NCBI GenBank assembly: GCA_019057385.1
Contig: JAHQJS010000006.1
Coordinates: forward strand, 320,001 to 384,000
Origin: Candidatus Borrarchaeum weybense
GTDB lineage: Archaea; Asgardarchaeota; Sifarchaeia; Borrarchaeales; Borrarchaeaceae
Length of the DNA stretch: 64,000 nucleotides
Reading direction: 5' to 3'
The notes beneath the pieces were generated by a model. It was given only the letters and a program-made list of their open reading frames with translations. It did not search any database and was not told the DNA's origin. How positions within the stretch are numbered: the first letter of the stretch is position 1; every line of letters begins with the position of its first letter. This document shows positions 1 through 64,000 of this stretch, in pieces. The translations under genes were made by a program, and so were the position numbers.

Positions 1-1001
1 CGTGCTCCAGTGAGAAACATTGCACATTTCAATTCAGCGATAATACTATCTATAACAGATTTTACGGCTTCTACATCTCCACTGAAGGCAGGTTCTAGCA
101 ATGGTGAGGCTATTCCTATGCCATCTGCACCTAGAGCAATCGCTTTGGCTATATCCATACCATTTCTTATTCCACCTGAAGCTATTATTTCTACTTGTGA
201 AGTCGAATGTACTACTTCAACCGTGCTTACCACTGTTGGCAAGCCCCAGTCCCAGAATAATGTTCCAAGCCTTTTTAAACGTTCTAATCCTTGTTCCTCA
301 GCACGATATACTTCAACTGCAGAAAAACTTGTTCCTCCTACTCCTTGGATGTCTATTCCAGCTACACCTGCCTTTTCAAGAAGATTGGCAGTTTCTCTAG
401 AGATGCCTGCTCCAGTTTCTTTAGCAATTATTGGAACATCTAATTCATCTGCCAGTTTATTGATTGCTTGGATTACACCTAAATAGTTTGAGTCTCCTTC
501 AGGTTGAATGGCTTCCTGTAATGCATTTAAATGGATTGCTAAAGCATTTCCATCAATCATTTCAATAACTTTTTTTGCCTCTTTTGCTCTGATAGTACCA
601 TCTACCAATTGTGGTGCACCAATATTTCCAATTAAGAAAGCATCTGGCGCGTATTTTCTGGCTATAGAATATGTTATTTCTAATTGAGGGTTTTCTAGTG
701 CTGCTCTTTGGCTTCCCAGACCGAGACCAACGCCAATTTCTTGTGCTGCAATTGCTAGGGTTTTGTTGATCTTTTCAGCAACTGGATGTCCACCTGTCAT
801 TGCGCTAATAAAAATTGGAGCAGCAAATTCGTGTCCGAATAATTTGCTATTGGTTTTAATATTGGCTAAATCTGATTCTGGAAGTGCACTATGTACAAAA
901 TCAATATCTTCGAATCCAGTAGATTTTTTCGTTTGGACATCCTTATCTAAACATATCTTGATATGATCTAGTTTTCTTGCTACTGTTGCCTGATTTTTCA
1001 A
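1..1001 (-). CDS. fni: Type 2 isopentenyl-diphosphate delta-isomerase (3' end runs off the window)
   Basis: Absent from the ORF track. Manual minus-strand translation from TTG at 1001 gives RKLDHI..., ISAMTGG, GLGSQRAA, IGNIGAPQL and AMFLTGA, which are IDI-2 motifs. Lies downstream of ipk. Confidence 0.93.
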   Translation of the reverse strand, partial: MKNQATVARKLDHIKICLDKDVQTKKSTGFEDIDFVHSALPESDLANIKTNSKLFGHEFAAPIFISAMTGGHPVAEKINKTLAIAAQEIGVGLGLGSQRAALENPQLEITYSIARKYAPDAFLIGNIGAPQLVDGTIRAKEAKKVIEMIDGNALAIHLNALQEAIQPEGDSNYLGVIQAINKLADELDVPIIAKETGAGISRETANLLEKAGVAGIDIQGVGGTSFSAVEVYRAEEQGLERLKRLGTLFWDWGLPTVVSTVEVVHSTSQVEIIASGGIRNGMDIAKAIALGADGIGIASPLLEPAFSGDVEAVKSVIDSIIAELKCAMFLTGA

Positions 1002-1028
1002 TGCAAGAACCTCTATCTAATGTTTTTC

Positions 1029-1817
1029 TCATCGCGTGAAATAAGTGCCTACTACCTTTTTACCTTTTAAAACTTCTTCGATAATACCTGGCTTTGTTGC
1101 ATTGATTATTATAGCGTCCACGCCTTCTCTCATCAAAGGCTCAATTTCCTTTAACTTACCAAACATGCCGCCAGTAACGTCTGAGGCAACGGATTCTTTA
1201 GCTAATGAAAGCAAATTTTCAAAAGTATTAAGATTGATTTCAGGGATGAGTTTTTTGTCAGAATCCAACAAACCATCTACATTTGTTGCAAAAATCACTC
1301 TTTTTACGGAGAGTTCTTTTGCTAAGTAATTAACGATTTGATCACCGGATAATATCGCGATTCCTTGTGTAAGATCCATTACTGCATCTCCATAAAAGAC
1401 AGGAATAAAATCAAATTTCAATAAGTTTCTTGTTGGTTCAAGATCCATGTGTGCGATACGTCCACTATCAGTCAGGGTGCATGCGGAAGGCTGTACAGAA
1501 ACTACAGGAATTTCTTCTGCTAAAAATGTATCAACAATGGCCTTATTTAATGTCATCATTGCTCTTCTTGTTTCCGAGAAGCCAATTCTTTGACTTGGCG
1601 ATTGCCACCCCTTATGAATTTGATACTTATTGGCGATTGGATGACCAAAGGACCCCCCACCATGAACCAAAAGCAAATTTATGAAAGAAATTACTGTTAA
1701 AACCTCTTTGGCAATTCTTTGAATAGTTTTCGAATCTATTTGATTTTGTTTTGACTTATCTGTGATCACGCTACCGCCAAGTTTCAATATCGTCAAATTC
1801 TTGAGATATGTACTCAT
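1029..1817 (-). CDS. ipk: Isopentenyl phosphate kinase
   Basis: KLGGSVITDK, HGGGSFGH, SGD and DVTGGM motifs; adjacent to fni. Confidence 0.92.
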   Translation of the reverse strand: MSTYLKNLTILKLGGSVITDKSKQNQIDSKTIQRIAKEVLTVISFINLLLVHGGGSFGHPIANKYQIHKGWQSPSQRIGFSETRRAMMTLNKAIVDTFLAEEIPVVSVQPSACTLTDSGRIAHMDLEPTRNLLKFDFIPVFYGDAVMDLTQGIAILSGDQIVNYLAKELSVKRVIFATNVDGLLDSDKKLIPEINLNTFENLLSLAKESVASDVTGGMFGKLKEIEPLMREGVDAIIINATKPGIIEEVLKGKKVVGTYFTR

Positions 1818-1986
1818 AACATCCCAGCAGAACTTTTGTTATCTAAATTGATAAACAAACTGTTTAGTAATATAAGCAAGTAGAATCACAAGCTAGACAA
1901 AGTGTATAATAAGATATCTTATGTTCAAATACTTTGACCAAACCTCTTCTAATCAACCCAGTCACTATTGAGTGGTTGCTATAATT

Positions 1987-4848
1987 TTATAATTCTAAGC
2001 TTTGGAAGCGTTCCTGAGTCAAAGCCTTGAATATGGCGACGTCTTTGATGGTTTGTGTTATTGATTCGCTAATGACTTGCGAACGTCCTCCTTGTTTTGT
2101 GATATGAAACACAGCGTCAGCTACACGCTCAAACTCAGAGTCATGAGTTACGACCAAAGTTTGTTTGGTGGGACGCGTCCGTTCGAATACCATGACAAGG
2201 TCTTTTCGGCGCTGTGTGTCAAGCATCGAGGTTGGTTCGTCTAAGATGAGAATATCTTGATTAGCTAACAAACGAGCAATTGCCATCCTGATAGAAATGC
2301 AAGCGATCACTTGTTCCCCTCCGCTCAACATGATTAGCGGTTCCGCTCGTCCTGAACGATGGATGAGCAAGTCGTAATCTTCCGTAATGGTAATTTTTTC
2401 GTACTCATCATTTCCTATTAGGTACGTGAAAATCTCCGTAGCATACTCAGATATTTCGTCCACATATTGCGTTCTAAGTATGGGAACAATTTCACGGCAG
2501 AACTGACGAACAATCGTAGCACTCTCGTATTTTAATTTCTCGGTATCTAATTTCGAGTCGATCCCTTTTAATTCTTTCATTTTCTCTTCGAGATCATGAA
2601 TACGATCCTCTTTTTCTGGAATCGATTTTTTGGCAAGGAAATCGATCTTTGTTTTTAATTCAGTTTGTTTGTGTTTTAAATTGTCTAATTCCTCTTCTAG
2701 TCGCTGGAATTCCGCGGAGTCAAACCTCTTTTGAAGGACATCTAATTGTTCTTTAGTTTTAGTATATTCGTCTTCGCATGCTTTATTCTCGCTACATTGC
2801 TTTTTTAAGTTTGAAATGTCAGATATGAGCAATATCAGTTTTTTGTATTGTTCTTCTTTCTCCTCTAATTGCTTTTTGTCCTCTGTGAGTTTTTTTTCGT
2901 CGAATTCCATTTCTAATTTCTTATATTGCTCCCGAAGGGTGTTGATTTCATTAGTACGGATTTTTATGGTTTCTTTGAGTTCAACTATCTGATGATACTC
3001 TTTCAGCATCTCTTTTTCAGAATTCAATCTCTCATACAACTGTTTAATTTTCTGATTGACCTCTTGAGTATTTATATCGCTCATTGGCAAATTTTCTAAA
3101 TTTTGCTGAGCGGTTTGCAATTCAGTTGTAAATTCTTCGATATTTGATTTTATAGACTCTATTTCTGAAACAATCAGGGAGAGTTTCGAAAACTTGCTTC
3201 TCTTGTTTTGCAAGTCTTCCATCACTTTTTTAGCGCTTTCTAGGGCATCTTCAATTAGTGCTTTCTTTTCTTCGATTTCTTGTTCCTTTATTTTAAGTTG
3301 TTCGATGAGATCATTTGATTCCTGAATAATTTTATTTTTGTGAGTACCTGTAACTTTTTGCTTACACTTTGGACAAGTTACGCCAGTTTTCAATTGTTCT
3401 ATCTCAAGTAATTCTTCATTAATTTCTTCAACTTTCTTTTGGACTTGATGTAGTTGATTACTTTCTTGTTCCCTTGTTGTCAAGAACTGTTCTATTTGCT
3501 GTTCAATCTTCTGTATTTCATTTTCAAAGTCAATTTCGTTAAGATTCTTGAAAATCATTTCCCAATTTTTTGATGATTTCGACGCCGCTTTTTCTTTTTT
3601 AGTGAGTTTTTTATTATTTTTTTGGATTTCCTTTGATAAATTATCTATTGTAGTTTTAAACTCAGTTCTACTGGTCTCGATTTCTTGAATTTCCTTTCTC
3701 AAGCTTTCAAGAGTAGCAATCTCTGATTCAATTGAATTACTCTCCCTTTCTAGAAAGTCTTCAATTTGTTCTTCTGAGATGGATTTTATTTCTGGTTTTT
3801 TTGAAACAAGATTTTCATGAGATTTAATCGATTTTTCAGTCGTTTTGTCAATATTTTTGCTCTCTTTCTCGATCTGTGCTCTCAGGTTTTTCAATTGAGA
3901 TTTTAGATCTTTTTGCTTCTCAATTTCTAACTTGATTTTTTCGGTAATTTCTTCAATAGTTGCTTTTTCAGAGTGAAATTGCGAAATTACATCTGCTAAA
4001 AAGTCGTCTTCAATAATCAGGGTGATATTCGTTAATTTTTCGATTTCTTGCTTGCTGTTTTCAATTTGATCCTTTATTCGGGATATATTCTCAAGTTGAG
4101 CGTCTTCTCTTGCAGTTAGTTCATTGATCAAGTCGTTGTCCTGTTTATACGATGAAAATTCTTCTTTTAAGTTTTTAATGATAGGTTTTATTATTTTTAA
4201 TTCTTCCTTATATGATTTCAATTCTTCTTTTAGATTTTTAAGATCCTCCTGCTCGTCGGGAAGTTTTTCAACATCACTAGCCCATTCATTCCTAATTTTT
4301 TCATACTCTTTGATACTAATTTCTGCCGCTTTTGTGATTTCACGAAGTTTTTCGAACAATTCTTGGAACGTTGCAAATCCTAGAAGTTTATCAAACAACC
4401 ATTTCCTCTTACTTGGCTGCTCCGAAGCAATCTGAGATATTTCCCCTTGAGGTATATATACAATGTTCCCGAATGCGTTAGCACTAACTCCAAGCAACTT
4501 TTCAATTTCTTGTGTGACAGTTTTTGACTTTTCGGCTACGATCTTGTTGGGATGACGATGAAGTGTGGCTTCAGAACCACTTCGCCTAATTTTCCTTCCC
4601 ACTAAATAACGTTTTCCGTCGACTGAGAAGGTTAGAGACAAGTCAGAAGATGTTTCCCCCATTCGGATCAAGAACTCTGCTTTCTTGTTCGGTACACTTC
4701 CAAATAAAGAGTACATGATAGCCTCAAAGATTGAGGTCTTTCCGGCACCGTTATCACCTATGATTATATTATGTCCTTCTAAAAAGTCAAATTCAGCATC
4801 CACATAGGTCTTGAAATTTTTCATAGACAACTTTTCAATCAATAGCAC
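1987..4848 (-). CDS. rad50: Rad50/SbcC SMC-like DNA double-strand break repair ATPase
   Basis: Walker A GDNGAGKT, Q-loop YIPQGEI, long coiled coil with central CPKC zinc hook, LSGGE signature, LDEPT Walker B. Confidence 0.93.
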   Translation of the reverse strand: MLLIEKLSMKNFKTYVDAEFDFLEGHNIIIGDNGAGKTSIFEAIMYSLFGSVPNKKAEFLIRMGETSSDLSLTFSVDGKRYLVGRKIRRSGSEATLHRHPNKIVAEKSKTVTQEIEKLLGVSANAFGNIVYIPQGEISQIASEQPSKRKWLFDKLLGFATFQELFEKLREITKAAEISIKEYEKIRNEWASDVEKLPDEQEDLKNLKEELKSYKEELKIIKPIIKNLKEEFSSYKQDNDLINELTAREDAQLENISRIKDQIENSKQEIEKLTNITLIIEDDFLADVISQFHSEKATIEEITEKIKLEIEKQKDLKSQLKNLRAQIEKESKNIDKTTEKSIKSHENLVSKKPEIKSISEEQIEDFLERESNSIESEIATLESLRKEIQEIETSRTEFKTTIDNLSKEIQKNNKKLTKKEKAASKSSKNWEMIFKNLNEIDFENEIQKIEQQIEQFLTTREQESNQLHQVQKKVEEINEELLEIEQLKTGVTCPKCKQKVTGTHKNKIIQESNDLIEQLKIKEQEIEEKKALIEDALESAKKVMEDLQNKRSKFSKLSLIVSEIESIKSNIEEFTTELQTAQQNLENLPMSDINTQEVNQKIKQLYERLNSEKEMLKEYHQIVELKETIKIRTNEINTLREQYKKLEMEFDEKKLTEDKKQLEEKEEQYKKLILLISDISNLKKQCSENKACEDEYTKTKEQLDVLQKRFDSAEFQRLEEELDNLKHKQTELKTKIDFLAKKSIPEKEDRIHDLEEKMKELKGIDSKLDTEKLKYESATIVRQFCREIVPILRTQYVDEISEYATEIFTYLIGNDEYEKITITEDYDLLIHRSGRAEPLIMLSGGEQVIACISIRMAIARLLANQDILILDEPTSMLDTQRRKDLVMVFERTRPTKQTLVVTHDSEFERVADAVFHITKQGGRSQVISESITQTIKDVAIFKALTQERFQSLEL

Positions 4849-4859
4849 ATCTTTCCCTC

Positions 4860-6098
4860 CTACTCCTGCGATTTTTGGATTTTCTTAACAAATTTGTCGA
4901 ATACATCTTCGTATAAATTGTAGTTCCTGTCTTCTGTAATTTTGATAAGTTTTTCAACAAAGGAAAGATAGGGTGGTATCTCTTTTTCAGGCATCTTGAA
5001 TTGCTCTCTCAGAACATCTTCGTATGCGTCTCTTCTTGATTGAGGTTTCCAGGTAACTGTAGAGATAGACTTAAATTTAGAGATGATATCGGCATGGAAT
5101 GCTTTTGTGATCTTATTGCGGAATCTTTGTAGATTGACGAATGGGTGTTCCATGCCCTCATATGAACCAGAGAAAACAAACTTTAGGATAGCGTTGTGCG
5201 TATCGTTCTCGATCAAAATTCTTTCAGTCTTGTTCCTGATCGATTCAAGTTCCATCTGATCGAATTCTGTACGAACCTGGCGTTTTGGGCGGACTTTATA
5301 TGTGATATATTTTGTATCTAACTTCCATGACATCTGCGATTCATCGCAATAAGAGATAACGGAGTAAAATCCCTTTTCATCAGCGAATTCATTTTCGCTT
5401 GAAGATTGCCATTCTGTCGAACTTACGTGTTCCGTTGAGCCTGGGCAGTAAAGACGAAGTTCTGGATCTTCGTATCGCATATGATAATGTCCAGCAGCAA
5501 CGTAATCGAATAAATGAGGTAATTGGCGTTTTCGAAGGTCAACATTTCCCCTCATTCCTTCGAAATATGCATGGATCATTAATATCTTTGGTACATCAGT
5601 TCTTTCCAACTCCTCGCGATAATTATTAAGTAATTCCATTAATGCCTTACTTGTACGCTTTCCATAATATTGAATTCCCAAGATGAGTGCAATTTCTCTT
5701 CCATTCTTCATAACGGGTATACATTCATCCTGAATATAAGTCAGCAGCTCCATATCCTCAAGAAAGTCGAGGATATCTCCCCCATATTTTTTATCCCTAG
5801 AATAAGTGGTGTCGTGATTTCCCTGAATTATATAAAGTGGTATCCCCTTTGACTTTATTTTAGAAAGTATATGTATGGCTTGTCGGAGCTCGGGAGCGCC
5901 TGGACGCGAAGTTTCAAACATATCTCCAGTAAAAAGAATGAAATCAGGCGATTCATCAAGGGCGATGTCTACTGCCTTGTTGAAGGCGAGCGCAAAATCG
6001 TCAAATCTATCTATTAAATTATATTGGCGATTTCCAAGATGGGCGTCGGATATGTGACACCATTTAATTGGAGACTCGATCACAAGAATCACTCCCAA
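4860..6098 (-). CDS. mre11: Mre11/SbcD nuclease
   Basis: SDAHLG, GDMF, GNHD, AGHYH and YCPGS metallophosphoesterase motifs; directly upstream of rad50. Confidence 0.92.
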   Translation of the reverse strand: MGVILVIESPIKWCHISDAHLGNRQYNLIDRFDDFALAFNKAVDIALDESPDFILFTGDMFETSRPGAPELRQAIHILSKIKSKGIPLYIIQGNHDTTYSRDKKYGGDILDFLEDMELLTYIQDECIPVMKNGREIALILGIQYYGKRTSKALMELLNNYREELERTDVPKILMIHAYFEGMRGNVDLRKRQLPHLFDYVAAGHYHMRYEDPELRLYCPGSTEHVSSTEWQSSSENEFADEKGFYSVISYCDESQMSWKLDTKYITYKVRPKRQVRTEFDQMELESIRNKTERILIENDTHNAILKFVFSGSYEGMEHPFVNLQRFRNKITKAFHADIISKFKSISTVTWKPQSRRDAYEDVLREQFKMPEKEIPPYLSFVEKLIKITEDRNYNLYEDVFDKFVKKIQKSQE

Positions 6099-6188
6099 AG
6101 TTTTTTTTTAAATTTTGCACAAATATTAAATCATTAACATATCAATTTCACATTTCTATAAGATCACTGCTCCTAATAGTGAAAAGAA

Positions 6189-7739
6189 TTATATTTCTAG
6201 CTGTAATTTTCTTTCTTTTTCTTCTTCTACGGCGGAAGCGAAGACAGCCCGAGTTCTTGCCCATTGACGAATACTATCAACCTTTTCTTTCATAGTTTTG
6301 GAAAGAGGAACAGTTTTATCAACACCTTTAAGTACATCTTCTGCTTCAAGTTCTCGTTCTTCGGCAAAAGCATCATACATCGCTGAAATGATCGCTTCTT
6401 CTATTTCTGCACCGCTAAAACCGTTTGTTTTTGTGGCTATCGTTTCAACATCGAATTTAGCAGGATCACGTCTCCGTTTCGCGAGATGTATCCGAATGAT
6501 TTCTTTTCTTTCATCTACAGATGGAAGATCAATGAAGAAGATCTCATCAAATCTGCCTTTTCTTAAGAGCTCTGGGGGCATGATTTCGATATTATTCGCG
6601 GTTGCTATGACAAAAACAGGAGATTCCTTTTCTTGTAACCATGTTATAAAACTACCAAATACCCTAGCTGTAACACCAGAATCTGTTTGACCTGAGCTTT
6701 GAACACCAGACAATCCTTTCTCGATCTCATCAATCCACAATATAGCAGGTGCGATCGATTCTGCCATATTGAGGGCTCTACGGACGTTTGCTTCAGAAGA
6801 ACCTACGACTCCGCTAAAGATTTTGCCAACATCAAGTCGCAATAGGGGAAGTTTCCAAAGGGAAGCTACTGCTTTTGCGGTAAGAGATTTACCGCACCCT
6901 TGAACGCCTATAAGGAGTATACCTTTAGGTTGTGGAAGGCCATAGTTTCGTGCTTTTTCGGTGAATGCTCTAGTCCTTTTTTTGACCCATTCTTTCAAGT
7001 TTTCCAATCCACCGACATTTTCCATTTTTTCAGTGGAATGAAAGTATTCAAGGATTCCCGATTTCCGGATAATTTGTTCTTTTTCACTGATAATTAACTC
7101 GGGGTCAAATGTTTTTTTGACAACAAGAGACTTAGCAAATACATTTTCTGCTTCGTCCATGGTCAATCCCAAGGCTGACTTAAGAATCTGCTCACGAGTA
7201 AGGTCATCCAAATTAACATCAACCTTTGGATTGTCTTTCACCGAATTAATTATCCCTCTGAGTATACGCTCTAGCGTTTTCAAGCTGGGAAGTTGGTAAT
7301 CAATTACAGTAATTAATTTTTCCAATTCAACTGGTATTTCTAGCACTGGAGAGACAACAATTATCGTCTTATTAGATTTTTTCACCTCTTCGGCGCAATC
7401 TCGTAATCTTCGGATGACTTGTGGATCTTTTAAGTAAGGATGAAAATCTTTTAAAACGAAAAGTAAGGGTCTCTGGACACTATACACATAATCAAGCGCA
7501 GTCAGAGGATCTCTCACAGAATTATCGATTTCTTTTCCTGATTGTGTTTTTATACCCTCTGTGATTGACCAGCAGAACATTTCTTTTTCCCTTTCTTGAG
7601 CAACCTCAGAAAGACTTTCTAAGACCCTCCCTTCTTCCCAAGAGACGATATATATCACAGGATACCTCGCTCTGACCAAAATTTCGATTTCATTTTTCGA
7701 ATAAGAGTCGATCTTGTTCATTTTTCGTTTCTCCTTCAT
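6189..7739 (-). CDS. Ycf46-like AAA+ ATPase
   Basis: N-terminal RARYPVIYIVSWEE and LKDFH; Walker A GVQGCGKS, Walker B WIDEIEK, PPELLRKGRFDE. Confidence 0.88.
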   Translation of the reverse strand: MKEKRKMNKIDSYSKNEIEILVRARYPVIYIVSWEEGRVLESLSEVAQEREKEMFCWSITEGIKTQSGKEIDNSVRDPLTALDYVYSVQRPLLFVLKDFHPYLKDPQVIRRLRDCAEEVKKSNKTIIVVSPVLEIPVELEKLITVIDYQLPSLKTLERILRGIINSVKDNPKVDVNLDDLTREQILKSALGLTMDEAENVFAKSLVVKKTFDPELIISEKEQIIRKSGILEYFHSTEKMENVGGLENLKEWVKKRTRAFTEKARNYGLPQPKGILLIGVQGCGKSLTAKAVASLWKLPLLRLDVGKIFSGVVGSSEANVRRALNMAESIAPAILWIDEIEKGLSGVQSSGQTDSGVTARVFGSFITWLQEKESPVFVIATANNIEIMPPELLRKGRFDEIFFIDLPSVDERKEIIRIHLAKRRRDPAKFDVETIATKTNGFSGAEIEEAIISAMYDAFAEERELEAEDVLKGVDKTVPLSKTMKEKVDSIRQWARTRAVFASAVEEEKERKLQLEI

Positions 7740-7917
7740 TTTTACAAGTTAATCCAGATAAGGACACGACGAGCGGCACGAGGGATCCTGGCAAATCACA
7801 AATCGTGACCGTTCCGTCTGGATCAATATAGATATCCGTCTTAATAAGAAACTCTAGTTCTGGTATGTGATTCCTCCTCTTCATAATATTCTGATGTATA
7901 TTCTCTCTCTTCGACAT
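7690..7917 (-). CDS. Small hypothetical protein in the Ycf46 module (start uncertain)
   Basis: Fills the gap between the DUF2997-like gene and the ATPase. IDPDGTVTI resembles IDPNGNVNI of its neighbour. Overlaps both flanking genes. Confidence 0.4.
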   Translation of the reverse strand: MSKRENIHQNIMKRRNHIPELEFLIKTDIYIDPDGTVTICDLPGSLVPLVVSLSGLTCKNEGETKNEQDRLLFEK

Positions 7918-8044
7918 CTCCTAACTCATCCTCCAGGAACTTGGTCGCATCAATGCATCCTTTCCCTTTTACTCCCTTAACTTTGATGTTCACATTGCCA
8001 TTCGGGTCTATCATTATTTCAAGTTCGGTTGTTTTTACACCCAT
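7841..8044 (-). CDS. DUF2997-like protein
   Basis: IDPNGNVNIKVKGVKGKGC..T..LE..LG..TSEYY pattern; usual partner of DUF1257 and Ycf46. Confidence 0.82.
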   Translation of the reverse strand: MGVKTTELEIMIDPNGNVNIKVKGVKGKGCIDATKFLEDELGDVEEREYTSEYYEEEESHTRTRVSY

Positions 8045-8421
8045 TGTCTTCTCACCACAGTTAACTTAATTTCATTATTTTCTGTTAATGTTTCGTTAGT
8101 GACTGAATATCCTTTTTTCTTTACCTCAGCTATGATTTTGTGGTAACTGTATCGTTGCGTTAGTTTTTGCAGAAACTCATTTCTATTTATCTTAATCCCA
8201 TACCAATCTGCAACGATTTCGATTTCTCCTGTTGCGCTTTTTCTCAATCCGATGTCATAACCTCGCGATGTAGTGATTTTAAGTTCAGCTTGAGTTTTTC
8301 TGCCACCATAACCTCTTGTTAGAACTTCTCCTTCTATAAAATTATAATTAAGATCCTTTAAAGACTTCTTTATTGCATCCATATCGGTTAGTTTTGTTTT
8401 AATGGTAGTAAAATGTGACAT
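8035..8421 (-). CDS. DUF1257 (Ycf35-like) protein
   Basis: MSHFTTIKT N-terminus (ATG at 8421 preceded by a G-rich RBS), DIG, ADW and QRYSY motifs. Confidence 0.85.
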   Translation of the reverse strand: MSHFTTIKTKLTDMDAIKKSLKDLNYNFIEGEVLTRGYGGRKTQAELKITTSRGYDIGLRKSATGEIEIVADWYGIKINRNEFLQKLTQRYSYHKIIAEVKKKGYSVTNETLTENNEIKLTVVRRQWV

Positions 8422-8875
8422 TTTTTTCCTACCCCCATAATTATTATTTAAAATAGTTCGTCCACTTAAAGAGTAAAAGGTAGTACCTATCATGATTTGT
8501 TTAGTATTAAAACAATATAGGGTACCTTTACAGAAGATATCTTCCCTTGTAGGTATAAAATGATAGAGAGAGTATGCAAAAAGTAATTCTATCTGAAAGT
8601 GTTTTTCTTCAGAATATTTTGAGGAGGCCTATTATTAACCATATATTCTCAGTTTTAATAATATACGAAAACGAGTAGATATTCTTGTTTATCGTGAAAT
8701 TTACCAACCATAAAAACTGTTCATTCTTTAGCGCGCAATTTTTTGATTAATGAAACATAATAGCATTATCTAATTTTGAAAAAATCATGAAAACACAATC
8801 AATTAACTCAGTACCTTTAGTTAATCATGAATGATCAATGAAGCATTAAAAGAATAATAGTAGAAACAGCAGTCT

Positions 8876-9499
8876 CTATTGCTCACGTCTAACTTTGCTT
8901 TCAAATTCTGAAAGCGGTACTTTGAATTCTTCGTTGCTTGCAATCTCGCCGCGTTCCTTAAGAACTTCTCTTGCAAGAAGCCAGAATATCAATGAAAGTG
9001 AACGACGTCCCTTATTGTTTGCCGGAATGACAATATCTACATTCTTGGTACCATTATCGGTATCACAGAGTGCAAGCACGGGAATACCTACGCGTAATGC
9101 TTCCTTTAAAGCTTGTCTATCAGCACGGGGGTCGGTAATCATAATTACTTCAGGTTCTATATATTCCTCAATATTTGGATTTGTTAAAGTTCCTGGAATA
9201 AAACGTCTTGACATAGCTTTGCATCTTATAGTCTCGCAAAAGGCTTCAATGGGTTTAAAACCATATGCTCTCGCTGAAACTACAAGAACTCTGTCAGTTT
9301 CGTATCGTGATAAGAACTTCGCTGCAGCCTTTATTCTCAGATCTGTAGTCCTTACATCAAGTACATAAAGTCCATCATTACGAACTCGATAAATGAATGG
9401 TTGCATACTTTTTGTGGCAATTTGTGTACCTATATGAATCCCACATGCAAGATATTGATCCAACGGGACTAATAGTTCCTCTCCTTCAGTTGTTTCCAT
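8876..9499 (-). CDS. rps2: 30S ribosomal protein uS2 (archaeal)
   Basis: GIHIGTQ, RFIPGTLTNP, DTDN and IPANNKGRRS motifs. Confidence 0.97.
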   Translation of the reverse strand: METTEGEELLVPLDQYLACGIHIGTQIATKSMQPFIYRVRNDGLYVLDVRTTDLRIKAAAKFLSRYETDRVLVVSARAYGFKPIEAFCETIRCKAMSRRFIPGTLTNPNIEEYIEPEVIMITDPRADRQALKEALRVGIPVLALCDTDNGTKNVDIVIPANNKGRRSLSLIFWLLAREVLKERGEIASNEEFKVPLSEFESKVRREQ

Positions 9500-9741
9500 T
9501 TCAGAAATTCTCTAGACCTCCTGAATATCTAGATATAGGGCAGATCCATCTATACGAAGGATTTGCTAGACATAACTGTTCATTTTTTCAAAGCTAGAGT
9601 TTTATGTCTTTTGTTTTTGCATATTTGATTCTATATTTTTCACTTTTTGAATGTATTTTTGTAACGATTCTGAATTTGAAGACTCAAAAAACTAATTATT
9701 ACCCTTTTTCATCAGTTTCTTACTCAAAAAAAAGCAGTTCT

Positions 9742-10368
9742 CTATTCAAATAAGATCTTGGCAATTTTAGTTCTAATTTCTTGCCTCATGCGTCTGAGTC
9801 TTGCTTCGAAAGTGTTATCTATCCGTATTGTTTCGTCAGAATTGGTTACAATTGCTCCTCCAACACTTCGTAAATTATCTTCTATAACTGATAGAGTTGT
9901 TGTCGTACCAGTTTGCTGCATCACACGTTGTTGAATTTTGCTAATATCTATATGTTTCCCATGACCTGTTTGAATTTTTATTTTAAGATCTCCACCATTT
10001 AATCCAATTGCGGCTTCTGTTATTAGATTATTTAGAGTTGTTACATATTCCGCTGAACTTACAAAACCTATTAATTTCTTCTGAGCCTGATCGAAAACGT
10101 CATTGATTATTTCTTCCTTATTCTTGAGTGTATCACTCCTTGCGGTAAGTTTAGCTTTTGCAATTTCTCTTTTTAATCTAAGATCTGCTTCCTTTTTTGC
10201 TTGTTCTATAATCTCTTTAGATACTCTTCCTGCTCTCTTTTGTACATCTTCAGAGAGCTCGCTCGCTATTTGATTTGCTTGATTTAGAATTTCTTTTGCT
10301 TTTTCTTCCGCATTTGCTAAGATCTCATCTTTCATCATATCGAAAACGTCAGTATTTGATTCTGTCAT
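9742..10368 (-). CDS. atpE: A/V-type ATP synthase subunit E
   Basis: N-terminal helical EAE/KA repeats; C-terminal GGAIV...IRIDNTFEARL...IAKILF. Confidence 0.88.
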   Translation of the reverse strand: MTESNTDVFDMMKDEILANAEEKAKEILNQANQIASELSEDVQKRAGRVSKEIIEQAKKEADLRLKREIAKAKLTARSDTLKNKEEIINDVFDQAQKKLIGFVSSAEYVTTLNNLITEAAIGLNGGDLKIKIQTGHGKHIDISKIQQRVMQQTGTTTTLSVIEDNLRSVGGAIVTNSDETIRIDNTFEARLRRMRQEIRTKIAKILFE

Positions 10369-10371
10369 AAG

Positions 10372-10403
10372 AATTCAGCCTCTCTAATTCAGCCTCTCTA
10401 ATT
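10372..10403. repeat. 14-bp tandem duplication AATTCAGCCTCTCT x2 (+AATT) covering the atpE ribosome-binding site
   Basis: Exact copies at 10372-10385 and 10386-10399. Confidence 0.85.
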
Positions 10404-10581
10404 ATATAATAAACAATACATCGCCAACAGAGTAGTAATTACATTATAACTTTTTCTGTTATTCACGATTTGCAGTTTGCATCTAGCTGACGAGAAGTTC
10501 TCTTACCAAAACTCTATAAGGTCTACACTCCTTTAAGGAATAAGTTTCTGTTCGTGAAATGTTGTATAATAACAACAGAGA

Positions 10582-11751
10582 CTACGTGGATTTGGGCGAT
10601 AGCACTTCTATTTTCTCCAGTTTGTACTTGCGACTTCCTAGTTCGATTTCTTCTGCTGCGACTAAGAGATTTTGAGGATCAATATCTTTCAGTATACCTC
10701 CTAATTTATCTGCTCCGGGCTCCATGACACCACATTCCTCTGCCATTGATCCTGGTATACCTGGTGCAGCATTGATTAGATCAATGGACGCTTGATCTAT
10801 AGCTAATGGGTCTGATGAAGCAAGGATCCCAAGATCTGGTACAATTGGGATGTCATTCCAACCTTTCTGTAAATGCTCACAATCGCAATTCCAGTCAATT
10901 TCGATTAGAAAATTAAAATTGTAGATGTTTTCTTTGCCAATAGTCTGTACAAAAGCTTTGGTGTGTTCAGCAATTGCTTTTTGTAAGAAGCTTTTTTCTG
11001 TTCTCTCCGTTTCAATGGCTTTTTGAGGGCATTTAACAACACATGCATAGCAAAAAATGCATTTTTCTTCGTCAATTACTGCTTTGTTATTTTCTTTACT
11101 AACAGCGTCAACTGGACAAGCAGTAATGCAAGGAGCGATCGAATACCCAGGCGAACCATCACAAATGCTTGGATTGACTTTTGGTTTATTTCTAAAGTGA
11201 ATTAGCCCTTTGCTTGTCTTACCTGCGCAACCCACACCAATATTTTTAATGGCGCCCGCTGGTCCAGCAAACGCGTGCCCTGTAAAATGTGCTGCACTTA
11301 TAAGAAAATCGACTTTCGTAAGCATTTTTGCTAAAGTGACTTCTTTGAAGAGGTTACCCATAACTTTTACTTTCGTTATATCTGTTCCAAATTGTCCATC
11401 TGCGATTATTATTGGTGCTAAAACTGTTTCCTGAGTAAACCCGTGAGAAGTAGCAACCTCTAAATATTTTTGGGCAGTACCACGAGGATTAGTAAGCCCT
11501 AATCCAGTAGTTTCAGCTACAAATGGCTTGGCACCCCATTTTTTTAGATGTTCTACTAATCTTCTTATGTAAAATGGGCGTAAATATCGTGTGGATAAAG
11601 GTGATCCCATATGAGTCTTTACGGCAACAAGATCGCCTTTAGAGATTTTATCTTTTAGCTCAATTTCAATTATTCGATCAAATTTGGAGATAAGGCTCTC
11701 CGCAGAACTCCTCGCTCTAGCATCTGCGAAATAAACAGTTGGTACTTCCAT
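10582..11751 (-). CDS. DUF362-domain Fe-S protein
   Basis: VAVKTHMG, HFTGH..AG..GAIKNIGVGC, ferredoxin-type CxxCxxCxxxCP, CDC and DPLAIDQA motifs. Confidence 0.88.
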   Translation of the reverse strand: MEVPTVYFADARARSSAESLISKFDRIIEIELKDKISKGDLVAVKTHMGSPLSTRYLRPFYIRRLVEHLKKWGAKPFVAETTGLGLTNPRGTAQKYLEVATSHGFTQETVLAPIIIADGQFGTDITKVKVMGNLFKEVTLAKMLTKVDFLISAAHFTGHAFAGPAGAIKNIGVGCAGKTSKGLIHFRNKPKVNPSICDGSPGYSIAPCITACPVDAVSKENNKAVIDEEKCIFCYACVVKCPQKAIETERTEKSFLQKAIAEHTKAFVQTIGKENIYNFNFLIEIDWNCDCEHLQKGWNDIPIVPDLGILASSDPLAIDQASIDLINAAPGIPGSMAEECGVMEPGADKLGGILKDIDPQNLLVAAEEIELGSRKYKLEKIEVLSPKST

Positions 11752-11910
11752 TACATTTCACCATTTGGACTTAAGTCTAATAATTCATTCAACGTTCTAT
11801 TATGGAATACCTATACATTCTAAAATGTTTAAGAGTCTTACTTTATTGCCGTTTTAGTTTTGTTTATGAAGAGCTCCTGTTGTGTATAAATCTTGTAAGG
11901 TGACTAGAAT

Positions 11911-12168
11911 TTGAAGTTAGAAAAAATAGATGAAACTGACTCTACTATTTCTTGCGATGAATGTGGTGCAAGTGCAGAAATGATGTTTTATAACGATAAT
12001 GACGAAATCATTTACTACTGTTTACATTGCTTTTTAAATAGGCACGATCGAGATAGGATTCAATGGTATAGACGTATGTGGCTGTTGAAATCAATGATGG
12101 AGTACGAAGAAAAGAAAAACAAGCCAAAACCCCCTAACTGGGGCATTCGGAGTCTATATGAAAAATAG
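11911..12168 (+). CDS. Small putative zinc-binding protein
   Basis: CDEC...CLHC pair; RBS-like AAGGTGA upstream of the TTG start. Confidence 0.6.
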   Translation: MKLEKIDETDSTISCDECGASAEMMFYNDNDEIIYYCLHCFLNRHDRDRIQWYRRMWLLKSMMEYEEKKNKPKPPNWGIRSLYEK

Positions 12169-12250
12169 TCTAATATTACGTTAATTTTAGAATAAGAAAA
12201 TGGGAAAAGAAACAACCCCCAGATATTATTCGAAATAGTTAAAAAACACA

Positions 12251-12517
12251 CTAGTTTACTTCTCGCAGCAGATAGATGTTTTGTCTCATATCACTTAAAT
12301 TGGGCAATCTCCGAATAAGCTCGCCATCTAATAATTTTTTAAGGGCATAACGTACCGTTCTGGGGGCAAGATTGCATTGACGTAAAATATCTTTCGCCGT
12401 TAACGGTCCATTCTTTTTAAGCAAATCATAAACAACTCTTGCACTCGGGGGGATTTTCTTTTCTACGGTAATCGGTCTAAATTCTCTGGATACATCAATT
12501 TCTTCAACGGCTGCCAT
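12251..12517 (-). CDS. Winged-helix transcriptional regulator
   Basis: PPSARVVYDLL..GPLT..L.PRTVRYALKKL...DMRQ.IY, typical of small archaeal wHTH proteins. Confidence 0.85.
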   Translation of the reverse strand: MAAVEEIDVSREFRPITVEKKIPPSARVVYDLLKKNGPLTAKDILRQCNLAPRTVRYALKKLLDGELIRRLPNLSDMRQNIYLLREVN

Positions 12518-12837
12518 CTATATACCTCCTATTTAAACATTATTATATCTGCATATAACTATATGTCAGAGTCATATATAAACTTTTGGTGTAAAAACCA
12601 CTAGAAAGGTTGCGATTTCAAACTATTAATGATAATCTTCAATTTGATCTAACATTTTGATGAAAAATGATTTATTAACGCCCTTTCAATCTCGTATAGG
12701 CGTCTGCAGCGAGTTTTGACTAGATTCCTATGTGACTTGCTACGCAACTTTTTAATTTTCCTAATCTAAATAATTAGATGATTCCTAATTGATTATCTTA
12801 AGAGGCCAATTTTCAAAGGTCTCACAGGGGATTAGAT

Positions 12838-13632
12838 TTGTTAGCGAAAATATTCACTCACGAAAAGCCGATAATTGGCGTAGTTCATTTACCTGCACTT
12901 CCAGGTTCACCGCATGATTCTAAAGATCTTGAAGAAATATGCGAATTTGCTATAACTGATGCACGGACACTTGAGGAAGGAGGCTGTGATGGAATCCTTA
13001 TTGAAAATTATTTCGACCAGCCTTTTCTCGAAAAAATGGCTGTTGAAACTGTTGCTTCTATGACAAAAATAGCATGTGAAATAAAAAGGAATGTTTCTTT
13101 GCCCATAGGCATAAGTGCATTGCGAAATGATCCCTTTGCTGGATTGGCAATTGCTCATGCAATAGGTGGAGAATTTATTCGTGTTAATGTATTTATAGGT
13201 ACAGCAATGGTCGGCACTGGCGTAATTCCTGGATGCGCTGCAGAGTTGTTAAGATACAGAAGCAAACTTAATTGCGATGTGCAAATTTTTGCAGATATTG
13301 ATGTAAAACATGCTACTCCTCTTGTGAAAGTACCCATTGAGCGCGAAGCAAGGGAAGCAGCCTATCGTGGAAAGGCAGATGGCTTGATTGTGACAAGTCA
13401 TGAAACAGGATCGCCTCCGCAGCTTGAGACTGTACAACGGGTAAAAAATGCAGTATTTGACGTTCCAATCATTATAGGAAGTGGGATTAATCCTGAGAAC
13501 GCAGAAGAATTTCTTGAAGTTGCAGACGGAGCGATTGTTGGGAGTTCTTTAAAAAAGAATTTAGCAAGTCCAATTGATATAAACCTAGTGAGAACATTAG
13601 TTGAAGCGATTGTGTCCCTAAGACGTGATTAA
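12838..13632 (+). CDS. BtpA/SgcQ-family TIM-barrel protein
   Basis: KPIIGVVHLPALPGSP, ENYFD, FIRVN, ADIDVKH and ADGAIVGS motifs. Confidence 0.9.
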   Translation: MLAKIFTHEKPIIGVVHLPALPGSPHDSKDLEEICEFAITDARTLEEGGCDGILIENYFDQPFLEKMAVETVASMTKIACEIKRNVSLPIGISALRNDPFAGLAIAHAIGGEFIRVNVFIGTAMVGTGVIPGCAAELLRYRSKLNCDVQIFADIDVKHATPLVKVPIEREAREAAYRGKADGLIVTSHETGSPPQLETVQRVKNAVFDVPIIIGSGINPENAEEFLEVADGAIVGSSLKKNLASPIDINLVRTLVEAIVSLRRD

Positions 13633-13634
13633 CA

Positions 13635-14240
13635 ATGAAATGGGAACAACGACATGAAGTGGCAAAAGAAGCCGCACGTCTGCTATATTATGGGTTAGCT
13701 ACGGAATATATATTTGCAAAAAAACGTGCTGCACGTTCACTTCGAGGTCCTCTCCCCAGCAATAAAGAGGTTGCCCTTGAGCTAGACAACTTAGCTGAAT
13801 CTCTCGAAGGTGATGAACGGAAAAAGCGTCTTGTAAGCATGAGAATGGAGGCACTTACGTATATGGAGTTTTTGAAAGAGTTTCAGCCGGTATTAAAAGG
13901 CAGTGTATGGCGTGGAACGATTATTACGAAAAGAAGTGATATTGATATTGTCATTTATGCAGATACTACTTCTGAACCTTTAGCCGTTCTAAATAAGCAT
14001 CAAATCCATCCAGAAATTAAGTATAACTCACGTCAAATCGGATCTATTAGCAAAACCTATATTCATCTCCTTTTCACATCTCCTTCTGGGACTAATGTGG
14101 AAATTGTTGTGCGCCCTACAGAAGATCAAGGTCTTCGTGAAATTTGTGAAGTTTTCGGTGATATAATCACAGGTTTCACTCTTTCTAAACTGGTGCGTGT
14201 CCTCAAAGAGGATCCAACAATGAAAGTTTTACCGGATTAA
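13635..14240 (+). CDS. Nucleotidyltransferase-domain protein
   Basis: GSVWRG...SDIDI pol-beta NTase motif; N-terminal VAKEAARLLY. Confidence 0.8.
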   Translation: MKWEQRHEVAKEAARLLYYGLATEYIFAKKRAARSLRGPLPSNKEVALELDNLAESLEGDERKKRLVSMRMEALTYMEFLKEFQPVLKGSVWRGTIITKRSDIDIVIYADTTSEPLAVLNKHQIHPEIKYNSRQIGSISKTYIHLLFTSPSGTNVEIVVRPTEDQGLREICEVFGDIITGFTLSKLVRVLKEDPTMKVLPD

Positions 14241-14409
14241 ATTCTCATCAAGTCACGTGGTATGTCCTTTAGACTTTTCTGCAAATAATATGGAAATCTC
14301 TATAAAGCTACTATTTCAGTTTGTTAAGCGTATCTTTTAGTCAATGTGTCCTAATTGAGTAATAATTACTTATTAGATTAGATAGATCGCTGAATACAAG
14401 ACAGTCAAG

Positions 14410-15789
14410 GTGAATTTAATGAAGAAATACTTTGGATCTTCTGGTGTTAGAGGGCTTGTAGGTAAACAAATCACGACTAATTTAGCAATGAAACTTGGAT
14501 TAGCCCTTGCTACCTATTTAGGTGAGGGGTCCTCAATATTGATCGGACGCGATGTTAGAACCTCCGGAAAGATGCTTGAACATGCATTCGTTTCAGGTTT
14601 ATTAGCTGGAAGTTGTAATGCTGAGTTAATAGGGATATTCCCTACTCCTGGTGTCGCGTATCTTACTAAAAATCTGAAAAAAGACGCTGGTATTATGATA
14701 ACAGCTTCTCATAATCCTCCACCTTATAATGGCTTTAAGTTTTTTAGTAAAAATGGGATTGCGTTCCTTCCAGAAATGGAACAAAAATTAGAAGAGATCC
14801 TTATTTCAGATATGTTCACATTTTCAAATTGGGAAAGAATAGGTACGGTGAGAAGTAGTAACTCAACTTCCCCTTATTTCGCTATGCTAAATGCCTTTTC
14901 ATTTAATAAAAAATGGCGTGTAGTGCTTGATCCAGGTTGTGGTGCAGCTTCAGTTGTTGCGCCATTAGTTTTTCGCAATGTAGGCTGTGATGTAGTATCA
15001 CTAAACGCTCAGGCTGATGGACATTTTCCAGCACGTCAGTCGGAACCAACTCCTGAAAATCTCAATGGGTTAATGGAAGCAGTATCAAGCTTAGGTGCCG
15101 ATATTGGCATCGCATACGATGGCGACGCCGATCGAATGGTTGCTATTGATGAACAAGGCAAGTTCGTACCATCAGACAAACTTTTGGCGCTTTTCGCTCG
15201 TTTCTCACTTACACAAGAGGAGCGTCAAAATAGAGAGAAGATAATTGCACTCCCTATTAACACTTCTGATGCAACAGATGAACATATTCGTGAATCCGGT
15301 GGCAAAGTCATTCGAACAAAAGTAGGTGATGTATATATCTCCCAAGCATTGCTTAAATATAATGGCATCTTCGGGGGAGAACCAATTGGAGCCTGGATTC
15401 ATCCGCAATACCATCTTTGCCCAGATGGAATTCTTTCTTCTCTTTTACTATTGAAATATCTTGATGAATTGGATTCGCCGCTTTCAACGTTGATCAAGCG
15501 AGTACCTGATAGAATCAAGTTGCGCTTAAAAATTGAATGCAGTAATGAACAAAAATCTAGAGTAATGGAATACGTCAAGAAGAAATTACCAGGTCAATTT
15601 GACACAACTGTTGATATTTTGCATCTTGATGGCATTCGTATGGATCTAAAAAATGGATGGATTTTAATAAGACCTTCAGGAACTGAACCTTTTGTACGCG
15701 TTACTGCGGAGGCAAAAGAACAAACAAACGCTAAACACATCTTAGAAATAGGTAAAAAAGTTGTTGAAGAAGCATTAACTATCATTTAA
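14410..15789 (+). CDS. glmM: Phosphoglucosamine mutase / phosphohexomutase
   Basis: FGSSGVRG, ITASHNPP, DGDADR and IRPSGTEP motifs. Confidence 0.88.
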   Translation: MNLMKKYFGSSGVRGLVGKQITTNLAMKLGLALATYLGEGSSILIGRDVRTSGKMLEHAFVSGLLAGSCNAELIGIFPTPGVAYLTKNLKKDAGIMITASHNPPPYNGFKFFSKNGIAFLPEMEQKLEEILISDMFTFSNWERIGTVRSSNSTSPYFAMLNAFSFNKKWRVVLDPGCGAASVVAPLVFRNVGCDVVSLNAQADGHFPARQSEPTPENLNGLMEAVSSLGADIGIAYDGDADRMVAIDEQGKFVPSDKLLALFARFSLTQEERQNREKIIALPINTSDATDEHIRESGGKVIRTKVGDVYISQALLKYNGIFGGEPIGAWIHPQYHLCPDGILSSLLLLKYLDELDSPLSTLIKRVPDRIKLRLKIECSNEQKSRVMEYVKKKLPGQFDTTVDILHLDGIRMDLKNGWILIRPSGTEPFVRVTAEAKEQTNAKHILEIGKKVVEEALTII

Positions 15790-15800
15790 AGTGAATTAAA

Positions 15801-16211
15801 TTATTCTTCCATTAGTAACATCTTTTCAAAGTATCTTCGAATTCTTTCGAAAAACTCATCAAAAAACTCCATTTCAACTTCGAGGGGTGAGGGTTCTTTG
15901 CGGATTTCTTCAACATTAAAGAGATTTTCCATCTCGTTAAATCCTTTTCGTAGTAGTGCCCCCATAAGCTCTTCCATAAGAATCTGAATTTGTTCTTGAG
16001 TTAATACGTCCTTCTCTATTGCTTCAGAGATAACATCTATAGACTCAGTGATCTTTCCCTGACATTTGCGGACTATCCATTGAGCTGTTGATCTATATTT
16101 AACTTCCTCAAATTCTTCTGAGATCTCTTTAAAAGAACGCCCTTCAATAAAGGCTTTTAAAACTTTTAAGTGTGCAGGAAGTTTGTTTTTCTTTTGACTC
16201 ATTGGTATCAC
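15801..16211 (-). CDS. Hypothetical helix-turn-helix protein downstream of hsp20
   Basis: EGRSFKEISEEF..YRSTAQWIV resembles an HTH; co-oriented 33 bp after hsp20. Confidence 0.6.
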   Translation of the reverse strand: MIPMSQKKNKLPAHLKVLKAFIEGRSFKEISEEFEEVKYRSTAQWIVRKCQGKITESIDVISEAIEKDVLTQEQIQILMEELMGALLRKGFNEMENLFNVEEIRKEPSPLEVEMEFFDEFFERIRRYFEKMLLMEE

Positions 16212-16244
16212 CCCGTATTAATGAACTCCGTGAACAATGGGCAC

Positions 16245-16838
16245 TTATTCAACTTTGATTTCTGTACCGCTGGTGTCATCTTCCTTTGGCTTCATTCTTT
16301 TTAGTCTAACCTCAAGAACTCCATTCTTGTAATTTGCTTTCGCTTCTTCTGGGATTACTTCAACAGGGAGGTTCAATTTTTTGTAAAATTTTTCTCCAGC
16401 TTTAATTTCGAGTTCTTTCTCTGTACCGCGCAGTTGAATCTCTTCTTTTTCGATTCCTGGAGTCTCTGCAACTATTATCACTTCATCGTTTGTTTCCATG
16501 ATGTCGACTAACGGCTGTCTCTCTTCTTTAATCTTCGGACCTCTCTTAAAATCAAAACTTGGTTTATTGCCAAATTCGCGGATTATTGGCTTCCCATCGG
16601 GACCCACACCCATTGAAAAACCAAAAATGTAAGGACCCTTCTTCTCGAAACCACTAGGTAACTTGAATTTCGGCAGGAATTTTTCAAAATCAGCCATGTC
16701 AAATGGGCGATCTCCCATTTGTTTCATCATGTCTTCCATCATTTCTCTTAAATTGTCTATCATATCAAAAGGATCCCAATTATCACGCTTTTTCTTTCTC
16801 TTTTTATCCCAATTATCCCAATCGTCTTCATCACTCAT
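16245..16838 (-). CDS. hsp20: Archaeal small heat-shock protein
   Basis: GPYIFGFSMGVGPDGKPIIREFGN, ERQPLVD and AKANYKNGVLEV motifs. Confidence 0.95.
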   Translation of the reverse strand: MSDEDDWDNWDKKRKKKRDNWDPFDMIDNLREMMEDMMKQMGDRPFDMADFEKFLPKFKLPSGFEKKGPYIFGFSMGVGPDGKPIIREFGNKPSFDFKRGPKIKEERQPLVDIMETNDEVIIVAETPGIEKEEIQLRGTEKELEIKAGEKFYKKLNLPVEVIPEEAKANYKNGVLEVRLKRMKPKEDDTSGTEIKVE

Positions 16839-16976
16839 TTTTTTCCACCGGCTTGTTATTCAATATAAACAGATATTTCTGTACAGTTCAATATTTATAT
16901 CTTAACTAGGCTTAAAGTCTATATAAAGTTTTTTAAACCACTTAATATTATTATTTATTGAATATTCCATAAACAC

Positions 16977-17038
16977 AAGGTTTATAAACTTCGTCGTACA
17001 GACTTTTATGTACCATGACTGAATCGCGCGCATGCGCG
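16977..17038 (+). promoter_or_regulatory. cdc48 promoter: TATA box plus palindromic elements
   Basis: AAGG-TTTATAAA at 16977-16988, GTACA-N8-TGTAC at 16996-17013, and a perfect 12-bp palindrome CGCGCATGCGCG at 17027-17038. Confidence 0.5.
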
Positions 17039-17069
17039 AGATTATTATTTAATATGAGGTGAAAATATT

Positions 17070-19301
17070 ATGGAAAATTCTAGTGATTTAACACTACGAG
17101 TCTTAGAGGCTAGACAGAGAGACGTAGGACGAGGAATTGCACGAATAGATCAGAGTGTAATGACTGCAGCGAATCTTAGCTCTGGAGACGTTATTGAGAT
17201 TACTGGTAAGAGAAAAACAGCAGCTCTCGTATGGCCAGGTTATCCAGATGACACTGGTACTGAATCAATACGTGTTGACAAGGCAACAAGAAGCAACGCT
17301 GGAGTAACAATTGATGATAAGGTGACGATAACTAAGGTTCAAGCAAGACCCGCAGAAAAAATAACATTTGCCCCTACTGAACCCTTGAGATTGATGGGAG
17401 GGGAAATATACTTAAGCAGGCTCTTACAAGGACGCCCAATAACGAAGGGCGATCGCATTCGATTTGCGATTATGGGCAGACCTATTGAACTTGTAGTAAC
17501 TGCAATTCAACCCTCAAACGTAGCTATAATAGTCAACTCCGATACACAAATTATTTTGAAAGCTGAACCTGCCAAAGAAATGGAGCGACGAATTCCAGCC
17601 GTTTCGTATGAAGATGTTGGTGGTTTAGGATCTGAAATTCAGAAAGTTCGCGAAATGATTGAATTACCACTTAAACATCCTGAACTTTTTGAGCGACTTG
17701 GAATCGAGCCACCCAAGGGTGTCTTGTTACATGGTCCTCCTGGGACTGGGAAAACTCTTTTGGCTAAGGCGGTTGCTAATGAGACAGATGCATACTTCAT
17801 TAACTTATCTGGTCCTGAAGTTATGAGTAAGTTTTATGGGGAATCGGAAGCCCGTGTTCGCGAAATCTTTAAAGAAGCAGAAGATAACGCACCTAGTATT
17901 ATATTTCTAGACGAATTAGATGCTATCGCGCCAAAACGAGAAGAAGTGACAGGAGAAGTCGAGCGAAGAGTAGTTGCACAACTTTTGGCTTTAATGGATG
18001 GCCTAGAATCACGAGGACAAGTAATTGTTATCGGGGCGACCAATCGAGTGAATTCATTAGATCCCGCATTGAGAAGAGGTGGACGTTTCGATAGGGAAAT
18101 TGAAATTGGCGTACCAGGTAAAAATGGTCGATTAGAGATCTTTCAAATTCATACGCGTGGCATGCCTCTTACAGAGGATGTGGACTTAGAGAAACTAGCT
18201 GAGATTACACATGGATTTGTAGGGGCAGATATATCGACTTTAGCTAAGGAAGCTGCTATGATTTCATTACGAAGAATACTACCACAAATCGACTTAGACG
18301 CAGTAGAACTACCTGTATCGGTGCTTGAGTCAATTGAAGTTACACAAAACGACTTTTTGGAAGCATTAAAAGATATTGAGCCATCAGCTATGCGAGAAGT
18401 CTTTGTTGAGGTCGCCAATGTCCATTGGGAAGATATTGGAGGTCTTGAATTACCTAAGCAAGAATTAAAAGAGGCCGTTGAATGGCCCCTCAAATTTCCA
18501 GAAGTCTTTGAAGCGACAAATACGCAACCACCAAAAGGAATTCTTTTATTTGGCCCCCCAGGTACCGGCAAGACACTTTTAGCAAAAGCCGTCGCCAATG
18601 AATCAGAGGCAAACTTCATCTCAATCAAAGGCCCAGAAGTTTTGTCGAAATGGGTGGGTGAATCAGAACGAGCGGTTCGTGAAACATTCAGAAAAGCAAG
18701 GCAAGCAGCACCAACAATTATTTTCTTCGATGAACTAGATGCAATAACTCCTCACAGAGGCATGGGTTTTGGTGATTCTCATGTCACTGAGCGTGTCATT
18801 AGTCAGATCCTGACTGAACTGGATGGACTCGTGGAACTGGAGAATGTCGTTGTGCTCGGAGCAACTAACCGACCTGATATAATCGACGCTGCTCTATTGC
18901 GACCAGGACGGTTTGACAGACTAATCTATGTGCCTGCACCCGACAAAGACGCCAGAGAAGCAATATTTAAGATCCATCTCAAAGGTAAACCACTTGCAGA
19001 CGACGTTGATATTACAAAGTTGGCAGAATTGACAGAAGATTATGTTGGATCCGATATTGCCTCAGTTTGTCGAGAAGCAGTGATGTTAGCAATCCGCGAA
19101 TTCTTCGAATCTGGTATTTCGAAAGAGCGCGTAAAAGAGGAGGCTAAATATGTCAAAGTGTTCGATAAACACATCCTAGACGCATTAAAGAAAGTGAAAC
19201 CAAGCGGAACAAAAAATCTTAAAATATACGAAGCATTCATCGAACAGGGTGCACTAGATCGAAGAAAATCAGGAGCAGAACCCGTGCCGTTCTATCGCTA
19301 G
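17070..19301 (+). CDS. cdc48: CDC48/VCP-family AAA+ ATPase
   Basis: N-domain [11 protein letters not shown], two GPPGTGKT Walker A motifs, aromatic C-terminal tail PFYR. Confidence 0.97.
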
Positions 19302-19307
19302 TTAGCC

Positions 19308-19324
19308 TCTTTTTTATTTTTTTT
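19308..19324 (+). terminator. Oligo-T terminator after cdc48
   Basis: CTTTTTTTATTTTTTTT run just after the stop codon, between convergent genes. Confidence 0.55.
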
Positions 19325-19391
19325 AATTGACCATGCTTTCTAAATTAGATTATTCTTCGCAACTAAAAAAAATGATCAAAAAAATTTTGTA

Positions 19392-20606
19392 TTATTTAAT
19401 TCCTTTTGCGCTAACTATTTTTATGATATCGCCATCGCTTAATTCGTGGTTTTCGCCAAGTCTTTTTCCAGTACGTGCATCTACTGCATGTATAAAGGTC
19501 TCTGCAAGGTCAGTATGAATCTTTCCTGCAAATTCTTTAGCAGTTGTGCCTCTTTTAACCAGATATACATCAGGTAATACTCTTCCCTCTGAATCTGCAA
19601 ATTTCGTCGTATCATGTACTGGGTATACAGCAATCATATCTAAAAGTTCAAAAACCGCTTTTTCTAGCGCTGCTTGAACACCAGTAGATCCATATTTTGC
19701 TAAAATTTCTGTCTGAATTCGTTCAAGGCTTGCTTTTTCTTTATCAGAAATGGCATCAGATTTCTTGACTTTAAAAGACTTTTCACCGGATTTATACTCA
19801 ATCACATTCTTTTCATCTAATTTCTTTAATGCATACTCACAAAGAGCGCAGGTTGGTACAACTATGTAGCCTTCATTTTCTAACTCTAATAAACTGTTTA
19901 GGTATTTTTCTGAAGTTGGCATATCAATCTTGTTAGCGATAATTATCATAGGCTTCGAAATCTTTCGTAAGACTTCAACAAAATTGAATAATTCCTCATC
20001 AGACCAATTCACCGGCTTTTCTTTACTCACACTCTCTTCTCTGAGTGCCCAACGGATGTGGCTTCGTGTTATTCCCAATCCAGAAAGCTTATCTGCTAAT
20101 GGCTCATCGATTTCTTTCCGAGCCGATTCTGCATGTCTAGTTAATCTATTCCAGTCCTTTTGGATTATTTGGAGAAACCACATATTGATTTCTCTCTCAA
20201 GAAAACTAATATCTTGCTTAGGATCATAACTTCCCGCTTCAATTGGTTGCCCATCTGCATCTATTGAACCGGAGGCATCTAATACATGAATTAACACATC
20301 TGCTTGTCTTAGATCGTCAAGGAATTGATTACCTAGACCTTTTCCTTGCCAGGCGTCAGGAACAAGACCGGCAACGTCAATAAGTTCGACTGGTATATGA
20401 CGTATCCCTTCCATACATAATGAGTTGACTGGTGTATCTTCTACGCCTAAATCTACATGAGGACATGGTTTCCTAACATATGCAATTCCCTGATTAGGTT
20501 CAATTGTAGTGAAAGGGTAACTAGCCACTTTTGCGTCAGTTAGACAGGCGGCGTTCAAAAAGCTCGTTTTTCCGCTACTCGGTTTACCAACAATTCCAAC
20601 GATCAT
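19392..20606 (-). CDS. ychF: Obg-family ATPase YchF (archaeal)
   Basis: GKPSSGKT, YPFTTIEPN, DVAGLV, GLGNQFLDDL, NKID motifs and a C-terminal TGS domain. Confidence 0.93.
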   Translation of the reverse strand: MIVGIVGKPSSGKTSFLNAACLTDAKVASYPFTTIEPNQGIAYVRKPCPHVDLGVEDTPVNSLCMEGIRHIPVELIDVAGLVPDAWQGKGLGNQFLDDLRQADVLIHVLDASGSIDADGQPIEAGSYDPKQDISFLEREINMWFLQIIQKDWNRLTRHAESARKEIDEPLADKLSGLGITRSHIRWALREESVSKEKPVNWSDEELFNFVEVLRKISKPMIIIANKIDMPTSEKYLNSLLELENEGYIVVPTCALCEYALKKLDEKNVIEYKSGEKSFKVKKSDAISDKEKASLERIQTEILAKYGSTGVQAALEKAVFELLDMIAVYPVHDTTKFADSEGRVLPDVYLVKRGTTAKEFAGKIHTDLAETFIHAVDARTGKRLGENHELSDGDIIKIVSAKGIK

Positions 20607-20856
20607 TTCATCATCTCAAGTTTTTTCGGGTTTGTGAAACTGAGTGTCAAAACAAAATGAAGATCGCAACTAAGATATAATCTTATTGTGCAGATGTATG
20701 ATCATTATGTTGAAGTTATATCTCAGTGTGTTCTTCTTTTTCAGATGAGTTCTCCTCATAACGCAAAATAATACGGTCTTCCGTATCTCGAAAGGTTTTG
20801 AGTTGCCCATTATTCATAACTGATGTAACTGAGAATTTGATTTCACCTTTCAATCG

Positions 20857-21350
20857 TCATTGAGATGATTCATCTTCTCTTTTGGATTTAAAAACTAAAA
20901 GAAAACTAATCTCATGTTCACCAGTCTCAATAGCTCCATCGAAAAAGACAACTTCTCGCTCAGTAAGTGAATCATCGTCGACTGATATCCGGAGTGGTTT
21001 GTCATCGAGTTGTAAGTACGCTCTCCACAATATTAGATCTGTAACTGTGTTAAGGTGAGACAGGAGCAACTTAGAACCGCCTGGCACACGATGTATTTCA
21101 AGATGTTCCCTCAGTTCGACAGCAATATTTTCAGGCATATCATTGATTGGACCGTCGCGAAAAACTCGTCAAAAGTCTGGAAACCACTAAAATACCCTCC
21201 TCCTGCTTGATGTGTCCAATCTGTGCCTATATATCTTAATCAAGAGGACTCAATTTCAAGATCCATCCAATGATCGTCACGCCTATATAGATACCATTTC
21301 CACTTGTGGTTAGGAACTTGTGAATAATCCCAGATTATTTTTTCGCTCAT
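20857..21350 (-). pseudogene. Disrupted hypothetical gene (includes track ORF 20857..21138)
   Basis: ATG at 21350 with GGAG RBS reads MSEKIIWDY..., with an in-frame TGA at 21240-21242 and an apparent frameshift near 21160 joining the 93-aa ORF. Confidence 0.55.
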
Positions 21351-21537
21351 TTAAAACTCCTTATTAGGGTTTGTACTAACTCTCTCATTTTAGTTTTTTG
21401 TAGTACCCTATTTGATGATCTTCTAGATATTGTTAGTTTGAATTATATCTTAGGATGATGGTACTTTAGCTTTATAAATTGAAAAAATTCTGTAAATACG
21501 CGAGGATTTGAGTTATACAGCAGTCTCTTACCTAATA

Positions 21538-22383
21538 CTAAGGATTACGTACATCATCTATAATTTTGAGCTTTTTGCTCTCTCTTGGATGTATAAATAT
21601 AGTTGGACGATCATTTAAGACTGCTTTTTCTTTCAGTGTTTCATCAGCAGTCAATAAAATAGAGTTTGTTAAATTTGCAATTTCTAGAATAATATTATCT
21701 TCTTCTTGTTGAAATTCTTTTTTGGAGGGTGGAATTTCAATTCCCTCTCTACTTGAGAAAATAGTAATTTTTTGTTTGTTTTCTAAACTTCTTAGTTTTT
21801 CTATCTCATTTATAGCACCCTTTTTCTTATTAGACCCTAGAAGGTCTAGAACATTCATAATAAACTCAGGTATAACCACCTCAAAGTCTTCGAAATACCC
21901 TATCTTTATTAACCGCGAAAGATGGTTGCTTATTAGGATATTGATGTCAGGCAAAATTCTGTTATTAAGCATAATGAGAGGAGGTCTCATAGAATTTTTA
22001 TGCCCACATTCTTTCTTGAAAACAATGTCCAAACCTTCAATTTTTGCTTCTATAAGTAAGGAGGGTGTTTTACACTCCATACAGAAAATAGCGTTATGTC
22101 TGCACGGGAAAAGTTTATTATATATCTCAGCATTCTTAGAATCAAATTGTAGTCCTTGTATATTATTAATATCTCTGACTAACCTTAAATTCTTCTCATT
22201 TTCAGTTCCCTGGACAACCAATGTCTTTTCATAACATTTTGTAGTTAATCCGTTGAATTTGAATCGCCATATTTCATATTCATCTGATTGAGTTTTTTTT
22301 CCTCCATAAGATTCTAAAATATGAATGAGTTTAGATTCATCAAGTTCTGAAGAAATTTGCCAAACTAGAGTTAAATTTCTCAT
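21538..22383 (-). CDS. PIN-domain protein with an RNase HIII-like N-terminal domain and a Cys/His metal knuckle
   Basis: YEIWRFK...CYEKTLVVQG N-domain, CMEC...CGH, PIN motifs PDINIL / EDNIIL / LTAD. Confidence 0.7.
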   Translation of the reverse strand: MRNLTLVWQISSELDESKLIHILESYGGKKTQSDEYEIWRFKFNGLTTKCYEKTLVVQGTENEKNLRLVRDINNIQGLQFDSKNAEIYNKLFPCRHNAIFCMECKTPSLLIEAKIEGLDIVFKKECGHKNSMRPPLIMLNNRILPDINILISNHLSRLIKIGYFEDFEVVIPEFIMNVLDLLGSNKKKGAINEIEKLRSLENKQKITIFSSREGIEIPPSKKEFQQEEDNIILEIANLTNSILLTADETLKEKAVLNDRPTIFIHPRESKKLKIIDDVRNP

Positions 22384-22426
22384 AATACATTATTAGAAGG
22401 ATATGAATTATATTTGTTGTGATAAT

Positions 22427-23266
22427 ATGCCTACCGTTTCTCTAACAATTGATTTATATGAACTTGAAGAATTAAGGAATTATATTCTTAAAACAGATCT
22501 AAAGAGAGTTTCAACGAAAAATGAATATGAATTGCTACGAGTTAAAGACGGAAATGTTAACATTGTAGTCTATAAATCAGGAAAAATAGTCCATAATGGA
22601 ACTATGGAATCTCAAAAAGTCATTGATACTATTCTTAAGAAGGAACTTACGTATGATTATATTTTAGGATCTGATGAGACTGGTAAAGGCGAATGGTACG
22701 GACCGCTTGTCGTAGAAGGAGTTGCGTTGACTCCAGACTTGATTTTGAAATGCAGAAAGATGGGAGTACGGGATAGCAAAACTATGGCTAAGTCACAGTT
22801 GATGGCAATTGCGCAAAAACTCACAAAAATGAAATTTGTTAGGACATTTAGAATACTTTTACCAGAAGTCTACAATTTAAGATATGAAGAATTCCAAGAT
22901 GAAGGAAAAACTCTTAATGATATGTTAGCATGGGCACATTCTGCAGTTATAAAAGAAATTATTGGACAAATAAAGTTTAGTAACGCTAAAGTTGTAATCG
23001 ACAAATTTGACTTTGAAAAAACTGAATACAGACTTTCAAGTATTGACAGAGCAAATCTGGAAATCATTCAGAAAACAAAAGGTGAATCTGAGATCCCTGT
23101 AGCCGTTGCAAGCATTATTGCGAAATATATTTTCGAGAGCGAAGTAGATTTACTGAATACAGAATACGGTCTAGATCTCAGAAACACAACTCCTGCTGAG
23201 ATAGATCCGAAAATCCTTCCCTTTGTAGCTAAACTTCATTTCAAAAATGTGAAAAAACACCTTTAA
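22427..23266 (+). CDS. rnhC: Ribonuclease HIII
   Basis: N-terminal YELLRVK..IVVYKSGKIV domain; GSDETGKGEWYGP, DSK, VIDKF, KGES and VAVASIIAK motifs. ATG at 22427 preferred over the track start at 22403. Confidence 0.82.
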   Translation: MPTVSLTIDLYELEELRNYILKTDLKRVSTKNEYELLRVKDGNVNIVVYKSGKIVHNGTMESQKVIDTILKKELTYDYILGSDETGKGEWYGPLVVEGVALTPDLILKCRKMGVRDSKTMAKSQLMAIAQKLTKMKFVRTFRILLPEVYNLRYEEFQDEGKTLNDMLAWAHSAVIKEIIGQIKFSNAKVVIDKFDFEKTEYRLSSIDRANLEIIQKTKGESEIPVAVASIIAKYIFESEVDLLNTEYGLDLRNTTPAEIDPKILPFVAKLHFKNVKKHL

Positions 23267-23280
23267 TCCCTGTCAATCTT

Positions 23281-23553
23281 TTAAATCTCTTTTTTTTGCT
23301 GAAGGATCATTGCCATTAGTTTTTTTAACCATGGTTTTCCTTCTTCAAAAATACTATCTGCAAGAACTTTCACGATATCCAAAGATGCAACATTTCGCCA
23401 ATCTTCCAGATTTTTTGTAATCCGTTCTGTAATTCCTTGAATAAATTGCGCAAGCACGAACTCCCAATATTTCATGTGAACTTCTAGATCTGATAATTTA
23501 TCCTCAGTCTGTGAAGCTTCATCTTTCTTTCGCTTGAATGCCATTCCAGTCAC
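23281..23553 (-). CDS. Small hypothetical helical protein
   Basis: 90-aa ORF with protein-like composition; no recognised motif. Confidence 0.5.
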   Translation of the reverse strand: MTGMAFKRKKDEASQTEDKLSDLEVHMKYWEFVLAQFIQGITERITKNLEDWRNVASLDIVKVLADSIFEEGKPWLKKLMAMILQQKKEI

Positions 23554-23652
23554 TTTATCCCTTTAATAGCACAATTTGCATTCCCCTTTATATTTCCTAA
23601 GGAAGAAAGTGATAGTTCTATAATAAGTAAATAGGATCTCAAAATCATACTT

Positions 23653-23920
23653 CTAGTTTGAGAAAATGATGTTTATGCTATTCTTTTCTGCATACTCTTT
23701 CGCTTCTACTTCATCATTGAATATCTTAAAACATCAAACTCACATAACACTTTCTTTCCATCGACGACAAAATCAGACATTGGTCGTGCAATATTGCCTG
23801 CCTCTAAATACACTCTGATTAACATATTCTTTCTTCTTCTGCAGCTTTTTTACATTCTTCGCATCTCTTAGGTCCTCTTGCGCAGTGAGGGACATATAAT
23901 TTGTCGATTACATCAATATA
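23653..23920 (-). pseudogene. Frameshifted remnant of a small Cys-rich protein
   Basis: Manual translation with two inferred frameshifts: YIDVIDKLYVPHCARGPKRCEECKKAAEEERIC / LIRVYLEAGNIARPM...EFDVL / KIFNDEVEAKEYAEKN. Confidence 0.5.
23854..23920. repeat. 67-bp imperfect direct repeat, copy 1
   Basis: 57/67 identical to 25599-25665, with an exact core AGTGAGGGACATATA. Confidence 0.9.
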
Positions 23921-23927
23921 TTCTATT

Positions 23928-25565
23928 TTAAACCTTGTCATCATCTAATAATTCCTTTATTTTGAAGATAGTTCTCAGATATTTTTCCATAACGCCTAAC
24001 AACGTTTCTAGTACATCTAAATCTACTTCCGCTGCTTTAACATGTCCTATATCATTTCTATTTAATCTGTATACATCAAACGCGTGTTTAACAAAAGTAT
24101 CAAATTCAAAAATACTTATTGTCTTATCATCATTAACATTATTCAATATAGCAACAAGTTTTCTATCAAAATATTTCCTTAAGTTTTTTTCTTTAGTCTT
24201 AATACTTTGTACGTGCAAATCTTTTTCAATTTGATTATAATTTGAGATTCTTTTTCGTTTACACCACTTCAAATACGATTCTGTCAATAAATCAATACTT
24301 CTTTCAGAAACGCAACCTAAAAAAAATGTAGACGCTAAAGGAAAGTCAGAATTGTATGTACCAACACATTCTTTAAGATAAGCAAGTAATACATTATCTA
24401 TATCCTCAATATCTCCAATTCTTTTTAGAACTCCTATAAACTTTGATTTTTTCGCAATTTTTGATTTCAAACTCATAATCATATCCTGTGCTAATATTCT
24501 ATCATCAACAATCAAACCTTTATCTGCAATTTCTACCAATCTATCTATTGCTTCGTCGATTTCTATTTGACCTAATAGTTTTATCGCACCTTGTCTGTCT
24601 TGAGCGATCTTGTCTTTGTCTAAGGCAATATTTTTCAATCTTTCAATTCGTGAAACTTGAATTGGTGATGAAAGCCTTGGTAGTTCTTTCTGAAAAACAG
24701 ATTTCTCAGCATCTAATTTTCCTTTAATTATAACACTTTCACTTAGGGTGGTAAAAATATCTCTTACAAGTTTAACTGAGGCATTATTTTCTTCTGCAAA
24801 ATCATACAAATGAATAATATCGTTTTTTTCCGAACTATTTATTATTTCTTCTCGAATTTCTTCTCTAAAACGTTCTGACAAATATAGAAAAAGATTTTTA
24901 ATTAATTGGCGATTTGCATTTTGGAAGATATTACATTCAAAGGTATTACTAAAAAGAGTATAGCTCCCTATTCCAATAACTCTTCCACATCCTCTTTCAT
25001 AGTACATACCTATTATTGGAATATACTGATCTGGTTCAACGTAAAGTTTGATAGCATCTGCTTTGCCAGAAACTCCAACCCTACAACCACTATATGAAAT
25101 CCCGGTCTTCTCTCTATGACCCATTATAATCTCTATTCCTGTTGTTATTGGCGGAACTCGACTTGAAAATGGGGAGACTCCTATTTTATAATAGGTATCG
25201 TCAAAATTAATTCCGAATTTAACTCCTAATTTGCTTAAATTGTTACCATGTTTTTTGTCGCCTCCCTCACCATTGATGATTAGCAAACTTCCACCTGAAT
25301 CTACAAAATCTTTTATATATTGTATATCATTCTCAAGAAGTTCCTTTTGAGGACAACCAATAACTAAAATGTCACAATCATTAATTAGATCGGGATAAAC
25401 ATGACCCCAATTAGTAATCTCAAACTTTAATTCATCTTTTAGTATTGTTTTAAATTCTGAATAATTCTCCTTAGAGTGTATATCTATCAATTCATCATGA
25501 TAAAGAAGAAATTTTACTCGCAATTTCTTTGCAATCGTAAAACTTCCACTCACCATGATATTCAC
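23928..25565 (-). CDS. Multidomain protein: GIFT/DUF4350-like domain, PCI-like winged helix, helical repeat and HEPN-like C-terminus
   Basis: DILVIGCP..FVDSGGSLLI..GRVIGIG..NRQLIKN; IIKGKLD PCI-like motif; LASTFFLGCVSE helix and RNDIGH (Rx4H). Confidence 0.65.
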   Translation of the reverse strand: MNIMVSGSFTIAKKLRVKFLLYHDELIDIHSKENYSEFKTILKDELKFEITNWGHVYPDLINDCDILVIGCPQKELLENDIQYIKDFVDSGGSLLIINGEGGDKKHGNNLSKLGVKFGINFDDTYYKIGVSPFSSRVPPITTGIEIIMGHREKTGISYSGCRVGVSGKADAIKLYVEPDQYIPIIGMYYERGCGRVIGIGSYTLFSNTFECNIFQNANRQLIKNLFLYLSERFREEIREEIINSSEKNDIIHLYDFAEENNASVKLVRDIFTTLSESVIIKGKLDAEKSVFQKELPRLSSPIQVSRIERLKNIALDKDKIAQDRQGAIKLLGQIEIDEAIDRLVEIADKGLIVDDRILAQDMIMSLKSKIAKKSKFIGVLKRIGDIEDIDNVLLAYLKECVGTYNSDFPLASTFFLGCVSERSIDLLTESYLKWCKRKRISNYNQIEKDLHVQSIKTKEKNLRKYFDRKLVAILNNVNDDKTISIFEFDTFVKHAFDVYRLNRNDIGHVKAAEVDLDVLETLLGVMEKYLRTIFKIKELLDDDKV

Positions 25566-25598
25566 TTATAGTTCTTTATAGTTATATAATTCCTTTAA

Positions 25599-25665
25599 AT
25601 TCTTCACATCTGATAGGTTCTCTTTCGAAGTGAGGGACATATATTCTGTCGGTTATATCAATATA
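25599..25665. repeat. 67-bp imperfect direct repeat, copy 2
   Basis: 57/67 identical to 23854-23920. Confidence 0.9.
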
Positions 25666-25742
25666 GTCATTTGATGACGTTTTGATCTTTTATTTCGGAG
25701 AGTTTTACTCCTCCTAGAAACTGAGATGTTTTCTTGTAATGA

Positions 25743-27029
25743 TTAGTCCAGCGGTATTGCTGATGCAATAATTACTTTTTCTGCCAAGAATTTAACAAGT
25801 GGAATCTCACATTCTATAATTTTCGTGGACTCTGAAAAAGGAATATGTCGGGGATATCTTTCATATCGATCTGATGAATGTACTATGGCATTGCGAATAA
25901 TCTTAATGCGATTGGCGATAGTACCAATGATATGATCTTCGTGTTGTGATACTACAACATTTTTCCCAAATAGTTCACGCTGCGTTGTGTACCATTTTTC
26001 CCCAAAGTGTGTTTCATGCATGTTAATAAACTCTATTACTTCTTCCTTATCTATAAACTTATAAAGAACGTTTTTAAGCATCTCTGTCTCATCAGTAATT
26101 TTATTATGATCGATAACATCTTGAATCAAACGATCGAGAAAGAAGGGTGTCGGTCTAAAATTCGGATCGCTGAGTCGACGAAAAAGTTGATCATATAATT
26201 TTTCATCCGAGACCTTCAGAAAGAAATATTCTAAAACCTGATAGAATGATAAAAATTGAAGGTCTGGAATATCACTGCTTGTCCCTAGTAAATAAAATCG
26301 TACGAGATCCGAATGGTATGTAACAGTAGGTAAAGGTTGTTGTATTGCAGGATAAAGCCCAACAAAATTCTCTATTAAAGAAAATTCTCTTTTTGTAAGA
26401 GAAGGCCATTCATTTACTAAGGCAAAGGAAACATCCTTTGAGTATGCGAGTGTAAAAAGACAAGAATCTATGAGTGCTGATGAATGCTTTATGGCCGACT
26501 CAACATTACCCTCGGACATATTGCATACCCGTATTGTGAATGGACTATATAGGAGGCTTCGGATATCTGTTACCCCACTCCGTGAAATCCCTATGGATGA
26601 ACACATTTTTGTTAGACAATGTTGAAGGTACTTCTTATCAAAACGAAAATAATTTATGAACTGTGTTGATGCATTGCTTATTGAAACGTAAAGTTGTTCC
26701 TCGCTTGAATTGCCAAATACAAACCCTTCGACTCCAAGAGGTAATTTCTGTGTGAGTGGTTGAATTATTTGCTCGCGATAAGTAGGACTGCAAATACTGC
26801 ACTCAACAGGAGCATTTTCTATTGTAGATCTGAATTCTTCAGAATCTATGTATTCGTTAATATCCTCCTCGGTGATTCGAAGTTTTACATCTTTCTTATA
26901 TGAAGTTGCATCATAGGTCTTCAAACATTTACAATTGAACCGGAGTGCTTTAGTTTCTTCATTAAATAACTCTAACCCAGCTTCTAAATAGGATTTTTTG
27001 AATAATTCTTTAGCTTCATGGAAGTTCAT
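25743..27029 (-). CDS. HEPN-superfamily (ApeA/MauJ-like) protein
   Basis: FLSFYQVLEYFF helix and C-terminal RNAIVH (Rx4H) motif. Confidence 0.72.
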   Translation of the reverse strand: MNFHEAKELFKKSYLEAGLELFNEETKALRFNCKCLKTYDATSYKKDVKLRITEEDINEYIDSEEFRSTIENAPVECSICSPTYREQIIQPLTQKLPLGVEGFVFGNSSEEQLYVSISNASTQFINYFRFDKKYLQHCLTKMCSSIGISRSGVTDIRSLLYSPFTIRVCNMSEGNVESAIKHSSALIDSCLFTLAYSKDVSFALVNEWPSLTKREFSLIENFVGLYPAIQQPLPTVTYHSDLVRFYLLGTSSDIPDLQFLSFYQVLEYFFLKVSDEKLYDQLFRRLSDPNFRPTPFFLDRLIQDVIDHNKITDETEMLKNVLYKFIDKEEVIEFINMHETHFGEKWYTTQRELFGKNVVVSQHEDHIIGTIANRIKIIRNAIVHSSDRYERYPRHIPFSESTKIIECEIPLVKFLAEKVIIASAIPLD

Positions 27030-27268
27030 GTTCTATCAGCCTCTGTAAATGATGAGGCGTATTACTTGATATATATGAGTACTTCATGATTTAATTGTAT
27101 ATAGACGGGATGCGAACTTTTTACTATCTATATAGGTCTTTATTTTCGAATGATGAAAAAAATCCTTGTGATTGCATTATGCTATAATTCTGGTTGAGCT
27201 AGATGTCATAAGCCCTGAATCCATTGAAATTGAAGAATGGATTATGTCCAACATCGATTTTATCACGT

Positions 27269-27405
27269 TTGAACTCTGACAAGCGCATAGTCCGATAACA
27301 TTAGGGAAGATCTTTCCCTTTCCAAAGGAAAACTTGATGATTATCATAAAACGTGGAATTTTATCAATCATTCCGTAGTTTTATAAATAATTGTAAGGTT
27401 GTAAT
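27269..27405 (+). ncRNA. Orphan copy of the tnpB 3' end / element end (putative omega-RNA scaffold)
   Basis: Aligns over ~137 bp with the reverse complement of 35725-35860, including an identical 27-mer (27334-27360 vs 35770-35796). No tnpB CDS upstream. Confidence 0.7.
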
Positions 27406-27460
27406 GACCTCGTGACCGTATCTTTGATTTTAAGAATCCAAAAAGTGTATTGATCAAAAT

Positions 27461-28006
27461 TTAACTAAGATAACCTAACGATTTTGCGGCCTCTATAATT
27501 TTTTGTGCACTTTCCACAACCGTTTCATTATCGGTATCAACTATAAGCTCTGGATTTAGAGGTTCTTGGTATGGGTCATCGATCCCAGTCATCTTTTTTA
27601 TTTCTCCAGCTAATGCTCTTTTATAGAGCCCTTTTGGATCTCTTTGAATACATGTTTCAATTGAACATTTAACAAAAATCTCCATAAATCCACTTCGCTC
27701 GTCCTGACTAAGTTCACTTCTTGCGTAATCACGAACTTCGCGATATGGTGAAATTAGAGAAACAATGACGACCACACCGTTTCGTGCAAGAATTTTACTT
27801 ACCCAGATGACGCGGTGATTGTGTTGATCTCTCTCTTCTTTTGAGAAACCAAGGTCTGGGCTCAAATTTTTTCTAACTACATCCCCGTCAAGTATTTCGA
27901 CGTTTCGATGTGAGTTGTTCACTAGATATGTTTCAAGTTCTCTCGCTATGGTTGTTTTCCCAGAGCCTGAGAGTCCCGTTAGCCATATAACAAAACCTTT
28001 TGTCAT
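27461..28006 (-). CDS. cysC: Adenylyl-sulfate kinase
   Basis: WLTGLSGSGKTT, LDGD, ISPYR, RDPKGLY and TGIDDPY motifs. Confidence 0.96.
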   Translation of the reverse strand: MTKGFVIWLTGLSGSGKTTIARELETYLVNNSHRNVEILDGDVVRKNLSPDLGFSKEERDQHNHRVIWVSKILARNGVVVIVSLISPYREVRDYARSELSQDERSGFMEIFVKCSIETCIQRDPKGLYKRALAGEIKKMTGIDDPYQEPLNPELIVDTDNETVVESAQKIIEAAKSLGYLS

Positions 28007-28055
28007 GTTTAATCCATCCTTTCTTCATTTATTTCCTATATATTATGCTATTCTT

Positions 28056-28643
28056 TCATCTCCTCTGTCGATACAACTTGTTATCTACAGGTTGCATCAT
28101 ACTTTTCAGATCTGCCTCTGGAAGATTTAGAAATTCAGGTATTTTTTTAATATGTGTCTTAGGATCTAACAATATCTCATTGTAGTTTAAAAACAAAACA
28201 TCGATATCTTCTCTCTCTATAATTGTTTTTTTCATTATCCTATTCAATTTTATGAACGCTTTTTTTGTTTTATACCGATTTTCATCCTGTATTCCCGTCA
28301 TCTTATCCATAGAATCCAATACTTCCTCGATATTCCTCTCTGAATAGATAATCTTATATCTTCCAAGCGGAAGAAATTTCAGACCATAAGTCGTAATCTT
28401 GATAAATTTGCCTCGGAAGTTCTCCAGTTGAAATGTCCCGTCAATTAGTTTGTTTATGACCTTTCCGCCCTCAAGTTCATAGTATCCTTTCGGATTGTGA
28501 GGATCTGGAGGACGTGAACTATCAGATGCTATTGGCACGCCTCCAGCATGTAATATTTGCATTAGCATAGATGTACCAGACCGTTCTATTCCCGAGACAA
28601 TGTAATTAGTGTTGTTGTCTAATGAAAGCAACTTTTTGGTCAT
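28056..28643 (-). CDS. Sulfotransferase-family protein
   Basis: PAPS-binding VSGIERSGTSMLM, NPKGYYE and R...E...S motifs. Confidence 0.82.
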   Translation of the reverse strand: MTKKLLSLDNNTNYIVSGIERSGTSMLMQILHAGGVPIASDSSRPPDPHNPKGYYELEGGKVINKLIDGTFQLENFRGKFIKITTYGLKFLPLGRYKIIYSERNIEEVLDSMDKMTGIQDENRYKTKKAFIKLNRIMKKTIIEREDIDVLFLNYNEILLDPKTHIKKIPEFLNLPEADLKSMMQPVDNKLYRQRR

Positions 28644-28644
28644 C

Positions 28645-29685
28645 CTACAGCCAATCCCTGTATTCAGTCAAGATTTTGTTTAAGAACGTCTTTTTTTCCT
28701 CTTTTGGCAAGACAATTCCAAAAACATCACTTTTCCCACCTGCGGAATACCCTATGCTTCGAGCCATTTCAATTAGATTTTTTGAATTCGACAAACCATT
28801 ACTTCGTCGTATGTAAAGTTGGACGTCGTCAGGAAATAGTCCGTTGTTAATCACAATTACAGTTTTTTCCTTATTTTCTTTAGTTTGAAGAGCTAAGTGT
28901 CGCGTAACAGCAGATATGAGATCATATTTTGTATCAATTTCAAAAAGCAAGATATTATTTTCGTCATAAGAGGGTTTTTGTGCAATAAGACGGTTTAATT
29001 CGTTTTCCAACAGCTTTAAATGTTTTTTCCATTTCTCGTATGCAAGAATGCTTTTCGGATCATCTTTAAATTGAAGCAAAGCGAATACAGCATTTTCTAC
29101 TTCTTTCTTATTCTGAATTTTAAAGTTTGAATCGATTAATTCAATCATGTCTAGAAGTTCTGAGAAATTGATATCTATCGAGTCAATATACGTAGAGATC
29201 TCTTGATAAATCACTTTATTCTTTTTTATTTTCGCTCCTAGGTCTCCTATAGCACCTAATATTGGAAATATGTTTATTTCGTTGTTTAATAAATCATTAA
29301 TGAACCAAGCCGCTGCAGGAAAATTATCTCCATTTTGCCCCGAAAGTGTTGGATTGAAATTAAGCACTCCTGGAATGTGATCTTGTAAATGATGATCAAA
29401 AAGGAGTATTTGTGCATTTGTAACCTGTTGGAGTTTCAGGACATCTTCTTTCAGTACTGCAATATCTGCTATTATGATAAACTCAAACTCGTGTGCTTTT
29501 TCATAAATCTCTGGTATCAGCCTGTAATTCCCAATATGTAATGTTGACGTAATAATTTGCGTGTCATTTGCTGAGAGAAATTCGTAAAGCAATGCAGCGG
29601 AGCAAATCCCGTCTGTGTCCCAATGATGAATAAGTAAGCCGCTTTTATTTTGTAGTTTTTTGAGTTCTTCCATTCTTCTATTCAC
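28645..29685 (-). CDS. DHH-family phosphoesterase (candidate PAP phosphatase)
   Basis: HHWDTDG, DHH, GAIGD and C-terminal AGG motifs; located in a PAPS operon. Confidence 0.8.
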   Translation of the reverse strand: MNRRMEELKKLQNKSGLLIHHWDTDGICSAALLYEFLSANDTQIITSTLHIGNYRLIPEIYEKAHEFEFIIIADIAVLKEDVLKLQQVTNAQILLFDHHLQDHIPGVLNFNPTLSGQNGDNFPAAAWFINDLLNNEINIFPILGAIGDLGAKIKKNKVIYQEISTYIDSIDINFSELLDMIELIDSNFKIQNKKEVENAVFALLQFKDDPKSILAYEKWKKHLKLLENELNRLIAQKPSYDENNILLFEIDTKYDLISAVTRHLALQTKENKEKTVIVINNGLFPDDVQLYIRRSNGLSNSKNLIEMARSIGYSAGGKSDVFGIVLPKEEKKTFLNKILTEYRDWL

Positions 29686-30826
29686 TTACAAAAGGGTTTT
29701 CTTCACATATAATCAACTTTGCAACTTCAGGTCGCATTATTTCTTTAGGCGGGAGTTCTTTATCGCAGATCAACTTACGTATTTTTGTTCCAGAGAATGA
29801 AATGTGATCTGATTCGCTATGTGGGCAGGTTTTCTCATTTGCCACTCCACCACAACGTTTACAGTAGAAAAACGACTTAAAGAAAATGGGAAATATTCCT
29901 AAATCTGGAAATTCCTCGAAAATGTCCTGAGCAGCATATGGATCATAGTAGTTTCCAACACCCGCGTGATCTCTTCCAATAATTATATGGGAACAACCGA
30001 AGTTTTTACGGACGATCGCATGGAATATTGCTTCCCTAGGACCAGCGTATCTCATATCAAAGTTGAGAATGCTCATGACTGCCCTTTCTTTAAGATAATA
30101 GTGTTTCATTAACTCCTCATACGATGCAAGTATAATATCGTCTCTAAAATCGCCGATTTTTTTGCGACCCACGACCGGCTGAATTAGAACACCATCCACA
30201 AAGGTTAGCGCTGTTTTCTGAACGTATTCGTGACCAATATGGGGCGGGTTTCGTGTTTGGAACGCTACCACAGTCCTCCATCCCTTTTCCTTGAACAAGA
30301 TCCGCGTTTCGATCGGTTGTAAGTTATACTTTTCATACTGTCGTCTTGTTTCAGTGATTAACTCGATTTTTCCGCCAATGAGAACATCTCCTAGCGTGAA
30401 GGTTTTCGCAACACCGGGGTGGTTTATGTCTGTAGTACCAAATACATGCTGGGCAAGATCGTGTTTGCTATACCCGTATTTTTCATCAATTTTCATCAAT
30501 GCAAGAAATTCATTATTATCATATAAAATGATTTCATCATCCTCTTGAATTTCTTTGGATTTCTCTTCTGAAACATCGAGAATAATAGGTATTGTCCATG
30601 GTATGTCACTAGATATTCTCTTTTCTAGTAAGCATGATTCAAGATCGTTTTGATTAAAAAATCCTTCTAGAGGGCTAAATACACCATTAGCGATGTTTTC
30701 CACATCATTAATCAGATCACTTCTGAGTTCAATCTGAGGTAGTTCTTTAACTTCTTCAAACATCTTTTCTTTTTCGCTTTTCTTTAAGCGACGATTTATC
30801 AACTTTCCACCGTGTGGTCTTGGCAT
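29678..30826 (-). CDS. sat: Sulfate adenylyltransferase
   Basis: PHGGKL, FQTRNPPHIGHE, MRYAGPREA, GRDHAG and CxxC...CPH motifs. Confidence 0.97.
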   Translation of the reverse strand: MPRPHGGKLINRRLKKSEKEKMFEEVKELPQIELRSDLINDVENIANGVFSPLEGFFNQNDLESCLLEKRISSDIPWTIPIILDVSEEKSKEIQEDDEIILYDNNEFLALMKIDEKYGYSKHDLAQHVFGTTDINHPGVAKTFTLGDVLIGGKIELITETRRQYEKYNLQPIETRILFKEKGWRTVVAFQTRNPPHIGHEYVQKTALTFVDGVLIQPVVGRKKIGDFRDDIILASYEELMKHYYLKERAVMSILNFDMRYAGPREAIFHAIVRKNFGCSHIIIGRDHAGVGNYYDPYAAQDIFEEFPDLGIFPIFFKSFFYCKRCGGVANEKTCPHSESDHISFSGTKIRKLICDKELPPKEIMRPEVAKLIICEENPFVSE

Positions 30827-30844
30827 TATATCACCTGCTGATAA

Positions 30845-31120
30845 TTATTCGAGATAACCAAGTCTTCTTAATCTATCTTTCACGCGTTCTTCATCTTCAT
30901 CGCTGAAAGGATGTTCTTCCTCTTCTTTTTCACCTTCAGCGACTATTTCTCTTAAAACATAGGTTACATAACTTGAAACAGATGTAAAACCCGTATCTTT
31001 GATTCTTTCTTCAACTTTGCGAAATAAAGGTGTTGGTATTGAAACTGTTGTAAATTTCTTTCTTTTTTTCTCCTCATCTGCTTTCTCAGCCATTTTTTCC
31101 AACTCTTTTTCTTTTTCCAC
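30845..31120 (-). CDS. CopG/ribbon-helix-helix regulator
   Basis: FTTVSIP..L...V......GFTSVSSYVTYVLRE; C-terminal RLRRLGYLE. Confidence 0.85.
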   Translation of the reverse strand: MEKEKELEKMAEKADEEKKRKKFTTVSIPTPLFRKVEERIKDTGFTSVSSYVTYVLREIVAEGEKEEEEHPFSDEDEERVKDRLRRLGYLE

Positions 31121-31123
31121 GCA

Positions 31124-31161
31124 CTAATTATAGTTAATTAGAACTAATTATAGTTAATTAG
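31124..31161. promoter_or_regulatory. Tandem palindromic operator (CTAATTA-TAGT-TAATTAG x2)
   Basis: Identical 18-mers at 31124-31141 and 31144-31161, between a minus-strand BRE/TATA (GAAAG-TTTTTTAAA, ~31166-31179) and the RHH start. Confidence 0.8.
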
Positions 31162-31384
31162 CCCGTTTAAAAAACTTTCTATATATCTGACTTCTAAGGA
31201 TTCAGGTCTCATCTGCTGTATACGAGTAGTTGATAGCACATCGTATCAAGAAGTCTTGTTATGTTTCCAAGCAAAAAGGTTTATAGTTGAAGTTATGGAA
31301 ATACTAGCTCAGTGTTGATTTGGATTTGAATTGAGCACAAATCATCAACAAGGGAAGTCATAACTTTTTACTGGAGGTGCGGTT

Positions 31385-32317
31385 TTGAAATATAAACGCA
31401 TTCTAATTACCGATCCTGTTCATGATGATGGAATAAAAAAGTTGAAAGCAGCAGGTTTTACAGTTGAAGAACGATATGGAGAATCACCATCGGTGATTAA
31501 GGAATTGATAAGGGATTATGATGTGCTTATTGTTAGAAGTGCTACAAAAGTAACACGAGAAATGTTGGCAGAATCTTCACTTCAAGTAATTTGCCGTGCT
31601 GGTGTCGGTTTAGATAATATCGACTTGGAAGCTGCAAAGGAATACAACATAACTGTATTTAATACTCCTAATGCTCCAAGTGTCTCAGTTGCAGAATTAG
31701 TCATTGGGCTAATTATTGCTCTATTTCGCCATATTTCGATTGGAGATAAAGGTTTAAAAGAAGGAAAATGGCTTAAGAAGGAATTGAAGGGATTAGAATT
31801 AAAGGGAAAAACACTTGGTATTGTGGGGTTTGGAAATATAGGAGTGGAAGTTGCAAAACGAGCGAAATCATTTGAAATGACTGTTATAGCTTATGATGTT
31901 CTTGATAGTGCGTTAGAAAATGCCAAACAAATGAATGTTGAACCTTTCGGTCCTTCTAAAGATGCGCTTGAGGCGATATTAAGGAATGCTGATGTAATAA
32001 CGCTTCATGTTCCTCTCTTGTCCTCCACATATCATATGATTGGTGAACGAGAGTTTTCATTAATGAAGGACGGCGTTTATCTAATCAATGCTTCCCGTGG
32101 AGGAGTTGTCGATGAAAAAGCACTCCTAGAGGCAATTAGATCAGAAAAAGTTGCAGGTGCTGCTTTAGATGTATTTGAGAAAGAACCTCCAGGCAAATCG
32201 GAACTAATAAACGAACTAAATATAATAGCCACGCCCCACATCGGTTCAACTACTAAAGAGACACAAAGAAATGCATCTGTTATCCTAGCAAAAAAAATCA
32301 TTGAGTTTTTTAACTAA
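31385..32317 (+). CDS. serA: D-3-phosphoglycerate dehydrogenase (no ACT domain) / D-2-hydroxyacid dehydrogenase
   Basis: VRSATKV, RAGVGLDNID, GFGNIG, NASRG, DVFEKEP and TPHIG motifs. Confidence 0.8.
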   Translation: MKYKRILITDPVHDDGIKKLKAAGFTVEERYGESPSVIKELIRDYDVLIVRSATKVTREMLAESSLQVICRAGVGLDNIDLEAAKEYNITVFNTPNAPSVSVAELVIGLIIALFRHISIGDKGLKEGKWLKKELKGLELKGKTLGIVGFGNIGVEVAKRAKSFEMTVIAYDVLDSALENAKQMNVEPFGPSKDALEAILRNADVITLHVPLLSSTYHMIGEREFSLMKDGVYLINASRGGVVDEKALLEAIRSEKVAGAALDVFEKEPPGKSELINELNIIATPHIGSTTKETQRNASVILAKKIIEFFN

Positions 32318-32476
32318 TCGGTGCGATTGCAGTTAATCTGCGGAGGAGTTCACTAGAAAAAATTTAATAGATTGATAGCGGGTTTTTCGTAGTAAGGTGA
32401 TCGTCATAAGAAGTGTGTTTTAAACTTCTTTTAATGCGATATGACAAAGAATGATTTAGACCGCTGAGGAGTCATT

Positions 32477-32920
32477 TTGAGCCATACTAGTAAACGACGT
32501 GCATATGATTTTATTTTTAAAATAGCAGTCGTTGGTCCTAATGACTTTCTGAAAGATCAAGTACTACACCTAGTCTCAGGGGGCAACGTAGGAATCGACG
32601 GTCTACGAATACATGTAGGTGACGCTGATCACACGGACCGAATTAAACTGAGTTATTGGTTGCCGCATCAAGATGCCTACAAAGTATTGGTGTCTCTGGC
32701 GCTTAAGGGTGCTCACGGCGCTCTAATTGTCTTAGGTGAAGACGATATTGAAACCTTGGCTAAATATCGTGCTGAAGTGAATAAGAAATGCGGTGAAATA
32801 CCAACCACACATCTTCTCATTGGAAAAAGTATGAAACCCGAAGAGATAAATAAGATGGCCGATATTAAAATGAATGAACTAGCCGTTAAAATAAGAGACA
32901 GAATCACAAAAGAAGTATAA
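32477..32920 (+). CDS. Degenerate Rab-like small-GTPase-fold protein, paralog 1
   Basis: YDFIFKIAVVG, IKLSYW and LKGAHGALIV echo Rab segments; GKS/T, DxxG and NKxD are absent. Confidence 0.65.
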   Translation: MSHTSKRRAYDFIFKIAVVGPNDFLKDQVLHLVSGGNVGIDGLRIHVGDADHTDRIKLSYWLPHQDAYKVLVSLALKGAHGALIVLGEDDIETLAKYRAEVNKKCGEIPTTHLLIGKSMKPEEINKMADIKMNELAVKIRDRITKEV

Positions 32921-33179
32921 GTCTATCACGCTTTTCAATTTGTACCGAATGAACTGAACTGTTTTTTCGTTGACCTAAGGTTTTCTTTTGATTCAATGTC
33001 GGCTATGATCTGACTATTCTCATTTTGAATCAATTACTGAGAAATAACTTTTTATTTGGACGAAATCCGCTCGATTTTTCTTCCTATACAATGTTTATTA
33101 ATGTCAAGTACTAATATATAGGTATATAAATCATCTTTAAGTAAGACCAATTCTTATTGCTATAGAATGGCGAACTATC

Positions 33180-33626
33180 TTGAGCGTGCAACTAAAGCAG
33201 CGTGATTATAGATTTATTTTCAAAATAGCAGTTACCGGACCCGATGATTACCTAAACGACAAAATTTTGCGTCTAATATCCTATGACAACATTATGGTCG
33301 ACGGAATAGGCGTACATGTTGGACGTGTTGCTTCTGAACAAGTTAAGGTCTCTTATTGGCATCCTCACAAGAGTGCCTTTCAGATACTAGTTCAAAAAAG
33401 TTATCAAGGAGCGAAAGGGGCTCTGATCGTTGCGTCAAAGTCTAAAGAAGATAAAGAAGCAGCGATGCGGTATCGCACGGAGATAAAGAAAAAATGCGGT
33501 AATATACCCACATCACTTCTTATTATTGACAGGAATAAGGCGTCAACAGCAATAAGTAATATGGCCCACCTTATGGTGCGTGAACTAGTCGCTAGGATCA
33601 GAAAGAGGACTTTATACAAAGTGTAA
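33180..33626 (+). CDS. Degenerate Rab-like small-GTPase-fold protein, paralog 2
   Basis: YRFIFKIAVTG, VKVSYW, SYQGAKGALIV and KKCGNIP; clear paralog of 32477..32920. Confidence 0.65.
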   Translation: MSVQLKQRDYRFIFKIAVTGPDDYLNDKILRLISYDNIMVDGIGVHVGRVASEQVKVSYWHPHKSAFQILVQKSYQGAKGALIVASKSKEDKEAAMRYRTEIKKKCGNIPTSLLIIDRNKASTAISNMAHLMVRELVARIRKRTLYKV

Positions 33627-33761
33627 GATTGACACGCTATTTACTTTAACTTTTTTAGAATGAAAAAAGTTAAAAACAATCCTTCTTTTCCACTATTTGT
33701 TTTCTCTCCCTGGATGTAGCGTTATATACGCTGAACGTGAAAGATTTGGGAGGTAGTTTTA

Positions 33762-34346
33762 ATGGGTTTATATTCTTATGTTGAGAAAATGTGGAAAGAC
33801 AAAGACTCGAAAGTTATGAAAAGACTTTCACGGCAAAGGCGCATAAAATGGAGGCGTCAACCCGCAACAGTTCGCATAGACCGACCAACACGTATTGATC
33901 GTGCGAGGAAATTAGGATATAAAGCAAAACAAGGTTTCGTTTTAGCTAGAGTTCGAGTTCGACGTGGGTCACGACAAAAACCTCGCCCAACACGTGGCAG
34001 GCGATCAAAGCGCATGGGTGTTACAAAAATTACATTAGGGAAGTCTAGACAGGTTATGGCCGAAGAAAACGCTGAAAGAAGATTTCCCAATTTACGTGTG
34101 CTTAATAGTTATTGGGTGGAAGCAGATGGTATGTATAAGTGGTTTGAAATAATTCTAGTTGATCCAAACCATCCAGTGATTCAGTCTGATCCTAGAATAA
34201 ATTGGATTTGTGATCCAACTCATAAAGGTAGGGCTGCACGAGGACTAACAAGTGCTGGGAAAAAGTCAAGAGGTCTACGTAAGAAAGGATTAGGCACAGA
34301 GAAAATACGTCCTAGTTTGGCAAGCCACAGGCATCGAGGAAAATAA
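33762..34346 (+). CDS. rpl15e: 50S ribosomal protein eL15
   Basis: [24 protein letters not shown] and RGLTSAGKK motifs. Confidence 0.98.
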
Positions 34347-34503
34347 TCTTTTTTCTTACTATACTATAAGTCCTTTCCTTCTATTTTTCTTAGAAGGCTG
34401 TAATAGATGATCTCCACAATGTAATCTGATTACATCTATTTAGTACTTCATTAGTTTCCTCAATATCCACTAATCTTTTTTAACAAATCAAGCCGATAAT
34501 AAC

Positions 34504-34998
34504 TTGAGATTTCTAACCTTTGTGATGCCAATGAGTAAGAAAAATGATTTTACCTTCCAGATTTCTTCTGTTGAGTTTACAACGCACGTTCATGCAACAG
34601 AAGATTTAGATAAAGTTACGCAAGCACTCCTCTTTTTAATACCTGATAATATTCACGATAAACTCAAATTAAAAGTAGATAAAGTTAGAGGACATTGGAA
34701 AAACCCAATATCCCTTTTAAAGACAAAATTTACCGATACCGATGATGTCATGCAAATAATCAAGCATATAACAACTGGTTTAGATGATCAAGATAAATCT
34801 GTAGTTAGGGAAGGGCTGGAAAGAAGAATCGATAAATCACATTTATATCTTCGGTTTGATAAACAATCTGCCTTCAAGGGCTACTTCAAATTAAAGGATG
34901 AAGATGATGTAATACGAATTAAAATAACGTTTACTATTTATCCTTCACCAACACGTGAAAAAGTTAAATCAATTAGCGAAAGCTTGTTAATGGAATAA
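34504..34998 (+). CDS. DUF54-family RNA-binding protein
   Basis: HATEDLDKV, GHWKNPI and YLRFDKQ motifs; conserved rpl15e-rnp3 neighbourhood. Start may be the ATG at 34531. Confidence 0.85.
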   Translation: MRFLTFVMPMSKKNDFTFQISSVEFTTHVHATEDLDKVTQALLFLIPDNIHDKLKLKVDKVRGHWKNPISLLKTKFTDTDDVMQIIKHITTGLDDQDKSVVREGLERRIDKSHLYLRFDKQSAFKGYFKLKDEDDVIRIKITFTIYPSPTREKVKSISESLLME

Positions 34999-35025
34999 TT
35001 GACTGTCCTATTATGGTGACATGGG

Positions 35026-35739
35026 ATGAAGGGGAGTTACGATGTTCATGTTCATTCAACTCATTCTGGCGGTATATCTACTCTATCAGAAATGATTAAG
35101 ATGGCACATCGTTTGGGACACCAAAGCATTTGTCTATCAGATTTTGGTGCTATAGATCCCTCTCAGGTTGCATCTCTTCTCAAAGAATGTAAAGGTTTGA
35201 CTCCAACTGTATATTCACGAGCAGACATTTCTCCAAAAACACCACGTGAATTATCACACAAACTTAACTATATTAGAAGGAAGATAGATTTAATCGCCGT
35301 TGAGTGTTCTTCAGAAAATGTATGCAGATTCGCGTCGACTAATAGATTTATAGACATTTTAACTCTTGCTCCCACTGCAAAGGCGTCCGTATTCACAGAA
35401 TTGGTTGCTCGTAATTGTTCAAAAAATGGCATCGCATTAGAACTCACTTTGATCCCTTTTATAAGATATTATGGTAAGGTCCGGGCGAAACTCTTACGGA
35501 TGTGGAGAAAAATACTTGCTGTTGCACTTCGAAATAATGTTATGTTCGCAATTGGAACTGGAGCACTCAGTAAATATGAGTTAAGAGGTTCACGAGAAAT
35601 GCTACTATTAGCAAAACTTGTCGGTTTGCCTCATGACTTAGCAAAACAAAGCCTCATAGAGACTCCTTTCAAATTGATAGAACGACGTATCCTTGAGAGA
35701 CGTGGGAAGAGTCTTATGCAAGGGGTTAGAACCTTATAA
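35026..35739 (+). CDS. rnp3: RNase P protein component 3 (Rpp30); last codons apparently supplied by the inserted element
   Basis: PHP-like N-terminus, IDIL, GA.S.YELR motifs, C-terminal GVR; operon context. Confidence 0.85.
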   Translation: MKGSYDVHVHSTHSGGISTLSEMIKMAHRLGHQSICLSDFGAIDPSQVASLLKECKGLTPTVYSRADISPKTPRELSHKLNYIRRKIDLIAVECSSENVCRFASTNRFIDILTLAPTAKASVFTELVARNCSKNGIALELTLIPFIRYYGKVRAKLLRMWRKILAVALRNNVMFAIGTGALSKYELRGSREMLLLAKLVGLPHDLAKQSLIETPFKLIERRILERRGKSLMQGVRTL

Positions 35740-35743
35740 GTAT

Positions 35744-37270
35744 TTATAAAACTGCGGAATACTTGATATAATTCCACGTTTTATGATAATCATCAATCTT
35801 TCCGTGAGATGAAAGACCAGCCTTAAGGTTATCGGGCTGTGCGCTCGTCACCGAGTTCAAGACATGCTTCATTAATACTGTTTTTGTAAGTATTTCGGCA
35901 GTCTTGAAGGAAGTTATCCCGCTATGCTTAAAAAGGTCACGGATCATCGACCATCTACGGTAAGGACTGCTCTTTTTCACACGGGGCTCGATGAACTCCC
36001 CGACGTGTGAGAGCACCCAATCGTAGACGGCTGGAATTGCTTCCCTGAAACCCAAACCTCTTCGAGCTATTACATAACTTGCTAAGTGATGTACCGTCAA
36101 ATTATGTAATCCTGAATACTTATATTCCCCAATGAGCGAGGTATATCCGGGAAATACTTTTCTGAAGGACACACCGCGCTTTTGGCATTTTCTCTCTAAT
36201 AGTTGCAAGGCAGTAGTCTTCAAATTGCTTAATTTTCGGTTGCGTTTTGTATTATAGGAAAATTCTTGGTCGAAATGTAAATTCTCGACCACAATGCCCT
36301 TGCCTTTGTTGATGCAGTAATTGACGACTTTATCCATTTTATAGGAGATATAATCATTACGTTTATCTGTTCTATAACTATGCAGGTTGTCAAACGAGAT
36401 GCTATGATACGAGAGCAGAGTGCCGTGCTGGTCTACATTGGTTAACGCCACAAAATTATAGTTGAAATCTAAGCCGATGGCACCATGTTCGTAGCCGTAA
36501 CGTGGTGCGGGTTCGGGCAGTTCATAGGACACATGGACGAAGTAGCGCAGTTTCCTTTTGAAGAGCTTCCTTTTTACGGTTACCGTGTATTTATCAGCAT
36601 TAAGAATCTGCTGAAACCACACTTCCTGCACAAGGTTTACGGACATGGGAATGATCAGCCACGTGCGTCCTTTCTGCTTGGAAAAGGTTCGTATCGTGAC
36701 CGTTTTATCAGGCAATACCTTGATGTTCAGGTTTTTCAATCCTTTTTGTTTCTTTCCTACACAACTGAAGGAAGAATCCCGTCGTATCCTGAACTCTTCT
36801 CTAGTTATGTTGCCGCGTATTCTCTGCCTAAATAAGTTCTTAGTGCCGAATACTACAGATTCGAGATGTAAATTGGGTAGTTTCGTCATTATCGAGGATC
36901 TGCGGGCGTATAAGCCCTTCAACCGGCGATCATGTGTGTCTTGCTCCTTTATGGTGTTGATTTTTTTGATAATGACTGTTATCTGCTGTGTCATGTATTT
37001 CCGTCGTTTTTCCAGCCATGTTTTCTGTGCTTCCAGTTTCGCCTTGTTATCAATCAAGATGGTATTAACATATGGGTTATTGTGACACAGGCTCATCAAA
37101 CACTGTTGGATGGTTTTCCCCTCACCGAAGCGTGTTGCCATGTAGTCCTCGCCATGAAACAACAGGTTATAGCCGATGCGTTTCACCCGGTTATAGATGG
37201 TGAAGAGCTCATGGAGTTTGCGTTCTTGTGCCTCATCGGGATAAATCCTGAATTTGACGGTCTGAATCAT
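35744..37270 (-). CDS. tnpB: TnpB-related RuvC protein (IS200/IS605/IS607 accessory)
   Basis: N-terminal KFRIYP; RuvC-I GLDFN, RuvC-II VVENL, PGYTS, HHLASYVIARRGLG. Confidence 0.85.
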   Translation of the reverse strand: MIQTVKFRIYPDEAQERKLHELFTIYNRVKRIGYNLLFHGEDYMATRFGEGKTIQQCLMSLCHNNPYVNTILIDNKAKLEAQKTWLEKRRKYMTQQITVIIKKINTIKEQDTHDRRLKGLYARRSSIMTKLPNLHLESVVFGTKNLFRQRIRGNITREEFRIRRDSSFSCVGKKQKGLKNLNIKVLPDKTVTIRTFSKQKGRTWLIIPMSVNLVQEVWFQQILNADKYTVTVKRKLFKRKLRYFVHVSYELPEPAPRYGYEHGAIGLDFNYNFVALTNVDQHGTLLSYHSISFDNLHSYRTDKRNDYISYKMDKVVNYCINKGKGIVVENLHFDQEFSYNTKRNRKLSNLKTTALQLLERKCQKRGVSFRKVFPGYTSLIGEYKYSGLHNLTVHHLASYVIARRGLGFREAIPAVYDWVLSHVGEFIEPRVKKSSPYRRWSMIRDLFKHSGITSFKTAEILTKTVLMKHVLNSVTSAQPDNLKAGLSSHGKIDDYHKTWNYIKYSAVL

Positions 37271-37546
37271 GGTGATCGCCTTCTCCTTTATACCTTAGAT
37301 TACTGTTAGTTAATAAAGCCCACACTTTTAGGATTACATCGCACCGAATCGCACACTGAGATCACAACTTGTAATAATAGCTTGAAATTAATTAGTAATA
37401 AAATTACAGTAAAGAATTACTCAGCATAGTAATTTGAAAATAATCCGGTAGCAAATTTTAAAATTATCAAATTCATTTTTTGGAGTGTAGGATACAAGGA
37501 AAAAATGTAAATAATCCAAAAACCATGTTTATGTGGAGAGATATGG

Positions 37547-38443
37547 TTGGATATTTCATCGTTCGTTTCAACAATAGTTAATTGGGCAGTTGCATATTAT
37601 ATCGCAATTTTAGTGATAGCTAATATCCTTTTGGTAATCGCTACTTGGATCGCTATAATTCAGACCTACCGTTCTCGGCCTATAAAATTAGAAGTCAGAA
37701 AAAAGCATTCTGATGATTTAAAAGAAATTATACATGAATGGAAGTCTCAGATACCTTCACCCGAGAGGGCAATGAATGTGGTTGTCACTGAACCACTGGT
37801 TATTGAAATCTCTGCAGAAAAGGAATATCTTTTTTCCGATCTAAGAAATCATATGCCTAGTGAATTAAAATTATTTGATGTTTGGGATACATACAAGGAA
37901 GCGCTCCATCAATACAACAATCGGCGTTATACTCTTTTCCAAAATATAAAAAATGAAGCCTTAAATCGTACAGGATTACTTATCAGAGAAGGATCTGAAT
38001 CCGGAGTCCTCCGTATAGATTTTTGTAAACAAATTTACGCCAATGTATTTTATACCGCTGAAGGAAGAAAAAAAGACTATACAGACTCTGATTATAGATC
38101 TAACCCTATTAATAACAATGAAATCATGCTTGCATGTGATAATCAAAGCATAGCGCATATAAATAGCGAATTACTAGATGAAATAAAACGTGTTCATCAG
38201 AACTGGATGGATGAACTTAACCGCGAATCAGAATTTGTTAAAGAAGCAAGAAATTTAAGTTCTTTAAAGAATCAATTGGAAACTTCTAAAATGCAATTAG
38301 AGCGAGAATTAAAGGAATATAAACGGATTCCAATACTCCCTAAAGATTGTAAATATATTGGATGGGCTCTTTCTGGTGTTTTGGACTCGATAAAGGGAAA
38401 GATAAAACAGTTATTGAAAACAATTAGTGAACTGCTAAAGTAG
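37547..38443 (+). CDS. Hypothetical protein with an N-terminal membrane anchor (island cargo)
   Basis: Hydrophobic segment at residues ~12-40, then a soluble helical domain ending PILPKDCKY. Confidence 0.7.
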   Translation: MDISSFVSTIVNWAVAYYIAILVIANILLVIATWIAIIQTYRSRPIKLEVRKKHSDDLKEIIHEWKSQIPSPERAMNVVVTEPLVIEISAEKEYLFSDLRNHMPSELKLFDVWDTYKEALHQYNNRRYTLFQNIKNEALNRTGLLIREGSESGVLRIDFCKQIYANVFYTAEGRKKDYTDSDYRSNPINNNEIMLACDNQSIAHINSELLDEIKRVHQNWMDELNRESEFVKEARNLSSLKNQLETSKMQLERELKEYKRIPILPKDCKYIGWALSGVLDSIKGKIKQLLKTISELLK

Positions 38444-38529
38444 TTTTCAGCCAAAGTCAATTTCAAAATTTTCAAATTGATATAAATGAAAATTGAAAAG
38501 CATTTTCTAGTTGAAAAAAGTCATTCGAG

Positions 38530-39141
38530 TTGATTAAGTTGTCTGAGTTTGATCAAACACTCTTTCATTTCATAGAATATCCAAACGAAGAACGATATCT
38601 CGAATTTAAAGAGTCTATACCTTGGGATAGAAAAGAAAACTCTGTCAACATAATAAAAGCTATATTAGCCCTTTCGAATTTGAAAGATGGTGGTTGGATC
38701 GTCATAGGGAAGAAGGAACTGCCTGACGGATCATATATTTTAACTGGCATGAAGCTTAGTGACTTTGAGACGTATGATTCTGATCAGATGAAAGACTTTG
38801 TTAATAATAAATATGCAGATCCCTATGTGACCTTCTCTCTCCACAAAGTAGAATATAAAGGCAACAAATTTATGCTCATCAAAGTAGAAGAATTTGAAGA
38901 GGTGCCAGTTATTTGCAAGAGAGATTATCGCGATATTTTATACAAAGGTCGGATTTATTGTAGATCAAGGACGAAACCAGAAAGTATTGCTGTTCCGGGC
39001 CAAGTTGAAATGAGGGAAATTTTAGAAATAGCAACGGATAAGAGAGCCCTACGCTTTTTACAGCGGATTGAACGCTTCGGGATGAAACTAACACCAACAG
39101 ATGAAGAATTATTTAACAAACAATTGGAGGATCTGGAGTAA
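38530..39141 (+). CDS. Schlafen/AlbA_2-domain protein
   Basis: EERYLEFKES, LALSN..DGGWIVIG, PVIC and IYCR motifs. Confidence 0.85.
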   Translation: MIKLSEFDQTLFHFIEYPNEERYLEFKESIPWDRKENSVNIIKAILALSNLKDGGWIVIGKKELPDGSYILTGMKLSDFETYDSDQMKDFVNNKYADPYVTFSLHKVEYKGNKFMLIKVEEFEEVPVICKRDYRDILYKGRIYCRSRTKPESIAVPGQVEMREILEIATDKRALRFLQRIERFGMKLTPTDEELFNKQLEDLE

Positions 39142-39839
39142 TGCGAGAACTACCTAGCAGTGAGCAAGTCCTAGAAAAAATCAAATCCCGTGGATATTGG
39201 AAAGTAATCATACGACCACTTCAATTTAAAAAAACGCGTATAAACTCCCTGAAGGAGTGCATAAAACTTGTTGAAGAGAACAGCGTTCGTTTTAGAGGAT
39301 GGGATTATCCCATGTTCTCTAGAAAACACGTAAGGATTAAGGAAGACTATGTTGAATCTATAATTGATATGGACGATCATATAGAAGTGTGGCGGATGTA
39401 TCAAAGCGGCCAGTTTGCCCATCTAGTTGGAGTTTATGAAGATTGGTGGAAATATGAAGAAGTAAAACTTAAGTATGGGGGACCAGTACTAAGTACGCTC
39501 TCAACTCTTTATACCGTTACTGTGATCTATGAATTTGCATCACGTTTAGCTCGGAAAAATTTGTTCGAGAATCGTTTTAACCTGTCAATACAATTGAATG
39601 GAATGAAAAACCGTACATTACAAACCCTTGACTTTAGAAGAATCCTTTTTCGTACGTATACATGCGATCTCAAGGAGATTACTGATGCTAGAGAACTTTC
39701 TGCAGAGGAAATTATTACTAAACCTTATGATCTTGCATTGAATCATACAATCCAGATTTTTGCGCGGTTTAACTGGATGGACCCTCCTAAAGAAATCCTT
39801 AAACAGGACCAAAAGAAATTTCTCGAAGGTAGATTGTAG
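39141..39839 (+). CDS. AlbA_2 partner protein (RGWDYP domain)
   Basis: TAATG stop/start overlap with the AlbA_2 gene; RGYWKV..RP, RGWDYP and EVWRMYQSGQF segments. Confidence 0.7.
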   Translation: MRELPSSEQVLEKIKSRGYWKVIIRPLQFKKTRINSLKECIKLVEENSVRFRGWDYPMFSRKHVRIKEDYVESIIDMDDHIEVWRMYQSGQFAHLVGVYEDWWKYEEVKLKYGGPVLSTLSTLYTVTVIYEFASRLARKNLFENRFNLSIQLNGMKNRTLQTLDFRRILFRTYTCDLKEITDARELSAEEIITKPYDLALNHTIQIFARFNWMDPPKEILKQDQKKFLEGRL

Positions 39840-39891
39840 TCCGCAGCAATTACACCATGTTAGAATAATCGATGAAGAGAAGGAGTAAGCA

Positions 39892-40248
39892 ATGGTTAAA
39901 GAAGAGAAAAGCAGATACATAGCTTTTGAAGTAATTATTGAAGAAGATACTCCATTAGAGGTGATTTCTGTTTTTAATTCTATTTCACGATCGATTTTGT
40001 CACTTTACGGTGAGATTGAAGCCAGCCAAAGCGGTATTTGGCTCATTGAATTTGACGCTGAGACGTGCTATGGTATTCTAAGATGCACTTCAAAAAGTTT
40101 AGACAAGGTACAAACCGCTATGGCAATCGTTTCGAGTATTGATAATAGACCCACCATTATACGTTTGCTTAAAACTTCAGGAACAATTCGATCGCTTCGA
40201 TCAGCCCTCGAACAACCAGCATCGACCAGTGAAGATCTGCAAAGTTAA
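39892..40248 (+). CDS. rnp2: RNase P protein component 2 (Pop5/Rpp14)
   Basis: RYIAFEV, LYGE, GILRC and TSGTIRSL motifs. Confidence 0.9.
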   Translation: MVKEEKSRYIAFEVIIEEDTPLEVISVFNSISRSILSLYGEIEASQSGIWLIEFDAETCYGILRCTSKSLDKVQTAMAIVSSIDNRPTIIRLLKTSGTIRSLRSALEQPASTSEDLQS

Positions 40249-40373
40249 TTTTGGTTCTCACGATCGTGATTCAAGGTCGAAGATTTATCCATGTCAGTCA
40301 CAATAATATTAACTCAAAAATTAGGGACTGCGAAAAAATAAAGAAAAAGGATTGAAAAGGTAGAAATTGTTTC

Positions 40374-41465
40374 TTAAAACATTTTTAGAGTTCGTTGAAT
40401 TGCGTTTAGTGTTGCTGAGACATCGTTTGCATTAATAGCGCCCATATGGCCAATTCGAAAGATTTTACCTTTCAGTTTGCCCAAACCGCCTGCCACGATA
40501 ACGCCTTCTTGTGATAATTGTCCTCTAAAGTCCGCATCTGCAATGCCATTATGATAGACTGCGCTCATTGTATTTGCAGCCCATCCATCCTCAGGAACGA
40601 GTTTAAAGTCCATCTCTGTAAGACCTTTGCGCATCATTTCTGCTAATTTTTCGTGCCGCGCAAACCGTGCCTCCATTCCTTCGCTAACTATTTGATTTAC
40701 ACTTTCATGGAGTGCATAGATTAAATTTACTGCAGGTGTACCGAAATAACTTGGATCACCGCGCTCATATGCTTGCATGATGGGCAACCAGTTGTCAATG
40801 GAAGTATAGAAACACTCAACGGGATGTTTAAGTTTAGCGTGTGCGTCTAAGGCCTTCTGGTTGAAATTCAGTATTGCAAGCCCTGGAGGAACACCCAATG
40901 CCTTCTGTGAACCTGTGAAGCATATATCTACATGATATTTGTCATGATACAATCGTTGTCCTGCAAGAGAACATACTGCGTCTACAATAAATATCGTATC
41001 AAAATCTTTGACAACATTACCAATGGCTTCGATGTCGTTCGCAATACCAGTCGATGTATCAACATGTGTCACTGTAAGGACTTTGTAGTCGTCACTTTCA
41101 AGTTTTTCACGCACCTCTGTAGGATCTGCTGCCTTTCCCCATTCTACTTGAATTTCGTCAACAGCGATTCCGTGTGCTTTGAAAATATCACTGTATCGCG
41201 CGCCGAACACCCCATTATTTACTACTAATGCTTTTTCTCCTCTTTGAATCACATTGGTTGCTGCCATCTCCATAGCTAGCGTCCCAGATCCCGCAATAAC
41301 AAAGGGTTGTCCTTCAGAAATGAAGACCTGTCTTAGTTTTCTTAAAGTATCTCCAAAGATAGAGATAAATTCTGGTGCTACGTGACTCACAGTTACTTTA
41401 CTTAGAGCCCGTATCACTTCTGGATCAAAATTAATCGGTCCAGGGATCATTAAAAGTTTTGCCAA
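40374..41465 (-). CDS. Class V aminotransferase (alanine/serine-glyoxylate aminotransferase family)
   Basis: MIPGP, GSGT.AME, HVDTSTG, VDAVCS, GSQKALGVPPG and FRIGHMG motifs. Confidence 0.9.
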   Translation of the reverse strand: MAKLLMIPGPINFDPEVIRALSKVTVSHVAPEFISIFGDTLRKLRQVFISEGQPFVIAGSGTLAMEMAATNVIQRGEKALVVNNGVFGARYSDIFKAHGIAVDEIQVEWGKAADPTEVREKLESDDYKVLTVTHVDTSTGIANDIEAIGNVVKDFDTIFIVDAVCSLAGQRLYHDKYHVDICFTGSQKALGVPPGLAILNFNQKALDAHAKLKHPVECFYTSIDNWLPIMQAYERGDPSYFGTPAVNLIYALHESVNQIVSEGMEARFARHEKLAEMMRKGLTEMDFKLVPEDGWAANTMSAVYHNGIADADFRGQLSQEGVIVAGGLGKLKGKIFRIGHMGAINANDVSATLNAIQRTLKMF

Positions 41466-41963
41466 TTTTGTTCACCTCTAATGTTCTTTTGATAGGGAAA
41501 GTCAGCTAGATTAAGCTGAGCTTTTGTCGTTACTGCTGATACAATGGTCTCAGGTATGTTGTCTAGCAAAAGTAGTGAAACAAGGTTCCAAAGTTTATGG
41601 CGTACACTTGCTTTACTCATTTCCTTGAGGTTGTTTTCATATTTCGCCGATACTCGGCTAATCGTTTTGGTATTCAAAAAACTCTCTAAACCTACGGGAC
41701 AAGTTTCTCCCGTTCTGAACATCCGTGGGACAAACTTTGTCCCTAAACTCCTTGGTACAGCATCCCAACCTCACCTAAAACCAATTGAAATTTATATTGT
41801 GTGCTTTATACTTATATTGTATATAAAGATTTTCCCTCAAACGCAGTTTTCTCAAATTCAAGAAGATTTCAATACCTTAGTATATCTTTGCTTTGTTAGC
41901 GCACGTTTATCATTTGAAAAAACAGTTTTTTCGCGACAAAAAATAAAAAGGAGATTAGAAGGC

Positions 41964-42878
41964 TTAAACTTGTGTCCAAGCCTCTTTTAATGTACGTTTT
42001 ACATTTGCTATAGCCATCTCTGATGTAATACCTTTATGAGGTTTTACTTCGAAACTAACAAATGGGCGTTTACCTTTTTCTAAGTAATCAATTTCAAAAA
42101 GGGCATCTAGGTATTCTGCCAACTCTGTTGCGTCATTTTCTCCTCCTTCAACACCGAAGATCGGATGTTGATCTCCATACAACGGGTTGTTCGGGTCTTT
42201 AACGCAATTTCCGAGGTGCACTAATGTGAGGTAATCCTTCGTGGTCGATAATGCATGGGCAGGTGTCTCATTTAGTAGTGGAAGATGACTTAAATCATGC
42301 ATTAAACCGAAAGTAGGATATCCTGCCTCTCGTACTGCCTTGGCAAACTCCACTGCTGCTTCACTTGGCCCTATCAAAGATTTTTTATCAATATCACGAT
42401 CAAAAATCTCTAAAGTTAACGCTAGATTTCCTTGGCTTTTTGCATATTCGCAGAGTTGTTTTAAAGAATCGATTAATAATGCCATCCCCTTCTCTCTGGC
42501 CGCATCACCTGGATAAGGGCCACTTAGAACGGTAAGATACTCTGCGCCAACTTCGTAGGCTTCGTCAATAGCTGATTTTATTGCCTGTATGGATTTGTTT
42601 CGCAATGCATCGTCTAGTGCGTTCAAATCAAGTTTAGGAAGCAATAAAGCAGGCTGTGCCGAGAAATTAACTGTCAGACGAGAAGCTGTTAAGAGCGCAG
42701 CTACGTCATCTTTAATTGCCGGATCCTTGCATCCACCATAGTCAACAGCTGAGAAAAAGCCGTCTTCGGCTATCTTTGTAAGCGTTTCGAGTATAGGGCC
42801 TTCTCCCGCAAGGCATTCTGGAAAAACCATTCCATGCACTATACCGACTTTCATATAGAGATCCCAATGTTTTTTCAT
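41964..42878 (-). CDS. Xylose-isomerase-like TIM-barrel protein (candidate hydroxypyruvate isomerase)
   Basis: LEIFD, DLSH, VHLGN, DQH and SFEVKP metal-binding pattern; follows gcl. Confidence 0.75.
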   Translation of the reverse strand: MKKHWDLYMKVGIVHGMVFPECLAGEGPILETLTKIAEDGFFSAVDYGGCKDPAIKDDVAALLTASRLTVNFSAQPALLLPKLDLNALDDALRNKSIQAIKSAIDEAYEVGAEYLTVLSGPYPGDAAREKGMALLIDSLKQLCEYAKSQGNLALTLEIFDRDIDKKSLIGPSEAAVEFAKAVREAGYPTFGLMHDLSHLPLLNETPAHALSTTKDYLTLVHLGNCVKDPNNPLYGDQHPIFGVEGGENDATELAEYLDALFEIDYLEKGKRPFVSFEVKPHKGITSEMAIANVKRTLKEAWTQV

Positions 42879-42899
42879 TTTTTCACCGCCTTTAATTTG

Positions 42900-44612
42900 T
42901 TATCCCCTTTCAGCTATGGCGTCCAGAGCTAAGCCCATACTACAATTGGTTTCTCGTTCGCAGATTATATCTAATATTGCAGGGGCATTATCTAGAGCTC
43001 TCTGGAAGGCAGCCTTAAGGTCTCCAGGTTGTTCCACTCTTTCGGCATATAGTCCGAACGCTTCTGCAAGCTTAACGAAATCTATTCCTATTCCATGCTT
43101 CGCTAACTTATCTGTATCGTACGTTAAATCTACCGCATATTCATAGTCATAAACAATGGATTGGTTCTGTCGGATTAAACTTAAGAAACCGTTGTTGAGC
43201 ACAAGCATAACTATTGGAGTTTGGTAGTGAGCTGCCATCGCTAATTCTTCTACCATGAATCCTAATCCGCCGTCTCCTGTGATGCCTACGACTTTCTTTT
43301 GTGGCATTTCCATTTCCTCGTATCCGACTTTAGCTCCAATTGAAGCTGGTAAATCCCAACCCAACGTTCCCGCGCATCCGCAGACTTTATAATGTCCTGG
43401 TTTCTTTATTTCTTGATATTGACCGCTCCAAATCTGATTAAGTCCGACTGATGTCACAAAAATTGTGTCATCATCAAAGAATTCATTTATTTCTTTGAAA
43501 AGTCTTTGAGGCTTGATTGGCACATCATCAAAGTCTAATCTTCTCGCAAGCTCTTTGCGTCGGGCAGGTATTGACGATACCCATTCATTTGGCATTACTT
43601 TTGCATTTCGCGCTTTGGCTTGATCGATCATCATTTGTAGTGCTTCTTTGGCATCTGATACAATTCCTAACTCTGTAGGGACGATCTTGCCAATTTGTAG
43701 AGGATCAATGTCAATGTGGATGAACTTTCTGTCTTTAGTGTAAACATCTAGTTTACCCGTATGACGATCAACAAATCTGGCACCAACCGCTAAAACAAGA
43801 TCGCTCTCTAAGAATAGCTTGTTGCCAAGTCTTGTTTGCATGATGGTACCAACCAGTCCCGCGTATAATGGATGATTAGTGTCAAGCGCACTCTTTCCCA
43901 TGTAGCTAGCACAGATTGGTAAACTTAAATATTCTGCTAATTCTTGGAGTTCTTTGGAAGCGCCCGAAATAATGACTCCTCCTCCGGCTAAGATGATTGG
44001 ATTCTTAGCTTCCAAGATCATATCAATTGCTTTCTTGATTTGTCTTTCATTTGCTTTGGGTGTCGAAAAGTCTAAACTACGATCTGTTTCTGGATCATAT
44101 TCAATTTCTGTTCTCTGGAGGTCAACGGGGAGATCAATAAGCACTGGTCCGGGTCTTCCTTCTCTAGCGATTCGAAAAGCTTCCCTCATAGTACCTGGGA
44201 GGCGATAAGGCTCCCTAACACAATAACTTTTCTTAGTCACTGGTTTAACTATTTCTGCTATGTCAACCGCTTGAAACGCCTCTTGACCCAATACTGCTCT
44301 CGTCGCTGTCCCAGTAATTGCGACAATTGGGATAGAGTCAACTTGAGCGGTATAGAGACCTGTTACAAAATTTGTCGCTGCAGGTCCGCTCGTGCAGATA
44401 CAGACGCCAACTTTTCCAGTTGCTCGTGCATATCCGTCAGCTGCATGGCATGCTCCTTCTTCATGTCGAGCAATATAGTGCTTTATTTTTGTTGTTTGCC
44501 CAAGGTATTTGTAGACGGGATTTATTGCTGCGCCCGGTATACCAAACATTGCTGTTACTCCTTCATCTTCAAGGATTTTTACTATAACTTCCGCTACTTG
44601 CATTTTAGGCAT
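42900..44612 (-). CDS. gcl: Glyoxylate carboligase-like ThDP enzyme
   Basis: FGIPGAAINPVY, DSIP, EAFQAVDI, GRPGPVLIDLP, GLNQI, EELA, LIRQ and TNCSMG match Gcl rather than AHAS. Confidence 0.85.
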   Translation of the reverse strand: MPKMQVAEVIVKILEDEGVTAMFGIPGAAINPVYKYLGQTTKIKHYIARHEEGACHAADGYARATGKVGVCICTSGPAATNFVTGLYTAQVDSIPIVAITGTATRAVLGQEAFQAVDIAEIVKPVTKKSYCVREPYRLPGTMREAFRIAREGRPGPVLIDLPVDLQRTEIEYDPETDRSLDFSTPKANERQIKKAIDMILEAKNPIILAGGGVIISGASKELQELAEYLSLPICASYMGKSALDTNHPLYAGLVGTIMQTRLGNKLFLESDLVLAVGARFVDRHTGKLDVYTKDRKFIHIDIDPLQIGKIVPTELGIVSDAKEALQMMIDQAKARNAKVMPNEWVSSIPARRKELARRLDFDDVPIKPQRLFKEINEFFDDDTIFVTSVGLNQIWSGQYQEIKKPGHYKVCGCAGTLGWDLPASIGAKVGYEEMEMPQKKVVGITGDGGLGFMVEELAMAAHYQTPIVMLVLNNGFLSLIRQNQSIVYDYEYAVDLTYDTDKLAKHGIGIDFVKLAEAFGLYAERVEQPGDLKAAFQRALDNAPAILDIICERETNCSMGLALDAIAERG

Positions 44613-44647
44613 AATCTTCTCTCCTATTTTGTTTATTTTTTAGAGGG

Positions 44648-45634
44648 TTATCCATAAATATCTGGATTAACACAATTTGGTGGTTTGAGTCCCTTAACAC
44701 CAGCAATTACATTTTCAGCAGCCATGGTCGCCATTTTAGTACGAGTCTCTATTGATGCGCTTGCGATATGTGGCGCTAACACAACGTTATCCATTTCATA
44801 AAGTTCTGGTTCAGCTTTAGGTTCCATTTCAAAGACATCCAAACCAGCACCAGCAATCTTTTTCTCCTGTAATGCTTTAACGAGTGCTTTTTCGTCTAAT
44901 ACAGGACCTCTTGATGCATTGATCAAATACGCAGTCTCTTTCATCAAGTCTAGTTCTTTTGCGCTAATATAGTGCTTTGTTTCTGGAAGTAACGGGACAT
45001 GCAATGTCACATAGTCGCTCTCTTTGAGAAGCGTCTCTTTATCTACATATTGAATTCCTAATTCCTTTTCTAGATCCTCAAACCGTACGACATCTGTATA
45101 AAGAACTTTCATGTCGAAACCCTGAGCTCTTTTTGCAACCACACGCCCAATTCTTCCAAGTCCGACGACTCCCAGTGTTTTTCCGTAGACATCAGAGCCG
45201 AGGAATTGCATTATACCCCAGCCTTTCCATGTTTTTTGCCGGAAGTATTTATCTGCTTCGACAACACGTCGCGCGACTGCCATTAGAAGTGTCCAAGTGA
45301 AATCTGCGGTTGTGTCATCCAATACGCCCGGTGTATTAGAAACTGCAACGCCGAGTTCGGTGGCGGCTTTCCAATCGATATTGTTGTAGCCTACAGCTAC
45401 ATTGCTGACTACCTTAAAATTAGGATTTGCTTCTTTCACGGTTTTTAGAATCTCGGCGTTAATGTCGTCAGTGAGTAGGCAAACAAGCCCATCAAGGGTT
45501 TTCATTTTTTCAATAAACTCTGCTTGCGTAAGAGGGACATCACTTTCATTGAGTCCCATCTCACATTCCTTGTCGATCATATCTAAAGCTGGCTTTGGGA
45601 TCACGCGTGACACATAGACTTTTGGTTTACTCAA
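44648..45634 (-). CDS. gyaR: Glyoxylate/hydroxypyruvate reductase (D-glycerate dehydrogenase)
   Basis: AVGYNNID, NTPGVL..TTAD, ARRVVEAD, GLGRIG and PHIASA motifs. Confidence 0.88.
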   Translation of the reverse strand: MSKPKVYVSRVIPKPALDMIDKECEMGLNESDVPLTQAEFIEKMKTLDGLVCLLTDDINAEILKTVKEANPNFKVVSNVAVGYNNIDWKAATELGVAVSNTPGVLDDTTADFTWTLLMAVARRVVEADKYFRQKTWKGWGIMQFLGSDVYGKTLGVVGLGRIGRVVAKRAQGFDMKVLYTDVVRFEDLEKELGIQYVDKETLLKESDYVTLHVPLLPETKHYISAKELDLMKETAYLINASRGPVLDEKALVKALQEKKIAGAGLDVFEMEPKAEPELYEMDNVVLAPHIASASIETRTKMATMAAENVIAGVKGLKPPNCVNPDIYG

Positions 45635-45813
45635 AACTAACCCTCACGATCTCGATAAAATTGTAAAAGAGTTTATAGTACTTCGAATTTATAATTCTAA
45701 TCATGCGCGCACACAAACATATTCGTTCAACCTTATCTTTATAACTTTCAGCGTACTAATAATTCGGTATTAATTGGAGGAAAAATAAAACGGAGACCTA
45801 AAAGGCAAATAAT

Positions 45814-47298
45814 TTGAGGGGATCACCAAGAAAAGGAGGCTTGAAAATTACACTTGAGGAGCTTATGGAACATAAACTAGACTGGGAGGGTACAATCATC
45901 CCGGAATTGAAGGAGATTGTTGGAGAGGAAAATGTTCTCAATCATGTAATAGATCTCTATGTGTACAGTCGCGACGCCAGCATAGACACTGGATGGCCAG
46001 CAGCAGTAGCTTTCGCTCATAATACAGAAGAGGTTTCGAAGGTCGTCAAATTAGCGAACAAATATGAATTTTCGATCATTCCACGTGGCGCAGGCAGCAA
46101 TGTTTGTGGTGGAGTTATCCCTGCAAAACCTGATTGTCTTATTCTTGTCGTTGCAAGGATGAATAAAGTTGTAGATCTCGATTTAGAGAATTTTCTAATA
46201 ACTGTTGAGCCAGGAATGGTATGTCTAGATCTAAATAACTACATAGAACCATACGGCTTTTACTTCGTGCCAGATCCCGCAAGCGATAAAACAGCGACCA
46301 TTGGTGGCATGGTTAATAATAATAGCGGCGGAATTCGCGCAGTCAAATACGGTGTCACAGAACAATGGGTGATGGGTCTTGAAGTTGTATTAGCCGATGG
46401 GACAGTCGTTCACATTGGCAATAAAGCTATTAAATACGTTTGTGGTTATGATCTAGTTTCTCTCTTCGTAGGTTCAGAAGGAACTTTAGGTATTATAACA
46501 AAAGCAATGCTAAAAATGCAGCCGCTGCCTGAGGTCCGCCTCGTAGCTAGTGGTTATTTTGATACCGCCTTTGCCGCAGGTAAGTGCGTCAGAGAAATCA
46601 TTCGGAGAGGCTTTGACCCTTCAGGCACCGAAATAATGGATTATAAGACACTTAAAGCTGTAGAAGAGTATTCTGGTAAGGTAAAATTCCCTGAATGCGG
46701 TGCTGTAGTAGTTGTTGAACTTGACGGAAATAGAGAAGATGTAGAAATGCGTCTTGATCGATTAGAATTAGTCTTTAAAGAAATGGGCGCACTTCAAACC
46801 GAGGTCGCAAGAGATGCAGAAACATGCGAACAAGTGTGGGCGGCAAGAAAGGCAGCATTCCCAGCACTAACTTTACGAAGACCTACTGCTCGTATGGAGG
46901 ACGTAAGTGTCCCACTCGAAAACTTACCCGTTATGTTCCAAAAAATTGATGAAGTTAGTAAAAAGAATGGAATTGAAATAGCGACGTTTGGTCACGCAGG
47001 AGATGGCAACTTACACCCGATACTTCTCTGGGACGAAAGAGATCCAGATCAGCATAGACGCGCATTACAAACTTTAATTGATTTATGGCATGCTGCGGTA
47101 AATTTGGAGGGGACTGTAACTGGCGAGCACGGAATCGGAGTTTCTAAACTTATGATGATGCCGGTGGAACATGAAGCGGCAGTACTTGAGTTAACGAAAA
47201 AAATCAAACAAGCCTTTGACCCAAAAAACATACTGTGTCCTGGTCATGTCATACCTATTCCAGGTCAAAAATTCTTTACTGAGGAGGATGTAAGCTAA
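45814..47298 (+). CDS. glcD: GlcD-like FAD-linked glycolate/D-lactate dehydrogenase subunit
   Basis: PRGAGS..GG, PDPAS, TIGG, KYG, GSEGTLG, GHAGDGNLHP and GEHGIG motifs. True start may be slightly downstream. Confidence 0.88.
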   Translation: MRGSPRKGGLKITLEELMEHKLDWEGTIIPELKEIVGEENVLNHVIDLYVYSRDASIDTGWPAAVAFAHNTEEVSKVVKLANKYEFSIIPRGAGSNVCGGVIPAKPDCLILVVARMNKVVDLDLENFLITVEPGMVCLDLNNYIEPYGFYFVPDPASDKTATIGGMVNNNSGGIRAVKYGVTEQWVMGLEVVLADGTVVHIGNKAIKYVCGYDLVSLFVGSEGTLGIITKAMLKMQPLPEVRLVASGYFDTAFAAGKCVREIIRRGFDPSGTEIMDYKTLKAVEEYSGKVKFPECGAVVVVELDGNREDVEMRLDRLELVFKEMGALQTEVARDAETCEQVWAARKAAFPALTLRRPTARMEDVSVPLENLPVMFQKIDEVSKKNGIEIATFGHAGDGNLHPILLWDERDPDQHRRALQTLIDLWHAAVNLEGTVTGEHGIGVSKLMMMPVEHEAAVLELTKKIKQAFDPKNILCPGHVIPIPGQKFFTEEDVS

Positions 47299-47299
47299 A

Positions 47300-48484
47300 A
47301 TGACGAAAGAAAACGTAGTTTCAGGCACAATGCTACCACAAAGATTCGAAAAAATGATTATTTCCGAAGATTCCGAAACTGAGACGTACAGATGTGTAAG
47401 ATGTGGCTTCTGTAGGTTTGCATGTCCAATTTTTGACGCGACTAAAGTAGCTACTTTCAATTGCAGAGGTAGAATTATGGTTGAGCGTGCCCTTATCGAA
47501 GGAGGACTTCCTATTGACCAAAGGGTTCTTGATCTTCTTTATACCTGCACGTTGTGCAAACTCTGCGAAACGCATTGCCCTGCTAAGATCAAAGTCACGG
47601 ACGTGATGCATCACGTCAGAGAGTGGCTTGCTGAACAAGAACATGCCCTTGATGAGCATAAGGCAATCGCAAGCAACATATTGGAGATAGGAAATACTCA
47701 CGCTCAGGATCCCGCTATCTTCAAAGAGGTTTTTGGTGAGATAATTGCAGCTCTTCCAAAGGAATCTTCTACTCTTTACTATGCTGGATGTGTTGGAACA
47801 ATTGATTATCCAGAGAATTCACTCGCTGGCATCAAACTGTTGAAAGAAGCAGGAGAAGAATTCATAATGCTTGATTCAGAATATTGCTGTGGAGGTTATC
47901 TCAACTGGCTAGGGTTTACAAAGGACTTCAAAAAAGAAGCTGAGAAAAATATAGAAATCTTCAAATCACGTGGGATTGAGACCATTATTACGGCATGTCC
48001 AATGTGTGCATCGGTTTTCAATAATGATTATAAGGAAGTCTTGGAAGATATGCCAAAGGCTTATCATATTACGGAAGTTCTCGAACGCTTGGTTGATGAA
48101 GGAAAAATAAAACTTACGCGACCACTCGAAGCAAAGGTTACTTTCAAAGATCCTTGTCACCTCGGTAGATATGCACAGGTTTACGACGCTCCACGAAAAC
48201 TGATCGAAAGTATTCCAGGCGTTGAGTTCGTTGAATTACCCGAAACTATGGGCGAAGCAAGATGCTGTGGTGGACCTATTCGTGTTCCTTATACTGCCTT
48301 GAGAAATGATCTAACCGATGAGATCGTAAGAGACGCCGCTAAGTTAGATGCTCAATTTGTTGTGACGTCATGTCCAACATGTCACCATAGTCTAAGTATG
48401 AGAGCCTACAGAGAACGTATTCGCGTTTTAGAATTGCCAAGACTTGTTGCCTATTCAGCAGGTGTAGTTGACAGTTATCGCTAA
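47300..48484 (+). CDS. GlcF/HdrD-like Fe-S protein
   Basis: Two CxxCxxCxxxCP motifs plus two CCG domains (YCCGG, CPMC; DPCHLGR, CCGG, CPTC). Confidence 0.88.
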   Translation: MTKENVVSGTMLPQRFEKMIISEDSETETYRCVRCGFCRFACPIFDATKVATFNCRGRIMVERALIEGGLPIDQRVLDLLYTCTLCKLCETHCPAKIKVTDVMHHVREWLAEQEHALDEHKAIASNILEIGNTHAQDPAIFKEVFGEIIAALPKESSTLYYAGCVGTIDYPENSLAGIKLLKEAGEEFIMLDSEYCCGGYLNWLGFTKDFKKEAEKNIEIFKSRGIETIITACPMCASVFNNDYKEVLEDMPKAYHITEVLERLVDEGKIKLTRPLEAKVTFKDPCHLGRYAQVYDAPRKLIESIPGVEFVELPETMGEARCCGGPIRVPYTALRNDLTDEIVRDAAKLDAQFVVTSCPTCHHSLSMRAYRERIRVLELPRLVAYSAGVVDSYR

Positions 48485-48671
48485 ATGTGACAAGTATCTT
48501 ACCACGCATTACAAGTGTATGGGGATATATGTGTACATCAGTTTCTCCACTTTTTTTAAAAATTTAAATTATGGAGTCACGCTGACATTATCAAAGAAGA
48601 ATTGAATGAAAAACAACCGAACATTAGGTCATAGTAGTTTGGAGGTGTTCACGAAGTAGGAGGCTCGTTAA

Positions 48672-51600
48672 ATGAATGCATTGGAAAATAAAACGGCAGA
48701 AAATATCTTGGTGATTGGCGGCGGAATGGCTGGAATGTATGCCTCGCTAGACATTGCAAATCAAGGCTATACGGCTTTTCTAGTAGAGAAACGAGAAACG
48801 ATTGGAGGAAGATTTTCGCAGGTTTACAAAATCTTTCCGACTGATGAGTGCTCAGCTTGACCACTTACGCCCCTTATGTCAAGTGTTGCCAGAAACGACA
48901 ATGTTCGCTTGTTTACTCTTACCGAAGTCTTAGAGGTAAATGGCGAACCAGGGAATTTTACGGTAAAACTTAAGCAAAATCCTAGATATATCGATCCAGA
49001 CAAATGCACAGGATGTCAAAAATGCATGGAAGAATGCCCTGTTGAAGTGACTTCAGAATATGATATGAATCTTGGTGTCCGAAAAGCAATCTACCTTCCT
49101 TTTCCACAAGCAGTACCTCAGATTCCTCGCTTAGATAAAGAGAACTGCATTGACTGTGGCATGTGTGAGCTGGTATGCCCTGCTGACGCAGTGAATCATG
49201 AAGATTTTGAAAAAATCTTCGAAATCGAAGTTGGTTCGATAATCGTAGCAACGGGTTTTGATGAGTTTAATCCTGAACCATTAAAACAATTTGGATATGG
49301 ATACTACGAAAATGTTGTTACATCACTTCAATTCGAGCGAATGATGCATCCTACAGGTCCAACTCAGGGCAAGATAGTGAGACCTTCTGATGGAAAAGAA
49401 CCACGCAGAGTATTATGGGTTCAATGTGTGGGCTCTAGGAGTGAAAAAGAAGTCGGCAATAAATTCTGTAACCGGGTCTGCTGTATGTTTGCATTAAAAC
49501 AAGCTAGAGCCTATAAACTGCAATCAAAAGGAAAAGGACAGGCAGACCTTTGCTATATAGATATAAGATCCTCAGGAAAACTGTACGAGGAATACTACAG
49601 GGACACACGAAATAATTATATGCCTAATTTAATTCGCGGTAAAGTGGCGGAAATTCAAGAAAACGAAGAAACAAAAGACTTAATCATCTGGGTTGAAGAC
49701 ACTAATACTGGAGAGGTTTCTCAGATCAAAGATGTTGATCTTGTTGTCTTATCTAGCTCATTTGTTCCATCCGAAGGGACAAACGAACTATGCCAAACAT
49801 TAAGCGTTGAAATTAGCGATGATGGATTTCCCTTGGAAGTCAACAGTTATCATCCAATCGAAACAACTCGACCTGGAATCTTTATGGCGGGTGTGGCAAC
49901 AGGCTCAAAAGATGCTGTGGATACAGTTACTCAAGCAAGAGCTGCGGCATCGTCTGCAGTGAACCTTTTATCTGGTTCCCCACCATATATCAAATCATAT
50001 GCATCTAAAACGGAATTAGAAGGTTCTGGCGAGATTCGACTTGGCGTTTTTGTATGTCACTGCGGTGGCAATATCGCAAATTACATCGATATAACAGAAG
50101 TCATGGAATATGCGAAGACATTACCTGGCGTGATCTACGTAGATAATAATGAGTTCTTCTGTAGTGAGCCAGGGCAACAGCAAATCAGCGAGAAAATAAA
50201 GGAACTCAATATTAATCGAGTTTTAGTGGCGGCATGTTCTCCTTTACTCCATGAGGACACATTTAGGACTCTTTTAGAGTCTGCTGGAATAAGTAAGTAC
50301 TATCTTGAATATGTGAACATAAGAGACCAAGCAGCGCAAGTTCATATGCAGACACCAAAAGAAGCCACCGAAAAAGCAAAGGATTTGATCAGGGCTGGCA
50401 TTGCACGAGCACTACATCTTGAGATTGTGCCATATCGGATGGTATCAGTTGTCAACGAGGCTCTTGTTATTGGTGGTGGAATTGCTGGAATGTCAGCTAC
50501 CCTTGATTTATCTAATCAAGGATTCAATGTTCACCTCGTAGAGAAAGAATTGCAACTGGGTGGTCGTCTCAATTCTCTTTACAGAGTATTTCCAGAAAAA
50601 ACTGAAGCTAGCCAAATTGTGGATGAATTAACTGCACAGATAACTAATGCTCCCAATATCTCGGTTTACCTTGAGTCTTCGTTGGAATCCCTTGATGGTC
50701 ACATCGGTGATTTTACAGCTAAAATTAGGAGAAATAATGGAGCAAATACCGATATTAACGTTGGAGCTATTATCGTGGCTGTCGGAACAAATACATATAC
50801 TCCCAAAGATGGCGAATACGGTTACAATACTGTTCCACGTGTTGTAACTTCTCTTGAATTCGAGGAACTGCTCAAAACTCGTAATTTTGATCAAGATCCA
50901 AAGCGCATTGTCTTTATTCAATGCGTTGGGTCACGAGAAGAAGACGGAAACAAATACTGCTCCCGTGTGTGTTGCGGCGTATCACTGAAAAATGCGCAGA
51001 ACGTTAGAGAACTCTTTCCGAACTGTCAAACCTTTGTCCTTTTTAAAGAGGACCTACGACCTGTTGGAAGGTATATGGAAGAGTTTTATCTAACTACAAG
51101 AAAGCAATATCGTACCAATTTTATGCGATGGACAGAAGAAAGACCCCCAATGGTTACGGAAGCCCAAAATGGTAATGCTCTGGTGCAAATATACGATACC
51201 CTTTTACGAACTACATTCGAGATAGACGCCGATTATGTAGTGCTAGCGGTAGGACAAGAACCTCCTGAAGGCTTTGATGAACTGTGTAAGATAATAGGGG
51301 TTACTCGCTCTTCTGATGGTTTTCTTGAGCCTATCCACATAAAATTCAAACCTGTTGAAACACGAAAAGATGGTGTGTACGTAGCAGGGACCATTCTATC
51401 TCCACGAAGCATAAGCGACTCAATAGTGCTAGGTAAAGCCGCAGCGTCGGCAGCAAGTGTGCTTTTACAACAGAAAGAGATTCAACTTGAACTAATCAAG
51501 GCTGTATGTGACGAGAATCTTTGTAGCGGATGTAAGGTGTGCGTAATAGCCTGTCCATATGATGCTATAACTACTAAAGAAACTGAAGCAGGAGAACTCG

Positions 51601-52157
51601 TTTCGGTTACTGATGAAATTGAATGCAAGGGCTGCGGATCCTGTATTGTAGCATGTCCCTCTGGCGCTAGAGAACTTCGATACTGGCGGGATGAGCAATT
51701 CTATCCACAAATTGAATCGCTTTTAGCTGAAAGCAAGCAAAAATCATTACTTCTTGTTTTTGCTTGTGAAAAATGTGGATATGGTGCTGCTGACTTAGCT
51801 GGACTTTCAAAACTTCAATATGACTATCGTACTCGAATTATACGCGTGCCATGTACTGGTCGTGTTGACACACCGTGGTTACTTAAAGCATTTTCACTCG
51901 GCGCAGATGGCGTCGCAGTAGTCGGATGACACAAAGGCGACTGTGCATATATTGACGGCAACCTACAAGCAGAAAAATCCGTTGGATTGGCTGAGAAACT
52001 CCTTGAAACCATGGGCTTTGGTGAAGGCAGAACTGTAATGTACTTCCTTTCATCTGCGGAAGCAGAAAAATTCAGAGAAGCAATGCAAACTTTTGGCGAA
52101 AGTATTTCGAAACTTGGACCCAATCCGTCGCGCATAGCTCAAACTAGAACGGAATGA
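48672..52157 (+). CDS. hdrA: Selenoprotein HdrA (tandem HdrA modules) fused to MvhD, 1161 aa, Sec at TGA 48858-48860 and 51927-51929
   Basis: Track ORFs 48672..48860 and 48876..51929 share a frame. Both TGAs sit at conserved Cys positions (FPTDECSA-U-PLTP; GVAVVG-U-HKGDC), and translation continues with MvhD C-terminal motifs (YIDGN, SSAEAEKF, KLGPNP) to TGA 52155-52157. Confidence 0.9.
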
Positions 52158-52198
52158 TCTCTCTCGGGAAACCCTTTCGGGACTGAGAGAAGGACTGG
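52144..52198 (+). promoter_or_regulatory. Eukaryote-like (type II) SECIS element
   Basis: AUGA at 52154-52157, ~10-bp helix UCUCUCUCGG/CUGAGAGAAG with one mismatch, apical GAAA, mini-stem CCC-UUUC-GGG, closing GA at 52193-52194. Confidence 0.85.
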
Positions 52199-52275
52199 CT
52201 CCCTACGCAGGGATGCTTCTTATATATAACTTTCATAAGAATATCCTTCAATAAGACAATTAGGAGGACTTATCA

Positions 52276-52728
52276 ATGGGTAAACTTGAAGATTATGAAC
52301 TTCCAGATGACCTATATTATACAACTGAACATTCTTGGGCAAAAGTAGAAGGAGATTCTGTCGTGGTCGGCGTAACCGATTTTGCGCAGGCTATGGCTGA
52401 AAAGATTCAGGCTGTGCAATTACCTTTTGAAGGCGAGTCAGTAGAGTTCATGAAACCTTTTGGAACACTAGAAAGCGGCAAGTGGACAGGCAAGATTTAT
52501 GCCCCAGTCTCAGGTGAAGTTACTGCGTTCAATGAAGGATTGTGGGATGATGCCTCACTTGTCAACAATGATCCCTACGGCGAAGGTTGGATGGTCAAAA
52601 TTACTCCATCCAATTTGGATGAAGATCTTTCAAAACTTATGAAGGGTGGCACGGACGAATTTGTTCAATGGCAACTTGCCGAAATTGAGCGTGTAAAGAA
52701 GGAAGTAGAGGAATCAAAGAAGGAATAG
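52276..52728 (+). CDS. GcvH-like lipoyl-carrier protein (LbpA-like)
   Basis: YTTEHSW, GVTDFAQ, lipoyl-Lys motif LESGKWTG, APVSGEV and NNDPYGEGW. Confidence 0.88.
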   Translation: MGKLEDYELPDDLYYTTEHSWAKVEGDSVVVGVTDFAQAMAEKIQAVQLPFEGESVEFMKPFGTLESGKWTGKIYAPVSGEVTAFNEGLWDDASLVNNDPYGEGWMVKITPSNLDEDLSKLMKGGTDEFVQWQLAEIERVKKEVEESKKE

Positions 52729-52731
52729 AAT

Positions 52732-53271
52732 TTGGAAAACGAAAAGGTAGTAAAGATTTCAGATCTAGACTTGAGCCTCGCAGAGGAATTCATCGAGGAC
52801 ATGTCATTTGATCTCTTTGCTTGCTATCAGTGTGGCACATGCACTGGTAGCTGTCCTGTAGCACGGTTCGGTGGCGAAGAATTCAGTCCGAGAAATATCA
52901 TTCGGCTTATCATGTTGGGGGATCGAGAAGCAGTATTGCGCAATCCGCTCATTTGGTTGTGCACAGGCTGTTATGTATGCGAGGAACGTTGCCCTCAAGA
53001 TGTAAAACCTCCAAAGATCATCGTTCATCTCAGGAACATTGCGGCTAAGGAGAACATTATACCAAGCGTATGGTCAGATATCGCAGCCAATATCTTAACA
53101 TTTGGTCTTATGAACGAGATTGGGGAGTTCGAGAACAAAGTCCGTAAAACTCGTTTCAAACTTCCTGAACTACCAACTCCTGACGCTGATACAATGCGAA
53201 AACTCGCTGAAAAGATTAAGTTTGACAGATTAGTCCATTATAAACATCCTGAAGAAGAAACTGGTGAATAA
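52732..53271 (+). CDS. hdrC: Heterodisulfide reductase subunit C
   Basis: CYQCGTCTGSCP and WLCTGCYVCEERCPQ motifs. Confidence 0.92.
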   Translation: MENEKVVKISDLDLSLAEEFIEDMSFDLFACYQCGTCTGSCPVARFGGEEFSPRNIIRLIMLGDREAVLRNPLIWLCTGCYVCEERCPQDVKPPKIIVHLRNIAAKENIIPSVWSDIAANILTFGLMNEIGEFENKVRKTRFKLPELPTPDADTMRKLAEKIKFDRLVHYKHPEEETGE

Positions 53272-53273
53272 AA

Positions 53274-54161
53274 GTGAAGTACGCTCTTTTTCTAGGTTGT
53301 ACAATTCCCGAAAAAATGAACGGCTACGAAGCCTCTTCCCGCGTGGTCGCAAGGGAACTTGGGGTAGAACTGATCGATCTCCCTAATTCAGGATGTTGTG
53401 GTTCTCCTATCGTTCGTTCAATGGACGAACAATATTGGACGTTATTGGCAGCTAGAATTTTAGCTACAGCCGAAGAAATGGGCTTGGATCTTTGCTGTTT
53501 ATGCAACGGCTGCGTAGGCTCAATCATGCATGCAAATGAGTACTTGAAGAAGGATAAAATCGCAAGGGAACGTATTAACGATATTCTGTCAGACTTTGAT
53601 CTAGAATATAAAGGCACACTTGAAGTGAAACATCTTCTCAAAATTCTTTATGAGGATGTTGGACTTTCACGAATAAAGGAACACCTTGAGATACCGTTTA
53701 AAGACGGGCTTAAGATTGGGGCATACTATGGATGTCACATGCTTCGCCCTTCTGAGCTTACGCACCATGGAGACCCCGAGCGACCTACGCATATGGATGA
53801 AATCATAAATCTTACGGGAGCTATTGCATCAGATTATGAGGGGAAAATATCCTGCTGTGGAGCCCCCGTCTTAAGTAATGCCCCGGAGATCGCTTGGCGT
53901 CTGACACATCGTATCATATCTACTGCGCACGACGCAGACCTTAAGGGTCTCATAACAATATGCCCATTTTGCTCTCTTAGCCTCGATTTAAATCAGATCA
54001 AGGTTAAAGAACTCTGGGAACTTGACTATGATATCCCTGTTCTTCACCTACCGCAACTGTTGGGACTTTCAATGGGCTATGGGGTCAGAGAACTTGGCAT
54101 ATTTGAAAACAGAGTTAAGAGTGCGATGAAATTCCCTCGATTTCTTTTAAAAAATGAATGA
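53274..54161 (+). CDS. hdrB: Heterodisulfide reductase subunit B
   Basis: FLGC, CCG, CNGC, YYGCH, CCG, CPFC and HLPQLLGL motifs. Confidence 0.92.
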   Translation: MKYALFLGCTIPEKMNGYEASSRVVARELGVELIDLPNSGCCGSPIVRSMDEQYWTLLAARILATAEEMGLDLCCLCNGCVGSIMHANEYLKKDKIARERINDILSDFDLEYKGTLEVKHLLKILYEDVGLSRIKEHLEIPFKDGLKIGAYYGCHMLRPSELTHHGDPERPTHMDEIINLTGAIASDYEGKISCCGAPVLSNAPEIAWRLTHRIISTAHDADLKGLITICPFCSLSLDLNQIKVKELWELDYDIPVLHLPQLLGLSMGYGVRELGIFENRVKSAMKFPRFLLKNE

Positions 54162-54205
54162 TAGAAGCATAGCCTTATCAAATACTTAAAATATGTGATT
54201 AACTC

Positions 54206-55450
54206 ATGATCGAATTTGAGCGAAGTCTAGAGTTTGCAAAAGAACTGGACTTGGCGGATCCATTAGCTAAATTTCGAGCAATGTTCCACTATCCCAACTC
54301 CATAATCTATTTTTGTGGCAACTCATTAGGTCTTCAACCAAAAACAGCAAGAACTGAAATAGATAGAATCCTAAAGACATGGGAGGAGATTGGTGTTGAA
54401 GGATGGTTTCATGGGTCAAAAAACTGGTTTTCCTATTCAGATGATTTAGTAAACAGCTTGGCACGAATTATAGGTGCACATCCAGAAGAAGTTTCAATAA
54501 TGAACTCTTTGACTGTCAATCTTCATCTTCTTCTAGTAAGTTTTTACCGTCCTACTTCAGACAGACACCGAATATTGATTGAAGAACATGCTTTTCCAAG
54601 TGATCAATATGCTTTAAAATCCCAAATCCGTTTTCATGGCTATGACGTTAATGATTCTCTACTAGAAGTTAAGGCAAGAGCTGGTGAACATACGCTTAGG
54701 ACAGAAGACATTATTGAAGCAATAGATGAATCTATCGCCTTAGTCCTTTTTTCTGGAATCAACTATCTTACTGGTCAAGCATTTGACATGGAAGCCATCA
54801 CTAAAGCTGCCCATGCAAAAGGGGCAGCTGTTGGCTTTGATCTTGCACATGCAGTAGGAAATATCCCTCTTGAATTGCATGATTGGAATGTAGATTTTGC
54901 CGTTTGGTGTAATTACAAGTATCTTAACGCTGGTCCTGGTGGAATAAGTGCCTGTTTTATACATAAAAACAACTTTGAGAAAGATCTCCCTCGATTTGAT
55001 GGCTGGTGGGGTGGGGAACGTGAGACAATGTTCCTAATGGAGCCAAATATCAACCCAGCGCTTGGAGCTTCCGGTTGGCAAATAAGTACTCATCCTGTGC
55101 TTTTATTAGCAAGTTTGAAAGCAGCGTTAGACGTTTGGGATAAGTTAGAGGACCTCTCCCTATTTTATAAGAAAAGAGATTTGTTAACTGGCTACTTAGA
55201 ATTCTTGATAAAAGAACTAGGTCCTGAAAATTACGAGATAATTACCCCTTCAAAAGCTAATGAGCGAGGATGCCAACTCTCAATTCGAACTCTCAAAAAT
55301 GGTAAAAAATTATTTAATACATTGATAGATCGGGGGGTAACCGTTGATTGGAGGGAGCCTGATATAATCCGTGTTGCCCCCAATCCTTTGTACAATACAT
55401 TTGAAGAAGTTTTTTTGTTTGCTGAGATACTTGCAGAAGCAGTACAATGA
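54206..55450 (+). CDS. kynU: Kynureninase
   Basis: YFCGNSLGLQP, MNSLTVNLH, FPSD.Y, DLAHAVGN, WCNYKYLN and GWWG motifs. Confidence 0.95.
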   Translation: MIEFERSLEFAKELDLADPLAKFRAMFHYPNSIIYFCGNSLGLQPKTARTEIDRILKTWEEIGVEGWFHGSKNWFSYSDDLVNSLARIIGAHPEEVSIMNSLTVNLHLLLVSFYRPTSDRHRILIEEHAFPSDQYALKSQIRFHGYDVNDSLLEVKARAGEHTLRTEDIIEAIDESIALVLFSGINYLTGQAFDMEAITKAAHAKGAAVGFDLAHAVGNIPLELHDWNVDFAVWCNYKYLNAGPGGISACFIHKNNFEKDLPRFDGWWGGERETMFLMEPNINPALGASGWQISTHPVLLLASLKAALDVWDKLEDLSLFYKKRDLLTGYLEFLIKELGPENYEIITPSKANERGCQLSIRTLKNGKKLFNTLIDRGVTVDWREPDIIRVAPNPLYNTFEEVFLFAEILAEAVQ

Positions 55451-55522
55451 TTTCATCACTTGTTGATTGTTCCTGTAAAAGGTAGCGGGATAACCTAAGA
55501 GAAAGTTTGTAAGGCGCTATCC

Positions 55523-55999
55523 TCACTCTTCTGTTTTGAATACATATTCACCATAAGGATCCCCAGCACACATTGCTTTAGGACGTTCCCATTTAGCCTT
55601 TGGGTTTATGGTCTTACAAACAATATCTACAAAGGGTAAGACCCAATCGCTGAGATCTTTGTACGAAGTTTTAAACGGAGACTTTGTGACTTTAACTCTA
55701 GCAATTGTTTTAGACCGCTCAAGCCAAGTATATTCGTACCCACAGAGCTCATACCAGATGTCCCACCACTTTGCCCATGCTTCAGCATCATTGCCCTCTA
55801 TTTTGAAAGCTGCTAGAAACGTGGCGGTAAGATTCTTTATTCTATCCTCCATTTTGCAGAGCCTTTCATATACTTTAAGTGCTGTAGCTGCACCGCATTC
55901 CTCGCGGATTGCATATAGATAGCCTTTATGGATGGAGATATAGGCTCTGATAGCAAAATCGTATTTTAGTTCCAAAGGTATCATTATTTTCTTATCCAT
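55523..55999 (-). CDS. Hypothetical protein, V4R / ATC-hydrolase-like fold
   Basis: ...INPKAKWERPKAMCAGDPY.EYVF C-terminal pattern. Confidence 0.55.
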   Translation of the reverse strand: MDKKIMIPLELKYDFAIRAYISIHKGYLYAIREECGAATALKVYERLCKMEDRIKNLTATFLAAFKIEGNDAEAWAKWWDIWYELCGYEYTWLERSKTIARVKVTKSPFKTSYKDLSDWVLPFVDIVCKTINPKAKWERPKAMCAGDPYGEYVFKTEE

Positions 56000-56300
56000 A
56001 GTTTCCTCATCTCCCTTCGACTGAGTAATTTTTTAGCGCCCCTTACTATGATGTCAAAAAATCCGATACCTGTGAACATGAATTATTGGGCTCTGCTTCG
56101 TCGCGAGTTCTTCATAGTCAGCATCATGACTCCGATTGGGACGGCGTGCATCATCACCCACTATATATTGTATCTTAATCTTAAAAATGTATTTTTTCAG
56201 ATTATTTCACGCTTTTCTGTGTATACGAGCTACCATCAGTATCAATAAAACGAAAAAACAAGTATTTTTCTCTTCTAAGAACTTGTAAAATAAAAAGATT

Positions 56301-56840
56301 TTATGAGAAATACGAAAATGAGGAGTCCATCTCATCAACGCTTGAATAGTCATCACTGAGACTTGACGGGTGGCTTGCAGTTTTAAACCAGTTGATCAGC
56401 TGTTCTTCATTCGTTTCTGTTATAACTTTATTCTTTTTAAGAAGTTCTTTGAAGGTTCTCTCTCTTATAGGGATCGGTAATCTAACGCCTGTCCTTTTTT
56501 TGACTTCCCAACGCAATTTAGAAAGTACATAGCGAACAGGGAACTTCTTCAAGCGTTTACTGATTTCTTCGCGCTCCATGATTCCCAATTTGATAGATTC
56601 CTGTATAACCCTTTCATTATCGCACATTGTATTAACAAAGCAGTCTTCATGAATTACATGATGACCCTGTACCACAATAACGTTGCTAATAGAAACTTTT
56701 TCACCGCACAGAATACATCGCAACTTGACGCCATCCCTTAATGCCTGCGAAATCAACTCTGAAATTACTGTGTATGGTTCTAAGCTAATAAAAGGATCAT
56801 GATTACAGGGCAGAGGATCTTCATATTCATCTTCCATCAA
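56301..56840 (-). CDS. Hypothetical protein with a LIM-like zinc finger
   Basis: C-x2-C-x18-H-x2-C-F (CILC...HEDCF). Confidence 0.55.
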   Translation of the reverse strand: MMEDEYEDPLPCNHDPFISLEPYTVISELISQALRDGVKLRCILCGEKVSISNVIVVQGHHVIHEDCFVNTMCDNERVIQESIKLGIMEREEISKRLKKFPVRYVLSKLRWEVKKRTGVRLPIPIRERTFKELLKKNKVITETNEEQLINWFKTASHPSSLSDDYSSVDEMDSSFSYFS

Positions 56841-57019
56841 ATTTCCACTCCGTGCTTTCTCAAACGAAACAAAGAATATATTCGTGTTTTAAATACGTTT
56901 CCAAATAAACACTATTTCAATAAAACCTATTTCGTAATCCCTAAATCTTACACTTTACGACAACAAAAAAACCTTTGGGCAACTATTTTAATGCGAATAT
57001 TCAAAGAACCTTTGAGCAA

Positions 57020-57652
57020 CTATTTTTCCCCGGTCGCCCCCAAGAACATTAGGAATGTGTCATACATCTTTTTAATGCGAATATTCCTGAAATGTGCCAG
57101 TTGAAAGAATCGATACAAATCGTCTACGCCCATTGGGTTTTCATCTTCCCAGATCCACTCTTTCCCAAATTTTTTGTATCCGTAGTTGAGAATCCCTAGC
57201 AATCCAGCGCGATAGGGCACTATGGCAAGTACCTTACCTTTCGGTTTAACAACTCGTCTCATCTCTGCTAATGCTAAGCTTGGTTTTTCAAAATGTTCTA
57301 GCAAACCAACGCTCCATACCGCATCAAAAGTGTTCTCGCTAAACGGTAAGTTGAATGCATCCGTCACAACGAATTTAGCAAGTGGATTTTGAGCAGAATA
57401 TTTCTTGGCTAATTGCAAGGCAGAGGCTGAAAAATCAGCACCAATTACATCTATACCTTTTACACGTATTTTCAGCGAGCATTGCGCAGTGCCACATCCT
57501 ACTTCTAAAATTAAGCCTTTGATTCGCTTTCTAGCAAAACGTGCAAATGTAGAGGAGAAATAATGCTCCCTTAAAAAGTAGATAAGCGAATGAAGAGTAG
57601 ACTGGCGAACATGTTGTTTTTCCCAGACTGAGTCCCATGTATCCTTACTCAT
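57020..57652 (-). CDS. Class I SAM-dependent methyltransferase
   Basis: LEVGCG, ADFS, DAFNLPF, LEHF and RVVKPKG motifs. Confidence 0.9.
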   Translation of the reverse strand: MSKDTWDSVWEKQHVRQSTLHSLIYFLREHYFSSTFARFARKRIKGLILEVGCGTAQCSLKIRVKGIDVIGADFSASALQLAKKYSAQNPLAKFVVTDAFNLPFSENTFDAVWSVGLLEHFEKPSLALAEMRRVVKPKGKVLAIVPYRAGLLGILNYGYKKFGKEWIWEDENPMGVDDLYRFFQLAHFRNIRIKKMYDTFLMFLGATGEK

Positions 57653-57668
57653 TAAAAATCCTCAGAAC

Positions 57669-58370
57669 TTATTTGCCTAATAATTGCCTAAATACTACTC
57701 GAAGATAGCCTGGGCCAACTTTGAAATATCGTAACTTAGAAGTCCCTCCTCCTCTCCTATGATAATGAATTGGAACCTCTATAACCCTAAAATCCTTTTT
57801 GTAAATTTTTAGATGAATTTCTGGATGTATTTCAAATCCTTCAGATTTAAGTTCTACTTTTTCTATTGCCTTCTGTCTCATAGCACGAAATCCCGTCGTT
57901 AAATCATTTACAAAAGTCCGCAAGAAGAGCTTGCTTAATACATTATATAAGCCACTTATGATAATTCGGGATCGAGGCATGTCTGCCCTCCCTCCCTTCA
58001 TATAACGAGATCCGATAACCAAGTCTGCTCCGTTTTTAATTCCTTGAATGAGCTTAGGAATTTCTTTAGGATCGTGTGAGAAGTCCCCATCCATTGTAAT
58101 AATAACATCATTGTTTTTCGCAGCCTTGATTCCCTCTCGCAATGTTAAACCGACGCCACACACTCCATCCGCTCGGAAAACCGGCGTAAGGTTTGTCATC
58201 TTCTTTGACAATTCTTTGAGAATAGTAGTTGTGTTATCATTACTATTATCATCAACGATTATTATTTGATTTTGAATCTTTAATTGACGCAATACATTAT
58301 CTATATCGTTCACAAGTTTTTCTATGTTTTCTTCTTCGTTATGCGCAGGAACTACGACCGCAACCTTCAT
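57669..58370 (-). CDS. GT2 glycosyltransferase (dolichol-phosphate hexose synthase-like)
   Basis: VPAHNE, VDDNSND, MDGDFSHDP, GSRY, DLTTGFR and EVPI motifs. Confidence 0.9.
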   Translation of the reverse strand: MKVAVVVPAHNEEENIEKLVNDIDNVLRQLKIQNQIIIVDDNSNDNTTTILKELSKKMTNLTPVFRADGVCGVGLTLREGIKAAKNNDVIITMDGDFSHDPKEIPKLIQGIKNGADLVIGSRYMKGGRADMPRSRIIISGLYNVLSKLFLRTFVNDLTTGFRAMRQKAIEKVELKSEGFEIHPEIHLKIYKKDFRVIEVPIHYHRRGGGTSKLRYFKVGPGYLRVVFRQLLGK

Positions 58371-58535
58371 TAATGTCTTCTCCAGAAGAAATCAAGCGTA
58401 AATTCTCTTTTTCTACTCCAATGTCGTCCTATAGATTAAGAACAATTAGATAATGTCGTCTCTTTTAACTTAATCGGTGTGAGTTCTTTTCAAAAAAGAA
58501 GTTTGTTCAGTTAAGAAAGAGAAAAGGAAATGACA

Positions 58536-59258
58536 TTACATCAATTTAATCTCTTCATATGAACGGATCAGTCTAGGAAGTATTTCAAAAACTTTTTTTA
58601 CTGCTGGAACAACTTTAAATCGCTGGGAATTCCAATCTGCTTCAATTAAGCCGCGCCATTCAAGCCAGTATAATCTAAGTTTTGTTTTATATCTACCTAA
58701 CTCGACCATGTCTGCAATTTGCTCTAAAGCATTGTTCTCAGTACCAATACGATCGATTATACGCAGTAATGAACTTGCACGTAGAATGTTAATCAACAAA
58801 AGTATGAGAAGCGGTCTCATCATGCCATTGCCTGTCTTGGCTGAAATTGGTATGATCGGATATCCAGTAAGTCCTAGAAGCCCTCTTATTTCTTCACCGC
58901 TCTTTGCCCCAGGTAAATCTTGTTTATTAGCTGCTATCACGCAGGGAATTGATGCAACAATCTGTATTTCTTGCATCTCTTGCCAGATTTCATTGAAATT
59001 TTCGATATTAGGATTTGCGGAATCTACCATGAAAATCATGCCGTCAGCCCCTTCAGATAAGATTTGCCGCAAAATCGAGAACCTGACAAGTCCAGGCGTT
59101 CCAAAGAGAAAAGCTGGAATGCCTAAAACATCTACTGTCCCATGGTCAAGAGCAACTGTGGTTCCTGACTTATCTAACGAAATAGCTGATTCTTTGGCAA
59201 GTGATTGTACAAGGGTAGATTTCCCAGAACTGAACGCGCCCGTTATAATTATCTTCAT
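58536..59258 (-). CDS. MglA-like small GTPase with a C-terminal winged-helix-like extension
   Basis: GAFSSGKS, TTVALD, GTPG, NKQD and SAK motifs; ~85-aa C-terminal extension. Confidence 0.85.
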   Translation of the reverse strand: MKIIITGAFSSGKSTLVQSLAKESAISLDKSGTTVALDHGTVDVLGIPAFLFGTPGLVRFSILRQILSEGADGMIFMVDSANPNIENFNEIWQEMQEIQIVASIPCVIAANKQDLPGAKSGEEIRGLLGLTGYPIIPISAKTGNGMMRPLLILLLINILRASSLLRIIDRIGTENNALEQIADMVELGRYKTKLRLYWLEWRGLIEADWNSQRFKVVPAVKKVFEILPRLIRSYEEIKLM

Positions 59259-59751
59259 ATATGTCTCCCTTCAGCTAATTGTGTTATCTACAGTGATGCC
59301 TCTTTTTATCTATTGTGGAAAACATTATCACCAATATGTTAAAGCTGACTCTTTTGCTTGTTTCTTTTTTAGAGGTCTTTTTGTCATCATTACATCAAGC
59401 TAAACTGCAAAAATTAATAAATTCTCATTCTTCCTGAGGTTTTGTAACTCAAGTCCCTCATTCATGCTTGATTCTAGTTTGGAATTTTATAATCTGTAAT
59501 ATTAGTTAATTTCTCTTACTAATTATGTTCAATAGTTTAACCGACGTTATTTGTTTTTGTCATTTTTGAAAGTTCTTTATCATTCTGTTGTGGACAAATG
59601 TCTTCTCAGGGGTTGCTTATTCTATACACTTTGTTCGTTATGTAAACTCGCTTGCCATTAACTATTTATATAAGAAACGATCAGATATTTGCCAATTTCC
59701 TAAAACATACACATTGTTTTACAAATATAAAAGAAAATAAAAATTTAAAAA

Positions 59752-61392
59752 TTGGGGAAAACTATGTCGAAAACTTTTGCGCGTGATGCAACTGGACTTG
59801 TTCGAGAGATTGGTTGGTTTACAGCTATGACAACTGTTATGTGCTACGTTATCGGCGGTGGTATCAATTTACACTCAGTTAGAGATTTCCCGGGTGCTGG
59901 ATGGGGGGCTAATATTCCACTAGGCTTTGCAATCGGGGCTATCCCAGCGGTTTGTACTGCATGGGCATTTGCACTTATGGCGACTTCTATGCCACGTTCT
60001 GGCGGTCCTTACGTGTGGGTATCCAGAGTTCTGGGTCCATACGCAGGTTTCCTCGCCTCATGGGCGTGGTGGTTTGGTACAGCTACAGCTTACGGCTCAT
60101 TAGCGGTTTGGGACGTCTGGTTCTGGGGATTATGTCTACAGTTAGCAGGCGCATCCACAAACAGTAGTGCTACCTATGATGCAGGAACCGTTTTGGCTAA
60201 TAATCCTGTCGCATGGATTGTTGTAGGTCTTGTTATATTAATCATATTCTGGGCTCTGGCGATATTAGGTGTTGACATTTACGGTAAAGTGCTAAACGCC
60301 ATGTTCATCGTCGCTGTCATTGGAAGCTTCATCACAATGGGTGTATATGCGGCTGCAGCAGCCGGAGGCGGAGAAGCCGCAATGGCAACGGCTTGGAACG
60401 CCAGCCCGTTCGGAAATCCCACAACTCAGTTCTACTATGCTAGCTATGACCAGGTAATGGCCGCCGGAGCACCAGGATGGACCGCTCCATTCTCATGGTC
60501 AGCGACGCTTACATTCATGGCGGTCGGTGCAATATGGGCTTATATCGGTTATACTGCAACCGCCTTCATTGGTGGTGAAGTAAAGACACCAAAGAGGAAC
60601 ATGCTCATTGGTCTAGGCTTAGGTACAGTCCTTATCGCAGTATATTATGTCACAATTTCACAACTAATGTACGGATCAGTCGGAAACTTCGTGAAAGCCT
60701 ACGCGTACTGTGATGCCAATAGCATCGTAATAAACGGGAATTCTCCTAGCGTAAAGGCATTGTTACCAACATTTGCGGCGATTTTAGTGCATGGAAATCC
60801 TGCCGTAGCTGTGTACATAGCAATTACAGGCGCTATTTGGCTGGCCAACGATATTCCGCCATTTTTGATCACAAGCAGCAGAACGCTGTTTGCTTGGGCG
60901 TTTGACAGAGCGTTTCCGCTAAGATTTGCGGAGGTAAGCGATCGTTGGCACAGTCCGGTCTGGGCTGTTAATTTAACGGCCTTCTTAGGTATCCTAGGAG
61001 TCTTCCAAACGACGGGTGAAGACATGGGTGTTACACCTATTCTAGGAACTTGGTTTGCCGTGGTAGCAACGCAGACATTCATGGACGTCGTCATGATGTG
61101 GACTGGATGTCTAACAGCCATGATGTTACCGTACCTGCGAAAAGATCTATTCGAGAAGGGTGCAGCGTTCAAAATTGGACCATTACCGCTTTTAGCGGCC
61201 TTAGGGTTCATCGGATTTATCGCTAATACATACGTCCTCGTAGTAAGTGCAGGCGCTCTAATACCCGGTGGTGTGCCCGTGCTCATGGTGTGGTTCACGC
61301 TCTCGATCCTAGTATGGCTCTATATGCAAACTAAAAACAGAGAGATGGGTATCGATGTCGATACAATATACGCAGAGATCCCGCCTGAATAG
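59752..61392 (+). CDS. APC-family amino acid/polyamine permease
   Basis: FARDATGLVRE, MPRSGG.YVWVSR, GGEVK and SRTLFAWAFDR motifs; many TM segments. Start may be the ATG at 59764. Confidence 0.9.
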   Translation: MGKTMSKTFARDATGLVREIGWFTAMTTVMCYVIGGGINLHSVRDFPGAGWGANIPLGFAIGAIPAVCTAWAFALMATSMPRSGGPYVWVSRVLGPYAGFLASWAWWFGTATAYGSLAVWDVWFWGLCLQLAGASTNSSATYDAGTVLANNPVAWIVVGLVILIIFWALAILGVDIYGKVLNAMFIVAVIGSFITMGVYAAAAAGGGEAAMATAWNASPFGNPTTQFYYASYDQVMAAGAPGWTAPFSWSATLTFMAVGAIWAYIGYTATAFIGGEVKTPKRNMLIGLGLGTVLIAVYYVTISQLMYGSVGNFVKAYAYCDANSIVINGNSPSVKALLPTFAAILVHGNPAVAVYIAITGAIWLANDIPPFLITSSRTLFAWAFDRAFPLRFAEVSDRWHSPVWAVNLTAFLGILGVFQTTGEDMGVTPILGTWFAVVATQTFMDVVMMWTGCLTAMMLPYLRKDLFEKGAAFKIGPLPLLAALGFIGFIANTYVLVVSAGALIPGGVPVLMVWFTLSILVWLYMQTKNREMGIDVDTIYAEIPPE

Positions 61393-61552
61393 CGATAGCA
61401 CCAGCCTAGCTTAATCTCTCTTTTTCTCTTTTTTTATTCTTACGCAGCTAAAACGAATCTATAATACTCTGTTTTTTGCCCATTAAACTCAACTTTCCTT
61501 ATCGAAAAACATTTTAAAAAAACTGTATTATTAGAGGATGAATTCGTAAAAG

Positions 61553-62581
61553 GTGCAACAAGTACTCAAGATAACTGACACAATGAACATAAGAATTGAC
61601 CTATATGGAGGTAGTAACATGACTAGAACCAGAGTTTTCTTTACTACAGATGTACATGGATCAGAGCAATGTTGGCGCAAATTTCTCAATGTCACAACAT
61701 TTTATAAAGAGATTGACGTAGCTCTACTTGGTGGGGATACTACGGGTAAGGTTATTGTCCCGATTGTTGAACAAAACGATGGATCATGGAAGGCATCGTT
61801 TAATAAGGATTATCACGTAAAAACCGAAGAGGAACTTCAAGAAGTAGAGAGAATCATACGCTACTGTGGCTCATATCCCTTTCGAACCACACCTGGAGGT
61901 GTGGAAGAACTTGAAAATGATAAAAAGGCCTTAGATAAGTTATTTGATGAGGTAATCGTTTCGGAAATAGAACGTTGGATGGGTCTAGTTGAGGACAAGG
62001 TTCCAGAACATGTAAAAGTTATTGTGAACCCAGGTAACGATGATAGTTTTTTAATTGATGATGTCATCCGAAAGGCTGAAAGGGTCATTTATCCTTTAGA
62101 CGATGTGGTTTATCTCGATGATACTGAAAATCATCCAATGATAAGTTTAGAGTGGGTGAATCCAACACCTTGGAACTCTCCTAGAGAATGTTCCGAAAAA
62201 GAATTACGGAAAAAAATCGATAAATTATTTGACATGGTCGAACCAAGTGATTATAGAAAATTAATTTGTAATTTTCACACTCCGCCATATGGTACCCGTC
62301 TCGATGAAGCCCCAAAACTGACCAAAGATCTAAAGACAATTCAAGTTGCGGGTCACCAACTTACCCAACCGGTAGGTAGCAAAGCTGTACGCGAGGCAAT
62401 TCTTGAAAATGAACCTTTACTTGGCATTCATGGCCATATCCACGAATCTGCAGGAGCTGTAACGCTTGGCAAAACACAACTTGTAAATCCAGGTTCTGAA
62501 TATGGTGAAGGTATCTTAAGGGGATACATCATCGATTTAACAGAAGATGGCATTGAGAAGTTCTGGGGAACAAGAGGCTAA
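61553..62581 (+). CDS. Icc-related metallophosphoesterase
   Basis: TDVHG, GGDTTGK, PGNDD, HTPP, HGHIHE and NPGSEY motifs. Probable start is the ATG at 61619 (GGAGG RBS). Confidence 0.85.
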   Translation: MQQVLKITDTMNIRIDLYGGSNMTRTRVFFTTDVHGSEQCWRKFLNVTTFYKEIDVALLGGDTTGKVIVPIVEQNDGSWKASFNKDYHVKTEEELQEVERIIRYCGSYPFRTTPGGVEELENDKKALDKLFDEVIVSEIERWMGLVEDKVPEHVKVIVNPGNDDSFLIDDVIRKAERVIYPLDDVVYLDDTENHPMISLEWVNPTPWNSPRECSEKELRKKIDKLFDMVEPSDYRKLICNFHTPPYGTRLDEAPKLTKDLKTIQVAGHQLTQPVGSKAVREAILENEPLLGIHGHIHESAGAVTLGKTQLVNPGSEYGEGILRGYIIDLTEDGIEKFWGTRG

Positions 62582-62894
62582 ACAACTTCAAAGAGTAGAG
62601 GAATTTCATGCAAAGTTAGTTATACACTCTATTCATCAAAGACCTTGAAATGCTATTGATTGTCAATGACACAGCTAGAATCAAATACTGAAGCAGCTAT
62701 TTTCGAGAAGCCAAGCTATTCCTCTTTCTACTTAAAAATATTTTAGGGCTGGTCTTTCTATTAATGGGAATTGATAATAATTATAAAGTGTGGATCATAT
62801 ACATAATTTCACATCTCGGATCGTAAGGTTAGTTGTTCAACAAAGATGATAATAGAAAACATTGGATGCCAAAGGTAGCTTGTGAGGATTTAAT

Positions 62895-63596
62895 TTGAGT
62901 AAAAAGACCTATGAAAAAGATAAAATCATTTCAGCCAAAAGTTTAGGAGGGGTAGCTGCTGTTTTACTTGTAGTAGGCGTGTTTATAATTCTTGCTTATC
63001 CCTATATCGGAATTTCTATGATTTTTATAGGTATTGGATCGCTTATCTATACAATGAGGACTCAAAGAGGTACAATTGAAACTCTCGCCGAAGAGGATTT
63101 CGTCGATTATTTGAGAACAAGAGTTAAGAAAAATAAAGGCATCGCAATCTGGTATGACATACAGGAAGACGTGTCTCTCTATAAAGCTAAGGCTAGATAT
63201 CTTCTTACAGGTAATACTGGGAAGGCTGATGGTGTATTCCTTGCGCGTATAGCTGCTGTAATGACACCACAGTGGGACGTAGTTACTATGATCTTCGATT
63301 TCAAAGACTGGGTGACAAAGTCAAATATAGTTGATGTTATCAAATCTGCAGAAAGATACGTGCTGGAGAAAAAATTAAAATTTATATTTATTATTGTAAA
63401 TGGTCGCGGATTTGAGCGTCCAGCAAAGGACGTCACTTTGGATGTTAAAACACGGGAAATCGGGCTAGTACTTACCGATCCAACGCGCAAAATCGTAGTG
63501 CGGGCAGATACATGGTTAAGCAAACAAATCCTCAAAATGATAAAACTCAAGGATTTCAAGACGCTGACGACGAAAAGAGAGATGGAGTTTGATTAA
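62895..63596 (+). CDS. Hypothetical membrane-anchored protein
   Basis: Two N-terminal hydrophobic helices followed by an alpha/beta domain. Confidence 0.7.
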   Translation: MSKKTYEKDKIISAKSLGGVAAVLLVVGVFIILAYPYIGISMIFIGIGSLIYTMRTQRGTIETLAEEDFVDYLRTRVKKNKGIAIWYDIQEDVSLYKAKARYLLTGNTGKADGVFLARIAAVMTPQWDVVTMIFDFKDWVTKSNIVDVIKSAERYVLEKKLKFIFIIVNGRGFERPAKDVTLDVKTREIGLVLTDPTRKIVVRADTWLSKQILKMIKLKDFKTLTTKREMEFD

Positions 63597-63605
63597 CCGA
63601 TTGGT

Positions 63606-63624
63606 TGGCTTATTAAATAAGCCA
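63606..63624. terminator. Inverted repeat between convergent genes
   Basis: TGGCTTATT-A-AATAAGCCA. Confidence 0.5.
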
Positions 63625-63634
63625 GAATAATTTT

Positions 63635-63955
63635 TTAGTGGCCCTCAAAGATTTCTGGTGTTTCCACGTCAAGGTTCCACCAAGGTTTACTCCACTTTTT
63701 GTCAGATTTAGGAAGCTGTTCTAAAAGATCTTCAATTTTGGTCGTAATGTCGGATATTTGACTGGGTGATGCTCCAGTTGATTCAAGAAAATCTTTATTA
63801 TGTAAGATATTCGCAAGGTTTAAGCGAACAGTTTTAAGGATTTTTTTATCCGAGAGGATTTTCTTCAACTTTTCTACATCAATTGCTTCTGGTCCTTCAT
63901 CAAGAGGATGATCAAGGAAGGCTGCACTCACATCTTTTATATCTTTCTTTTCCAT
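63635..63955 (-). CDS. Hypothetical protein
   Basis: 106-aa ORF with protein-like composition; no recognised motif. Confidence 0.6.
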   Translation of the reverse strand: MEKKDIKDVSAAFLDHPLDEGPEAIDVEKLKKILSDKKILKTVRLNLANILHNKDFLESTGASPSQISDITTKIEDLLEQLPKSDKKWSKPWWNLDVETPEIFEGH

Positions 63956-64000
63956 CCCTATGACAATCTTATCTTTATTATAGTGATCGTAGTGAAGTTG

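What the first reader, a model, noticed from the sequence alone, without database searches (positions are those of the whole stretch)
40374..54161. Candidate new pathway: glycolate/glyoxylate metabolism wired to a selenium- and lipoate-dependent Hdr complex
Seen: divergent arms share a ~180-bp spacer. Left: glyoxylate reductase, glyoxylate carboligase, TIM-barrel isomerase, glyoxylate aminotransferase. Right: GlcD, GlcF/HdrD, Sec-HdrA-MvhD, lipoyl carrier, HdrC, HdrB. No hydrogenase, Mcr or other glycine-cleavage genes are in the cluster. Known: Gcl/Hyi/reductase form the glycerate pathway, and HdrA performs flavin-based electron bifurcation. Inference: anaerobic glycolate oxidation or glyoxylate disproportionation, with electrons bifurcated or confurcated through HdrABC using protein-bound lipoamide in place of CoM-S-S-CoB.
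Basis: partly seen in the sequence, partly recalled or inferred. Interest (0 to 1): 0.85.

Follow-up and report, generated by a model that had tools for sequence, protein, structure and literature searches.

The report
Lipoyl-carrier Hdr module beside glyoxylate genes
An Asgard archaeon places a selenium-containing Hdr electron-bifurcation complex, a GlcD/HdrD hydroxyacid dehydrogenase and a lipoyl carrier protein next to a glyoxylate-to-glycerate pathway. The lipoyl carrier proves to be a widespread, uncharacterised neighbour of such Hdr enzymes, so it is a testable candidate for their long-sought disulfide substrate.

Summary
All eleven genes lie at the stated coordinates around a 179-bp divergent spacer. 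The host is an Asgard archaeon of the 'Ca. Borrarchaeum' genus.

- HdrA is a tandem HdrA-HdrA'-MvhD fusion (48672-52157) with two conserved in-frame TGA codons and a SECIS-like 3' element.
- The carboligase keeps the catalytic Glu that classical Gcl replaces by Val.
- The TIM barrel is not a recognisable Hyi.

The genome has eight GcvH paralogues but no GcvT, GcvP, Mcr or ComA. Five of the eight lie within 5 kb of an HdrB/HdrD gene (6% expected), one of them at the end of the Mvh-Hdr operon.

The window's GcvH belongs to an 'ESGKW' subfamily. In metagenomes, 18 of 21 well-flanked loci of this subfamily carry HdrCB(A) or GlcD/HdrD. Desulfocarbo indianensis has the complete six-part module.

The two arms are linked only within this genus. 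None of 80 metagenome loci carries a left-arm gene, and a sister-family genome has GR-Gcl-TIM alone.

Verdict: the lipoyl-Hdr reading is well supported by comparative genomics only. The glycolate wiring is plausible but weak, and GlcD specificity is undecided. This is a new variant of a known kind (sHdr-LbpA, HdrD/GlcD). The scan's first readers noted similar clusters elsewhere in this genome.

The parts
40374..41465 (-). AGXT-family class-V aminotransferase (alanine/serine-glyoxylate type). It is set off from the other left-arm genes by a 498-bp gap.
   Evidence: Pfam Aminotran_5. NCBIfam hits are all below cut-offs, e.g. BhcA 217 vs 650. Best PDB relatives are AGX1 2BKW (217 bits) and Sulfolobus AGXT 3ZRP.
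41964..42878 (-). Xylose-isomerase-like TIM-barrel isomerase/epimerase of unknown specificity. It is a candidate tartronate semialdehyde/hydroxypyruvate isomerase.
   Evidence: PF01261. No Hyi model hit. Only a weak PDB match, to D-tagatose 3-epimerase. The Atlas gives a generic sugar-phosphate isomerase name. It is kept with GR and Gcl in G309.
42900..44612 (-). Glyoxylate-carboligase-like ThDP enzyme of a 'RHEEGA' clade
   Evidence: Gcl models score 720 (cut-off 791) and 594 (cut-off 711); the ALS model scores 546 (cut-off 538). PDB Gcl scores 528 bits against 339 for ALS, but Glu stands where Gcl has Val51. The Glu is invariant in 120 homologues.
44648..45634 (-). GyaR-type NAD(P)H glyoxylate/hydroxypyruvate reductase
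   Evidence: 2-Hacid_dh domains. PRK13243 scores 398 against a cut-off of 455. Pyrococcus glyoxylate reductases score 305-308 bits.
45635..45813 (.). 179-bp AT-rich divergent intergenic spacer between the two arms
45814..47298 (+). GlcD-type FAD-dependent 2-hydroxyacid dehydrogenase; substrate undecided
   Evidence: FAD_binding_4 and FAD-oxidase_C. TIGR00387 scores 434 against a cut-off of 568. PDB: LctD 275, 'glycolate oxidase' 9QGZ 263, LDHD 231 bits.
47300..48484 (+). HdrD-like iron-sulfur subunit with two 4-Cys ferredoxin motifs and two complete CCG motifs. It starts 1 nt after GlcD.
48672..52157 (+). Tandem HdrA-HdrA'-MvhD fusion selenoprotein of 1161 codons. Sec codons are at 48858-48860 (CxxU) and 51927-51929 (MvhD).
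   Evidence: Translation and sequence. The HdrA2 model scores 985 against a cut-off of 1100. Both TGA codons are conserved in L009, L010 and L076.
52158..52236 (+). SECIS-like conserved 3' element: a hairpin with a GAAA/A internal loop and a 3-bp G:C mini-stem. An AUGA overlaps the stop codon.
   Evidence: Fold. Near-invariance across 4 orthologous loci, with changes confined to the apical loop and one G-U-compatible stem position. No Rfam hit.
52276..52728 (+). GcvH-family lipoyl carrier of the ESGKW subfamily
   Evidence: PF01597; NF002270 scores 132 against a cut-off of 117. The lipoyl Lys aligns with that of T. thermophilus GcvH. K69, W70 and G72 are invariant in 73 relatives.
52732..53271 (+). 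HdrC-like subunit (2 x [4Fe-4S]), starting 3 nt after GcvH
   Evidence: TIGR03290 scores 110.5 against a cut-off of 160
53274..54161 (+). HdrB-like subunit with two complete CCG motifs
   Evidence: TIGR03288 scores 282 against a cut-off of 345. Ten invariant Cys in 68 homologues. Motif check.
54206..55450 (+). Kynureninase, co-oriented 44 nt after HdrB and conserved there in relatives. Its link to the module is unknown.
   Evidence: TIGR01814 scores 437 against a cut-off of 246. Synteny in L009 and L076.

Best explanation
The stretch holds two separable modules of a Borrarchaeum-type Asgard archaeon.

Right arm. This is a soluble redox module. Its lipoylated GcvH-type carrier (ESGKW subfamily) serves as the protein-bound disulfide/dithiol turned over at the CCG (non-cubane Fe-S) sites of two neighbouring enzymes:
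- HdrB(C), wired to a selenocysteine-containing tandem HdrA-HdrA'-MvhD flavoprotein that bifurcates or confurcates electrons with ferredoxin;
- an HdrD-like subunit, wired to a GlcD-type FAD 2-hydroxyacid dehydrogenase.
The carrier thereby couples a 2-hydroxyacid/2-oxoacid couple to ferredoxin. It takes the place that CoM-S-S-CoB has in methanogens.

Left arm. A Gcl-like carboligase, a TIM-barrel isomerase and a GyaR-type reductase convert glyoxylate through tartronate semialdehyde and hydroxypyruvate to glycerate. An AGXT-type aminotransferase links glycine or serine to glyoxylate or hydroxypyruvate.

Link between the arms. Their juxtaposition in this genus suggests that here the couple is glycolate/glyoxylate. 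I put about 55% on the reductive direction: glyoxylate (about -90 mV) is the high-potential acceptor, re-oxidises dihydrolipoyl-GcvH at GlcD/HdrD, and so pulls ferredoxin reduction at HdrA. I put about 45% on the reverse direction, glycolate oxidation lifted by reduced ferredoxin.

Shown: family-level gene identities, cofactor motifs, Sec features, gene-neighbourhood statistics, and presence or absence of partner genes.
Inferred: lipoylation, physical contact, the lipoyl group as substrate, the organic substrate, and the direction.
For: 1. All cofactor motifs are intact.
- HdrB has 10 invariant CCG cysteines.
- HdrD-like has two CCG and two ferredoxin motifs.
- GcvH keeps its lipoyl Lys.

2. 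GcvH cannot serve glycine cleavage here, and it can be lipoylated.
- There are 8 GcvH paralogues but no GcvT or GcvP in a genome estimated 100% complete.
- Lipoylation genes are present: four LplA-type ligases and LipS1 above its cut-off.

3. The methanogen substrate is unlikely. McrA and ComA were not found.

4. The association recurs in this genome.
- 5 of 8 GcvH paralogues are within 5 kb of an HdrB/HdrD gene, against 6% expected (P about 4e-5).
- One operon reads FrhB-like, HdrA, MvhD, MvhG, MvhA, HdrC, HdrB, GcvH. Another cluster reads GcvH-GlcD-HdrD-GlcD-HdrD.
- A lipoyl-E2 (with E1 alpha and beta) stands directly upstream of another tandem HdrA-MvhD, where E3 would be expected.

5. The association recurs elsewhere.
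- Of 80 metagenome loci of the ESGKW subfamily, 22 have HdrB/C within 5 kb, 26 have GlcD/HdrD and 5 have both.
- 18 of the 21 loci with at least 3 kb on both sides have one or the other.
- The common neighbour is a CCG-domain protein.
- The complete six-part set occurs in L105, L143, L151 and in cultured Desulfocarbo indianensis.
- Control: canonical ES[VM]KA-type GcvH in Asgard genomes, 4 of 20.

6. Left arm.
- The GR-Gcl-TIM trio is kept together in a sister family.
- A MOFRL glycerate kinase is in the genome.
- An anaerobe fermenting glyoxylate through Gcl, Hyi, Ghr and Gck is documented by proteomics (PMC8092247).
- One bacterial homologue of the Gcl-like protein sits beside a tartronate-semialdehyde-reductase-like gene and a fused GlcD-CCG protein.

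7. Thermodynamics (established values, my knowledge): glyoxylate/glycolate is about -90 mV, lipoamide about -290 mV and ferredoxin about -450 to -500 mV. This fits a classical flavin-based bifurcation scheme.
Against: - There is no biochemical or structural evidence of any kind; everything rests on gene neighbourhood and motifs.
- The two arms are linked only within one genus. None of 80 metagenome loci has a left-arm gene.
- GlcD is as close to the lactate enzyme LctD as to a glycolate oxidase. The genome has more than 10 GlcD/HdrD pairs.
- The Gcl-like enzyme fails both Gcl cut-offs and keeps Glu at the Val51 position.
- The TIM barrel is not a recognisable Hyi.
- The closest paralogous Hdr cluster in the genome (C4, about 630-647 kb) has no GcvH of its own.
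- Among other Asgard families, only 8 of 20 loci with a non-canonical GcvH show Hdr or GlcD neighbours.
- The donor or acceptor that enters at MvhD is unidentified.
- Reducing a lipoyl disulfide with glycolate electrons is uphill by about 200 mV.
Confidence: 0.5

Rival explanations
1. The right arm is a lipoyl-carrier-linked D-lactate (or other 2-hydroxyacid) dehydrogenase/Hdr module. It has no metabolic tie to the left arm. The glyoxylate genes are simply neighbours that landed there in the Borrarchaeum lineage.
For: - The best solved relative of GlcD is the lactate enzyme LctD.
- HdrD/GlcD pairs are generally read as lactate dehydrogenases (PMC10667645).
- The arms are unlinked in G309 and in all 80 metagenome loci.
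- The Desulfocarbo module lies beside acyl-CoA and hydroxyacyl-CoA dehydratase genes, not glyoxylate genes.
Against: - The head-to-head layout with a shared 179-bp spacer is kept in at least five genomes or contigs of the genus.
- A 'glycolate oxidase' structure scores almost as well as LctD.
- Glyoxylate is the one metabolite common to the predicted functions of both arms.
Confidence: 0.3
2. Hdr here uses some other, still unknown low-molecular-weight or protein disulfide. GcvH sits nearby for another reason, such as redox buffering, protection or regulation, and is not the Hdr substrate.
For: - Authors describe the Asgard Hdr substrate as unidentified (PMC11291895).
- Several Hdr clusters of this genome have no GcvH next to them.
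- One GcvH paralogue lies in a DGC-domain context with no Hdr.
Against: - There is strong, subfamily-specific co-localisation with CCG-domain genes in two domains of life.
- GcvH is embedded between hdrA and hdrC, with 3-nt spacing to hdrC.
Confidence: 0.12
3. The carrier works as in the sulfur-oxidising sHdr-LbpA system. It would carry sulfane sulfur or an organosulfur intermediate to Hdr, so the module would be part of sulfur metabolism.
For: An Hdr-like complex plus a GcvH-like lipoate-binding protein is the hallmark of sHdr (PMC6067878).
Against: - No DsrE, TusA or rhodanese gene and no hdrC1B1A-hyp-C2B2 order is seen in or around the cluster.
- HdrA is fused to MvhD and contains Sec, as in bifurcating anaerobic complexes.
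- The neighbours are GlcD/HdrD and, elsewhere in the genome, a [NiFe] hydrogenase.
Confidence: 0.05
4. The GcvH is an ordinary glycine-cleavage or glycine-synthase H protein that merely lies among Hdr genes.
For: It passes the NCBIfam GcvH subfamily cut-off (132 against 117) and has the lipoyl Lys.
Against: - No GcvT or GcvP in the genome.
- It falls below the equivalog cut-off (110.4 against 115.85).
- It has the distinct invariant K-W-x-G motif.
- There are eight paralogues.
Confidence: 0.03

Closest known systems
sHdr-LbpA system of sulfur oxidisers (Hyphomicrobium denitrificans and others; PMC6067878)
   Same: An Hdr-like complex with CCG-type HdrB is encoded beside a GcvH-homologous lipoate-binding protein. 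The organisms lack CoM-S-S-CoB. An archaeal-type LplA/LipS1 lipoylation route is present.
   Different: - Here HdrA is a tandem fusion with MvhD and two selenocysteines.
- There are no sulfur-transferase genes (DsrE, TusA).
- The partners are a GlcD/HdrD dehydrogenase and, elsewhere in the genome, a [NiFe] hydrogenase.
- The hosts are strict anaerobes.
- The carrier belongs to a different (ESGKW) subfamily.
MvhADG-HdrABC and HdrA2B2C2 of methanogens (flavin-based electron bifurcation; from my knowledge, Wagner et al. 2017 and Yan et al. 2017)
   Same: HdrA with FAD and Fe-S clusters and a Cys/Sec site, an MvhD domain, HdrC, and HdrB with two non-cubane cluster motifs. The best NCBIfam model for the fusion is HdrA2.
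   Different: - All subunits score below the equivalog cut-offs.
- Mcr and ComA were not found, so the substrate cannot be the methanogen heterodisulfide.
- HdrA is duplicated in tandem.
- There is no hydrogenase or FrhB gene in this cluster.
HdrD/GlcD pairs: D-lactate dehydrogenase Dld-II of sulfate reducers and archaea, and GlcDEF glycolate oxidase
   Same: A FAD-linked GlcD subunit directly followed by an Fe-S subunit with two CCG domains. Such pairs are noted in many archaeal MAGs (PMC10667645).
   Different: - No GlcE.
- The GlcF model scores 81 against a cut-off of 333.
- The pair is encoded with a lipoyl carrier and a full HdrABC set.
- The electron acceptor of the known pairs is itself unresolved.
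GcvH in the Ehe hydrogenase/HdrBC/HdrA2B2C2 cluster of Culexarchaeia (PMC9723716)
   Same: The authors proposed that GcvH may coordinate the disulfide used by HdrB in archaea without CoM/CoB. That is the same idea as here.
   Different: That was a single cluster in one class, with a membrane-bound hydrogenase, SdhA and CdhA. Here the association is quantified across a genome, the Asgard phylum and metagenomes, and it includes GlcD/HdrD.
LctBCD (Ldh/Etf) electron-confurcating lactate dehydrogenase of Acetobacterium woodii (PDB 7QH2)
   Same: LctD is the best solved relative of the window's GlcD (275 bits). The logic is the same: a high-potential hydroxyacid couple is tied to ferredoxin by a bifurcating flavoprotein.
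   Different: The bifurcating module there is EtfAB with NAD. Here it would be HdrA-MvhD/HdrBC with a lipoyl protein.
Glycerate pathway: Gcl, Hyi, GlxR/Ghr and glycerate kinase (E. coli; anaerobic 'Ca. Dichloromethanomonas elyunquensis', PMC8092247)
   Same: A Gcl-type ThDP enzyme, a TIM-barrel isomerase and a D-2-hydroxyacid reductase lie in one operon. A glycerate 2-kinase is elsewhere in the genome.
   Different: - The carboligase keeps the catalytic Glu (RHEEGA, not RHVEGA) and is below the Gcl cut-offs.
- The isomerase is not a recognisable Hyi.
- There is no GlxR-type reductase in the cluster.

Membership tests
Glyoxylate carboligase (Gcl, tartronate-semialdehyde synthase) | Three-domain ThDP enzyme that is closer to Gcl than to acetolactate synthase | tested here: met
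   Pfam TPP_enzyme N, M and C domains. PDB Gcl scores 528 bits against 339 for ALS.
Glyoxylate carboligase (Gcl, tartronate-semialdehyde synthase) | Score above the curated equivalog cut-offs | tested here: not met
   NF008431 scores 720 against 791 and TIGR01504 scores 594 against 711. The ALS model TIGR00118 scores 546 against 538.
Glyoxylate carboligase (Gcl, tartronate-semialdehyde synthase) | Val in place of the canonical ThDP-activating Glu (Val51 of E. coli Gcl) | tested here: not met
   The window has RHEEGA where both solved Gcls have RHVEGA. The Glu is invariant in the 120 closest homologues.
Glyoxylate carboligase (Gcl, tartronate-semialdehyde synthase) | Carboligation of two glyoxylate molecules to tartronate semialdehyde | not testable with these tools
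   An enzyme assay is needed. Context is suggestive: the GR and TIM-barrel neighbours, and a tartronate-semialdehyde-reductase-like neighbour in L059.
CoB-CoM heterodisulfide reductase HdrABC | HdrB with two CCG motifs, HdrC with two [4Fe-4S] motifs, and HdrA flavoprotein with a Cys/Sec site | tested here: met
CoB-CoM heterodisulfide reductase HdrABC | Scores above the equivalog cut-offs | tested here: not met
   HdrB scores 282 against 345, HdrC 110 against 160, and HdrA2 985 against 1100.
CoB-CoM heterodisulfide reductase HdrABC | The organism makes and uses CoM-S-S-CoB (Mcr and CoM synthesis present) | tested here: not met
   McrA (PF02249) and ComA (PF02679) were not found in a genome estimated 100% complete. 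CoB synthesis was not tested.
sHdr-LbpA sulfur-oxidation system | Hdr-like genes adjacent to a GcvH-like lipoate-binding protein | tested here: met
   GcvH lies between hdrA and hdrC.
sHdr-LbpA sulfur-oxidation system | hdrC1B1A-hyp-hdrC2B2 gene order with DsrE, TusA or rhodanese sulfur-transferase genes | tested here: not met
   The gene order is GlcD-HdrD-HdrA(MvhD)-GcvH-HdrC-HdrB-kynureninase. No such domains occur in the cluster or its flanks.
Glycine cleavage H protein (GcvH) | GCV_H fold with the lipoyl-lysine | tested here: met
   PF01597 scores 127 bits. NF002270 scores 132 against 117. The Lys aligns with the lipoyl Lys of solved H proteins.
Glycine cleavage H protein (GcvH) | Works with the P and T proteins of the same genome | tested here: not met
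   PF02347 and PF01571 have no match in the genome. The equivalog TIGR00527 scores 110.4 against 115.85.
GlcDEF glycolate oxidase | GlcD, GlcE and GlcF subunits present above cut-offs | tested here: not met
   GlcD scores 434 against 568. There is no GlcE gene. The HdrD-like protein scores 81 against 333 on the GlcF model.
Asgard/archaeal selenoprotein HdrA/MvhD | In-frame TGA at a redox Cys position, conserved in orthologues, with a SECIS-like element and Sec machinery | tested here: met
   - CxxU at codon 63 and U-x-x-x-D-C in MvhD at codon 1086, both conserved in L009, L010 and L076.
- A conserved 3' hairpin with a GAAA/A loop.
- SepSecS in the genome.
- There is no Rfam model hit, so the SECIS call rests on shape and conservation.

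The most novel reading that the evidence does not exclude
Lipoylated GcvH-type proteins of the ESGKW subfamily and related non-canonical subfamilies are the general protein-bound 'heterodisulfide' of Hdr-type enzymes in non-methanogenic anaerobes, including Asgard archaea and Desulfobacterota. In this picture a pool of lipoyl carriers shuttles electrons between the CCG sites of several modules. These are Mvh-HdrABC (H2), GlcD/HdrD (2-hydroxyacids), HdrA-linked 2-oxoacid dehydrogenase E2, and NAD(P)H:disulfide reductases. This would answer what HdrABC and HdrD reduce where CoM and CoB are absent.
Probability: 0.3. Interest if true: 0.85.

Novelty: new variant of a known kind. Interest (0 to 1): 0.7.

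Why it matters
Two questions about Hdr-type enzymes have stayed open for years, and recent Asgard and Korarchaeia papers say so (PMC11291895, PMC10667645):
- What disulfide do HdrABC complexes use in organisms without methanogenesis? These include Asgard archaea, Bathyarchaeia, Korarchaeia and sulfate reducers.
- What is the electron acceptor of HdrD-linked GlcD-type dehydrogenases?

This cluster and its relatives point to one concrete, clonable candidate: a lipoylated GcvH paralogue. The same module occurs in a cultured bacterium (Desulfocarbo indianensis), so the idea can be tested at the bench.

For Asgard biology, it would give a mechanism linking H2, ferredoxin and organic acids in the syntrophic metabolism discussed for the archaeal ancestor of eukaryotes.

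The glyoxylate arm also suggests how an archaeon without a glycine cleavage system could handle glycine, glyoxylate and glycolate.

Tried and rejected
- Complex prediction of HdrB (alignment A2) with GcvH (A3) gave no verdict (score 0.01). This is evidence neither for nor against binding.
- Rfam found nothing in 45000-56000. A strict regular-expression scan for copies of the SECIS-like core in the whole genome found only this one. I built no covariance model, because four nearly identical sequences would have given an over-specific model.
- Sequencing runs:
  - No RNA holder was listed for the whole cluster.
  - Two metatranscriptome-labelled runs hold only 150-390-nt contigs of a relative (90-98% alike) on hdrA, hdrB and a few other spots. 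That is too little to claim expression.
- Contexts of five bacterial homologues of the Gcl-like protein are mostly unrelated: sugar transport, GFO/IDH oxidoreductases, URO-D. They gave no general clue to its substrate.
- The TIM barrel could not be tied to Hyi by NCBIfam, PDB sequence search or the protein Atlas.
- GlcD substrate could not be assigned from sequence similarity to solved enzymes.
- I considered and set aside the idea that the Gcl-like enzyme acts like an E1, formylating the lipoyl arm. Nothing but co-location supports it.
- The contexts of the closest GcvH relatives in Theionarchaea-type contigs (CBS-domain and Trk genes) were uninformative.

Full report
**What is there**

The window is contig C6:320001-384000 of a 4.18-Mb, 8-contig genome. 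An Rpp14/Pop5 RNase P subunit sits just upstream, which marks the host as an archaeon. The nearest public records are 'Candidatus Borrarchaeum yapensis' and a Promethearchaeota MAG, which place it in the Asgard group. Both carry the whole cluster in the same order, with 75-98% amino-acid identity.

**Left arm**

- 44648-45634 is a D-2-hydroxyacid dehydrogenase. Its closest relatives are the Pyrococcus glyoxylate reductases at 305-308 bits, and it scores 398 against a cut-off of 455 on the archaeal glyoxylate reductase model.
- 42900-44612 is a ThDP enzyme much nearer to solved glyoxylate carboligases (528 bits) than to acetolactate synthases (339 bits).
  - It misses both Gcl cut-offs.
  - It reads RHEEGA where both solved Gcls read RHVEGA. 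So it keeps the canonical catalytic Glu, whose replacement by Val is, to my knowledge, the hallmark of classical Gcl.
  - This Glu is invariant in its 120 closest homologues. Those form a large, mostly bacterial clade at 58-65% identity that sources name inconsistently as ALS or tartronate-semialdehyde synthase.
- 41964-42878 is a xylose-isomerase-like TIM barrel with no recognisable Hyi signature.
- 40374-41465 is an AGXT-family aminotransferase.
- The genome has a MOFRL glycerate kinase.

The simplest reading is a glycerate pathway: glyoxylate to tartronate semialdehyde, to hydroxypyruvate, to glycerate. An anaerobic precedent is documented by proteomics (PMC8092247). The catalytic assignment of the carboligase and the isomerase remains unproven.

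**Right arm**

- GlcD-like (45814-47298) is followed after 1 nt by an HdrD-like protein with two ferredoxin motifs and two full CCG motifs.
- After a 187-nt gap comes a 1161-codon gene (48672-52157), not the 1017-codon ORF a plain ORF scan reports. It is a tandem HdrA-HdrA'-MvhD fusion whose best model is HdrA2. It has TGA at codon 63 in a C-x-x-U motif and at codon 1086 in the MvhD cluster motif.
- Both TGAs are conserved in three orthologous loci whose proteins are only 70-90% identical.
- The 118-nt stretch before the next gene is almost invariant among four loci.
  - It folds into a hairpin with a GAAA/A internal loop and a 3-bp G:C mini-stem. An AUGA overlaps the stop codon.
  - This is the shape known for archaeal and Asgard SECIS elements (my knowledge; eukaryote-like SECIS in Asgards are noted in PMC11291895).
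- SepSecS is in the genome.
- Then follow GcvH (52276-52728), HdrC 3 nt later, HdrB 2 nt later with ten invariant CCG cysteines, and 44 nt later a true kynureninase.

**The lipoyl carrier**

The GcvH keeps the lipoyl lysine. It belongs to a subfamily with an invariant K-W-x-G ('ESGKW') motif in place of the usual ESVKA.

| Searched in the genome | Result |
|---|---|
| GcvH (PF01597) | 8 paralogues |
| GcvT, GcvP | none |
| Canonical LipA | none |
| LplA-type ligases | 4, one next to LipS1 (above cut-off) |
| Dihydrolipoyl dehydrogenase | one, at the cut-off |
| 2-oxoacid dehydrogenase E2 | 2 |
| McrA, ComA | none |

Five of the eight GcvH genes lie within 5 kb of an HdrB/HdrD-type gene. Only 6% of random positions do so, given 27 such genes (binomial P about 4e-5).

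The paralogue contexts are telling:
- One operon reads FrhB-like, HdrA, MvhD, MvhG, MvhA, HdrC, HdrB, GcvH. This is the classical bifurcating hydrogenase/Hdr set, ending in a lipoyl carrier.
- One cluster reads GcvH-GlcD-HdrD-GlcD-HdrD.
- One GcvH sits beside a CoA-disulfide-reductase-like flavoprotein, 3.5 kb from HdrCB.
- Separately, an E1alpha-E1beta-E2 (lipoyl) operon runs straight into another tandem HdrA-MvhD where E3 would be expected.

**Beyond this genome**

| Sample | Loci with Hdr or GlcD/HdrD near GcvH |
|---|---|
| ESGKW-type, metagenome contigs, all 80 loci (within 5 kb) | 43 (22 HdrB/C, 26 GlcD/HdrD, 5 both) |
| Same set, at least 3 kb of DNA on both sides | 18 of 21 |
| Non-canonical GcvH, other Asgard families | 8 of 20 |
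| Canonical ES[VM]KA-type, Asgard genomes (control) | 4 of 20, three from one genus |

- The feature common to the neighbours is a CCG-domain subunit.
- The full six-part set (HdrA, HdrC, HdrB, GcvH, GlcD, HdrD) occurs in three metagenome contigs and in the cultured sulfate reducer Desulfocarbo indianensis.
- These counts are descriptive. The loci are not phylogenetically independent, and the control is not matched for Hdr gene density.

**Are the two arms wired together?**

The evidence here is thin.
- Orthologues of the Gcl-like gene occur in Asgard genomes only in this genus and in one genome of a sister family.
- In that genome the GR-Gcl-TIM trio stands alone among housekeeping genes. No orthologue of this HdrB was found there; the assembly is 80% complete.
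- None of the 80 metagenome loci has a left-arm gene.
- Bacterial homologues of the Gcl-like protein lie in unrelated contexts. The one exception sits beside a tartronate-semialdehyde-reductase-like gene, 6.5 kb from a fused GlcD-CCG protein.
- GlcD is equally close to the lactate enzyme LctD and to a 'glycolate oxidase'.

The glycolate/glyoxylate assignment therefore rests on a head-to-head arrangement conserved within one genus, plus the fact that glyoxylate is the metabolite both arms could share.

**Mechanism (inferred)**

I take lipoyl-GcvH to be the disulfide/dithiol substrate of both CCG enzymes. It would shuttle between HdrB, which is wired through HdrC to the bifurcating flavin of HdrA, and HdrD, which is wired to the GlcD flavin.

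The standard potentials are about -90 mV for glyoxylate/glycolate, -290 mV for lipoamide and -450 to -500 mV for ferredoxin (my knowledge). With these values the textbook direction is reductive: glyoxylate re-oxidises the dithiol, and this pulls ferredoxin reduction from a mid-potential donor entering at MvhD.

The oxidative direction would be glycolate oxidation lifted by reduced ferredoxin, as in LctBCD. It suits growth on glycolate but needs an uphill first step. I cannot decide between the two. The donor or acceptor at MvhD is unknown.

**What is known, and novelty**

- A lipoate-binding GcvH homologue working with an Hdr-like complex is established in sulfur oxidisers (PMC6067878).
- GcvH as a possible disulfide carrier for HdrB was suggested for one Culexarchaeia cluster (PMC9723716).
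- HdrD/GlcD pairs are widely noted (PMC10667645).
- Sec-HdrA in Asgards is known (PMC11291895).
- In the searchable library I found no paper describing the GcvH plus HdrA/MvhD-HdrCB plus GlcD/HdrD module of anaerobes, nor its link to glyoxylate genes.

I therefore rate it a new variant of a known kind. Its main value is a testable candidate for the unidentified Hdr substrate of non-methanogens.

First-stage notes of this scan on other windows of the same genome had flagged the Mvh/Hdr operon ending in GcvH and the ESGKW motif. I checked both independently.

Noticed in passing
window 54206-55450 (+): A bona fide kynureninase (TIGR01814 scores 437 bits against a cut-off of 246) lies 44 nt after hdrB, on the same strand. 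It is conserved there in L009 and L076. This is an odd partner for an Hdr operon in an anaerobic archaeon.
   Followed up: partly
L074 (G000:C4:1189000-1204000); genes at C4:1195646-1202486 (-): A 2-oxoacid dehydrogenase operon (E1alpha, E1beta, E2 with lipoyl and E3-binding domains) runs directly into a tandem HdrA-HdrA-MvhD gene instead of an E3. An HdrD-like gene and an OYE/PNDR flavoprotein gene are nearby. Dihydrolipoyl-E2 may be re-oxidised by an Hdr module.
   Followed up: partly
L071 (G000:C6:674000-693000): An operon reads FrhB-like, HdrA, MvhD, MvhG, MvhA, HdrC, HdrB, GcvH (EAGKY motif). A second GcvH and SepSecS lie just upstream. The classical bifurcating hydrogenase/Hdr set thus carries its own lipoyl carrier.
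   Followed up: partly
L068 (G000:C5:410000-424000): A canonical-motif GcvH (ESVKT) lies next to a CoA-disulfide-reductase/NADH-oxidase-like flavoprotein, an ADP-forming acyl-CoA synthetase and a DRTGG protein. It is 3.5 kb from an HdrC-HdrB pair.
   Followed up: partly
proteins P0001-P0120 (homologues of window 42900-44612): A large, mostly bacterial clade of Gcl-like enzymes has an invariant RHEEGA motif (Glu kept at the Gcl Val51 position). Sources annotate it inconsistently as ALS large subunit or tartronate-semialdehyde synthase. Its real reaction is untested.
   Followed up: partly
L073:9416-10405 (-) (G000:C7:821415-822404): A TnpB/Cas12f-like OrfB_IS605 gene lies immediately beside a GcvH paralogue. 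It sits between two GlcD-HdrD pairs and two HEAT/PBS-lyase repeat proteins.
   Followed up: no
L070 (G000:C4:1061000-1075000): An orphan GcvH (ESVKT) follows two DGC-domain proteins and lies beside a PhoU/TrkA_C protein, with no Hdr nearby. This may be a different role for a lipoyl carrier.
   Followed up: no
window 41466-41963: A 498-bp gap between the aminotransferase and the TIM-barrel gene holds only a 90-codon ORF (41450-41722, minus strand) with no family match. The gap size is kept in L009.
   Followed up: no
window 38530-39141 and 39892-40248: A Schlafen/AlbA_2-domain protein and the RNase P subunit Rpp14/Pop5 lie just upstream of the cluster. The latter was the first sign that the host is an archaeon.
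   Followed up: no
L183, L184, L186 (Asgard family f14, genus g26): A 'DSVKATS'-type GcvH lies about 2 kb from an HdrC-HdrB...HdrA set in three genomes of one genus. Some near-canonical GcvH types are therefore also Hdr-linked.
   Followed up: no

Follow-up and report, generated by a model that had tools for sequence, protein, structure and literature searches.

Selenocysteine-containing HdrA and VhuD in archaea

Selenocysteine (Sec)-containing HdrA and VhuD that share a eukaryote-like SECIS element have been published for Asgard archaea, including the clade of the present genome (PMC4989117, PMC9723677, PMC11227280). In these HdrA-VhuD pairs one SECIS, with AUGA...GA, a helix of 9–10 bp, and an A-rich apical loop, follows VhuD and may overlap its UGA stop codon. 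The Asgard elements described for hdrA/frhD of Sifarchaeia/Borrarchaeales are characterized by an AUGA_GA core, a 9-bp stem, and a G[U/G]AAA apical loop (PMC4989117, PMC11227280). SBP2 is reportedly missing from Asgard archaea (PMC9723677). The enzyme of Methanococcus maripaludis is built from separate subunits with a homodimeric HdrA, uses an archaeal-type SECIS, and has a hydrogenase partner and CoM-S-S-CoB as substrate; Sec197 has been described for HdrA of the 9sfi chains (PMC13518236). Fused or tandem HdrA “heterodimers” occur in ANME archaea and Moorella thermoacetica, in which one module carries the N-terminal Fe-S domain and lacks Cys197, while the other carries Cys197 and lacks the N-domain (Chadwick et al. 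2022, PMC9012536). The study also covers the role of Cys197. Methanosarcina HdrA2 (NCBIfam model NF040770) is an HdrA-MvhD fusion of ~780 aa with a single HdrA module and Cys only.

The gene described here is located in a window of 64,000 nt from Candidatus Borrarchaeum weybense and represents a kind of selenoprotein that is known from Asgard archaea. It has both protein families and the canonical Sec positions in common with the HdrA-VhuD pairs of Lokiarchaeota and other Asgard archaea (PMC4989117, PMC11227280). Unlike in these pairs, a single ORF encodes HdrA and MvhD, which makes a polycistronic sharing of the SECIS unnecessary, and two complementary HdrA modules stand in tandem. In the MvhD part, in contrast to VhuD of the pairs, there is only one Sec, as a Cys takes the place of the first VhuD Sec. 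The complementary losses in the two HdrA modules resemble those of ANME archaea and Moorella. The order is reversed, however, with the N-domain-less module that bears the Cys197 equivalent coming first; this equivalent is Sec, and MvhD is fused as well.

The reading frame and its two internal UGA codons

The features of the locus are given below with their coordinates in the window.

48659..48663, + strand: Shine-Dalgarno-like GGAGG, 8 nt 5′ of the ATG at 48672 (sequence)
48672..52157, + strand: predicted complete CDS of an HdrA(deltaN)-HdrA-MvhD selenoprotein, 1161 residues (translation, domains, homologues, NF040770)
48672..50021, + strand: HdrA module 1, residues ~1–450, FAD/thioredoxin-reductase fold with an inserted 2x[4Fe-4S] ferredoxin domain
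48858..48860, + strand: UGA 1, putative Sec63 in FPTDECSAU, equivalent to HdrA Cys197/Sec197, aligned with X (Sec) of 9sfi_A
50022..51737, + strand: HdrA module 2; residues 455–626 correspond to HdrA 4–175 and residues 838–1022 to HdrA 471–654
51747..52133, + strand: MvhD/VhuD domain, residues 1026–1154 (PF02662, alignments to solved chains)
51927..51929, + strand: UGA 2, putative Sec1086 in VVGUHKGDC, the second canonical VhuD Sec, aligned with the second X of 9sfi_K
52154..52194, + strand: predicted eukaryote-like (Asgard) SECIS (predicted fold and conservation)

The sequence argues strongly for a genuine selenoprotein gene that encodes a single 1161-residue chain in which both internal UGAs are very probably Sec. 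When TGA is read through, the frame runs without additional stops and holds TGA at codons 63 and 1086 and as the terminal codon (52155–52157). The first-pass annotation had placed the two internal codons at the second Cys of the HdrA FPTxxCxxC motif and at the Cys of the MvhD GCxxGDC motif. The translation bears this out, with U63 as the last residue of FPTDECSAU and U1086 as the first Cys of the second motif (GUHKGDC). Both match the canonical Sec positions of HdrA and VhuD: in alignments with the solved M. maripaludis chains, to which the domains are 40–50% similar, U63 and U1086 each fall exactly on a Sec residue. The alignment with Cys-containing homologues, which had been proposed as a check, shows Cys in the U63 column of 117/117 homologues and in the U1086 column of all 23 homologues (23/23) that have the MvhD domain. 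The full-length Cys homologues are 1147–1165 aa long and cover 98–99% of the query.

TGA is found at both codons in four of four orthologues, namely the gene itself and those of three congeneric genomes (G004, 91% identity; G001, 71%; G002, 70%). A chance origin does not explain the two codons, since both fall on all-Cys columns and TGA is kept in the three other genomes. They have been retained even though synonymous sites as a whole are nearly saturated (pS ~0.7). Purifying selection acts before, between, and after the TGAs, with a dN/dS of ~0.06–0.15 for every segment in which dS could be estimated. Codons 1–62 give a dN/dS of 0.11 against G004, and against G001 and G002 dS is saturated (pN 0.12–0.14, pS ~0.8). 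For a pseudogene, or an assembly or sequencing error at two positions, one may point to the source, a metagenome-assembled bin with an estimated contamination of 7%. This is hardly credible given that the identical TGAs occur in four independent assemblies, that a fifth sequence in the ENA protein set (P0003) has its ends at exactly the same two codons, and that, besides the strong selection on the protein, conservation extends to SECIS and operon.

Under translation table 11 the frame falls into pieces of 62 aa (48672–48860), 1017 aa (48876–51929), and 56 aa (51987–52157). The earlier prediction that gene callers would fragment the ORF thus holds, and the database entry for the contig at this locus (P0002) is the 1017-aa piece. 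These ORFs, together with the public fragment, are what would be expected if the UGAs terminated translation. The locus would then make a peptide of 62 aa, a protein of 1017 aa through re-initiation at Met69, and a short product from the C-terminal end. Such a reading is very unlikely, as the 62-aa N-terminus contains the FAD-binding GxGxxG and most of FPTDECSAU and is itself under purifying selection, while translation from Met69 would leave out the Rossmann motif. The final 75 codons, likewise, complete the MvhD fold at a dN/dS of 0.06–0.15, and TGA persists at both sites despite the saturation of synonymous sites. The good Shine-Dalgarno sequence also speaks against it; because of this GGAGG, the start at 48672 is favored over the gene caller's 48876. 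A global reassignment of TGA was ruled out because TGA terminates 29% of the ORFs of ≥300 aa in the genome. If the gene is read as a single Sec-containing chain, the public 1017-aa fragment has lost the FAD-binding N-terminus as well as half of the MvhD domain, and for relatives from no fewer than three further genomes the annotation is affected in the same way.

Sec machinery and the SECIS element

The genome harbors the genes that the decoding of UGA as Sec would call for, so that the objection foreseen in the first-pass annotation, a genome devoid of Sec machinery, does not apply. SepSecS (490 bits) is found on the same 965-kb contig as the gene, and a PSTK-like gene, whose score of 186 bits lies under the curated cut-off of 290, adjoins EFSec. 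SelD is itself Sec-containing, with an in-frame TGA. A tRNA-Sec was located on the contig of the gene and SepSecS (C6:465039–464917, − strand) with a profile built from the tRNA-Sec genes of five relatives, and it is also conserved in G004, G001, and G002. As in other Asgard archaea, its T-loop contains an intron of ~31 nt, because of which standard scans miss it: the genome scan with Rfam RF01852 returned ordinary tRNAs only, and no tRNA-Sec was matched by ARAGORN on the genome with or without introns, by a strict structural scan, or by Rfam models run on the 38 kb surrounding EFSec.

The predicted SECIS begins with the AUGA at 52154–57, which contains the terminal stop codon, and closes with the 3′ GA at 52193–94. 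The helix in between has 10 positions (52158–67/52183–92), of which eight are Watson–Crick or G-U pairs, one is U-G, and one is C-A (U-A in two orthologues). The apical region (52168–82) consists of GAAA and a mini-stem, CCC-UUUC-GGG. The element displays the properties of a lokiSECIS, which are AUGA, GA, a helix of 9–10 bp, an apical region that starts with a run of A, and a position directly after the stop. All four orthologues retain it; in one of them the ORF already ends at a TAA, located 5 nt 5′ of the conserved GGAAUGA core. Two further selenoprotein genes of the genome show the identical architecture at their stop codons. The four orthologous copies are nearly identical, with C-A to U-A as the sole helix change, which is too little variation for covariation statistics; when six SECIS elements were aligned with MAFFT for an RNAalifold consensus, the two paralogous ones were misaligned, and the resulting fold speaks neither for nor against the helix. 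Among the Rfam families scanned against the region none matched the SECIS, the sole match being a chance influenza pseudoknot, and the assignment for this reason rests on motif and fold analysis together with the published descriptions.

A single SECIS for both UGAs, at ~3.3 kb and ~0.23 kb, had been proposed beforehand. Just one SECIS-like motif was found in or near the gene (34 in the genome overall), directly at the stop, and the distances to its AUGA at 52154 amount to 3296 nt for UGA 1 and 227 nt for UGA 2. The UGAs at codons 63 and 1086 would be decoded by Sec-tRNA(Sec) and EFSec with this eukaryote-like element directly 3′ of the ORF as the signal for both, while the third UGA would terminate translation, presumably because it is too close, inside the AUGA core of the SECIS. 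The three in-frame UGAs with their two fates thereby offer a natural construct for the minimal-distance rule.

The first UGA lies farther from its SECIS than the spans of up to ~2 kb published for Lokiarchaeota and archaea in general (PMC4989117). The distal SECIS might accordingly serve UGA 2 alone, with UGA 1 being recoded inefficiently or through another signal, for which a local structure or a protein factor would be candidates, and synonymous conservation is indeed raised in two internal windows (alignment columns 616 and 661–666). We consider this unlikely. The motif scan detected no SECIS-like motif elsewhere in the gene, and in the 45 codons 3′ of UGA 1 synonymous conservation is below average (2/9 and 0/4 identical codons versus 43% overall). 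Local folding after UGA 1 is weak, at −5 to −11 kcal/mol, and unconserved, which together with the low synonymous conservation leaves a local bacterial-type SECIS unsupported. In Loki and in the split HdrA/VhuD pair of this genome (L056), moreover, HdrA UGAs are distant and the only SECIS is proximal to VhuD. If one SECIS does serve both codons, 3.3 kb is the longest UGA-to-SECIS distance that we found described for an archaeon; it would extend the reach of Asgard SECIS elements to this length and fits a largely distance-independent action, as in eukaryotes.

Domain architecture and predicted function

The protein is a fused HdrA pseudo-heterodimer of complementary modules that is followed by an MvhD domain. 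The first-pass description of an HdrA-MvhD fusion was correct in that one polypeptide with HdrA and MvhD/VhuD homology spans both TGAs, but it missed that HdrA is present as a tandem of two complementary modules. [quoted passage not shown] Module 2 has the N-domain and lacks the inserted ferredoxin domain as well as FPTxxCxxC, in place of which VFPEKTEASQ is found; its Fer4 matches lie at residues 949–999. Each element of the HdrA family is present exactly once and the FAD fold twice, distributed across the two modules, and the complementary loss implies an intramolecular pseudo-heterodimer.

The MvhD domain matches PF02662 with 146.5 bits over 122/123 positions and aligns with 9sfi_K, 7bkb_F, and 5odc_D through the second TGA. 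It contains the conserved Cys set of MvhD/VhuD (FlpD domain), including GCxxGxC, with Sec in place of the first Cys of GCxxGDC. As in Methanosarcina HdrA2, HdrA is fused to MvhD, and the protein exceeds the curated cut-off of NF040770 (1128.6 bits versus 1100); the matches to the model fall into three separate stretches of the query.

The protein would thus act as a self-contained asymmetric HdrA dimer with MvhD attached. Judging from solved Hdr structures, Sec63 may extend to the [4Fe-4S] cluster in the N-domain of module 2, where it would serve as a ligand or take part in a Cys-Sec relay between cluster and FAD. This would place Sec at the cross-subunit residue Cys197 of a fused HdrA, a residue whose role is debated for the methanogen enzyme. 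Sec1086 occupies a conserved Cys position that probably ligates the [2Fe-2S] cluster of MvhD.

The new aspects are modest and comprise the fusion in a single ORF, the distance of 3.3 kb between UGA and SECIS, and the absence from the sequence sets of the published survey, in so far as these are readable; current understanding is not overturned by the gene. The diagnostic motifs of the protein were not found in the available portions of the HdrA and FrhD files of the 2024 survey (PMC11227280), and the same portions do contain the canonical HdrA of this genome, or one identical over the stretch shown. Taken together, it is likely that one eukaryote-like SECIS drives the insertion of Sec at a UGA that lies 3.3 kb 5′ of it within a single 3.5-kb ORF, that this Sec bridges the fused HdrA halves, and that the gene was apparently missed, judging from the readable part of its files, by a published selenoproteome survey of this or a near-identical genome.

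Genes for HdrC and HdrB follow in the operon, which is conserved. Together with these co-transcribed partners, the protein most probably builds a module for flavin-based electron bifurcation or confurcation. The neighboring genes suggest that, instead of CoM-S-S-CoB, the module is coupled to a lipoyl-carrier (GcvH-like) protein and to a GlcD-like 2-hydroxyacid dehydrogenase that has an HdrD-like partner; the adjacent GcvH-like carrier hints at a disulfide substrate other than CoM-S-S-CoB.

A fused reading frame with two internal UGA codons

The gene at window 48672-52157 (+) is a real, correctly read selenoprotein gene of known type with two predicted Sec residues, as the first-pass annotation had proposed in describing a fused two-Sec HdrA-MvhD polypeptide. 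Its translation runs through 1161 codons in one frame once TGA is counted as a residue; the TGAs are codons 63 (48858) and 1086 (51927) and the final stop (52155). A GGAGG motif (+) lies 8 nt 5′ of the ATG at 48672. Table 11 splits the frame into ORFs of 62, 1017, and 56 aa, and P0002, the entry for the same contig in a large protein collection, consists of the 1017-aa piece only, which bears out the expected fragmentation by gene callers. TGA terminates 29% of the ORFs of at least 300 aa in the genome and is therefore an ordinary stop elsewhere.

Because of its Pfam regions and its alignments to solved structures, the chain is described as HdrA(deltaN)-HdrA-MvhD.

Regions of the fused protein
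Residues 11-50 and 597-635: Rossmann/FAD regions (Pfam)
Residues 25-352: thioredoxin-reductase fold with inserted ferredoxin domain, equivalent to HdrA 159-484 (structure alignment)
Residues 106-173: two Fer4, inserted ferredoxin domain (Pfam)
Residues 455-626: N-terminal Fe-S domain and beginning of the FAD fold, equivalent to HdrA 4-175 (structure alignment)
Residues 838-1022: C-terminal ferredoxin domain, equivalent to HdrA 471-654 (structure alignment)
Residues ~949-999: two Fer4, C-terminal ferredoxin domain (Pfam)
Residues 1026-1154: MvhD/VhuD part (structure alignment)
Residues 1028-1149: complete FlpD/MvhD domain (Pfam, 146.5 bits)

The NCBIfam HdrA2 model matches with 1128.6 bits (cut-off 1100). 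In the alignment, module 1 retains the FPTxxCxxC motif and lacks the N-domain; the N-domain and its Cys residues are found in module 2, where VFPEKTEASQ takes the place of FPTxxCxxC. In ANME archaea and Moorella, tandem or fused HdrA show the same complementary pattern between modules, although their module order is reversed relative to the fused protein; Cys197 of one HdrA is a ligand of its partner's N-domain cluster, and a fusion is therefore its own heterodimer (PMC9012536). A paralogous, split version is encoded in the same genome at C6:951810-955313 (-), where the genes for HdrA(deltaN), HdrA with N-domain, and MvhD are adjacent and share one frame, separated only by single stops (TAG, TAA). 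Of these stops the first is TAG, and the genome has Pyl machinery.

Conservation of the Sec positions

U63 aligns with the X (Sec) of FPTDDCAMX in the solved Methanococcus maripaludis HdrA chain (9sfi_A), and U1086 with the second X (VAGX) of the VhuD chain (9sfi_K), whose first Sec position is instead Cys in the fused protein. In the M. maripaludis cryo-EM structure, HdrA Sec197 sits between cluster A3 of the N-domain and FAD and is possibly part of a Cys-Sec relay (PMC13518236). Both TGAs replace conserved Cys residues of the HdrA and MvhD motifs, as anticipated: in a MAFFT alignment with 119 database homologs, column 63 is Cys in 117/117 with a residue at that position, and column 1086 in all 23 that carry the MvhD domain. 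Full-length Cys forms (1147-1165 aa, 98-99% query coverage) occur in Heimdall-, Hermod-, and Promethearchaeota and in Thermoplasmata.

Among 40 relatives, orthologs were found in three congeneric genomes (G004, 91% identity; G001, 71%; G002, 70%). Each ortholog has two internal TGAs, confirmed as homologous codons. Named records are Candidatus Borrarchaeum yapensis, one Borrarchaeota MAG, and one Promethearchaeota MAG. By NG86, dN/dS is ~0.06-0.15 in all comparisons for codons 64-1085 and 1087-1161, and 0.11 against G004 for codons 1-62; against G001 and G002, dS of codons 1-62 is saturated (pN 0.12-0.14, pS ~0.8). Synonymous sites of the 70%-identity pairs are near saturation overall (pS ~0.7). 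The retention of the TGAs at such synonymous divergence and low dN/dS indicates that they are selected and that the flanks on both sides are coding. Frame and homology thus continue past 48858 and 51927, as first read. The ENA protein P0003 (69% identity) begins directly past the first TGA and stops directly ahead of the second.

SECIS element and Sec machinery

A SECIS-like RNA begins at the end of the gene.

Candidate SECIS (window, + strand)
From 52154: AUGA, whose UGA is the terminal codon
52158-67 paired with 52183-92: helix of 10 positions (fold)
Between the strands: GAAA, then a CCC-UUUC-GGG mini-stem (fold)
52193-94: 3′ GA

AUGA and GA would allow the tandem G·A pairs of a kink-turn core. 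The element is kept in 4/4 orthologs, and the only helix mismatch, C-A, is U-A in two of them. In G001 a TAA already ends the ORF 5 nt before the conserved GGAAUGA core, and the element is still retained; it is therefore conserved as RNA, not as a stop codon. Published Asgard SECIS are alike (AUGA_GA, 9-bp stem, A-rich loop, overlap with UGA stops), and the G[U/G]AAA loops of hdrA/frhD SECIS from Sifarchaeia/Borrarchaeales match this architecture. No Rfam model matched the element. Both strands of the whole genome were scanned by regex and pairing; of the 34 SECIS-like motifs obtained, this is the sole one within or close to the gene, in agreement with the single SECIS assigned earlier; neither conserved structure nor synonymous constraint was found in the region after the first UGA. 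A second hairpin, GGCUCCCUACGCAGGGAUGCU (52197-52217, +), lies directly 3′ of the SECIS, 5′ of a U/A-rich run and ~60 nt from the gcvH-like start. It is conserved in 4/4 orthologs and could be a terminator, an attenuator, or a lower SECIS helix.

The Sec machinery named as a check on the reading was found: SepSecS (490 bits, same contig as the fused gene), a PSTK-like gene (186 bits, under cut-off) immediately upstream of EFSec (286 bits, over cut-off), SelD (250 bits, one in-frame TGA), and tRNA-Sec. The latter was not picked up by Rfam or ARAGORN scans of the genome; a profile built from the tRNA-Sec genes of five relatives matches C6:465039-464959 (-) with E = 2e-7.

C6:465039-464917 (-), L057:218-340: tRNA-Sec gene, ~81 kb downstream of the window on the same contig

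The acceptor stem is 9 bp long, the anticodon loop reads CUUCAAA, the variable arm is long, and a ~31-nt intron interrupts the T-loop, at the intron position of Lokiarchaeota tRNA-Sec. The unspliced gene gives a partial Rfam match (23.6 bits), ARAGORN calls the in silico spliced gene tRNA-SeC(tca), and it is 91-100% conserved in the three congeneric genomes.

A PylS C-terminal domain gene (C7:142596-143312 (-), 281 bits, above cut-off) adjoins a tRNA-Pyl(CUA) gene (C7:143743-143811 (-)) at locus L059. [quoted passage not shown] Contig C1 (179 kb, slightly higher GC of 0.39) holds a tight cluster of intron-less tRNAs (e.g., C1:19435-19896) that looks bacterial and may be part of the source of the 7% contamination estimate.

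Operon context and related selenoproteins

The operon comprises a GlcD-like FAD oxidase, an HdrD-like CCG protein, the fused gene, a GcvH-like protein, HdrC, HdrB, and a kynureninase-like enzyme, in an order identical at L052, the locus of the 70% ortholog.

52276-52728 (+): GcvH-like lipoyl carrier with ESGK lipoyl-lysine motif, between the fused gene and hdrC

The position of this gene is conserved in the orthologous loci; it is one of eight GcvH-family genes in the genome (the others at L063 and L065-L070). The gene content suggests a putative flavin-based bifurcating Hdr module that would be tied to 2-hydroxyacid oxidation and perhaps linked to a protein-bound lipoyl disulfide. By analogy with bacterial sHdr/LbpA systems, a lipoyl-protein disulfide may be the Hdr substrate.

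For Lokiarchaeota it is established that Sec-HdrA and Sec-VhuD/MvhD share a single eukaryote-like SECIS (PMC4989117), as it is for Sifarchaeia and Jordarchaeia (PMC9723677) and, by a 2024 survey, across Asgard archaea (PMC11227280). New here are the tandem HdrA-HdrA-MvhD fusion within a single ORF, the UGA-to-SECIS distance of 3.3 kb (compared with a reported span of ~2 kb), and the occupation of the cross-module Cys197 position by Sec. Four motifs diagnostic for the fused protein are all missing from 87 supplementary files of the survey, a set without its Table S3. The survey's HdrA file includes Sifarchaeia_GCA_019057385_U, which over the stretch shown, first residue excepted, is identical to the canonical HdrA of contig C4. 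Two further SECIS motifs are likewise placed on UGA stops of selenoprotein genes.

C4:638542-641123 (-), L056:242-2824: classical HdrA (659 aa) and VhuD pair, three Sec in total
C6:507480-508157 (-), L058:101-778: double-thioredoxin-fold selenoprotein with GDUPFC redox motif

The C4 HdrA carries two Sec (CAUG in the N-domain, FPTDDCSIU) and the downstream VhuD one (ACDKUGY), with one SECIS overlapping the VhuD UGA stop. The GDUPFC protein has a SECIS with a perfect 10-bp helix at its UGA stop and is similar to a selenoprotein, the "AhpF N-terminal domain homologue", whose reported occurrence is limited to Sifarchaeia/Borrarchaeales.
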